NCBI GenBank assembly: GCA_002269645.1
Contig: NIVC01000267.1
Coordinates: 248,001 to 312,000 of the forward strand
Length of the DNA stretch: 64,000 bases
Direction of reading: 5' to 3'
DNA from: Macrostomum lignano
Taxonomy: Eukaryota
Within the stretch, counting starts at the first letter, position 1. Each line of letters opens with the position of its first letter. Below, in pieces: positions 1 to 64,000 of the stretch. The position numbers and the translations under genes were made by a program. The notes under the pieces are model-generated. The model had not been told where the DNA came from and searched no databases. It saw nothing but the letters and a program-made list of their open reading frames with translations.

Positions 1-312
1 ACTATGTATGAGCTCATTGTAAAATTTGAATCCAATTTTGTTCGCTAATATAGAGTAAAGCTATTTTCCAGCTACTCGACAGATTGGGGGCGCGAGAAAC
101 TCGACAGTTCGCCGAGCTTATCTGGGCGAATCATCTTGGCGGCTCGCCTTTCGGCTGGTCTGAAAGCGGACAAGAATTCACTGGGGCGCTGCTCGATGGG
201 AGAATGCAAGGTCGTCAGCTTTCACCGGAACTGCAGGGCCATGCCAGCCCAGCAGATCCGGTTGCTTCCGGCTCTTGCAGATCCTGCGGCACCCCATCTG
301 CTCAGGGAGCCT

Positions 313-1385
<1,073 letters not shown>

Positions 1386-1959
1386 GCATAAAAATACTCC
1401 CATTTCAGTTGCAAACATTTCCCCAAATGGAGTTGCTACAATAATTTAAAATATGCAAATTTATGCGCCGTCAACAAGTCAGTGACTCGCTCCAGCCGCA
1501 CGCAGCCGCAGGCACTGAATGCACTGGACCCAGTCGCGAGCCTAATGACCCGGATACATGCAGAAAGTCGAACGCCCTTTGTTTCTCCGGCTCGGCGGAA
1601 GTCATAAACAAACAAGAAAGCCCCCAGCAGCTGCTGTAGAGGCGACCTGGGCACTGGGAGATCGGGGAGTCCCCAATCGGCTTCCCTCCGAAACCCGAGA
1701 ACCGCCTGCCCGGCCGCCCGGACTCCGGCAAGTTTTTAGCGGCGCATAGCAACTGAAAAAATCGAAAGTAGGAATTGATGAGGGGTTGGGGGTGGTGACA
1801 AACAATTTCGTCACACCTTGGCTCAGCCGCCTCGTCACTCGGGTGCTTCTGTCTCCATCGTCCGTCGCCAACCGACTGTCTCGCCTTTGCCCTCCTCAGC
1901 CACCCCAGCCCAGAGTCGTCGAATGGGTAAGCTGATACCCCCCCCCTCCCTAACTCGGA

Positions 1960-2260
1960 GATTTCCGAAGGGCGAAAGAAGAAGGCGCGATAGAGAGGGG
2001 GGCGCGAGGGCCGCTGCCCGGCCAGCCAATCAGAAACCCGATAGGCCCTGGCCGGCTGGGGGGGCTTCGGCCGCGTCCCGGTTTTTACGGCCGAATTTCT
2101 CACCAGCCCGAGTCCGCATCCGCATATTGTCACTCTCAACGTCACTTAAGCCGACTCGCCGCGTCCCATCCCGTTTCCAATTTCAATCTCGCTGACTCCG
2201 CTGGCTTTTGTGCGCTTGGTTCAGCTTTCATATCAGCTTTCACAGTTATTGTTTTCGCTT
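1960..2260 (+). promoter_or_regulatory. Putative Six1/2 promoter region
   Basis: CpG-rich segment with an NF-Y-type AGCCAATCAG box (CCAAT 2026-2030) about 600 bp upstream of the ATG; TSS not demonstrable from sequence. Confidence 0.3.
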
Positions 2261-2626
2261 TCTGAGGAGAGGGAGAGAGAGAGACGGACTTGAAGGCCAG
2301 AATCTCGCATATTGATGACACGGCTGGCTCGGCAGCGACAGGAATAAGCCTAAGCCGCGCCAGGAACTCGTCAGGATCGTCTTGCGCTCAAGCGCTCGCT
2401 CGCAGGAGAGAGAGAGTAGGGCTGGTAGGTAAGTCAATCTTATCCACAGCGGATCGGGTGTCTCAGGCACTGTAAAGCGAGATAGAGAGGCGGAGTGGCG
2501 ACAGTAGGGCTGCGAAGTAGAATCCGATCTCACTCTGCTCACCGCTGACTTCTCCGCTTACTGTTCCGCAGTCGGCAGTGAAATATAGGGCCAAGCGAGG
2601 CGGCAGCGAAGCCCCAGCCAGGCCAG

Positions 2627-5600
2627 ATGATCCAGCAGTCCCAGGACTGTTATCTACCCTGCGCATCTGTCGAAGACCGAGCCTACGGTGAGCAGACTCT
2701 GCAACAGCAGCAGCAACAACAGCAGACCCAGACTCCTCAGCAGGCAACTCAGAGCCAGGAGCTTCATCAGCTGATCCCGCAGCATCACCAGCCGATTCTG
2801 TCAGCGGATGATTCCGAATGCTCAGTCGGCGGCGCTGCTGGCAGCGGCGGGTGCCGGTTCACCCAGGAGCAGGTGGCCTGCGTGTGCGAAGTCATGCGCA
2901 ACTCCGGCGACATGGACCGCCTGTCCCGCCTGATCTGGTCTCTGCCGCCCTGCGAGCAGCTGCACCGCAATGAGTCCGTGCTCACCGCCAAGGCCTACCT
3001 GGCCTCGCACCGGGAGAACTACAAGGAGCTCTACAGGATTCTGGAGAGTCACAACTTCTCGCCGCGGCTGCACCCGCAGCTGCAGGCTCTGTGGCTGAAC
3101 GCGCACTATCGCGAGGAGGAGAAGGTCAAGGGCCGGCCGCTCGGCGCCGTGGCCAAGTACCGGGTGCGGCGGAAGTTCCCGCTGCCCCGGACCATCTGGG
3201 ATGGCGAGGAGACCTCCTACTGCTTCAAGGAGAAGTCCAGACAGGTGCTGCGCGAGTGGTACGCGCACAATCCCTACCCGTCACCCAGGGAGAAGAAAGA
3301 GCTGGCGGAGGAGACCGGCCTGACCACCACCCAGGTGTCCAACTGGTTCAAGAACCGAAGACAGCGGGACCGGGCAGCTGACGGCAAGGACAAGTGAGTC
3401 GGTGGTAGATCTTGTTGTCACTCTGATTGTCACTCTGATTGTCACTCTGATTGTCACTCTGATTGTCACCCTGATTGTCACGCTGATTGTCACTCTGATT
3501 GTCACTCTGATTGTCACTCTGATTGTCACCCTGATTGTCACGCTGATTGTCACTCTGATTGTCACTCTGATTGTCACTCTGATTGTCACTCTGATTGTCA
3601 CTCTGATTGTCACTCTGATTGTCACTCTGATTGTCACTCTGATTGTCACTCTGTCTGATTGTCACTCTGATTGCCACTCTGATTGTCACTCTGTCTGATT
3701 GTCACTCTGTCTGATTGTCACTCTGTCTGATTGTCACTCTGTCTGATTGTCACTCTGTCTGATTGTCACTCTGTCTGATTGTCACTCTGTCTGATTGTCA
3801 CTCTGTCTGATTGTCACTCTGTCTGATTGTCACTCTGTCTGTCTGTCTGATTGTCACTCTGTCTGATTGTCACTCTGTCTGATTGTCACTCTGTCTGATT
3901 GTCACTCTGTCTGATTGTCACTCTGTCTGATTGTCACTCTGTCTGATTGTCACTCTGTCTGATTGTCACTCTGTCTGATTGTCACTCTGTCTGATTGTCA
4001 CTCTGTCTGATTGTCACTCTGTCTGATTGTCACTCTGTCTGATTGTCACTCTGTCTGATTGTCACTCTGTCTGATTGTCACTCTGTCTGATTGTCACTCT
4101 GTCTGATTGTCACTCTGTCTGATTGTCACTCTGTCTGATTGTCACTCTGTCTGATTGTCACTCTGTCTGATTGTCACTCTGTCTGATTGTCACTCTGTCT
4201 GATTGTCACTCTGTCTGATTGTCACTCTGTCTGATTGTCACTCTGTCTGATTGTCACTCTGTCTGATTGTCACTCTGTCTGATTGTCACTCTGTCTGATT
4301 GTCACTCTGTCTGATTGTCACTCTGTCTGATTGTCACCCGGTCTCTGATTGTCACTCTAATTGTCACGCTGATTGTCACTCTGTCTGATTGTCACTCTGA
4401 TTGTCACTCTGGTTGTCACTCTGTCTGATTGTCACTCTGGTTGTCACTCTGGTTGTCACTCTGTCTGATTGTCACTCTGATTGTCACTCTGGCTGTCACT
4501 CTGTCTGATTGTCACCATGGCTGTCACACTATTCACTATTTATCTGCTCTACCTTTTAGTCGAACTTCGAAATGAAATTCCCCGTATTCATTCATTTTTA
4601 TGACCACTTCAACCCGCTTCAATTGTCACTAGGACTTGTCAAGCATTAATGCACCTTGCCAACTTCAACTCTCATTTCTTGCTCAGTTAGCATTGAGCCC
4701 ATTTAAATGTAAACCCATTGCAGAAAAGTAAGTTTATTGAGCTCCAACTGCTGGCTAAGATTATTTATTAACGATAAATGTTGACTCTGAGTGCACGCCA
4801 TTCGAGTAGGGCTATGGGGTGACAATTAGAGGGGTTACTAAGAGTGGCCTCCCGCAGGTCTCACGGTATAATGGCACCCACAGTCAGCAGCCATGGGGGA
4901 GGGGGTCTAGCTGTCCTGCCCCGTTCACTCACCAACTTATCCTTAGGTGTATTGTTAAACATTTGCCAGCAGCAATGCGCTGTCTTCTGGAAGCACAATT
5001 AGATGAAGAATAAATGAGAGCAATATTTGCCCACCGCAGAACACAGGGGCGGGCGTGCCAATGAGCTCATATCAGCATGTCATTGTCCCTGCCTCTGCTC
5101 TCCATCACTCTTGCCCGCTTTTCGATTCCATAATAATTAATAAAAGAGTAGTTAAAAAAGTCTTAACAATTCACCCCCAGATTGTCGAAAACTAATTTCT
5201 ATTAATGAAAAAATCTGCTTGGAGAATTTTGCCTTCGGAATGAAGACAGCTCTCAGTTTGGCATTGAATAGACATAACGTTGACAAGAGGCCAGCTCGGC
5301 TGTTTGCTCACTGGCTTGGGGTCCGCGCCATAGACAACAAAAATTATGTAAATTGCTTGCTTAAATGGCCAATCAATGAATTGAAGAGTTGCCAGGCCGC
5401 CAGTTGCCTGTCTGACTAGGCCACTAAGGCACTAACATCTTCCGGCTTCCGGCTTCCCGGCTTTTCTTAGCAAACATCTTCGGCGGGCGCTGGGAACGGA
5501 GCGAGCGGGAAGGAGGGCAGAGGGGGGGTCGAGCAGACAAACAAAAACTTTTCAAAAACCCCAACCGTATTTCTGTCAATCGATTCTGTTCGAAATTCGA

Positions 5601-8600
5601 ATTCTCCTTGTTCGAGCAGTGGGCGTCCCGAACTAGAGGGAAAGCGGCTAAAAAAAGCATATGCTGTTTAACTAAGAGATATTTGTCCATACGCTAGTAG
5701 TTTTGTCATTTTCTCTCTCAGTTCACGGCATGTCATTTGAATCGCAATTCCTTTGTCATTTCTTCCTTATTCTCCTGACTCTTTTCCCATTTAGCCTATA
5801 ACTGAGGCATAAACTGCAAACAGAATATTGAGAAATAGGAGTCAGATCAGAGAGAGCGGAGAGATCAGAGACATCAGAGAGATCAGTGAGAAATCAGAGA
5901 GAGAGCGGAGAGAGATCAGAGAGAGATCAGAGAGAGATCAGAGAGATCAGAGAGATAAGAGAGAAATCAGAGAGAGAGATCAGAGAGAGATCAGAGAGAG
6001 ATCAGAGAGAGCGGAGAGAAATCAGAGAGAGAGATCAGAGAGAGATCAGAGAGAGATCAGAGAGATCAGAGAGAAATCAGAGAGAGAGAGAGCGGAGAGA
6101 GATCAGAGAGAGATCAGAGAGATCAGAGAGAAATCAGAGAGAGAGAGATCAGAGATATATCAGAGAGATCAGAGAGATCAGAGAGATCAGAGAGATCAGA
6201 GAGAAATCAGAGAGAGATCAGAGAGATCAGAGAGATCAGAGAGATCAGAGAGATCAGAGAGATCAGAGAGAAATCAGAGAGAGAGCGGAGAGAGCGGATG
6301 GAGATCAGAGAGCGGATGGAGATCAGAGAGATCAGAGAGATCAGAGAGAAATCAGAGAGAGAGATCAGAGAGAGATCAGAGAGATCAGAGAGAAATCAGA
6401 GAGAGAGATCAGAGAGAGATCAGAGAGATCAGAGAGATCAGAGAGATCAGAGAGATCAGAGAGAAATCAGAGAGAGAGCGGAGAGAGATCAGAGAGATCA
6501 GAGAGATCAGAGAGATCAGAGAGATCAGAGAGATCAGAGAGATCAGAGAGAAATCAGAGAGAGAGCGGAGAGAGATCAGAGAGATCAGAGAGATCAGAGA
6601 GATCAGAGAGATCAGAGAGAAATCAGAGAGAGAGAGCGGAGAGAGATCAGAGAGATCAGAGAGATCAGAGAGATCAGAGAGATCAGAGAGAAATCAGAGA
6701 GAGAGCGGAGAGAGATCAGAGAGATCAGAGAGATCAGAGAGAAATCAGAGAGAGAGCGGAGAGAGCGGATGGAGATCAGAGAGCGGATAGAGATCAGAGA
6801 GATCAGAGAGATCAGAGAGAAATCAGAGAGAGAGCGGAGAGAGATCAGAGAGATAAGAGAGATCAGAGAGATCAGAGAGATCAGAGAGATCAGAGAGAAA
6901 TCAGAGAGAGAGCGGAGAGAGATCAGAGAGATCAGAGAGATCAGAGAGATCAGAGAGATCAGAGAGAAATCAGAGAGAGAGCGGAGAGAGATCAGAGAGA
7001 TCAGAGAGATCAGAGAGAAATCAGAGAGAGAGCGGAGAGAGATCAGAGAGAGAGCGGAGAGAGATCAGAGAGAGAGCGGAGAGAGATCAGAGAGATCAGA
7101 GAGATCAGAGAGAAATCAGAGAGAGAGCGGAGAGAGATCAGAGAGATCAGAGAGATCAGAGAGATCAGAGAGATCAGAGAGATCAGAGAGATCAGAGAGA
7201 AATCAGAGAGAGAGCGGAGAGAGCGGATGGAGATCAGAGAGCGGATGGAGATCAGAGAGATCAGAGAGATCAGAGAGAAATCAGAGAGAGAGATCAGAGA
7301 GAGATCAGAGAGATCAGAGAGAAATCAGAGAGAGAGATCAGAGAGAGATCAGAGAGATCAGAGAGATCAGAGAGATCAGAGAGATCAGAGAGAAATCAGA
7401 GAGAGAGATCAGAGAGAGATCAGAGAGATCAGAGAGATCAGAGAGATCAGAGAGATCAGAGAGATCAGAGAGATCAGAGAGAAATCAGAGAGAGAGCGGA
7501 GAGAGATCAGAGAGATCAGAGAGATCAGAGAGATCAGAGAGATCAGAGAGAAATCAGAGAGAGAGCGGAGAGAGATCAGAGAGATCAGAGAGATCAGAGA
7601 GAAATCAGAGAGAGAGCGGAGAGAGATCAGAGAGAGAGCGGAGAGAGATCAGAGAGAGAGCGGAGAGAGATCAGAGAGATCAGAGAGATCAGAGAGAAAT
7701 CAGAGAGAGAGCGGAGAGAGATCAGAGAGATCAGAGAGATCAGAGAGATCAGAGAGATCAGAGAGATCAGAGAGATCAGAGAGAAATCAGAGAGAGAGCG
7801 GAGAGAGATCAGAGAGATAAGAGAGATCAGAGAGATCAGAGAGATCAGAGAGATCAGAGAGATCAGAGAGAGAGCGGAGAGAGATCAGAGAGATCAGAGA
7901 GATCAGAGAGATCAGAGAGATCAGAGAGATCAGAGAGATCAGAGAGATCAGAGAGATCAGAGAGATCAGAGAGATCAGAGAGATCAGAGAGAAATCAGAG
8001 AGAAATCAGAGAGAGAGCGGAGAGAGATCAGAGAGATCAGAGAGATCAGAGAGATCAGAGAGATCAGAGAGATCAGAGAGATCAGAGAGATCAGAGAGAT
8101 CAGAGAGATCAGAGAGATCAGAGAGATCAGAGAGAAATCAGAGAGAGAGCGGAGAGAGATCAGAGAGATCAGAGAGATCAGAGAGATCAGAGAGATCAGA
8201 GAGATCAGAGAGAAATCAGAGAGAGAGCGGAGAGAGATCAGAGAGATCAGAGAGATCAGAGAGAAATCAGAGAGAGAGAGCGGAGAGAGATCAGAGAGAT
8301 CAGAGAGATCAGAGAGATCAGAGAGATCAGAGAGAAATCAGAGAGAGAGCGGAGAGAGATCAGAGAGATCAGAGAGATCAGAGAGAAATCAGAGAGAGAG
8401 CGGAGAGAGATCAGAGAGATCAGAGAGATCAGAGAGATCAGAGAGATCAGAGAGAAATCAGAGAGAGAGCGGAGAGAGATCAGAGAGATCAGAGAGATCA
8501 GAGAGATCAGAGAGATCAGAGAGATCAGAGAGAAATCAGAGAGAGAGCGGAGAGAGCGGATGGAGATCAGAGAGCGGATGGAGATCAGAGAGAAATCAGA

Positions 8601-11600
8601 GAGAGAGCGGAGAGAGCGGATGGAGATCAGAGAGCGGATGGAGATCAGAGAGCGGATGGAGATCAGAGAGCGGATGGAGATCAGAGACTGCATTGAGCAG
8701 GGAGGATGAGGAGCGCCCAGCCCGACTCCCCAGCGTGCATCAGGAAAACTTGCTCGCCTAAATTTTTAATGACGGGTCACGTCATTGGCTTGTCAAGATT
8801 TTAACTATGGAGCGAGCATTGCCAGAGTTGAGTTAAATAAGCGATTGACTGGATGGGGGGGGGGGCTGGAGAAAGTGTGTGGTGGCGACACGAGCAGGCT
8901 GGCTGAGAGGGGAGGAGCCTGGAAAAGCAGGATGAGGCGGGCGGGCGGGCGGTCGGACGCAGGGAAGGCGCGAGAATTTTTCGAGTCGGAATTTTGCCGA
9001 GGCGGCGGCTCTGGGGACAGGATAAGGGGGGGGGGGTAGCAGAGGCCCTTTCTGGGCTCGTGGGCTGACGGAAATCTGAGACGATTTCGCTCTCGCGCGC
9101 TCTCTCTTTATCGAGACTCGCTGAACTGTTCCATCTGGTCAACTGCAGTGTCTCACAGAGCTAGGGACCGGGGGTGTTGGTGTCAAATTTCTTTCAAGGG
9201 AACTGGGAAGGGGGTCTGGAGGCGAAGGCCTGCCCGCCTGCCTGCGCGGCGCGGTGCAAGGAGGAAGCCCCGACTGTCTGTCTTGTGTTCTGGCCCTGCT
9301 AGAGAAGCATGCGTGTGCGATGCGTGTTTCACAGAGAAGTTTTTTCCCCTTAACTTGCTCTTTTTTCTCTGCGTTCTGGCGTGTCTCCTCCTTCTTCTGC
9401 AAGCAGAGAGTGGCAAAAACGGTTCCCAAAGACTGTTGGGCTTGGTGCTGCTTTCAGAGCGAAGTATCGCATCATGATGAAGACGTTCTGGATGAGGCGG
9501 CCCGGTTTTGATAATGAAAAGAAGAAATTTTTAGTCAGTGTGGGTAGGACAACCGGCGCCAGAAAAATTATTAAAAACTGTTTCCAGTGCATAGAATGAC
9601 TCTCTGTTTGTATCTCTAGTCTCCAATCTCTAGTCTCCAATCTCTAGTCTCCAATCTCTAGTCTCCAATCTCTAGTCTCCTATCTCTAGTCTAATATCTC
9701 TAGTCTCCTATCTCTAGTCTCCTATCTCTAGTCTCCTATCTCTAGTCTCCTATCTCTAGTCTTCTATCTGTAGTCTCCTATCTCTAGTCTAATCTCTCTA
9801 GTCTCCTATCTCTAGTCTCCTATCTCTAGTCTCCTATCTCTAGTCTCCTATCTCTAGTCTCCTATCTCTAGTCTCCTATCTCTAGTCTAATCTCTCTAGT
9901 CTCCTATCGCTAGTCTCCTATCTCTAGTCTCCTATCTCTAGTCTCTAGTCCATATCTCTATGCTCTAGTCTCCTATCGCTAGTCTCCTATCTCTAGTCTA
10001 ATCTCTCTAGTCTACTATCGCTAGTCTCCTATCTCTAGTCTCTAGTCCATATCTCTATGCTCTAGTCTTCTATCCCTAGTCTCTAAGAAACGAATGTAAA
10101 ATCTCAATAAATATTTTCAATTTCGCCACTCAGTGCCCCATGGTGCACCCCAAGCCCCTACTAAACAGCCAAATTGGATTGTTTTGGCACAAAGATTCCA
10201 ATTTTTTAACCCGATTGCCAGTCTGGGAGCTCCAACATACGGTCCGGCCCCCCTCTCTCATCTCTCCAAGCAATTAGGCTTCTCAAGTGCGCTCCGGCTT
10301 TGAGAGTGCTCTTCTCTTTTCAACTCCATTTATTTGCTCTCCGCTCCTCCCGGATGCAGTCACAGTGAATGCTGGACTTTTTTGGCAACACGCAGCTCCC
10401 CCTCGCTGTGAGATCAACAGCAACTCACGGCGCTTGACTTGAGCAACTCTGGCCCAGATTGCTGCATATAATGGCTTCTAAGTTGATTCTTGAGCACCCA
10501 GCTCAAACCCCCGGGGGGCAGTTTGGGAATAATGGGAGAGATGCGGCGGAATCAGTGCAACTGTTGCTCAACCACTTTTTTGGAGAGAAGTGTGAAGGGC
10601 CACTTCTATTGCCGCTCATTTCTACCCTTTGGCTAGTAACTGGGATTGTGGGTTTTTATTTCAACTGTGAAAGTCGCTTCATTATTTCGAAGCTCATAGG
10701 TCCGAGCTGGGATTCCAAAATCGGAGCCTTACTGGGGAGAATTGATTTTGACGCAAACGTCTGGCTGACTTTGAGGCACTTGAAAGAAGCAATTGCGGGC
10801 TTATGAGTTAAATGACAAACTGAAGTTAACAATGCCAACAAAAAGCCCCCCCCCCCCCAGTCATTGCGAGGCCCTGCGCGATGCGTTAAAAGTCTTTGTT
10901 TGCCAATAGACTCGGAGAGAGTGGGGGAGCGGCGGCGGCACCCGTTTTTAGGGCTTATGAGATTTGGCAAGGTAATTATTTAAGTTGCGAGGGCCTCCTC
11001 AAAGCTGTTTTGATTTGATGTGCTCAGAACTGGAGGCTCTGCTTTCTCCGTCTCTATTCGTTTGCACAACTCGACTCGAACTTCGAAGCGGCAGGCCATA
11101 GCTAACCCTTAACCCCTGACCGAGCTGTCTTGATTAGCTGCGTTTCACTGTCAATTCTTATCGCACAGGAATCTGTCCTGGTCTGTTTTTGCAGCTGATT
11201 AAAATAAAATCCTTGTTAACGAATTCATATTTTGTATTTTCTGACCCCTGATCCCCGATCCCTGATCCCTGATCCCCTATCCCTGATCCCTGATTCCCGA
11301 TCCCTGATCCCTGATTCCCGATCCCTGATCCCCGATCCCTGATCCCCATTCCCCGATCCCCATTCCCTGATCCCCATTCCCTGATCCCCATTCCCTGATC
11401 CCCATTCCCTGATCCCCATTCCCTGATCCCCATTCCCTGATCCCCATTCCCTGATCCCCATTCCCTGATCCCCATTCCCTGATCCCCATTCCCTGATCCC
11501 CATTCCCTGATCCCCATTCCCTGATCCCCATTCCCTGATCCCCATTCCCTGATCCCCATTCCCTGATCCCCATTCCCTGATCCCCATTCCCTGATCCCCA

Positions 11601-12838
11601 TTCCCTGATCCCCATTCCCTGATCCCCATTCCCTGATCCCCATTCCCTGATCCCCATTCCCTGATCCCCATTCCCTGATCCCCATTCCCTGATCCCCATT
11701 CCCTGATCCCCATTCCCTGATCCCCATTCCCTGATCCCCATTCCCTGATCCCCATTCCCTGATCCCCATTCCCTGATCCCCATTCCCTGATCCCCATTCC
11801 CTGATCCCCATTCCCTGATCCCCATTCCCTGATCCCCATTCCCTGATCCCCATTCCCTGATCCCCATTCCCTGATCCCCATTCCCTGATCCCCATTCCCT
11901 GATCCCCATTCCCTGATCCCCATTCCCTGATCCCCATTCCCTGATCTTTGATCGCTGATCTTTGATCGCTGATCCTTATTCCCGATTCATATCAAAATCA
12001 GCCACCTGCAGATACATGAAAATCGCACCTTCACCCAAATCTCCCCCCCTTCAGAATCCCCGGCCTGGGCAGCCCAGACGACTCAATCGATCTCAAACTC
12101 GAAGATTTGCCCGATCGGCCAAATCCAAAGCCGCTGCCGGTTCAGAATCCGGACGAACTTCGTCGAGCTCCAACGGTTGGCGCAGCCGCTTCCTCCTCGT
12201 CAACATCGTCGGGATCATCGTCGATTTCGTCCAATGGAGCAGCAGCGACGGGGGTCCTGCCGGGGCACCAGCAGCTGATGCAGCAGCAGCCGCAGCCGCA
12301 TCATCCAGTTGCCATGGGCTACCAGCAGATGGCGCCTTACTTGCAGCAGCAGCAGCAGTCGCAGCATCTCTACCCCATCATGTCCCCGTACTCCGGCCAG
12401 CAGACTGTCGAATCACCGCCGCCGCACGCTGACCGGGCCAGCGCGGCCTCCGCCTCGCCCGTTGAAGACCTTCGGCAGCAGCAGTACCCGCAGTACCAGC
12501 ACCAGACCGCAGTGCACCATCTTCACCATCACCAGCAGCATCCGGTTCCGCATCATCTAGACGAACACCAATCCTACCAGATGGGTCACAGTCTGCACCA
12601 GCAGCACCAGCAGCAGCACCATCATCTGCAGTACTTTCAACCGATGGACGACTATGCCCAGCATCCTCAGCATCACCACCATCATCATCACCTGTATCCG
12701 TTCCATCATCAGGCCGCCGCCGCTGCCGCCGCCGCCGTTGCCGCAGCCAGCGGCGGTCAGCCAGACAAGAAGCTGGCCGAGGCGGACGCCTTGCTGTTCC
12801 ATCCGGGCTTTTCCGGAGCGGCCGCCTACAGTCTCTGA
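2627..12838 (+). CDS. six1/2: Six1/2 (sine oculis) homeobox transcription factor, join(2627..3393,12055..12838), ~516 aa
   Basis: Exon 1 encodes the SIX domain ([11 protein letters not shown]...[13 protein letters not shown]) and a homeodomain with the Six1/2-diagnostic ETSY tetrapeptide and [10 protein letters not shown]. Phase-2 donor AA|GTGAGT at 3394. Polypyrimidine acceptor CCCCCCCTTCAG|A at 12054 restores the frame into a Q/H/A-rich exon ending TGA at 12838. Total 1551 nt. Exon 2 assignment rests on phase and splice signals. Confidence 0.9.
3415..4530. repeat. Intronic minisatellite: 12-mer TTGTCACTCTGA switching to 16-mer TTGTCACTCTGTCTGA
   Basis: Starts about 20 nt after the Six1/2 donor; 12-mer to ~3650, 16-mer to ~4335, then a degenerate tail. 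Confidence 0.95.
5845..8686. repeat. Purine-rich compound satellite built on GAGAGATCA with GAGAGAAATCA, GAGAGAGAGCG and GCGGATGGAGATCA variants
   Basis: 2.8 kb array; source of the ERSE/REI/DQR pseudo-ORFs. Confidence 0.97.
9611..10085. repeat. 14-mer minisatellite TCTCTAGTCTCCTA
   Basis: Tandem copies inside the Six1/2 intron. Confidence 0.93.
11246..11975. repeat. 14-mer minisatellite CCCTGATCCCCATT
   Basis: Homogeneous core with degenerate edges, ending about 80-110 nt before the Six1/2 exon 2 acceptor. Confidence 0.96.
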
Positions 12839-13377
12839 GGCCGCCTACAGTCTCTGAGGCTGCCTACAGTCTCTGAGGCCGCCTACAGTCTCTGAGGCCG
12901 CCTACAGTCTCTGAGGCCGCCTACAGTCTCTGAGGCCGCCTACAGTCTCTGAGGCTGCCTACAGTCTCTGAGGCCGCCTACAGTTTCTGAGGCTGCCTAC
13001 AGTCTCTGAGGCCGCCTACAGTCTCTGAGGCCGCCTACAGTCTCTGAGGCCGCCTACAGTCTCTGAGGCCGCCTACAGTCTCTGAGGCCGCCTACAGTCT
13101 CTGAGGCCGCCTACAGTCTCTGAGGCTGCCTACAGTCTCTGAGGCCGCCTACAGTCTCTGAGGCCGCCTACAGTCTCTGAGGCCGCCTACAGTCTCTGAG
13201 GCTGCCTACAGTCTCTGAGGCCGCCTACAGTCTCTGAGGCCGCCTACAGTCTCTGAGGCTGCCTACAGTCTCTGAGGCCGCCTACAGTCTCTGAGGCCGC
13301 CTACAGTCTCTGAGGCCGCCTACAGTCTCTGAGGCTGCCTACAGTCTCTGAGGCCGCCTACAGTCTCTGAGGCCGCC
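12820..13377 (+). repeat. 19-mer array GGCCGCCTACAGTCTCTGA x29, first unit = last codons plus stop of Six1/2
   Basis: 12820-13370 = 551 bp = 29 units plus a partial GGCCGCC; TGA at 12836-12838 is the gene's stop. Confidence 0.95.
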
Positions 13378-13441
13378 ACAGCGACGGCTCATCCCGCAGT
13401 GTACACAAAGATAAACAGACAAAATATCAAATTTCTAATTA

Positions 13442-13447
13442 AATAAA
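13442..13447 (+). terminator. Candidate poly(A) signal for Six1/2
   Basis: AATAAA in an AT-rich segment just after the 3' UTR array. Confidence 0.4.
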
Positions 13448-14052
13448 CTAATTAATTAACCAATTTAAATGTAAAAGTGTTTTTTTTGCCCAGCTTCACC
13501 TGAGCTCATTATATCGTTTATTAAAATTTTGCCTCCACCCCCCACACACTCCACAATGCACCAACAACAATGCACTGTGAAGTTGCGTCTGCTTGCGCAC
13601 AAGGGTTTTTTTCCTCAAATTGGCTATCAAATCTTCTTCTTTACGTTTTGAAGTTTTGCTTATTTTCTTTTTAAGTGCACGTTGCTTGGTTGGCTTTCCT
13701 TCCATTAATAATTTGCTATTTTTTGCTTATATTTGATCTGTGTACAATAGACCCGAACATTGCTTCTTGGTTACCTCGGTGTAGGGATTTAATCATAATT
13801 GAGAAGTTCGTGCAGGAGACTCTCATTGAGCTCACACAATCAGTCAGAAATCACATTTATCAGTTTGTTTGCTTATGTTGAATATCACAGTGTTTAAATA
13901 TATATGTGAAAACTATTATGTGGCTAAATTTAATTCAAAGTCTCAGAAATTTCCGTTTCTACTGACACTTCTACTTTCAGTAGAGCGTATTGTCTTTTTG
14001 CTATTTGTGGATAACAGTATTAGAGACACTGAGTGACTTTTTTAAGGGTTTG

Positions 14053-14670
14053 AGAGAGTTGGGGAGAGTTGAGGTGAGTTGAGGAGAGTTGAGGAGAGTT
14101 GAGGAGAGTTGGGGAGAGTTGGGGAGAGTTGGGGAGAGTTGGGGAGAGTTGGGGAGAGTCGGGGAGAGTTGGGAAGAGTTGGGAAGAGTTGGGGAGAGTT
14201 GGGGAGAGTTGGGGAGAGTTGGGGAGAGTTGGGGAGAGTTGGGGAGAGTCAGGGAGAGTTGGGAAGAGTTGGGGAGAGTTGGGGAGAGTTGGGGAGAGTT
14301 GGGGAGAGTTGGGGAGAGTTGGAGAGAGTCGGGGAGAGTTGGGGAGAGTTGGGGAGAGTTGGGGAGAGTTGGGGAGAGTTGGGGAGAGTTGGAGAGAGTC
14401 GGGGAGAGTTGGGGAGAGTTGGGGAGAGTTGGGGAGAGTTGGGGAGAGTTGGGGAGAGTTGGGGAGAGTTGGGGAGAGTCGGGGAGAGTTGGGAAGAGTT
14501 GGGGAGAGTTGGGGAGAGTTGGGGAGAGTTGGGGAGAGTTGGGGAGAGTTGGAGAGAGTCGGGGAGAGTTGGGGAGAGTTGGGGAGAGTTGGGGAGAGTT
14601 GGGGAGAGTTGGGAAGAGTTGGGGAGAGTTGGGAAGAGTTGGGAAGAGTCGGGGAGAGTTGGGGAGAGTC
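14053..14670. repeat. 10-mer G-rich minisatellite GGGGAGAGTT
   Basis: About 60 tandem copies between the convergent Six1/2 and APCDD1 3' ends. Confidence 0.96.
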
Positions 14671-16119
14671 AGAATTTGGGAGAGTCGTGGAGTAGGCAAG
14701 TTTTGCGACATTTTTTCTTATTACTTCAAGTAGAAGTCAGTCCCGCTGCTGAAGCAATAGAGGCGACCCTTGAGACCAAAACAAAATTCGCATAAAAATG
14801 ATGCATCACAAAAGTAAATTGCTATTTGCCTACTTTAAGTAGGCTATAGCAACCATTATTCATCTATTTTACACTAAATTTCAATGAAGCGACGGTGCAC
14901 AGCACTTATATTCAATGTTTCTGTTTCTCAACCACCAAGAGGCATATGAAAGTTATCCATCTGAACACGTAAAGTTAAAATGGATTAAGTAGTGAAGTTC
15001 GCGGGTCGCGGTCTGGCTCTATGGATCTTTCCCTTCTGCTCCCAGGGTCCTCCAGCCAGCAGCACCAGCCGACCGAGTCCGCGCACTTTTGCTTGACTTT
15101 GACACTGAACTGGACTCGGCCTTCTCTTCTCATTCTCTAGCGACCTCGTGCAGTCTCTCAGGCCTCAAAGCAACAGGCATAATGAAATCTTCTCACGCGG
15201 TCACCCCCCGCTCGAGTTGGAAATTGCATTTTGCGTGCCTATGCGAGAAATTGGGACACTAGGGGTGTATAGAATCCCCAATCCCTCGCTGGCTCGATCC
15301 CCCTCCTCACAGTCTTCGTTTACTGGGGGGTTGATTGCATCTGCATCTACTGGTTCAATTTGAAGCCGAGGGTGTTGCGTCACAAACAGAATTGTCAGGA
15401 ACAAACTGTATCCTGATTGCTGCCATGGAAAGGCTTTGAGACAGCAGCGATTGTTGCCATCGAATTCAAGGTCAGATAGTTTGCAGGGGAGCTGTGGCAA
15501 GCGGTCACACAGGAATTTACAATCGTACAACCCCACCCCCTTGGCCCCAAATTAATGTTGGCTCGGTGCGAGAGTGCGGGCTCTGGTCTAAGAGAATCCA
15601 TCCACTTGTCGAAGTGTTCACCCTGTCGGATCAACAATCAGGAGACGTTGTCTATAAATCGCCTCTTTGTCTGCAGCAGCTCCTGACCCAGTGACCCCCC
15701 CCCCCTGTTGGGCCGCGATGTCTTAACACAGGCCGTTAATCATGAGCTTCCCTTGTGAATTCTTTGTCAACTTAACTTTACGATCTATGCGGCGCGTAAA
15801 TTCCATTGAGCTGCGCCAATCTTTGTAGTGGGATCTGGAGCCACTTGACCTCTATTTCTCCTTCTCGCACCGCCCCGATCCGATACGCAGTTTTATCAGC
15901 TGTCGCCTGCCAGAAAAAAACTTGAATTGAGAGACAACAATGCGCAGATTGTAAAGCGTTTGGAAATGTATTATTATTACAAATTTTACACGCGCATAAC
16001 ACTGAGACACATTGAAATTTTACGACAAAAAAGCATCGATGCAGTGCAGCATTTGGGTTTAGGAATAATTCAAAGATTTTCAGCATTTTCTTTTGAGCTT
16101 TTATCAGCGAGTTCTGCTT

Positions 16120-27384
<11,265 letters not shown>

Positions 27385-27485
27385 GGATGGATTGGAGCTG
27401 TGCGTCTCTGTGTAGGCGTGTTGGGGATGCTTGGAATCAGCGTTCATAAGATTTGAGCGGATTTTTGAGCCGGATGGATTTTCCC

Positions 27486-30400
27486 AGGGGCGGATACTGC
27501 TGGGGCGGATACTGCTGGGGGCGGATACTGCTGGGGCGGATACTGCTGGGGCGGATACTGCTGGGGCGGATACTGCTGGGGCGGATACTGCTGGGGGCGG
27601 ATACTGCTGGGGCGGATACTGCTGGGGCGGATACTGCTGGGGCGGATACTGCTGGGGGCGGATACTGCTGGGGGCGGATACTGCTTGGGGGCGGATACTG
27701 CTGGGGGCGGATACTGCAGGGGCGGATTCTGGTGGAGGTGGGTTCTGGTGGGGCGGATACTTCTGGGGACCGATACTGCTAGTTGGTGGATACTGCTAGG
27801 GGTGGAGACTGCTAGGGGGTGGATACTGCTAGAGGGTGGATACTGCTGGGGGTGGATACTGCTGGGGGTGGATACTGCTAGAGGGTGGATACTGCTGGGG
27901 GTGGATACTGCTGGGGGTGGATACTGCTGGGGGTGGATACTGCTAGGGGTGGATACTGCTGGGGGCGGATACTGCTGGGGCGGATACTGCTGGGGGCGGA
28001 TACTGCTGGGGCGGATACTGCTGGGGCGGATACTGCTGGGGCGGATACTGCTGGGGGCGGATACTGCTGGGGGCGGATACTGCTTGGGGGCGGATACTGC
28101 TGGGGGCGGATACTGCAGGGGCGGATTCTGGTGGAGGTGGGTTCTGGTGGGGCGGATACTTCTGGGGACCGATACTGCTAGTTGGTGGATACTGCTAGGG
28201 GTGGAGACTGCTAGGGGGTGGATACTGCTAGAGGGTGGATACTGCTGGGGGTGGATACTGCTGGGGGTGGATACTGCTAGAGGGTGGATACTGCTGGGGG
28301 TGGATACTGCTGGGGGTGGATACTGCTGGGGGTGGATACTGCTAGGGGGTGGATACTGCTGGGGGTGGAGACTGCTAGGGGTGGATACTGCTGGGGGTGG
28401 AGACTGCTAGTTGGTGGATACTGCTAGGGGTGGAGACTGCTGGGGGTGGAGACTGCTGGGGGCGGATACTGCTGGGGGCGGATACTGCTTGGGGGCGGAT
28501 ACTGCTGGGGGCGGATACTGCAGGGGCGGATTCTGGTGGAGGTGGGTTCTGGTGGGGCGGATACTGCTGGGGGCGGATACTGCAGGGGCGGATTCTGGTG
28601 GAGGTGGGTTCTGGTGGGGCGGATACTTCTGGGGACCGATACTGCTAGTTGGTGGATACTGCTAGGGGTGGAGACTGCTAGGGGGTGGATACTGCTAGAG
28701 GGTGGATACTGCTGGGGGTGGATACTGCTGGGGGTGGATACTGCTAGAGGGTGGATACTGCTGGGGGTGGATACTGCTGGGGGTGGATACTGCTGGGGGT
28801 GGATACTGCTAGGGGGTGGATACTGCTGGGGGTGGAGACTGCTAGGGGTGGATACTGCTGGGGGTGGAGACTGCTAGTTGGTGGATACTGCTAGGGGTGG
28901 AGACTGCTGGGGGTGGAGACTGCTAGGGGTGGATACTGCTGGGGGTGGATACTTCTGGGGGTGGATACTGCTGGGGGTGGATACTGCTAGAGGTTGGATA
29001 CTGCTGGGGGTGGAGACTGCTAGGGGTGGATACTGCTGGGGGTGGAGACTGCTAGGGGGTGGATACTGCTAGGGGTGGATACTGCTAGGGGGTGGAGACT
29101 GCTAGGGGGTGGATACTGCTGGGGGTGGAGACTGCTGGGGGTGGATACTGCTGGGACAGATACTGCTGGGGGCGGATACTGCTGGGACAGATACTGCTGG
29201 GGGCGGATACTACAGGGGCGGATACTGTTTGGGGGCAGATACTGCTGGGGCTGATACTGTTTGGGGGCGGATACTGCTGGGGGCGGATACTGCTGGGGGC
29301 GGATACTGCAGGGGACAGATACTGCTGGGGCGGATACTGCAGGGACGGATTCTGGTGGAGGTGGGTTCTGGTGGGGCGGATACTGCTGGGGACCGATACT
29401 GCTAGGCCTAGGGGTGGATACTGCTAGGGGTGGATACTGCTAGGGGTGGATACTGCTAGGGGTGGATACTGCTAGGGGTGGATACTGCTAGGGGTGGATA
29501 CTGCTAGGGGTGGATACTGCTGGGGGTGGATACTGCTCATACATGTGCAACCTCCAAAATTCGGTCAGCCGTGCGACTTAGTTTTAACAAAAATGCGACG
29601 TAGTTTTTGGCCAAAAATGCGACTTACATATAAAAAAACCCAAAAGCAAAATTAACACAACTTTGGGTAAACGGCAGGAGTAACTATGACTGTTTTATTA
29701 AGCTAAAATGCCTCGTCAGCTACTTAGTACTACTACTCGGGTTATTTTTTGGGTGGGCATTTTTGCGACTTCCTTGATTGGCCGCCAAATCGGTCGGCCG
29801 GATCGGCCGACTCGGCCGACTGTTGCGCATGTATGATACTGCTAGGGGTGGATACTGCTAGGGGTGGATACTGCTAGGGGTGGATACTGCTAGGGGTGGA
29901 TACTGCTAGGGGGTGGAGACTGCTAGGGGGTGGATACTGCTGGGGGTGGAGACTGCTAGGGGGTGGAGACTGCTGGGGGTGGAGACTGCTGGGGGTGGAG
30001 ACTGCTGGGGTGGATACTGCTGGGACAGATACTGCTGGGGGTGGAGACTGCTGGGGGTGGAGACTGCTAGGGGGTGGAGACTGCTAGGGGGTGGAGACTG
30101 CTGGGGGTGGAGACTGCTGGGGGTGGAGACTGCTGGGGGTGGATACTGCTGGGACAGATACTGCTGGGGGTGGAGACTGCTGGGGGTGGAGACTGCTAGG
30201 GGGTGGAGACTGCTAGGGGGTGGAGACTGCTGGGGGTGGAGACTGCTGGGGGTGGAGACTGATGGGGGCGGATACTGCTGGGACAGATACTGCTGGGGGT
30301 GGAGACTGCTGGGGGTGGAGACTGCTAGGGGTGGAGACTGCTAGGGGGTGGAGACTGCTGGGGTGGAGACTGCTGGGGGTGGAGACTGCTAGGGGGTGGA

Positions 30401-30815
30401 GACTGCTAGGGGTGGATACTGCTGGGGGTGGAGACTGCTAGGGGTGGATACTGCTGGGGGTGGAGACTGCTAGGGGGTGGAGACTGCTAGGGGGTGGAGA
30501 CTGCTGGGGGTGGAGACTGCTGGGGGTGGAGACTGCTGGGGGTGGATACTGCTGGGACAGATACTGCTGGGGGTGGAGACTGCTGGGGTGGAGACTGCTA
30601 GGGGGTGGAGACTGCTAGGGGGTGGATACTGCTGGGACAGATACTGCTGGGGGTGGAGACTGCTGGGGTGGAGACTGCTAGGGGTGGAGACTGCTAGGGG
30701 GTGGAGACTGCTGGGGGTGGAGACTGCTGGGGGTGGAGACTGCTAGGGGGTGGAGACTGCTAGGGGGTGGATACTGCTGGGGGTGGAGACTGCTAGGGGG
30801 TGGATACTGCTGGGG
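27486..30815. repeat. 3.3-kb G-rich 15/16-mer satellite GGATACTGCT(G/A)GGGG(C/T), shifting to GGAGACTGCT distally
   Basis: Tandem array interrupted once by a MITE at 29538-29835. Confidence 0.96.
29538..29835. mobile_element. 298-bp non-autonomous hAT-like MITE
   Basis: 14-bp TIRs CATACATGTGCAAC / GTTGCGCATGTATG (1 mismatch); 8-bp TSD ATACTGCT at 29530-29537 and 29836-29843. Confidence 0.85.
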
Positions 30816-32244
30816 GGCGGTTAGTTCTTAGGGTGGAAAATGCTGGGTAGTTTCGATAACTCTGGGAGAATATTAAAACGCCAAAGAATCGTAGAATGAC
30901 AGAATTTTGATTCCGATATTTGCAAAAATTTTCCAGCTGTGCATTCTGCATCATTGACATTCCTCCTAGGTAACTAGGCAGCTTACAGTGCAATCTATTT
31001 GTTGGATCGATAAAGCAGAACAAGCATTGCCTGTCAAACACTGCATTTACCACCAGACCCAGTCAACCTGGAGAGTCGGCTTAGAGGGGGGGGGGTTGAA
31101 CAATCGACCAACAAATTACTGGAGCAGAAAATTTCGAAACTCTTTTATTGTTCGAGTGAATCAAGCAATGCAACAATTAGATGAGTTTATAGTGGCAACA
31201 GTAAACTCACCGTTCACAGCTGCGGGAGGCTATTGTCTCTGAGTAGCAGCAGCACCGCCTGTCACTTCATCTCTCCCTCTGTCTCACCTGCTCAGAATAT
31301 TCTCAAGTTCTCACGTGGCCAGCCAGTCTCTATAGGCGCGTTCTCAAACTTTGCTAATTAATTTATTAGCTGTGTACCGCGCGCTGGATCAGACGAAAGC
31401 ACTGCAGGCGACCTCTCAGAGAGAAAACTTTAGTCTTAAAAAGGCACAACCAACGGTGACTGACCAACCCGGCGAAGCTGCATGGCGATTGCTTTCCAGA
31501 TACGCGAGCCAATGGCAGGTTGAGCTGGTATTGTGGTTTGAATGGCAGAAATTAAGTATATGCATAGCCTCCTACTATCAAGTAGAGAGTTGAGATCACA
31601 TTAGAGAGAATATTTTGCACTGGAAATATAGCTAGTGTATAGTTAAACGGTACAACAAAACAGTGTAACAGTGTAACAGGTATAACAGAACATGACTAGC
31701 TAGCTATAATACAATAACTGTCTGTTGTACTTTTTCTGAAAAAGCGATAAAAAACTCAAGGGCCTAATTTTCTATTGCAGAATAAAACTCTTGCTTGATC
31801 AGTGGCGCAATTAGGATTTAATCTTTGGGGTGGGATTTTTTTAAGCAAATCAAAATCTAAATCACGAATGACGAATTTATGCGCTTCCACTTATTTAAAA
31901 AGCTTGTTGTACCTGTGTATTATATTTTTTATCACAACTACGAACATAACGCTTGATATCATGCATGGCTTTGTATGTTGTATTCATTATCGCTGAAAAG
32001 TTGTATTCCGGCCGCGGTTAACCCCGACCCCGGCCTTCCCCTCTGCCTACTGCAGCCGCTAGTGGGATTCATCCACGTATCGTCCCTTGCTTACTGGGCA
32101 ACTAGCATTGTTATTAATATTATTATTACCTGTAATCATGTAATCTAGTGCACCTGTATGATTCGTCGGCGCCATCGTTGGTAAGTCAATTGACGCTAGT
32201 AGCTCGTTGAGCTCATCCTGACCGTTGAGAACTGAAACAGCTGG

Positions 32245-32480
32245 AACAGCAGCAGAGCTGGCACCAGCCAGGGCGTCAGCAGCAGAGCTGGCACCAGCCA
32301 GGGCGTCAGCAGCAGAGCTGGCACCGGCCAGGGCGTCAGCAGCAGAGTTGGCACCAGCCAGGGCGTCAGCAGCAGAGCTGGCACCAGCCAGGGCGTCAGC
32401 AGCAGAGCTGGCACCAGCCAGGGCGTCAGCAGCAGAGCTGGCACCAGCCAGGGCGTCAGCAGCAGAGGTGGCACCAACCG
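32245..32480. repeat. 30-mer tandem repeat GCAGCAGAGCTGGCACCAGCCAGGGCGTCA, possibly coding on the - strand (SAADALAGAS)n
   Basis: About 8 copies, unit length a multiple of 3, inside a stop-free minus-strand frame 32556-32059. Confidence 0.85.
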
Positions 32481-34454
32481 GAGCGTCGTCAACAGCAGCA
32501 GCAGCAGCAGCAGCAGAGCAAACTGAGATTCCATCAGGCTCGATGTCGTCGCCTTCTTCTTAAAAAATTATAGGGCTATCAGATTGAAGCATTTCCTTCC
32601 CTCTAATTGACGGCGCCTGACGGATAGGAAATGCAATACCTTCAACTGCTTTTCCGCTTCCTCCTGACAGTGCATTCCTTCTCCTGGGATTAGTTCAAAG
32701 TCATCATCTGAGTTGGTGCTGTCACCTCTGTCTGCACTTGCCGGGCGAATGACGCCATTAATTACCTGGCTCAGCAGGTTGGAGCGTTGCTTGGTCTCCT
32801 TTTTCCGAAAAAAGAAGGACTTCCGAACACTGCCAACAGACAGGATCCATTTTGTTAAATTCTGCCAGTTTGCATGGCGATTAGAGTCAAGGCCTCCTTG
32901 CTTGCACTTTTTACAGTCTAAGCACACTTCATAGTGCCATTCGGTCGCCATTTTTAGTTAATTCTTTTGCCTTTTTACTGAACTTATGTTGATAGCAGCA
33001 CAAAACTTCCGAATAATTATAGGTGCTTTTGTAGGCTTTGCGAATCTGAATTTTATCAAGTAGTAGGTTATATATTTGGCGCGGTGGCCATTTTAACCTC
33101 GAGTCATAAACGGAGCCTCGGTAATTACTAGATAGCAACGCTTCCCTGCTCCATTCGCCATAAAGATTTACCCGCAATATCAAGTCACACAGACACACAA
33201 GTTTTAAACTTAATTAACCACAAAGGCAGGCTCGTAAACATTGTATTCAATATTCCATTGTAAGGGGACTCAAATTTAAAAACATATTTCTCCCAGTTTA
33301 ATGCTAATCAAATTAATTTAAATTAGGAGCTCGTACTTAGAGCTATATGTACACAGATTCAAGAATACAAACAAATTCAAACATATTTACAAATTGAAGT
33401 GCTCTCATAGATGATTCCTTATTTACCCCCCCCCCTCTCTGAAAGCAAGTGCATAGGAATTGCATAACCGAAGCCCCATTTCCTTCCTTTCTAAGTGTTC
33501 AGTGAAGGCTAGCCATTAACACGCTTGCCAATTATAGGGTTGGCGCCTGTGCAACCCTCCGCAAATTACCTGTACAACCCCTTCCTTATCTCTCCCCCTA
33601 GCAAGACCTATACCCCCGCTGGGCTGCTGCGTCACACTGCCCTATCCTTTTATCATTTAAAATCAGTTAATGTACGTGTCCAATTGTACCGTATGCATTT
33701 TACTCTGCATTTTAGGTGGAAATGTCGCACAATAACCGAGCAAGCAACGAACTGAGTTTTGCATTCATTTAGCATTAGCTATTCAAGCAGCCCTTTCAAA
33801 ATGAATGCAGCAAAATTACATGAGCCAGAAAATTCTCAGCCAACACAAAAGAATAAACTACTACTATTGCAGTGGAAAATTCGGGGCAGAGATGAGAACC
33901 GGTTTGCTTGTAAATACGATGGCTTGCATAGCTAAAAGCTGCAGAGAGCTTAAGAAACGATTCTAAGAACCCTCCCTAAATGTGACTTTACAATACGTTG
34001 GACAACAATAAGTGAAGCATGCTGCAAAAATTGAGAGTAAGTTAAAAATCAAGAAATCTTTCTGCCCATTCTCGTTTGAGTTCGATTCAACATTTTTTAT
34101 CTTTTGTGCATTTGCTCTGTGAGAGTTCTGACTTCAGTAGCAACAGCTGTTAGGCAGGAATCAGGATGAGTTTCATTTCAAAAGATAAACTTTGAAGTGC
34201 TATATCGCTTTTTGCTGTATTAAAAATTTTATTTTGAGTGTTTTAGTTTCTACGGCTGCAGTCAGTGGTCAGTCTAATGTTAGTAACTTTAAATTTACGT
34301 CAAAACATGAAAAATTAATGTTGCAATAGTTTCCTTACGAGTATATTACGAGCGTAGCGAATACTCTGGCATCGAAGTTCGTTTATTAATGTTTTTTTCA
34401 AAAGACATGTAAATTTTCCCCTTATATTAATCTCATTTATGACGAAGCCACACT

Positions 34455-34766
<312 letters not shown>

Positions 34767-34829
34767 ATGTTATATGTTGCTCTTAAAAACTTTTACTCAC
34801 ATGACAAAAATAAAAACTCAACTTTTCAG

Positions 34830-36759
34830 ATGGTGAAAAACCAACAGATGCTTTGTCGACTTTTCCTTGTCGTATTTGCTGTTGCTCTCCTGGGAGCATA
34901 TATCTACAGTCGTAAATCAGGCTTTGAGCACTCCGACTTATCTAAGACTGAGTCCAAACGTTCTAGTTTAAAGAATGTGGGGGCTGACAGTACTTCGGCT
35001 TTCCACAGTACGTTTAGCACAGGAGAGGCAAAAGCCAATGCAGAAAGTGAAAAGAAGAAGTGTTTCAAAGTGACATTTACGCAGAAAATGGCGAGTACCT
35101 CTTTCATGTTTTTATCACTGCACCACAGTAAGACGGATGATAAAAACACGACTCACTGCTTCACCGCTTGAAATATTACAGCTAGGCAAGATCTGCGCTC
35201 CGAATCCGAACCCCGCCATCTGCAGCGTTTCCACAATCGCCCATCTGGACAGCAGCGAGTTCAAGACGGCCCGTCTGAGTCACCCCACCGGCTACATCAC
35301 CATGTTTGTTCACCCTTCCTGGGACTTAATCTCACAGGCCATCATCAGCAGGAACGAGTGGGAGTCGGAGCAGACGACTTTCATTCGCAAGGCTCTGGAG
35401 CTGCTGCCAGGCGCAGGGCTGCTGGACGTTGGCAGCCAGTTGGGAGCTTACAGCCTGCACGCTGCGCAGATGGGACGCCGGGTTGTGGCGATCGACGCTT
35501 TCTACCAGGTAAACTAGCTGTAGCTATGTTGTGGTTAGACACTGAAAACTTTTTTCCTCTGGCTGCGGGTCAGATGAGATGAGAGAAGAGGGGACGGAAT
35601 GGAGGAGGGAGAAGAGAAAGGAGGAGATACGATATGACAGAATAGAGGAGAGGAGATAAGTGAGAAAGGGGATGAGAGAGGAGAGAGGAAAAAGAAAAGA
35701 AGAGACAAATCTTGTGCAGACCGGATTGCTATTTTGAAGATTCAAAGGACCCGAGAACCGGACGTAGAGGCCAGAGTTTGCTGTAAATCTTCAAAACAGC
35801 ATTACCTCAGCTGAATCAGCTGAAATCTCGTCAATAAAGACACCGAAGCTGCCAGTACTGATCGCCAGGGGGTAGCGGAATCGGCGTTGACGCTTCCCCA
35901 ATGTATCCGGATGCCCGGAACCCAGTCAAGTGAAGTCAAGCCAGTACTCGTATGTTATGCAAAAAGGCAGGCTACCTTCTAAAAAAGGTAAAAAAAAAGT
36001 TTTGAGGACGATTTAGCACTTCTCGATATGACTGTCGCCAACATGAATAGTTGCCATTTCTAATAGTTCAGCTGTTCATAAAGTTTACAATTGAAACATT
36101 TGGAGTTTTAGACACACAAAAAAATTCTCGAAGCAAAGCTTTGGTGCTCGATCCTTTCAAGCATAGAAATTCAGGTGTGCATCAAGAGTGCACGCGCACC
36201 CTTCACCGCAATCCGATTTTGAATTCTGCAGAACTCCATCCGCCTCTTCGCCTCGGTGACAGCAAACGGCTTTCAAGACCAAGTGCGGGTGTACTGGAAC
36301 GCCCTTGGTGTGAAGAGCAACGGCAAGATGAACATCGCCCTGCCCAGCACCTGCAACACTGGAGGTGGCGGGCCCGCGAGTAAAGGCGACAGCAGTATAT
36401 CTGATTTTATCGACGTGCGAACGGCTTCCCTTGACGAGATCGTCGTCGGAGACGGCTGCTTCTCCGGCGTCAGCGAACTCGTTTTGAAGGTCGACATGGA
36501 AGCGCAGGAGTGGCTGGTCAAAGCCACCGGTGCCAAAGTCTTCAAGCGCTTCAAAGTGTCCGTGATCATGATGGAGTGGGAGGGCACGAAAATGCACCAC
36601 TCGGATATAGCTCCCGGCATCATCGAGTTCTACAAGTCGCACGGCCTGCTGCCGCACAACCTGGTCCGCACCCGGTTGGTGCGGCTAGGCGAGGACTTCA
36701 AGTCTTGGCCGTGGGACGTCTTCTGGGCCACGAAAGAGTTCGCAGCCAAGAAAGTCTGA
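34830..36759 (+). CDS. Type II membrane FkbM-family (Methyltransf_21) SAM-dependent methyltransferase, join(34830..35090,35182..35508,36232..36759), ~371 aa; first intron boundaries uncertain
   Basis: N-terminal signal-anchor ([16 protein letters not shown]); SAM motif [14 protein letters not shown]; VVAIDAFYQ|NSIRL across a phase-0 GT-AG intron; FkbM motifs [16 protein letters not shown] and IMMEW; stop TGA at 36759; AATAAA at 36831. Confidence 0.8.
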
Positions 36760-38005
36760 AGGTCCATCTCTGAATTCTCGAACTCTTTTCAATACTACTT
36801 TTTGCATTGGTTGTCATAGAAATCTCGACTAATAAAAGTCGACTTTAGTAAGTACTGATTTCAAATGGCAAATTATAAGATCCCTTGTACGAGAGCATAT
36901 GCTTCTGCATAATGCTTACTGACACTTGCGTATTTCTTTACCCTGAGCTGTAAAATCATTACGAGCTAGGGTGCAAAAAGTGTTTGGCGGACAAAAGAAA
37001 CTCTAAGTACTGTTTTCGCGAATTCTTTTTATCTATAGTATGCAAACTTAGACATGGCGTAGCGAATATCTTTGAATATTTTAACGTTCGTCATTCTGCT
37101 CACTGATGCTTGTTCTTTTATATTTCTATGCTATATTTCTATTAATGATCATTGCCTTTACTCTTATTCATAAAATATTGTAAACTAATTCATATGCTAT
37201 TTAGCTAGAGTACACCTTCAACTTTAATAATAGGTATAAATAAAAGAACAGCATGGATTGCCAATCTGAGCAAGCTTATTTTGATTTTACTTCATTTAGA
37301 TTTTTTGGAGTCTTGGCCGCCGTTTTATTCTATAAGTGGTGGGTTGATCATTCAGAGAGATCATTCCATTACATTTTCATTCCGTTCTTAAAGGCGACAC
37401 AGCTGCATTGTTACAATGATATCCGCATTGCATCAATTTAAGCAATTACGCAGTAAAAATAACGCGTTTTTTTTATTCTTAGAATTGGTCACACACAACT
37501 ATATGAACGTATATTTTCTCTGCAGAGAAACGGTAAAAATAATCATGGGAATGACTTCGTTTTTTTTATTTCAATACGGGTTCAAATTCTTGAAGTCGGA
37601 GGAGAAGCTCACTTTGAAAATTGAAATGTGCAGTTCTCAAACTTGTACTCAGCAAAGATTGATCCCTCGAAACCGGAAACTTCAATTGATCAATTCGATA
37701 TGTTGCAGGCTACACGCGCAGCAAACATGAGTTCGGTGGTTGCTCGTTGCCTCGTTTTGCTGCCCAGTACACCTTTTCTCGTTCAACTTCATCAAAACAA
37801 CAGTTCTTTTTAGACAATACGATATTCTATTTAGAATATCTCTATGGTTTGGAGCACAGTTCCAAGCATTCAAATTAGACAAACTGAAATTCTTTTTAGC
37901 CAGTGAATATTCAATTTAGACAAATACTAGCAATTGAAGCCCCCCCCGTTGGGGAGCAAAGAAACAATGTAATAATTTTAATAATGATGTAATGTAGCTA
38001 GCGAT

Positions 38006-38972
38006 CCCCCAGACAGCAAGCATCCCATAGACAGCAAGCAATCCCCCAGATCTAGACAGCAAGCAATCCCCCAGATCTAGACAGCAAGCAATCCCCCAGA
38101 TCTAGACAGCAAGCAATCCCCCAGATCTAGACAGCAAGCAATCCCCCAGATCTAGACAGCAAGCAATCCCCCAGACAGCAAGCAATCCCACAGACAGCAA
38201 GCATCCCATAGACAGCAAGCAATCCCCCAGATCTAGACAGCAAGCAATCCCCCAGATCTAGACAGCAAGCATCCCCCAGACAGCAAGCAATCCCACAGAC
38301 ATCAAGCATCCCCCAGATCTAGACAGCAAGCATCCCCCAACAGCAAGCATCCCCCAGACAGCAAGCAATCCCCCAGATCTAGACAGCAAGCATCCCCCCA
38401 ACAGCAAGCATCCCCCAGACAGCAAGCATCCCCCAGACAGCAAGCAATCCCCCAGATCTAGACAGCAAGCAATCCCCCAGACAGCAAGCAATCCCACAGA
38501 CATCAAGCATTCCCCAGATCTAGACAGCAAGCATCCCCCAGACAGCAAGCAATCCCACAGACATCAAGCATCCCCCAGATCTAGACAGCAAGCATCCCCC
38601 CAACAGCAAGCATCCCCCAGACAGCAAGCAATCCCCCAGACAGCAAGCAATCCCCCAGACAGCAAGCACCCCCCAGATCTAGACAGCAAGCATCCCCCCA
38701 ACAGCAAGCATCCCCCAGACAGCAAGCAATCCCCCAGACAGCAAGCAATCCCCCAGACAGCAAGCATCCCCCAGATCTAGACAGCAAGCATCCCCCCAAC
38801 AGCAAGCATCCCCCAGACAGCAAGCATCCCCCAGATCTAGACAGCAAGCATCCCCCCAACAGCAAGCATCCCCCAGACAGCAAGCATCCCCCCAACAGCA
38901 AGCATCCCCCAGACAGCAAGCATCCCCCAGACAGCAAGCATCCCCCAGACAGCAAGCATCCCCCCAACAGCA
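38006..38972. repeat. Compound 18/25-mer minisatellite CCCCCAGACAGCAAGCAT / CCCCCAGATCTAGACAGCAAGCAAT
   Basis: Read directly; intergenic. Confidence 0.95.
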
Positions 38973-39353
38973 CGCAGCCACTGAGCAATTCTCTCTCCCT
39001 TGCATATACTATATAGTGGCGCAATACTTTAACAATACTTTTAAAGTGCACTGGCTGATTTCTCTCCCTTATGCAAAAAAGCATGTTTTCGAATACTCAT
39101 ATTTAATTATTTATAGCTCGGAGCATCAGCTCAAGAAGTTGAAGTTTAGTCTATGGCCGTGGACGTATTGAGCTCTCACTGCAAGAAAAATACACTAATT
39201 AGATAGGGAAAATACTGTTTTTCGAATATTTAACCCCTTTAAAATGAAGCAATCTCTTAGCCAAGAGAACTGTACCGATTCGCAAGAATTTCTGATCGAA
39301 TGGTGCAAGTTTGAAAAAAATCGACTGGATAAATTCCTTTAAAATGGATTATG

Positions 39354-39390
39354 TACATACATACATACATACATACATACATACATACAT
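39354..39390. repeat. (TACA)n microsatellite
   Basis: About 9 units. Confidence 0.85.
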
Positions 39391-40092
39391 AGAAACTTTT
39401 CAGATGTAGTTATTTAGATCGATTCGCTATAACATCGTAAACAAATAAATCCAGACGAAATTTGTGTAGTGCAACTTATCATAACAAATCAAATATAGAA
39501 AAATCATACTAAATTAACATAATATAAATATTTTATTAATAAATAATATAAACAAATACCTGAAATATTTAAATAATTTAAAACAAATATAAGCCAAAAA
39601 CATATTAGCAAAAACTTAAACAAATTGAGTAAAGTTTTAAAACCTTTTTTACTTTGACCTAATAAAGTAGACATTGGTTTTGATAGCTTGTCATAATGAA
39701 TATAACAAAATTGGCAACACCCAAATCACTATGCTTCTGGATATTTAGTATACAAGCGTATTTATTTTAGCTGGCAATAAAACAATTTTTTCTTAAACTG
39801 GTGCAAATTGAGACTAAGATTAGGACTTTATAGTAGTTAAAAATGGTGCACACATATTTAGTTCATGAGGGAATATTTCTGGCGACAATGATGCAGTGAA
39901 ATATCCTGTAAGTTGAATATTAGGTTTTTTTACGAGATTCTGCAGGTCACTGGGATTTTTTCTAATAGAGGCTTCTCAAAAAATATTAAATTCGATACAT
40001 ATAGGGACATTCAATTTTTCCGAGTTTATTAAATATTTTGAGGCAAATTTTTAGTTTATATCGATCCCGAAATAGAGATTTTTTTAATCGCA

Positions 40093-41047
40093 TCAGACCA
40101 CGCTGGTCTTGTTGATAACCTCGTCCTGGATTGACAGCTGGCTGCTCGGCCCAGCCGGGTTCTTCGGCAGCGTCGATTGGCTTCTGTCGGCGAAGTCCTC
40201 CAACCGGATGGCCCCCTTAGCGGCTTCACGCGCGGTCTCGGCCTTTTGAAAGCCGTCAACTACCAGGCTGTCCAGGTGCGATTGAAGCGAGCGGACATCC
40301 TGCCTGGCTGCCGTCAGGGAGCTGAGCGATGCACGAATCTCACACTGGATCAGGCTCTCCATGGCGCTCATCATCACTAGCTGCTCGGGTTGGGGGTAGT
40401 TTTGCGCTTTGTTTATGGTAGTTTTGCGCTTTGTTTAGGGGCAGATTTGCGCTTTGTTTAGGGGCAGATTTGCGCTTTGTTTAGGGTAGTTTTGCGTTTT
40501 GTTTAGGGTAGTTTTGCACGTACTAGCGACTATACAGTTGGACTAGGGTAGATTTGTGGGGTGAATCAGATTTGGGTTCAAACTGGGTAGATTTGGGTTC
40601 AGCTTGGGTAGATTTGGGTTCAGATTGGTTACATTTGGGTTCAGATTGGTTACATTTGGGTTAAAACTGGGTAGATTTGGGTTCAAACTGGGTAGTTTAG
40701 GATTCAAACTGAGTAGTTTTGGGTTCAGATTGGGTAGATTTGGGTTCAAACTGGGTAGTTTTGGATTCAAACTGAGTAGTTTTGGGTTCAGATAGGGCAG
40801 ATTTGGGTTCAAACTGGGTAGATTTGGGTTCAAATCGGGTAGATTTGACTCAGCAGGTTTTGAATACAAAGATAAGCCGGCTGTAGCAGCTGTTGCTAGG
40901 CTGTAGCAGCCTTAATTAATTTAAAATTTTGCACACCTGCACGCTGAAAGGCAGCTCGGCAATGCGCCGCTGAATCTCTCCATCAGTGTACATCCTGACT
41001 GGCCGGGACGCCACCTGTGATCTTGACAGCTTCTTTCTCAGAGGCAT
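40093..41047 (-). CDS. Hypothetical two-exon protein, complement(join(40093..40380,40937..41047)), ~132 aa
   Basis: ACCATG start at 41047; MPLRKKLSRSQ...ELPFSVQ|GTGTGC donor; CAG|CTAGTGATG acceptor at 40381; both phase 0; GC-rich codon usage; helical/coiled-coil-like middle; no recognised family. Confidence 0.55.
40396..40850. repeat. Two minisatellites in the orphan-gene intron: ~22-mer GTAGTTTTGCGCTTTGTTTAGG (40396-40518) and 21-mer GGGTAGATTTGGGTTCAAACT (40546-40850)
   Basis: Read directly. Confidence 0.9.
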
Positions 41048-43098
41048 GGTAAGGAGAGCGAGTGTTTTTACGGATATCGGCTCCGCTTGTTACGTAGGCG
41101 GGATCGCGATCGCTGAAAAGCAATTCCTCCCGATCAGTTATATTTATATACTCTTTAGTCAGCAAGCCGAAATTCAATTAGCTGCAGGGTCGGGGATGAA
41201 AATTCAGAATGCTCAACAGCCTGTACGTGTACAGGCCTTTCTTCAGTTAAAACAATAGGGCATTGTGTATGAATTTCTGTACGAATGGCGCCCCGACTGC
41301 ATTGGTGCATTGGTTTCCTTATCCTTAAAAAGGATGAAATGAGAAAAGCTCTCTGCAGCGCATTTGACTGCATGCATGCATTCATACGCTTTTTCGATGC
41401 CAATCGCTGTCGTGCCTTGTGTTGATTACGTTACCAAGGAAAACAAGTGGAAGATGCAGTCACCTGAGAAATCACCTGCTTTTACTATAGTATTGAAACG
41501 AGAAGCCATGCAGGTTGGAAGCTTACAGACAGTCAAATAGAGAGTTTACGCATCGACGAGAGAGTGGCACTGTTCCTTATTGCAAAAATGAAATATGGGA
41601 ATAGTTAACGAGCACTTAGCTGTGCTGCCATCCTAACAAGGTTGAGGGGGTATTGTTTGGTCCCGCGCATCCAGAGCATGAGAATTTAAATAGTTTTGTT
41701 TCGATCTAACTCAAAGAGATTTCCTTTACTTGACTCAACATCTTTTAGAATAAAAATGGTAAAAAAATTTTTTTTAGAAAACAAAATTGAAAAAAATTAT
41801 TTTCGAAATTTTAGTTACAGAAATCAACATATAATTGCTTGGTCCTTCTCGATCCCAGCACCGTCTTCCACAGAACGAAGTTCGATCTGCTCCTCAACTC
41901 CATTCCGCGAGTCTGGGAGAAGAAGATCATATCGTCCACTCATCAGAGAATCAATCGGTGATCCACGTCATTGAGCGAACCACCGCCTCTCGAGTACAGT
42001 GCTCGACTTCATCACATAATTCTCAACCGCTGCAAGGCGCCTATGGACTGCTCCGTAGACTCTGGCACCACCGCGGATCTCCCTGTGCGACACCGCAGCA
42101 CTATAACTGCTGATCGTTGTCGCTGCAGGGGTTAGTGGAATTGGTGCCGATCCCTCCCCGCTTCATCCGGATACTGGAGCCCCATGCAGTTAGTCAAGTG
42201 AGTCAATGGCTTGGTTTAAAGTTTCAAATATATTGTGGCAAGATAACAATAAGTGGTTAAATATTTGCAGAATGCATACTAACTTTTGAGCTAACACACT
42301 ACTGACACACGGACTACTTAAGTAGAAGGACGCGACACGCGCAAAACGTGCAAATTTTATTGGAGGCTGAATATTCAATTTTATGTAGCTCGACTCCAGA
42401 AACTCGCCGAAGTGTAGTTTTTTCACATGATACAAATAATTTAGTCCTTGTTCATGTAACATATGTAATGCATGATTAAAACGATGCAGAAACCTTAGAA
42501 ATTAGTTTCAAGCGACGAAAACTAACTTTTTCTGGTGAGTTTCGAGTCTCGACGTGCGGCATTTGTAGCACAAAATATAGCTCTTCATTTTGATATAGCA
42601 CTTATTTTAAGTGATTCTTTTAGCTGTTCATTGTTACTGTGAAGCGGACCTTTTTGACCTGGTCATAAGAAAACCTATCGCAAGATGTACAGACATAAAA
42701 CAGATACCACTGATTCTGCGCCAATCGTATCGGATAAATAGAGTCAAGACGAACTAAGACGAAAGATTTTAAGAACACGAATTTTGAGTCTTAGTAGCCA
42801 TTCAATATTTTTATGCCATATTAATATTATTGGCCTTTTTAAAATGTATGCAAAAAGTATATATCAAAGTGGTATAAGATAGCTAGCAGGTTTCTTGTAG
42901 AAAGCAAATGCGAAAACATGCAGTTTAAACAGTATCCAACAAAAGCGTACAACGAAATATTTTACAACAAAATGATCTATTGTATCAAGACAACTTGCTA
43001 TAACATTGCATCAAAAAAACTAACGGTACGCAGTTCTGGCAAGGCACCACTCATAGTCGTCTTCATCATGCAAAGCCAGCCGAATGAAATGCATGTAG

Positions 43099-43620
43099 TC
43101 AATAAGAATAACAAATAGAAATGAGGATAAAGTGCACAATCTTGCACCTGGACACGAGTTGGTGGCAAATGATCAGGTGTAGTAGGTAAATATAGACTAA
43201 AGTCTTGGACAAACTATAGAGGTCCATGATCATCTGGACAGTAGCTATACAAAAGAACTGAACTCCATGCTGCAGGAAAAGCATTACAATAGCCACCTGG
43301 CTGATGAAGTTAAAAGCTTTGCAGAAATCTATACAGACAATTGACACCTCCTTTTAGAGAGTCTCGCAGGTGCCATATGGACTAGCTACTTGTTGTAACA
43401 GCAGTAGTGACAGTTGTAACAGCTCAGCCTTGGACACTTCATTGTCACAACAGTTCTGGAGCATCCTCCTTAAGATGTGTGTACACTTGCTTGTGAGGAA
43501 GCCAACCACTCGAGTATTTGTTCCATGTATACAAAATAGCAACCTCCATGGCCTTGCCTATAGATAGAGAATTCTTTCTCCAGACCATCCAATTGAAAGT
43601 CACCTGAAAAGGATAAGGAA
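43099..43620 (-). mobile_element. Decayed non-LTR retrotransposon (LINE) reverse transcriptase fragment
   Basis: SIVCIDFCKAFNFI...HGV...IMDLY resembles the RT motif (F.DF.KAFDS...LY); preceding frame-broken segments resemble NYRGISL...RML. Confidence 0.55.
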
Positions 43621-45039
43621 AAATAGCTGCATAACATGAATACTTAATGATACACAACCTAAATAAAACAAGTTAATACCTATAATATTATTCATACCTA
43701 GCATGACATTTCAATTGGAAGTGAGATAAATTGTATTTATTAATTAAGTGAGTTAAATTGAAAGTGGATATATTGTGATATCTGAATACAATACTTCCAT
43801 GGGTGACCATCTAACTGCTGCCCCCCCCCCTTAACCAGAGATACTGTGCCACCATTGAATTTCTATATATTAACAGAAAAAACTGATTAAAACAATTTAG
43901 GCCCTATATGCCTCTGAAAGAATATAAGATGAGTAAGTTCTTAAAAACATAAATATCTATAAGTTCTATAGCAGAAATATTAATGCAATATATATTTTTG
44001 AAGCATAGGGCTATAATTATAAATAGACTGACATCAGTCATACAAAAATATATAGGCTTACCAGTAAAATAATTAATAAGAATAGAATACTTAAAGTTAA
44101 ATACTTATATTAATAGGTCTATATTTTATAAATTATCTTAGTCTAAGCCTAGCTGGCTATACCCTAAAGTATAGTCTTATTAAAGTCTTATTAAATCTTA
44201 TTAAAGTATAGATTAGATAATCCAAATTATTTAAAATTTCTAAAAATTTTTTAACTCAAAACAATCCAATACTATTTATAGATAGTCAATAATAGATAGA
44301 AGAGATAGCTTATAGGTTTACCAAGAATACCAACTAATGCCAATGGTAATGATATACAATAGTTAGCTAGGCCCTATACCTAGATCATGTAGGTATAGGC
44401 CTATGCCTACTAGTTTAATAATGAAATACTGCAGGCCCCTATGCTGTAATAACAAATAGCTACATTATATTTTATCATCGCCAGGGTAGTAGCAGTAGGC
44501 CCTGACTAGCAAATGTTGATAAATTTCCAAAAAGTATACTTGCATAGATGGCCTATGCCGCCTATGGTCTACATACAAATTCTAATTTAAATTAGGTTAG
44601 GCTAGCTATGTATAAACGATACATTTCTAAACAGTACTAAGCTAGACGGAAATTATGTATTGATAAAAAATGGGGAAAAAACAAAAAACACTCTAAAAAC
44701 TAAAAATATCTGCATTCTATGATAAAAAACATTTTAATGCCCTGCTAAAGCTATAGTATACGCTAAGGGAGGAAATTCAGCCTCCAAAAAAAATTACACA
44801 AATCGTGCGTGTTGCGTCCTATATAAACGACAATTAAGTAGTCCGTGTACTGACACCCAGAGTTAAAAGTTTTGCGAGGATGAAAATGACACTATAGAAA
44901 GGTGACTATGGATTAGCATTGTGTAAAACATATGTTGCTTATAGTAGCTGATTTCGATATGAGCTAGTTTGAATATTATAATACATGTATTTGCGATGCA
45001 CGATTTTACACAAACATTGCTATCACCAGTCGCCCTCGC

Positions 45040-45200
45040 AAAAGAAGCGCGCATCCAAAAAGCCGCATGACCGGGATTTCACCTGCTAGAAAATTGTTTA
45101 CACATGTTGAGGCGACTTGCCGTTCTCTGATTGGTGCATTGGCCCCGTCGTTGAGGTACAACTTTTAACCTTAAAATTTTGATTGGGCAGCACATCTTTC
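45040..45200. promoter_or_regulatory. Promoter-like CpG-retaining island with three CCAAT (ATTGG) boxes
   Basis: ATTGG near 45130, 45138 and 45182 within a CpG-rich patch flanked by CpG-depleted DNA; lies between the divergent orphan gene and QARS. Confidence 0.3.
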
Positions 45201-46750
45201 AGCGCTGTCACAGTCTCTCTTTAAATAAATAGACAAACTCACAAATTCATCGATTACTAATTTTTTACTTGGCCTCGCCAATACGTTTGTACGCGAGCCG
45301 CAAAAATTGTACATAGATTTAGATGTCTCTATCGATTTTCACCCGAGTGGCATCGATCAAAACCCGGACTAAAGGTACAAAAACGAGTGCATAGATCGGG
45401 TAAATGCTATGTCATATGCCACGGTGACATGTCTTTTACTCAATTAAAAGCGGGCTTATGTATAAATCCAATGAACTACTTTCGGCGCACCCCGATTTTT
45501 AGGTCGATTTCATCGTAACGAAATGTTCAAATGATCGTCATTAATAAAACAATAATTTGATACAGCTATAACTTACATGAAGTTAATAATCAAACAAAAT
45601 TATTTAAGAGCAAGGGAAAAATTATATTCAATACATTTATCAAGCACAATGATCGAGGGGCAGAGGTACGGAGACGCGCGGCGTGAGTTCGTAAGACGCA
45701 GTCCTGTTCATTGCACGGAGGCGGAGCCCTCAAAAGTGGTCAGGTCAGGTATAAGTTTCCAAAAATCAATTTGTCTTAAAGCGGTCAAGTTTATACGTAC
45801 AAGACATACTGAATTTTAGTCAAATAAAAAAATAAAAAACATTATCTGCAGTAACGTACTTGATGTTGATGCTTTGTTATAAATGTTCATGAATTATATG
45901 ATGTAACCGCATGCATGCATGCATGCAGCGTATTAAATTAATGAAAATTATGATAATTGTACGTTGTACGTAGCATTCATGGTTGCTTGCTTGCCTGCTG
46001 GTCGCTTGAAAAGCTACAACTTCTGAAAGTAAAGCAGCAATAAATACGAGGGGCGTCCGGAAAGTTAGAAAGTAGTGTTACTATTACTCGGTGTGGACGT
46101 ATGGAAAGTTGCACTTGCATGAGTCTGGTGTCATTTGAAAGCGGCAAGTCTCTTCTTTAAAATGACACCAATTGCAAGAGATTTGAATATCTGCTTCAAG
46201 AGATCTGGATAATTAAGTAGAGAAAGGTCGGTCGTAGTATAATAATATGATTCATTTCTATATGCAATGGCACACTTGGGATCATTTAGTATATGCCTAT
46301 TGCCTAAAATGTCAGGCATGCATTGACCTTGCTTTGCACGCAAAAAGTTAGGCATGCACAAGTTGGCATGCATTACCCCTAAGAAAATAGTGTGCATGTA
46401 TACCTAGCATGCAATGCACTTAATAAAATCATACAGAGTTAGTGTTAAGTGGAAAAAAGATTGAAAAGCAGATTTTTGAGCATAAATTTCAAGCTTTCTA
46501 GTGTTTTATTTTGTAATAAGGCATTTAAACAAATGTTTATACATATCAATTTTCTGCTATAAATAGTATAGACAAGACATAAATAAGTAACCAAATTATT
46601 AGCCAAAAGGTCTTTTATTCAATGTAAAAAGGTAATTTATTGTCAAAACACTAGCCTAGATTTAAGGGTATGGATATGCACTTAATTTTTTTGGCATGCA
46701 TTTGTAACTATTCAATTTCATTTTAGGCGTGCACCTAGTATGATCTAGAC

Positions 46751-47151
46751 CAGGGGTCCCCAACCTTCTATGGGTGGTAGGCCATATTGACAACTGGCTT
46801 AGGGTGTGCGGGCCGCATGCTAATATAAAATATGCAAAGCCAAGCAAAGCTAGCATTCCTTCCTACTTTTCACTTCAACTCTTGACTGCGTGTACATTTG
46901 TGCACTAGGAGTGGCTAAAATAGCAATCCAAATGAATTGAAGCTTTGCTTCTAGCAGTGGAGAGGGTAAGAAATTTCTAGGAATATTTTCAATACAGCTA
47001 GGAAAATTTTAACATTTTCGGGGGCTGCAATGAAATCCAGTGATAGACTTAGTGGGCCACATGTAATGCAAACTACTAGAAGGTGCTGCAGGCCACAAAA
47101 AAGAACTCGCGGGCCACATGCAGCCCGTGGGCCACAGGTTGGGGACCCCTG
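46751..47151. mobile_element. 401-bp hAT (Charlie/MER1-type) MITE
   Basis: Perfect 16-bp TIRs CAGGGGTCCCCAACCT; 8-bp TSD ATCTAGAC (46743-46750, 47152-47159) matching the NTCTAGAN target preference. Confidence 0.92.
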
Positions 47152-50100
47152 ATCTAGACTATAGTCTATAAAGATATCTTCAAAATAACTTTATACCTAC
47201 CTTAAGTCTGTTGCTTTATTTGACTAGAAGTGCAAGCAGTGCAATCATCAAATGCAAGTATAAAATGAAATCGAAAAAAAGTCTATGTTGCAATGACAAA
47301 AGAACACTGCTTAGCTATTGCTACTGCTAATATATGTGCATACAATAGGCCCCTATAATAGTTAAAATAGGGGGTCCAGTGAGAAAAATTTTTTTGAAAT
47401 CTAAAATTTTAATTGTCATACTGTAGCTCTGAGTGTTATAAGTGAAATTGTTATACTTTAAGGCAGCGTGGCCAAATGAATAAGATGTAAGAAGCGATTG
47501 CAAGGTAGAAAAAGTCACAAAGGCTTTTGAAAGGCCAGTGCACACTTATATTATAGTTAACTACTAACTAGCATAATTTAGCAAACATTAAATTCCCTAC
47601 CCAGCCTAGGCCAGTCTGGGCAGACAAACAAACCCCCCAGCCAATCAGAATGCAAGAACCCTAACCAGCATACAAGCCGCATACACAACAGAAATGACAC
47701 CAAACTTTGAAAATTGATCAAGTAATAAAAAAGTTATGAAGTTTTTTGTTTCAAAAGTTTTGTCTTTTTTCCCTATCTCAAATACACTAAAAACTTTGCC
47801 ATTTTTTTTAGCAAAAAGCATGTCTGTAACAGTAAAATGTCTGTAACTTTTTTATTTCATAAAGATTTTAGTGTTTGAGGTGTTATTTTATAGATTTTTG
47901 TTACCACAATTTTTAATTATCTTTTTTGTATATATATACTATTCTATATCTCTAGATATCTGGGGATTAAGACAAAAGAGGTGAAGAAAAAATTGCAGGA
48001 GTATCATTTTTTGGCTTTGTCATAGTATACTTTCCAGTTACCTTATTTTTATTACTTTCATATTAAAGTAATACTTGTATACAATAATTAGTAAGATTCT
48101 TGACTTCTTACTGTAAGTAGTATGCAAATGATTTGACCATTATTTACATGAAAATGAGTCTTCCAAAGTACCATTCTAGATGTCAATTGTGTCTATAAAT
48201 CTATGTAGCTCATGTAAATCTTAACCTGTTAAAAATGATAATGTGATAAAAGTCACTAAAAAGTTGTTCCAAACAACTCTTTAACTCTTGATGAAAAAGT
48301 TGTCTAAGAATTGTTGTGCTGATGCTTAACTTTCTACTAACTCAGTAGGCTAGTTAGAGTGCAATTAGAGTTCAATAGGCTAAAATTGTGTCTATTGAAA
48401 GAGCTTTCCTTTTTTGGAAAAAAATTGGATGTGTGACTGATTTGTGGAGCATACAGCCCCTCAATGTACATTTTTCCTATCTCCATAGTGTATTTGCATT
48501 TACAGCTGTGCCAAATATGCTTAATAACTTTGGTGCAGCAAAAGTTATCAGGATGTGCCTTTAGGACAAAGAGCTAAGAGCTTGGCCTGTTTTGCTATCA
48601 TTTTATTGAAGAAACTAACTGGCCATTCTTTTGAGCTTAAAAAATTTCTTTAAGAATTTGTCTCAGGGATTTGCATGCATTTTGGCAATCTCTATTAGGC
48701 ATACTGTGACAGGAGTTACACTCATCCTGTCTTGCTTAAAAGTTTCGTTTTGTCACTCGAAGTAAGTAGCAAAAAGAATTAGGGTGGCCACTCTTTCCAT
48801 TTAAAAGTTATGGCCATTTTAAATTTTACATGTACATATAAATATTTTTGAACAAAAAAAATTCATTTAAAATGACCTGCAGGAAGTTACCTACAACCAA
48901 TATGCAAGCATTCTTAGCAGTTATGCACTTATTTACTAAAAAATGAATTCTCCCTACCCCATATTTTCAAGCAAAATTGGCACAGTTTCGAAGATGTATG
49001 CAATGTTTGGCAATCTGTATCTTGTAATTGTATGTAGTAAACATGCAAACTATATATCATTTGAAAGATCTGTTTGTCTACTTTTCAACAAATATAAGAA
49101 TGTTGCCATATCTGAAATATTTAAAAAGTTATAGCCATCTAAAAAAGACCACTTTTTCACGTTTTTTGCACTTGCTAAAAATAGGCTCACTGGACACCCT
49201 AGTTAAATTTATTTTTAAAAACTTTGATTTTTAGTATAAGTCTATATAAGCCCTTATAAATTTAGTATAAGTCTAAGCTTCTACTAATGTTTTATGTATA
49301 AGTTGTTAATTTAGCTATTAGTTAAATACTCTAAAGAGGCATAGTATAGCTTTTATAGACATCATTTTGAAAATGTATTATTTAATATGACTACATCTAA
49401 ATTACCTTAATTTCAATGGCAAGGACTAATGTCTAATGACAATATGTTGAATTTTAATAAAAGTGTCAGCTTTCTTTTAACTTAAGCATTTGCCAAATTG
49501 GCTATTGCCAAAATAGCCTGTTATCAAATTCACTAGAAGCCAACAATAAGACTTAGCAACAGATATTCTATAGTAAAAATTAGGGGCAAGTAATAAACAT
49601 TTTTGTTGATAGGTTCTAGTAGTTGCCATACTGGCATTTGCAAGCTATTTACAATAAAAATAATAAAAATAATTGATTGCATAGGCCCTAATGGACAATT
49701 ATGCAATTGACAGCTTAGCCATAGCTATTCTATAGTATATCTAAAGGTTGCACATGGCTGTTCAGTCCAAGGATTAAGGGCTTGACATATACACTTTTAC
49801 TTATCTTAGCTAATATTGGTATAGCTAGGTGAACTGGAGCAAGCAAAGTTAAGTGTCCTACTTAAGGACAAAAAATAAGATTAAGAATCAAACCTATTGC
49901 AGCCAAGTTCTAAACTATGCTGTTGTGGGATACCCCCTTTTTCTTTTTTGCTAGACTATACCAGCACACCTGACTATATTCATTGCTAGAGACCAATCTG
50001 TGCTAGACATTATCTGATAATGGTCATTGGCTACAAAAGGGAATTAAATTTCTAAACTTTCAGTCATAAGTCTAATGCTCTAACCATAAGGTAATAACCC

Positions 50101-50550
50101 TATTTCTTTAGCAACAAAAGAAAGACGTTTAGGCAAAAAGTCTACAACATAAATGTATAAATAAAATTAGATTTTAATTTAATAAATGAGATCTATATTT
50201 TTATTTTAACTAGTAAGATCAACTATATATTGGTTACAAAGATAATTTTTAAAAGTATAACAAGTATTATCTTATATTGACATTTATATTTTAGAGCTTT
50301 AACAAGGCAAAGTTGATTGAAATAACTTTTATTTGCTTTAAGCAACAAGGTACAGGCATTAAATTAGAGTTACTATCTAAATATACTAAATCTCTAAGGT
50401 TTGTATGCTTGCTTGAATGCTTGTCCATAATTAGAGTTACTAATTGTTAACTTTGTCAGTATATCTCATATGCATCTAGAGACAAAGTGTCTATTAGCAA
50501 GTTAACCTAGTAAAGATAGATTCCTAAAATACACTTGAAAAATGAACATA

Positions 50551-51514
50551 TGAGGGGTGTCCCAAAAGTTCCTGGAATGTCAAACGTAGCTCTTCAACAG
50601 AGCCATAAAATTTTATGCCCATGGGTCAAATGAAAGGAAATTTTGTCACAAAGAAAACAAGTTAAAATCATGTTGATATCTTTTTTATTCAGGAGCTGTA
50701 GCAAGAAACATGCGCAAAGGTTAGGTAGTGTTACACAATCTCAAAAATCTATGGCAATGATTTTAAACAATAAAACACAGAACAGTTCATACCATTGATG
50801 AATCCTCAACTTGACTTGGCAATATCCAATTAATCAGAGATCTCTCAAATAGTCAAGTGGGCATCCAAGTCTAGCAGGGCCTCAATCCATTGATGGGATA
50901 TCTTGCCACCCAACGTGCAAGAATGGCCAGAGTATGGCTGATCATTCACAGCAGACTGGCCATCTCTAAAGTGTTCAATCCATCTGTGAATGGCAGTTTT
51001 TTAGGCTGTTCTCACTGTGGATGGAGAATAAGTGGTAGAAATCTTGGCTCCACTCTATCCTACTGACCAAAGAGCAAAAACTTGACTTTGCTAACTTTCA
51101 AGGCTCTGAAAAGAACTCATTTTTGCAAAGAAATTCCAAGTTGAAAGCAAGTGCTTGGTACAAATTATTTGCACTTGCACAAAAGCTCAGATTAGCTTTA
51201 TGAGCATTTCTGCTTTTTTCCATAGACACTACCATGTCTTTCTGACATGTCAATAGCACGAATACAAAATGAAAATATCTAAAAATGGAGATGAAAAATT
51301 ATATTTTCATTGATATGTGAGATTGTGTAACACTACCCCTGACCTTTGCACATGTTTCTTGCTGCAGCTCCTGAATAAAAAAGATATCAACATGATTTTA
51401 ACTTTGTTTTCTTTGTGACAAATTTTTCTTTCATTTGACACCAGGGGCATGAAATTTCATGGCTCTGTTGAAGAGCTACGTTAGACATTCAGGGAACTTT
51501 TGGGACACCCCTTG
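50551..51514 (-). mobile_element. Decayed, internally deleted mariner element with ~195-bp TIRs
   Basis: TA on both flanks; TIRs 50551-50743 and 51318-51514; minus-strand remnants IHRWIEHFRDGQSAVNDQPYSG and LTI*EIS...LDIAKSS match the mariner transposase N-terminal HTH. Confidence 0.85.
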
Positions 51515-53039
51515 TATTTGTATTTTAATACAAAAAAATTAAAATTAATAACTCTTTTTTATTCAAAGCATAAAAAGTCTTTCCATTGTTATCAAGCAAT
51601 ATCCTTAGCTTTATCTTTATTTTGTAAAATTCAAACATCTAGCAATTTATTCAAATATTTTAATTTTTTTACCAAAATGTCTTACTAATATCATATGCCT
51701 TATTGCCAAAGTGACTAGTAGCCTTCTAGTATAAATTCAAGTTTGTGATTATAGTTTTTATAAATATAACTATATATTCAATTTTATAATTTTAATATAA
51801 TAATTTAAGAATAAGATTTTTTATAAGTATCAAATTAAGTTCTTGTTATAATAATGTTATGGTATAAGTTATAAGGACATGTTAATAAGCCTTATATTAT
51901 ACTAATAGCTTCATAATTGTATATATGCATTATAGTTGTAAGACCTTATAGCATTGTCTAAACTCATATGCCATTGGCTAATAAACATTTTGGGTTAAGT
52001 TTAAAATATTAAAATAATTTGGTATGTTAGGCATCTTGATATATTTTTTCTAGATTACTTAAAAATTACTTATTAATTAATTGGTATATAATAGATATTA
52101 TCCTTTTTTCCTTTTTCCTTCCTATATTCTAAAAATATGTTGTCAGTATGTGATCAATTAAAAAAACTCAACCAATCTTCTTCAAATTTGCACCATTCAA
52201 TTAGAAATCTTTCCCTGGTGTTAAATGTGTCTTGGCTAAAAAGTTGTTCAATGTTAAAAGGGATTGAATATAAAAAACATGCTTTTTACAAAGGTCAAGT
52301 AGACTTTTCAACTTTAAATGCATTGTAAAAAAGCTAGAGAAAAAACTGACTGGCTGAATTCTTATTCTGATAAAAATTGCATTATACAAGGCTTTTGACT
52401 GTATACTAGCTAAATTTTGACACTGACTTGAATTGTATCAGTGTTGAAAACAGTGTAGGAGTTACCACAAGACTTAATTTAAATTGTATAACTATATAGT
52501 TAACTAATGTATGATAATGACTTGCTATTAATATAATTTAATTTAGCCTTTACTTTTTTTGTCAACCTTTTTTCAATTAGACATTGAGTCATTGAGGCTT
52601 AAATATATATAGTACAAGTTTTCTAGCAATGATTCAATACACTAAATAAAAACTTAAACTATGTATACAAGCCAGACAGTATCCAAAAGCTTATAGACAA
52701 ACATTTTTATGCAAAACAAGCAAACTGTTTGATCAAACCTTGCTATAGTCTTTCATAGTAACACCTATTGTATGCAACCCTGCAAACAAGCAGTAGATGA
52801 TTCCCTCTCCTCACCCCTTTTCTCTCTCCCCTCCCTCTTATTTCCTCTCCTCTCTCATCTCTTTTCTCCTATCTGCTCTCATCTCTTCTCTGATCCTATC
52901 TCTCGCCTCTCCTCTCTGTTATCTCTCATCTATTTTATCGCCTTAATTCCTTTCTCATGTGGCCCGCAGCCATGTACTGAATTATTTATGTATAACTATA
53001 AAAATCTGCTTATTATTTTCGCAGAGCACTTCAACAAGC

Positions 53040-56000
53040 ATGGCAAATGAATGTCTGGCCAGTCTAGGCCTATCTGGGCCTAAGATTGAAGAAACAATGC
53101 GAAACAAAGACCTCACCGAGCGCTTAGTGGCTTTGGTCCGCTGCGCCAAGGACAAGCTGGGCTCCAAGGAGTTGAGTAAAGTGCAGGGAAATTTGATTTA
53201 CCACACTGGCACTAAGCTGAAAAAGCAGGCATTTGCCGGTCATGAACTGATTGTCAACCACATTATTAACGGCGATCTGGCCACGGAGGCCCAGGTAACA
53301 GCCGCCTGCGATTTCTGCCTCAAGCAGATTGGCAGCGGCGACTTGGACGCCTTCAAAGCCGCCTGCGGCATCGGGGTGTCAATCACTCCCGAAGATATCG
53401 AACGGGCGGTTGAGGAAGTGATTAATAAGCATAAGCAGGAGCTGCTGGCACAGCGTTATGCGTTTGGAATGAATAAGCTTCTCGGAGAGGCCAGGTTTGT
53501 GTCCTATAGTTGTCCTATAGGCCCAGGTATAGTTGGATATCTAGCTCAGATCTAGTTGGATATCTAGCTCGGATCTAGTTGGATATCTAGCTCGGGTCTA
53601 GTTGGATATCTAGCTCGGATCTATTTGGATATCTAGCCAAGACATGTTTAAAGCCAATCCTGTCCCAAGCAATCCTACCCACCTTTACCCCGCTATCAAA
53701 GATCCAACCTGAAATGGGCCGACGGCAAGCAGGTGAAATGCGAATTCGAGGTGCAAATCCTTCACTTGCTGGGCCCCAAGACCGACGCTGACCGAGCCGG
53801 CAATGCCAACGCCTCTTCAGTTGCTAAGCAACCGGCTGCCAGAGGCAAGCCAGCGGCAGTCGCAGCCGCCGCCAACGGGAACGCGGAGGTCTTCCGCGAA
53901 GACACCCGCTCCCTGGCCGACCAGATGATCAGCGGCGACGCGGCCAAATTTCACAAGCCGGGCGAAAATTACCTCACTGACGGCTACGTGATGACGCCGC
54001 GGACTCGATTCCTGCTCGGGCGGCACCTCAAGCAGACTGGCGGCAAGGTATTCACCAGATTCCCTCCCGAGCCCAACGGAATTCTCCATATCGGGCACGC
54101 TAAAGCCATCAATTTTAACTTCGGCTACGCGCGAGCTCACAACGGGCACTGCTATCTCAGGTGCGCTGATTGCTAGAAGCCCCTGAACCCTACCCATAAT
54201 CGCCCCTGAACGTTATCTAGAGTCGCCCTGAACCCTATCCAGAGTCGCCCTGAACCCTATCCAAGTCGCCCTGAACCCTAACCAGAATCGCCCTGAACCC
54301 TATCCATAATCGCCCCTGAACCCTATCCATAATCGCCCTGAACCCTATCCATAATCGCCCTGAACCCTATCCATAATCGCCCCTGAACCCTATCCAGAAT
54401 CCGCTTATGCTTTATTAAAATTTCAGATACGACGACACGAATCCGGAGAAAGAGGAGGAGAAATTCTTTGTAGCCATTCGTGACATTGTGGAGTGGCTCG
54501 GCTACACGCCTTATAAGGTTGGTGGAATTTTATTAGCCAGTTGTGACTACTGTCTTGTCACTCCGATCCCTAATTTACTGTTCTTGTCACTCCGGGTCTT
54601 AAATTCACTGTTCTCGTCACTCCGATGCCGATTTAAACTTTTCTGGTCACCCCGGTTCACCAAATTCACTGCTCTCGTCACTGGGGGCACCAAATTCACT
54701 GTTCTCGTCACTTTGGGGCCACCAAATTCACTGCTCTCGTCACTCCGATGCCGAATTAAACTTTTCTGGTCACTCGGGTTCACCAAATTCACTGTTCTCG
54801 TCACTTTGGGGCCACCAAATTCACTGCTCTCGTCACTTTGGGGCCACCAAATTCACTGCTCTCGTCACTCCAACGCCCAACTCCAAGCCCACACACCCCT
54901 TCCATCAACCAGGTGACGTACGCGTCGGACAACTTCGACCAGCTGTACGAGTGGGCTGAGAGCCTCATCATGCGCGGCAAGGCCTACGTGTGCCATCAGT
55001 CGCCAGACCAGTTGAAGGGCCACAACCCGCCGCCGTCGCCTTGGCGAGATCGGCCAGCCGAGGAGTCGCTGCAGCTGTTCAGAGCGATGCGGGCCGGCAT
55101 GTACGCCGAGGGCGAGGCCTGTCTGAGAATGCGGCTCACTATGGAGGACTCCAAGCAGGATCCCGTGGCTTACAGGATCAAATATGCCCGGCACCACCGG
55201 ACTGGCAGCAAGTGGTGCATCTATCCCACCTATGACTACACCCACTGCTTGTGCGACTCCATTGAGAACATTACTCACTCTCTGTGCACCAAGGTGAGCC
55301 TTTGGCGGCGTTTGGGGCCATTGCCCCCTCCATGCTATTGTCCCCTCCATGCTATTGCCCCCTCCATGCTATTGTCCCCCTCCATGCTATTGCCCCTCCA
55401 TGCTATTGCCCTCCATGCTATTGTCCCCTCCATGCTATTGCCCCCCCCATGCTGTTGCCCCCTCCATGCTATTGCCCCACTCCATGCTATTGCCCCCTCC
55501 ATGCTATTGCCCCCTGTTTGATGTCCTCTCTGATCCTTCAGGTGTCTGATGCCCCTCCATGATCCTTCATGTGTCTAATGTCCCCCTCCATACTTCTTCA
55601 TGTCCTAGTGTCCCCTCCATCATCCTTCAGCTGTCTGACGCCCCCTCCATCATCCTTCAGCTGTCTGACGCCCCCTCCATGATCCCTCATCTGGCTGCAG
55701 TTATCTTATTATAAACCGCATAGCAACCGCGCAAGCAAATCTCATCCCCCATCTGTGAACAACAATCGCAGGAGTTCCAGAACCGCCGGTCCTCCTATTA
55801 CTGGCTGTGCAACGCGCTGGACCTGTACTGCCCGGTGCAGTGGGAGTACGGCCGGCTCAACGTCTGCAACACGGTCATGTCCAAGCGGAAGATTCTCAAC
55901 CTGGTGCAGAAGAAGGCTGTAGCTGACTGGGACGATCCCAGGCTATTCACCCTCACAGCGCTGCGCCGCCGCGGTGTCCCGCCAGAAGCTGTGAACCTAT

Positions 56001-57412
56001 TCGCCGCCAAGGTTGGCGTCACCATGGCATCGGCCTACATCGATCCCAGCCTCCTTGACGCCTGCACCAGAGAGATCCTTAACACATCAGCGCCGCGCAC
56101 CATGGTTGTACTCGATCCGCTGAAGGTCACCATAGTTGAAGGCCTGGACGCCGTCAAATCGGCCGCCTTGACGGTGCCAGACTATCCGGCCAGTCCAGAG
56201 CGGGGCTCGCATTCCATTGCCAGCTTCTCCGCCTCATCCGGCGTGCTCTACTTAGAGAGAGAAGATTTTCGCGACGGCGGCAAAGCGGGCGCCGGCGCCG
56301 GGTTCAAACGGCTCACCGAGGACCAGCCAGTCGGCCTAAAGCACGCCAATGTGGCCATCGCTGTGCGTCAGGTTGTCCGGGACGCTGCCGGACAGGTGTC
56401 CGAGCTCCGAGTGGCCTGTCTGCCGTTGGACAGCCTGCCGGCCAAGCCGAAATGCTTTGTGCATTGGGTGGCGGATCCTGTGCAGGTGAGAGCGGGAATC
56501 GGGCCTAATTGCGAATAAAGATGATAAAATCCGCTTGCTACTTATTTAGTAGCAAGCAAAGAAAGTGAAAACTATTTTCGTAGTGTTGGTCCAATATAAT
56601 GATAATAATAATAGCAATTTTTAACACCCTGTCCCAATTGGGCCAGTTGTGCAACCGAAAGCTCAGCCGCAGCTATTGCACGGCGCATCTTTAAAGGCTG
56701 CATACGGCCACACTCACCCTCAATTACCCCAGCTAATGCTGGCACCCATTTTACAGCTGCGTGAACTGAAGCAATGCAGAGTTGAGTGTCTTGCTCAAGG
56801 ACACAAACTGTTCCAGTGGGATCGGGAATCGAACCCCCAACCTTCAAGTCGTCAGCCCGACGCTCCAACCACTAGGCTAACAACTCTGAAGAAAGAACAA
56901 CCCCCTTTCTTGCGGCAAGAGAAAAATTGAAATAAATGTCTGCTGTGGGCTTTAAAGTGCAAATTTACGGCCCAAGAGTCGTTTCATAGTCACAGACAAT
57001 AAAAGGCTTCAAATTGACTTTTAGGCTACTTTTTGGCGACTTGTACCGTGACATCGCGTCGTGTTTTAGAGTCGTCCAGAGTCACTTCTTTTCTTTTTTA
57101 CCTGGGTTACCTGCAACGACTCTGTCTGTCACACAATATCCAATCCAGGTGGAGGTCCGCTTATACGAGCAGCTGTTCACCATGAAGAACCCCGAGGAGC
57201 ATCCCGACGGCCTCATAGCGGCCATGAATCCGAACTCTCTGTCGGTGAAGCCCGGCGCCCTGGCTGATCGCTACCTGCTGACTGCTGCCGCCATTCAGCG
57301 CCACCTGCAGTTCGAGCGGCTGGGCTATTTTTATCTGGATCAGGACTCCAGCCCGCCTGGCCGGCTTATCTTTAATCGAACTGTCACGCTGAAAGAAGAC
57401 GTTGGGAAATAA
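53040..57412 (+). CDS. QARS1: Glutaminyl-tRNA synthetase, join(53040..53494,53702..54160,54427..54517,54913..55293,55772..56485,57149..57412), ~787 aa
   Basis: Eukaryotic N-terminal appended domain (LASLGLS...LKWADGK); HIGH motif [16 protein letters not shown]; YDDTNPE; IYPTYDY..C.CDSIE.ITHSLCT.EF; MSKRK; [14 protein letters not shown]; QFERLGYF; [10 protein letters not shown]. All five introns are GT-AG and in phase; total 2364 nt. Confidence 0.97.
53529..53637. repeat. 23-mer AGTTGGATATCTAGCTCGGATCT x~5 (QARS intron 1)
   Basis: Read directly. Confidence 0.88.
54178..54400. repeat. ~22-23-mer CGCCCCTGAACCCTATCCATAAT (QARS intron 2)
   Basis: Read directly. Confidence 0.9.
54550..54870. repeat. 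Degenerate ~30-32-mer CCAAATTCACTGCTCTCGTCACTTTGGGGCCA (QARS intron 3)
   Basis: Read directly. Confidence 0.85.
55318..55700. repeat. 17-18-mer TGCTATTGCCCCCTCCA followed by a ~30-mer variant array (QARS intron 4)
   Basis: Read directly. Confidence 0.88.
56595..56885 (-). mobile_element. tRNA-headed CORE-type SINE in QARS intron 5
   Basis: Minus strand: box A TAGCCTAGTGG, box B GGTTCGATTCC, then GTGTCCTTGAGCAAGACACT...GCTTCAGT...CTGTAAAATGGG resembling the MIR CORE domain, and a (TTA)n-like tail. Confidence 0.7.
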
Positions 57413-57607
57413 AGACGTTGGTTTACCGTAATTATTGGTCCGTTGGCTCAAGTGAGCTGCATGTGGAAAGGAAGTTTTACAAACTCGAAAGGTCTTTAAT
57501 AGTCGCTTTTTACCGATTTCTAAAATTAGAAGTTTTGAGATTGAGAAGCATAGAAGTTAAGCTGATTTGGTTTTGGTTAGCTCGCAGTGTCTCACTAGAC
57601 AGCTAGA

Positions 57608-57850
57608 GCCTGGTGGTCTGGTGGGGCGCTCTTGATGTGCCAGTGGCCCAGGCTCGATTCCAAGTGCAGTCACATTAATTTCGGGCTAAATTGGAATCTC
57701 GGCTTGGCTCTGCTAACAAGGCACAGTGAAGTGTGTGTGCCTGCTCAGAGGTGTCGGAATGGGCAGTAATGCCTCTCGTCGGTTGTGTGACATGACAATG
57801 TCGCTTAAAGTGCGCCAGTACACAGCGCCTGACCCTATATAAAGACTTTA
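57608..57850 (+). mobile_element. Degenerate tRNA-derived SINE
   Basis: Box A-like TGGTCTGGTGG and box B-like GGCTCGATTCC at tRNA-like spacing. Confidence 0.35.
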
Positions 57851-58287
57851 CGGTAATTCTAAGACAGTCAAATCGCTAATTGGACCATTCTTTTTCTACC
57901 AGCATCAGCTCACTCGAGTCAAAAAAATAAACAGAATTGTGTAACTGTAAACTGCTTAAACGTATTCAATCAATTTTCACAACAGTAATCTTGTTGCTTT
58001 TAGAAGCGACGTGGATTACTTGTGCCATGTATTCGAGGAAAAATTTATTGTGATCGCTAAAATCCCGTGAATGTTAGATTGATATTTGCGGTTGAATGAT
58101 TTTTTTGGTTGCTAATTTATGACTAACTTAGTAATTTTAAATGGCAAGTACACCAGTTCAGAATCGATAGTTAAGAGTCGCTTCCTTTAACAGTTTGCTC
58201 CTTTTGGATTGATGCGGTGCCTCTCGCTTCGTGTCCTTATTTCAAAACATTTTTGTAATAACTAATGCAACTTAGCAATAGCAACTT

Positions 58288-58415
58288 AGGGGAAGCTGTG
58301 TGTTTCTAAGAATTGCAATAGGGGAAGTTGTGTGTTCTAAGAATTGCAATAGGGGAAGCTGTGTGTTTCTAAGAATTGCTGTGGTTGAAGCTGTGTGTTT
58401 CTAAGAATTGCTGTA
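58288..58415. repeat. ~32-mer GGGGAAGCTGTGTGTTTCTAAGAATTGCAATA x~4
   Basis: In the spacer between QARS and the TUT-like gene. Confidence 0.8.
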
Positions 58416-58592
58416 GGCATAATTCTCTTAATAGTGCAATTAAAAGAATTTGTGGATTTAAGAAGCTTTGCCTTTTAACAATAGTGAATAGAGAGAATAT
58501 TAGGAACTTAGACTAGGGGAAGTGCTCCCATTTAAAAATCAGTATGTTTTCTCCTTCCTCATTTTCTAAGAAAGCCTCGCAGCCCACCAGCC

Positions 58593-61500
58593 ATGAGCAC
58601 TGAGTACATGTCCAACCGCAGCCTGGGCGAGCAGCTGCAGGCGTTTTATAACTGCATTCTGCTGTCGGCTGAGGAGGCCGCCCAGCGACAGCTGGCCATC
58701 GACCGACTCACCGAGCTGGTGTCGGAGACCCTGCCCAAGGCCACGGTGCACCTGGTCGGCTCCTCGGCCAGCGGCATCGCCTCCAAGAATTCCAGTGTGG
58801 ATCTCTCCATTGAGGTGAGGCTTCTGTCCTTAGCTTTGCGAGTTCTTGCACGCGGTGTCGCACTTTTAAGCATGTTTATTTGGGATGTTATCTCCCAGAT
58901 CCCTAGTTGCTGGGCCAGCCTCCCAGATCCTCAGTTGCTGGGCCAGCCTCCCGGATCCTCAGTTGCTGAGTCGCCACCAGGCTCCCAGATCCTCAAGTTC
59001 AGCCACCCAGATCCTCAAGTTCAGCCACCCAGATCCTCAAGTTCAGCCTCCCAGATCCTCAAGTTCAGCCTCACAGATCCTCAAGTTCAGCCTCCCAGAT
59101 CCTCAAGTTCAGCCTCACAGATCCTCAAGTTCAGCCTCCCAGATCCTCAAGTTCAGCCTCCCAGATCCTCAAGTTCAGCCTCCCAGATCCTCAAGTTCAG
59201 CCTCCCAGATCCTCAAGTTCAGCCTCCCAGATCCTCAAGTTCAGCCTCACAGATCCTCAAGTTCAGCCTCCCAGATCCTCAAGTTCAGCCTCCCAGATCC
59301 TCAAGTTCAGCCTCACAGATCCTCAAGTTCAGCCTCCCAGATCCTCAAGTTCAGCCTCCCAGATCCTCAAGTTCAGCCTCCCAGATCCTCAAGTTCAGCC
59401 TCCCAGATCCTCAAGTTCAGCCTCACAGATCCTCAAGTTCAGCCTCACAGATCCTCAAGTTCAGCCTCACAGATCCTCAAGTTCAGCCTCACAGGTCCCG
59501 CACAGACGAACCAGCTACCAAACTCAATGCTCCGCTCCCCCTCTTCCCCCCCCCCGCAGATCCCGGATGACAATCCAACGGGTGCCAATGCGCCCACCGC
59601 AGCGGAAGCCGCTCCGCAGGCCGACGCGGCCAGCCGCGACCGCGAGCGGGCGGACCAAATCTTTGGCTTGCTGCAGCGTCGCGAAGGCGAATTCATCCGC
59701 GTCCAGGTGATGCACAGTCGGCAGGTGTCGGTGGTCACCTGCGTGTACCGGCAGGCTGACCTGCGCTGCTCCGTCAGGCTTGGCAGAGGCGGCCAGCAGC
59801 ATAGGCGAGCCGCGGCCCTGTTAAACGGCCTGGCCTCGCTCAGCGAAGCTTTTCGCCTGCTGACCGTTGTAACGAGAGAGTGGGCGCTGTCCAGGCAGCT
59901 TATTAGGCGGAAGGGAGCGCTGACCGGCTACGCTGTGGCCCTGCTGGTGCTGTTTCACATGGAGCAGGGTGAGTGTGCGGCCTTGATAACCCACTCATTG
60001 ACCCACTGTATAATTGACCTAATAAATCATTGACCTACTGACTCATTGACCCACTCTTGACCCACTTTAATTGACCCACTCTTGACCCACTGTATAATTG
60101 ACCCACTGAATCATTGACCTATTGAATCATTGACCTACTGACTCATTGACCAACTCTTGACCCACTATAATTGACCCACTCTTGACCCACTGTATAATTG
60201 ACCCACTAAATCATTGACCTACCAAATCATTGACCCATTGAATCATTGACCTATTGAATCATTGACCTACTGATTCATTGATCCACTCTTGACCCACTGT
60301 ATAATTGACCCACTGAATCATTGACCTATTGAATCATTGACTCACTACTAAGTCATTGACCCACTGAATCATCGACCCACTGTATAATTGACCCACTGAA
60401 TCATTGACCCACTGAATCATTGACCTACTGACTCATTGACCCACTCTTGACCCACTGTATAATTGACCCACTGAATCATTGACCTATTGAATCATTGACT
60501 CACTACTAAGTCATTGACCCACTGAATCATCGACCCACTGTATAATTGATCCACTGAATCATTGACCCACTGAATTATTGACCCACTGAATTATTGACCC
60601 ACTGAATTATTGACCCACTGACTCACTGCCACTTTGTTTATTCACATCAACACATGTCCTCTCTGCCGCAGGCGGCCTGGTACCGCCGTCCGTAGTTCGC
60701 GCCCTGGCCCGAGGCCATCGCAAATCCGAGGTGTCCGAGGCGTTGCGCAAATGGCAGCCGGAGCCGCTGAGCACAGAGCAGCTGGGTGAGCAGTTCTGCG
60801 GCCTGGTCCGCCTGTACGCCACCATCGGCTTCTTCGCCTCCAGCGCCGTCTGCGTCCTCACCGGCCGCCTGCTGGACCGGGGCGGCCGCGAGGATCCGTT
60901 TCCCGGCGCCCGGGTCAGCCTGCCCTGTCCGGTGTCCGGAGAGAATGCTGGCCGAACCTATTCACGGGTGTCCGAACCGGAGGAGCCCTTCTATCGGACG
61001 GCGCTTAACTTGGCCAAGGACCACGATTTGTTCACGGCCTGCTTCGCTCGCAACCTGGACGGGATGCGCAAGGCTAAATTGGTGCAGCAGCTGCCCGCTT
61101 TCAAGTGAGCCCTTGCTGTTTTCCTGTCTGTAACAGTCTCTTGAGTTGCTGTTATTTTGTCTGTAACAGCCTCTTGAGTTGCTGTTTTCCTGTCTGTAAC
61201 AGTCTCTTGAGTTGCTGTTATTTTGTCTGTAACAGCCTCTTGAGTTGCTGTTTTCCTGTCTGTAACAGTCTCTTGAGTTGCTGTTATTTTGTCTGTAACA
61301 GCCTCTTGAGTTGCTGTTTTCCTGTCTGTAACAGTCTCTTGAGTTGCTGCTATTTTGTCTGTAACAGCCTCTTGAGTTGCTGTTATCCTGTCTTTCTGTA
61401 ACAGCCTCTTGAGTTGCTGTTATTTTGTCTGTAACAGCCTCTTGAGTTGCTGTTATCCTGTCTGTCTGTAACAGCCTCTTGAGTTGCTGTTATCCTGTCT

Positions 61501-63161
61501 GTCTGTAACAGCCTCTTGAGTTGCTGTTATCCTGTCTGTCTGTAACAGCCTCTTGAGTTGCTGTTATCCTGTCTGTCTGTAACAGCCTCTTGAGTTGCTG
61601 TTTTCCTGTCTGTAACAGTCTCTTGAGTTGCTGTTATTTTGTCTGTAACAGTCTCTTGAGTTGCTGTTATTTTGTCTGTAACAGCCTCTTGAGTTGCTGT
61701 TATCCTGTCTGTCTGTAACAGCCTCTTGAGTTGCTGTTATCCTGTCTGTAACAGCCTCTTGAGTTGCTGTTATCCTGTCTGTAACAACCTCTTGAGTTGC
61801 TGTTATCTTGTCTGTAACAGCCTCATGAGTTGCTGTTTTCCTGTCTGTAACAGTTTATGCCTTGGTTGGCGATTCATTTAACGTTGGCTCTCCCCTCCTC
61901 CGCCAGGCGCCTGGAAGAGCAGCAGCTGGTGCCGCCCATGCAGCGCCTGGTCGAGCGAGTCCAGCGCACCCTGGAGAATCGCGGCCGCTCCGGCTACGAG
62001 AAATTCGCCGGCCGACTGGTCGCGACCTCCGCCAACGGCGCCGACGCTGCCGCTCCTAGTAAGTCGTCGCCTCCGCAGCGGCAGCAGCATCAGTTCCAGA
62101 ATCCGCATCATCAGCAGTACCGCCAGCGACCGCAGGTTCCGCGTTTTCGTGCCTCCTCGTCGCCGAAGTTCCCAACGGCTCCCGGGCCGCAGCAGCAGCA
62201 GCAGCCGATGTCAATGCTGCGGCAGATTCCTCGCCCGCCGCGGCCTCTGCTGAGGCTGCCGCGCAGTTGCAGCGGCAATGGCGGCAGCGGCCGTGGCAGG
62301 TCGGCGGCGTCAAAGTCTGCCGAACGACCAGCGTCGGCTCAGACGAAGGCGCCGAAGGCAAAACGCGACAACAATTCGAAAAAATCTATGAAAAAAGCTA
62401 AAAGCGCTTCTAAAAAGCCTCAAGCCGCCGCCAAGAAGCCTGAAGCTTCAGACGAATCCGCCGCCAAGAAGCCTGAAGCTTCAGACGAATCCGCCGCTAA
62501 GAAGCCTGAAGCTTCAGGCGAATCTGCCGCTAAGAAGCCTGAAGCTTCAGGCGAATCTGCCGCTAAGAAGCCTGAAGCTTCAGACGAATCTGCCGCTAAG
62601 AAGCCTGAAGCTTCAGGCGAATCTGCCGCTAAGAAGCCTGAAGCTTCAGGCGAATCCGCCGCTAAGAAGCCTGAAGCTTTAGGTGAATCTGCCGCCAAGA
62701 AGCCTGAAGCTTCAGGCAAATCCGCCGCCAAGAAGCCTGAAGCTTCAGGCAAATCCGCCGCCAAGAAGCCTGAAGCTTTAGGTGAATCCGCCGCCAAGAA
62801 GCCTGAAGCTTTAGGTGAATCTGCCGCCAAGAAGCCTGAAGCTAATTCAGGCGAGTCCGTCGTTAAGAAGCCTGAAGCTGCAGAGTTGGAGAATTCAGCT
62901 TCGGAAGCGCGCGCAATTTCAAATCGCGCCACTTTCGCCGCTGTAGCCGCCAACAAGCTGGCCGACCCGACAAAGTCCGCGTCCGCCTCTGGCAACCTGC
63001 TTGACCGTCGGCCGCTGACGGTGAACAATCGGGCTGCTGACGCCCCACCGCTGCCGGCTTCGTCCAAGTCGCTGCCGACGCCGCAGCAGCAGCAGCAGCG
63101 GCAGGCCGGAGCTCCGTCAGGCCGCTCTTATGCTGGCGCCGTGACCGGCCAGGGTCGCTAG
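58593..63161 (+). CDS. Cid1/TUT/GLD-2-family nucleotidyltransferase-fold protein, predicted catalytically inactive, join(58593..58814,59560..59968,60672..61104,61907..63161), ~772 aa
   Basis: Pol-beta-like motif VHLVGSSASGIASKNSSVDL; helical segment FRLLTVVTREWA...GALTGYAVALLVLFHMEQ; PAP-associated-like LGEQFCGLVRLYA...CPVSGENAGR; low-complexity tail. Introns are GT-AG with phases 0/1/2 all matched; total 2319 nt. Confidence 0.78.
58895..59492. repeat. 22-mer CAGATCCTCAAGTTCAGCCTCC (TUT-like intron 1)
   Basis: About 25 copies. Confidence 0.95.
59985..60630. repeat. Degenerate ~16-mer ATTGACCCACTGAATC (TUT-like intron 2)
   Basis: Read directly. Confidence 0.9.
61110..61853. repeat. 33/37-mer CTGTAACAGCCTCTTGAGTTGCTGTTATCCTGT (TUT-like intron 3)
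   Basis: Starts immediately after the donor. Confidence 0.95.
62424..62880 (+). repeat. Coding 33-bp minisatellite encoding (AAKKPEASGES) x13
   Basis: In frame within the last exon of the TUT-like gene. Confidence 0.92.
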
Positions 63162-63230
63162 CTGGTCTCACCGAGAGCAGCGGCTGTGTGCGGGAACTTC
63201 ACACTGATTGGCGGGCAGAGCCAAAGAATT

Positions 63231-63236
63231 AATAAA
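63231..63236 (+). terminator. Candidate poly(A) signal for the TUT-like gene
   Basis: Overlapping AATAAA hexamers 70 nt after the stop. Confidence 0.5.
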
Positions 63237-63639
63237 TAAATAAATAACTTTAGTATCATGCACTACAATGCATTAAAAATGATTTTATTAACTTGGCGCT
63301 TTGCATTTTTATGTACTTTAATAACCAATTTTCTACATTTATAATCTATAGTTATCTCCCGGTTATAATAATATTATAGGTCAGGTATTTTTGTTAATTA
63401 ACCTTTTTCTACTACTGTTAATGATTTACATTTACAAAGCATTTGTTTAATATCAGCTTGACTTCAATTTATTAAAATTTTGAAATTTCACGACGCTTTT
63501 GTATGCGCAACTTTTTCACTGGTGCTGCATTCCTGGATTTCAGGCAGTTTTGAACCGTTTTATTTGTGAAGCGTCACTTGGGCATCATCCCCTGTGCTGG
63601 CTGCTTTCTGACTGACTGATTTGTGTTGTCCTCTCCTCT

Positions 63640-64000
63640 GACTCTCCCCTGACTTATCCCCTGACTCTCCCCTGACTTATCTCCTGACTCTCCCCTGACT
63701 CTCTGACTTATCCCCTGACTCTCCCCTTACTCTCCCCTGACTCTTCTCTCCCTGACTCTCCCCTGACTTATCCCCTGACTCTCCCCTTACTCTCCCCTGA
63801 CTCTTCTCTCCCTGACTCTCCCCTGACTTATCCCCTGACTCTCCCCTAACTTATCCCCTGACTTATCCCCTGACTCTTCTCTCCCTGACTCTCCCCTGAC
63901 TTATCCCCTGACTCTCCCCTGACTTATCCCCTGACTCTCCCCTTACTCTCCCCTGACTCTTCTCTCCCTGACTCTCCCCTGACTTATCCCCTGACTCTCC
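63640..64000. repeat. 11/12-mer CCCCTGACTCT / CCCCTGACTTAT array, truncated by the window end
   Basis: Read directly. Confidence 0.9.

What the first reader, a model, noticed from the sequence alone, without database searches (positions are those of the whole stretch)
58593..61104. Stand-alone pseudo-TUTase: Cid1/GLD-2 fold lacking two of three catalytic aspartates
Seen: the signature hGS-x9-12-SDhD reads GSSASGIASKNSSVDL (codon AGT where the first Asp is expected), and the third-Asp strand (usually CDI) reads DLRCSV. The downstream N-x-x-LL motif is also absent, yet the ORF, splice phases and PAP-associated region are intact over ~772 aa. Established: Pol-beta-family tailing enzymes need three carboxylates, and an inactive copy is known as the N-terminal module of TUT4/7, where it is fused to an active domain. 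Here no active domain or zinc knuckle is evident. Inference: a catalytically dead RNA-binding or scaffold paralogue, possibly a regulator or partner of an active tailing enzyme. This is the best candidate for an undescribed component in the window.
Basis: partly seen in the sequence, partly recalled or inferred. Interest (0 to 1): 0.72.

Follow-up and report, generated by a model that had tools for sequence, protein, structure and literature searches.

The report
Flatworm tailing-enzyme look-alike without catalytic residues
A four-exon gene of the flatworm Macrostomum lignano encodes a protein with the fold of an RNA-tailing enzyme (Cid1/GLD-2 type) that has lost two of its three metal-binding aspartates, so it is most likely a non-catalytic "pseudo-enzyme", a known kind of protein and of modest interest.

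Summary
A GT-AG four-exon gene (58593-63161, + strand) encodes 772 aa. A near-identical GenBank copy (PAA64307.1, "hypothetical protein", Macrostomum lignano) uses the same exon junctions.

Residues 12-145 match Pfam MTPAP-like_central above its cut-off. A model of the first ~260 aa matches GLD-2, Cid1, TUT7, TUT1, MEAT1 and mtPAP structures.

In an alignment with 47 related domains, the catalytic triad positions read Ser68, Asp70, Ser145. Each Ser codon is at least two base changes from Asp.

The only relative outside M. lignano is one transcript-like contig of unknown species (36% identity). It keeps both Asp of the DxD motif but also lacks the third Asp. It shares other active-site changes with the window protein: Arg147, Leu184 for the W-A-K lysine, and Gly197. 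Inactivation therefore seems old and stepwise, while other blocks stay strongly conserved.

The window holds no second transferase domain and no zinc knuckle. The C-terminal 412 aa are a basic, repetitive tail.

Most likely this is a maintained, catalytically dead stand-alone tailing-enzyme homologue that acts by binding. Its actual role is untested. I rate it a new member of a known kind (pseudo-nucleotidyltransferases).

The parts
58547..58570 (+). Polypyrimidine tract ending in AG, 22 nt upstream of the ATG. Candidate 3' splice (possibly spliced-leader trans-splice) acceptor.
   Evidence: Read directly from the sequence. Trans-splicing is frequent in M. lignano (PMC5730564). Its function here is inferred, not shown.
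58593..58814 (+). Exon 1 (codons 1-74): N-terminal helices, the hG-S motif (G56 S57, 58758-58763), Ser68 in place of the first Asp (AGT, 58794-58796), and the retained second Asp70 (GAT, 58800-58802).
   Evidence: tblastn of relative P0003 residues 5-76 maps to 58596-58811.
58815..59559 (+). Intron 1 (GT..AG), filled almost entirely by a 22-bp tandem array (58978-59498, about 24 copies).
59560..59968 (+). Exon 2 (codons 75-211, phase 1 at its 3' end): a disordered insert, strands beta3-5 with Ser131 (usually Pro), Ser145 in place of the third Asp (TCC, 59770-59772), Arg147 (59776-59778), Leu184 for the W-A-K lysine, and the conserved block REWALSRQLIRRKGALTGY.
59969..60671 (+). Intron 2 (GT..AG), filled by a 16-bp-based tandem array (59995-60625, about 41 copies).
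60672..61104 (+). Exon 3 (codons 211-355): the degenerate PAP-associated/central-domain region (LGEQFCGLVRLYA...; VSLPCPVSGENAGR in place of the 'IEDPF....N.AR' motif) and the family-specific conserved block YSRVSEPEEPF...TACF.
61105..61906 (+). Intron 3 (GT..AG), filled by a 33-bp tandem array (61113-61853, about 22 copies). If the intron were retained, the reading frame would meet a TGA at 61106-61108.
61907..63161 (+). Exon 4 (codons 355-772 plus stop): basic low-complexity tail (pI about 10.3), including 13 copies of the 11-aa unit AAKKPEASGES, encoded by a 33-bp repeat at 62425-62883.
63231..63244 (+). Two AATAAA polyadenylation-signal hexamers about 70 nt after the stop codon.

Best explanation
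This is a transcribed, intact gene of Macrostomum lignano. It encodes a stand-alone homologue of the non-canonical poly(A)/poly(U) polymerases (TENT, Cid1/GLD-2 fold) that can no longer transfer nucleotides.

Only one of the three metal-binding carboxylates is left (Asp70). Ser68 and Ser145 replace the other two. Arg147 points from the same strand face into the former metal site. Several NTP-contacting positions are also changed: the Lys of W-A-K is Leu184, Asn-Thr is Ala-Ala, Ser-Ser-Tyr is Thr-Gly-Tyr, and the Asp of E-D-P is Cys296.

The protein therefore most likely works by binding rather than by catalysis. The folded ~355-aa domain would serve as a protein- or RNA-docking module. Its best-conserved surfaces are residues 177-210 and 301-335. 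The 412-aa lysine-rich disordered tail would supply unspecific RNA or polyanion affinity.

Shown: the gene structure, the fold family, the residue substitutions, their partial sharing with a distant relative, and the absence of a fused active domain. Inferred: loss of activity, and the adaptor or decoy role.
For: Gene model and transcription:
- The four-exon model is intact.
- The same junctions are used by GenBank PAA64307.1 / BOX15_Mlig004094g2. That annotation derives from an RNA-seq-guided transcriptome (PMC5730564).

Fold:
- Pfam PF22600, E 7.9e-12.
- Sequence hits in the PDB to TUT4/7, TUT1, GLD-2, Cid1 and URT1.
- The AlphaFold model has pLDDT 70-90 over residues 8-262. It matches GLD-2, MEAT1, Cid1, TUT7, TUT1 and mtPAP with Foldseek probability 1.0 and E about 1e-11 to 1e-9.
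- The profile of the protein plus P0003 aligns to GLD-2 over residues 10-311, 64.7 bits.

Catalytic positions:
- Position 68 is Asp in 43/47 relatives, Ser here.
- Position 145 is Asp in 36/47, Ser here.
- Position 147 is never Arg in relatives, Arg here.
- Position 184 is Lys or Arg in 35/47, Leu here.
- The Ser codons AGT and TCC are at least two changes from GAY. Ser68 and Ser145 also occur in the second genomic copy, so this is not a sequencing error.

The carboxylates are needed:
- Double Asp-to-Ala ('DADA') mutants are the standard dead control (10.1101/422972).
- TUT4 NTD1, which lacks two carboxylates, is inactive (PMC6488673).

Long-term maintenance:
- P0003 matches at E 1.8e-53 with 36% identity.
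- It shares the loss of the third Asp, plus Arg147, Leu184, Gly197 and Glu209, but keeps the DxD motif.
- Conservation is patchy: 16/20 identical at residues 181-200 and 25/40 at 301-340.
- P0003 also carries a long Lys-rich tail.
- The two proteins are monophyletic in 100/100 NJ bootstraps.
Against: - No activity, expression level, localisation or partner was measured.
- Only one relative outside the species was found, and its species is unknown. No dN/dS could be computed.
- The two M. lignano copies are too similar to show selection: 2 differences in the domain, and p=0.23 against the non-repeat tail.
- The structure model rests on 5 sequences. It is unreliable beyond residue 262, and its coordinates could not be inspected. 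So it was not possible to check whether another acidic residue (Glu74, Asp77/78, Asp141) reaches the metal site.
- Some 'pseudoenzymes' have turned out to be active with relocated residues (PMC10211241 abstract).
Confidence: 0.55

Rival explanations
1. Decaying or functionless duplicate. The gene is a relic of a tailing enzyme in a recently duplicated, repeat-rich genome. It is transcribed, but no selection acts on its product.
For: M. lignano is a neopolyploid with large duplicated blocks (PMC5730564; PMC10733133 abstract). The family is nearly orphan, with only one cluster outside the species among 1.84 billion representatives. The tail varies in repeat number between copies, with 49 gap columns. 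Catalytic and NTP-binding residues are eroding one after another.
Against: A 772-codon frame is intact across four exons with canonical splice sites, in at least two copies. At 36% overall identity to P0003, blocks of 80% identity persist, and the domain-plus-basic-tail architecture is kept. Neutral decay over that distance would have destroyed the frame and the blocks. The two differences between the M. lignano copies in the domain both lie in the disordered insert.
Confidence: 0.2
2. Nucleotide-binding sensor. The cleft no longer catalyses transfer but still binds an NTP or NDP as a ligand that regulates the protein. This has been described for NF45, and (from my own knowledge) for MiD51.
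For: Gly56-Ser57, Asp70, Tyr198 and several basic residues near the phosphate site (Arg186, Arg190, Arg191, Lys192) are retained and shared with P0003. NF45 binds ATP/UTP/CTP without catalysis (PMC3467086).
Against: The W-A-K lysine, the Asn-Thr pair and the second Ser of S-S-Y are all replaced. In active enzymes these positions lie around the nucleotide. Arg147 probably occupies part of the site. In TUT4 NTD1 the equivalent pocket is closed (PMC6488673).
Confidence: 0.12
3. Still an active transferase with an unconventional active site. Other acidic residues (for example Glu74, Asp77/78 or Asp141), or a single-metal mechanism, would substitute for the missing carboxylates.
For: Asp70 and the hG-S motif are kept. 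Asp141 is conserved between the two family members. There is precedent for 'migrated' catalytic residues in supposed pseudoenzymes (PMC10211241 abstract).
Against: Two of three carboxylates and at least four further nucleotide-contacting positions are changed at once. Asp141 sits four residues before the catalytic position, in the hairpin turn between strands 131-137 and 142-148 of the model. That column is variable, mostly Gly, in active relatives. Arg147 on the catalytic strand face would disfavour Mg2+. The D-to-A double mutant is dead in every tested member.
Confidence: 0.07

Closest known systems
GLD-2 / TENT2 cytoplasmic poly(A) polymerases (e.g. PDB 6lbj, 6lbk, 5jnb)
   Same: GLD-2 is the best per-domain sequence-profile match: 64.7 bits, aligned over residues 10-311 including the central/PAP-associated part. 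It is also the top Foldseek match, E 1.2e-11. Both are a single NTase-plus-central domain without an RNA-binding domain of their own. GLD-2 depends on partner proteins for RNA recruitment (PMC7988573).
   Different: GLD-2 has all three Asp, the W-A-K Lys, Asn-Thr and S-S-Y. This protein has Ser68, Ser145, Arg147, Leu184, Ala158-Ala159 and Gly197. It also carries a 412-aa basic repeat tail. Identity is only about 20%, and the NJ tree does not resolve a sister group.
N-terminal inactive nucleotidyltransferase domain (NTD1, Lin28-interacting module) of TUT4/TUT7
   Same: It has the same fold, also lacks two of the three carboxylates, and is used for binding rather than catalysis (PMC6488673). With the single sequence it is the best whole-protein PDB hit, TUT4 at 1.5e-8.
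   Different: The residues lost are different: TUT4 has Asp-x-Asn...Arg, whereas this protein has Ser-x-Asp...Ser. TUT4/7 NTD1 is fused to a C2H2 finger, an active domain and CCHC knuckles, and none of these is present here. Its per-domain profile score is lower than that of GLD-2, 29.9 against 64.7 bits. The two are not sister groups in the tree.
DZF-domain 'pseudotransferases' NF45/NF90 (ILF2/ILF3), Zfr, SPNR
   Same: These are template-free nucleotidyltransferase folds that lost their catalytic residues and act through dimerisation and RNA binding. NF45 is essentially a stand-alone domain (PMC3467086). They set the functional precedent for a stand-alone dead transferase.
   Different: No sequence relationship was detected: there is no DZF Pfam hit at E<=10, and NF45/NF90 are not among the PDB sequence hits. 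DZF proteins are conserved across animals, whereas this family was found in only two sources.
Cid1 / TUT7 catalytic module / TUT1 / MEAT1 / mtPAP (active TENTs)
   Same: They share the overall palm-plus-fingers architecture: Foldseek probability 1.0 and TM about 0.5 normalised to the 393-aa query, of which about 260 aa are modelled confidently. They also share the hG-S motif, the second Asp, and the Tyr of S-S-Y.
   Different: All are active enzymes with the full triad. The uridine-selective His position is Glu in this protein and Thr in P0003.

Membership tests
TENT / Cid1-GLD-2 non-canonical nucleotidyltransferases (Pol beta superfamily) | Palm domain with the helix-turn hG[GS] motif and five-stranded sheet | tested here: met
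   PF22600 at 45.9 bits, above the cut-off of 27. G56-S57 are invariant in the alignment. The model has strands at 51-55, 69-74, 119-126, 131-137 and 142-148. Foldseek gives probability 1.0 to GLD-2, Cid1 and TUT7.
TENT / Cid1-GLD-2 non-canonical nucleotidyltransferases (Pol beta superfamily) | Catalytic triad [DE]h[DE]...[DE] | tested here: not met
   Ser68, Asp70 and Ser145 stand against Asp in 43/47, 42/47 and 36/47 related domains. The protein is therefore a homologue by descent, but not a member in the enzymatic sense.
TENT / Cid1-GLD-2 non-canonical nucleotidyltransferases (Pol beta superfamily) | PAP-associated / central domain following the palm | tested here: inconclusive
   There is no PF03828 hit at E<=10, and the AlphaFold confidence is below 50 after residue 262. 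However, the profile aligns to GLD-2 through residue 311, and the LG.L..F..FY and DP....N.[AG]R motifs are alignable.
TENT / Cid1-GLD-2 non-canonical nucleotidyltransferases (Pol beta superfamily) | Template-independent nucleotide addition to RNA 3' ends | not testable with these tools
   This needs a biochemical or tethering assay.
TUT4/7 N-terminal inactive module (LIM) | Asp-x-Asn...Arg substitution pattern, and fusion to a C2H2 finger, an active C-terminal module and CCHC knuckles | tested here: not met
   The substitution pattern is different (PMC6488673). There is no second domain in the window and no CCHC or C2H2 pattern. The N-terminus coincides with that of P0003. A stop codon plus AATAAA signals end the gene.
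DZF-domain pseudotransferases (NF45/NF90) | Sequence match to the DZF domain | tested here: not met
   There is no DZF family among the Pfam hits at E<=10, and no NF45/NF90 chains among the PDB sequence hits.
Pseudoenzyme (general definition: enzyme fold lacking conserved catalytic motifs, maintained by selection) | Fold retained, catalytic motif lost, sequence otherwise conserved between species | tested here: inconclusive
   Fold and motif loss are shown. Conservation is shown against a single relative of unknown species. No dN/dS and no functional data are available.

The most novel reading that the evidence does not exclude
A macrostomid-specific family of stand-alone dead tailing-enzyme homologues, in which the former active site was rebuilt into a new binding site. 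The rebuilding includes a conserved Arg147 on the catalytic strand, Leu for the phosphate-binding Lys, and Glu209 for the near-invariant Gln. With its lysine-rich tail, the protein would act as a decoy or adaptor that competes for the RNA-binding partners of an active GLD-2-type polymerase and so tunes cytoplasmic tailing. It may be co-transcribed with glutaminyl-tRNA synthetase as the second gene of a trans-spliced unit.
Probability: 0.15. Interest if true: 0.5.

Novelty: new member of a known kind. Interest (0 to 1): 0.3.

Why it matters
If the protein is functional, it would be a natural example of a Cid1/GLD-2-type enzyme turned into a stand-alone non-catalytic factor. An intermediate stage seems preserved in a relative that keeps DxD but has lost the third Asp. 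Such cases help to separate the scaffolding roles of tailing enzymes from their catalytic roles. M. lignano allows RNAi and transgenesis, so the question is testable. Pseudoenzymes are common in most enzyme families, however, and nothing here changes how tailing is understood. The practical value is mainly a better annotation than 'hypothetical protein'.

Tried and rejected
- **Word-indexed protein search, window protein as query.** It gave only M. lignano entries. P0002 and P0068 first looked like 56-80% paralogues. They are frame-shifted mispredictions of the same gene from an older assembly, and parts of them match alternative reading frames of exons 2-3.
- **Same tool, P0003 as query.** It found nothing.
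- **Same tool, 29-sequence profile as query.** It returned only 5 proteins, so no deep alignment could be built for structure prediction.
- **The look-up of encoding contigs.** P0001 and P0002 are not on record. No DNA of other copies or of P0003 was therefore available, and no dN/dS could be computed.
- **Two M. lignano copies as a test of constraint.** The test was uninformative.
- **NJ tree to assign a TENT subfamily.** The pair is monophyletic 100/100, but its sister group is unresolved.
- **Literature.** Searches for the locus tag and for Macrostomum plus nucleotidyltransferase found nothing.
- **Freed TUT4/7 N-terminal module.** Considered and rejected: the substitution pattern is different, the per-domain score is lower than for GLD-2, and the two are not sister groups.
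- **Sequencing or assembly error as the cause of the Ser codons.** Rejected: each needs at least 2 base changes, and a second copy agrees.
Full report
**What is in the sequence**

The region 58593-63161 on the + strand holds a four-exon gene. The exons are 58593-58814, 59560-59968, 60672-61104 and 61907-63161. Every intron has GT..AG ends, and the joined frame is open for 772 codons with GC3 of 0.70.

Each of the three introns is almost entirely one tandem array. The units are a 22-mer with ~24 copies, a 16-mer-based unit with ~41 copies, and a 33-mer with ~22 copies.

About 70 nt after the stop lie two AATAAA hexamers. A pyrimidine tract ending in AG lies 22 nt before the ATG.

**Organism and annotation**

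The only close database matches are from the flatworm Macrostomum lignano. The 90% cluster contains GenBank PAA64307.1, "hypothetical protein BOX15_Mlig004094g2, partial", 727 aa.

This protein is a second, 93%-identical copy. The differences are mostly repeat-number changes in the tail. It uses exactly the exon junctions of my model and keeps both Ser68 and Ser145.

That annotation set was built from an RNA-seq-guided transcriptome assembly (PMC5730564). The splicing pattern therefore has transcript support, though for the sister copy rather than this exact locus.

Two UniRef entries first looked like 56-80% paralogues (P0002, P0068). They are frame-shifted mispredictions of the same gene.

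**Fold**

- Residues 12-145 match Pfam MTPAP-like_central (PF22600) at E 7.9e-12, above the curated cut-off. The TUTase and NTP_transf_2 families match below their cut-offs.
- Sequence search of the PDB finds TUT4/TUT7 (N-terminal domain), TUT1, GLD-2, Cid1 and URT1.
- An AlphaFold2 model from a shallow 5-sequence alignment is confident (pLDDT mostly 70-90) for residues 8-262. It is poor after that.
- Foldseek matches the model to GLD-2, MEAT1, Cid1, TUT7, TUT1, mtPAP and the TUT4 Lin28-interacting module. All have probability 1.0 and E of 1e-11 to 1e-9.
- A profile of the protein plus its one distant relative aligns to mammalian GLD-2 over residues 10-311 at 64.7 bits. The TUT7 N-terminal domain scores 29.9 bits.

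The C-terminal 'PAP-associated' half is thus present but degenerate. Pfam PF03828 does not detect it.

**Catalytic residues**

I aligned the domain with P0003 and 47 domains taken from the hits of the exhaustive search.

| Position in this protein | 47 related domains | This protein | P0003 |
|---|---|---|---|
| 56-57 (hG-S) | Gly 47/47, Ser 46/47 | Gly-Ser | Gly-Ser |
| 68 (first carboxylate) | Asp 43/47 | Ser | Asp |
| 70 (second carboxylate) | Asp 42/47 | Asp | Asp |
| 145 (third carboxylate) | Asp 36/47 | Ser | Thr |
| 147 (two residues on, same strand face) | small residue 40/47, never Arg | Arg | Arg |
| 184 (Lys of W-A-K) | Lys/Arg 35/47 | Leu | Leu |
| 158-159 (Asn-Thr) | Asn 24/47; Thr or Ser 37/47 | Ala-Ala | Ile-Ala |
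| 197 (second Ser of S-S-Y) | Ser 31/47 | Gly | Gly |
| 131 (Pro of V-P-I-V-K) | Pro 45/47 | Ser | Cys |
| 209 (Gln of L-Q) | Gln 45/47 | Glu | Glu |
| 296 (Asp of E-D-P) | Asp 40/47 | Cys | Asp |

Codon 68 is AGT and codon 145 is TCC. Each is at least two substitutions from an Asp codon.

Double Asp-to-Ala mutants of the first two carboxylates are the standard dead control for this family (10.1101/422972). The TUT4 N-terminal domain, which also lacks two carboxylates, is structurally confirmed as inactive (PMC6488673). The inference that this protein cannot catalyse nucleotidyl transfer is therefore strong, but it is not measured.

**The one relative and what it says about history**

An exhaustive HMMER scan of 1.84 billion representatives found only three matches below 1e-10. 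Two of these are M. lignano entries. The third, P0003, is the only one from outside the species: 866 aa, E 1.8e-53, 36% identity over residues 4-357. It comes from a single 2.8-kb Logan contig of unknown species.

Features of P0003:
- Its tblastn matches break exactly at the exon borders of my model.
- Its N-terminus coincides with the ATG at 58593.
- It also carries a long Lys-rich tail.
- It keeps both Asp of the DxD motif.
- It shares the loss of the third Asp, and shares Arg147, Leu184, Gly197 and Glu209.

The simplest reading is that the active site was already disabled in the common ancestor. The first Asp and the E-D-P Asp were then lost later on the M. lignano line.

Meanwhile other blocks stay highly conserved. 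REWAL.R.LIRRKGALTGY is 16/20 identical. NAGR.YSR.S.PEEPF...TACF is 25/40 identical. That pattern argues for continued selection on something other than catalysis.

The two proteins group together in 100/100 neighbour-joining bootstraps. Their sister group among TENTs is unresolved.

**Stand-alone status**

- tblastn with this protein, with P0003, with a two-domain TUT4/7-like protein and with a Cid1-like protein finds no other transferase domain in the 64 kb.
- The protein has no CCHC or C2H2 pattern.
- The upstream gene (~52959-57412, + strand) is a glutaminyl-tRNA synthetase with its own AATAAA at the stop.
- The suffix 'g2' in the GenBank locus tag denotes the second gene of a transcriptional unit in that annotation scheme (PMC5730564). 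Co-transcription with the synthetase, followed by trans-splicing, is therefore possible but only inferred.

**Tail**

Residues 361-772 are low-complexity (Ala 19%, Ser 13%, Lys 11%, Pro 10%) with a pI of about 10.3. They include 13 tandem copies of AAKKPEASGES. Copy number differs between the two genomic copies.

**Interpretation**

The best-supported explanation is a maintained, catalytically dead, stand-alone TENT homologue that acts by binding. The folded domain would serve as a docking module and the basic tail as an unspecific RNA or polyanion binder. I give this about 0.55.

Rivals:
- A functionless decaying gene, about 0.2. The intact frame and the conserved blocks at 36% identity argue against it.
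- A nucleotide-binding but non-catalytic sensor in the manner of NF45, about 0.12.
- A still-active enzyme with an unconventional site, about 0.07.

The specific idea of a regulator or partner of an active tailing enzyme is plausible by analogy. GLD-2 depends on partner proteins (PMC7988573). NF45/NF90 are 'pseudotransferases' that work through dimerisation (PMC3467086). The idea is untested here.

**Comparison with known systems and novelty**

The protein is a homologue of Cid1/GLD-2-type enzymes but fails their defining catalytic feature.

It is not a TUT4/7 N-terminal module. The substitutions differ, there are no fused domains, and it is not a sister group.

It is not a DZF protein either, since there is no sequence match.

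Pseudo-nucleotidyltransferases, including stand-alone ones, are already known. I therefore rate it a new member of a known kind, restricted so far to two sources, and of modest interest (0.3).

No literature on it was found.

Noticed in passing
window 58815-59559, 59969-60671, 61105-61906: Each of the three introns of the gene consists almost wholly of one tandem array, and each has a different unit: a 22-mer with about 24 copies, a 16-mer-based unit with about 41 copies, and a 33-mer with about 22 copies. Intron 1 is even open in the exon-1 reading frame.
   Followed up: partly
window 1-57500: The whole window is dense in long tandem arrays. Examples are TCTG x268 at 313-1383, a 9-mer x287 at 5844-8604, a 23-mer x65 at 20776-22262 and a 16-mer x206 at 27487-30816. 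Many long 'ORFs' in the mechanical list are artefacts of these arrays. This fits the repeat-rich M. lignano genome (PMC5730564).
   Followed up: partly
window 52959-57412 (+): Exons of a glutaminyl-tRNA synthetase (class I HIGH motif '[12 protein letters not shown]', C-terminal '[10 protein letters not shown]'), with AATAAA at 57408 overlapping its stop. It lies 1.2 kb upstream on the same strand. The GenBank tag '...g2' of the sister copy suggests that the two genes may belong to one trans-spliced transcriptional unit.
   Followed up: partly
window 2627-3397 (+): An exon encoding a SIX-class homeobox protein (SIX1_SD domain at E 2.3e-44, plus a homeodomain).
   Followed up: no
window 16863-18345 (-): Two overlapping ORFs with matches to the APCDD1 domain (PF14921, E 8e-14 and 5e-11). 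They are probably exons of an APCDD1-like gene interrupted by a 15-bp repeat array.
   Followed up: no
window 61105-61108: The donor of intron 3 is CAA|GTGAGC. If the intron were retained, the frame would read AAG TGA at once, giving a 355-aa protein that is the folded domain without the basic tail. Whether this isoform exists is unknown.
   Followed up: no
window 58287-58411: A 32-bp unit (TAGGGGAAGCTGTGTGTTTCTAAGAATTGCAA) is repeated about 3.9 times, 180-300 bp upstream of the start codon. Its function is unknown.
   Followed up: no
database entries P0001, P0002, P0068 (UniRef A0A1I8I3K2, A0A1I8JR07, A0A1I8F3Y2): The UniRef names attached to fragments of this gene ('Pex2_Pex12', 'ELM2', 'DUF4149 domain-containing protein') have no support in the sequences. 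Two of the entries are frame-shifted predictions from the older assembly.
   Followed up: partly
window 62420-63067 (-): A 215-aa antisense ORF lies across the coding 33-bp repeat of exon 4. It is a by-product of the repeat, not evidence of a gene.
   Followed up: no
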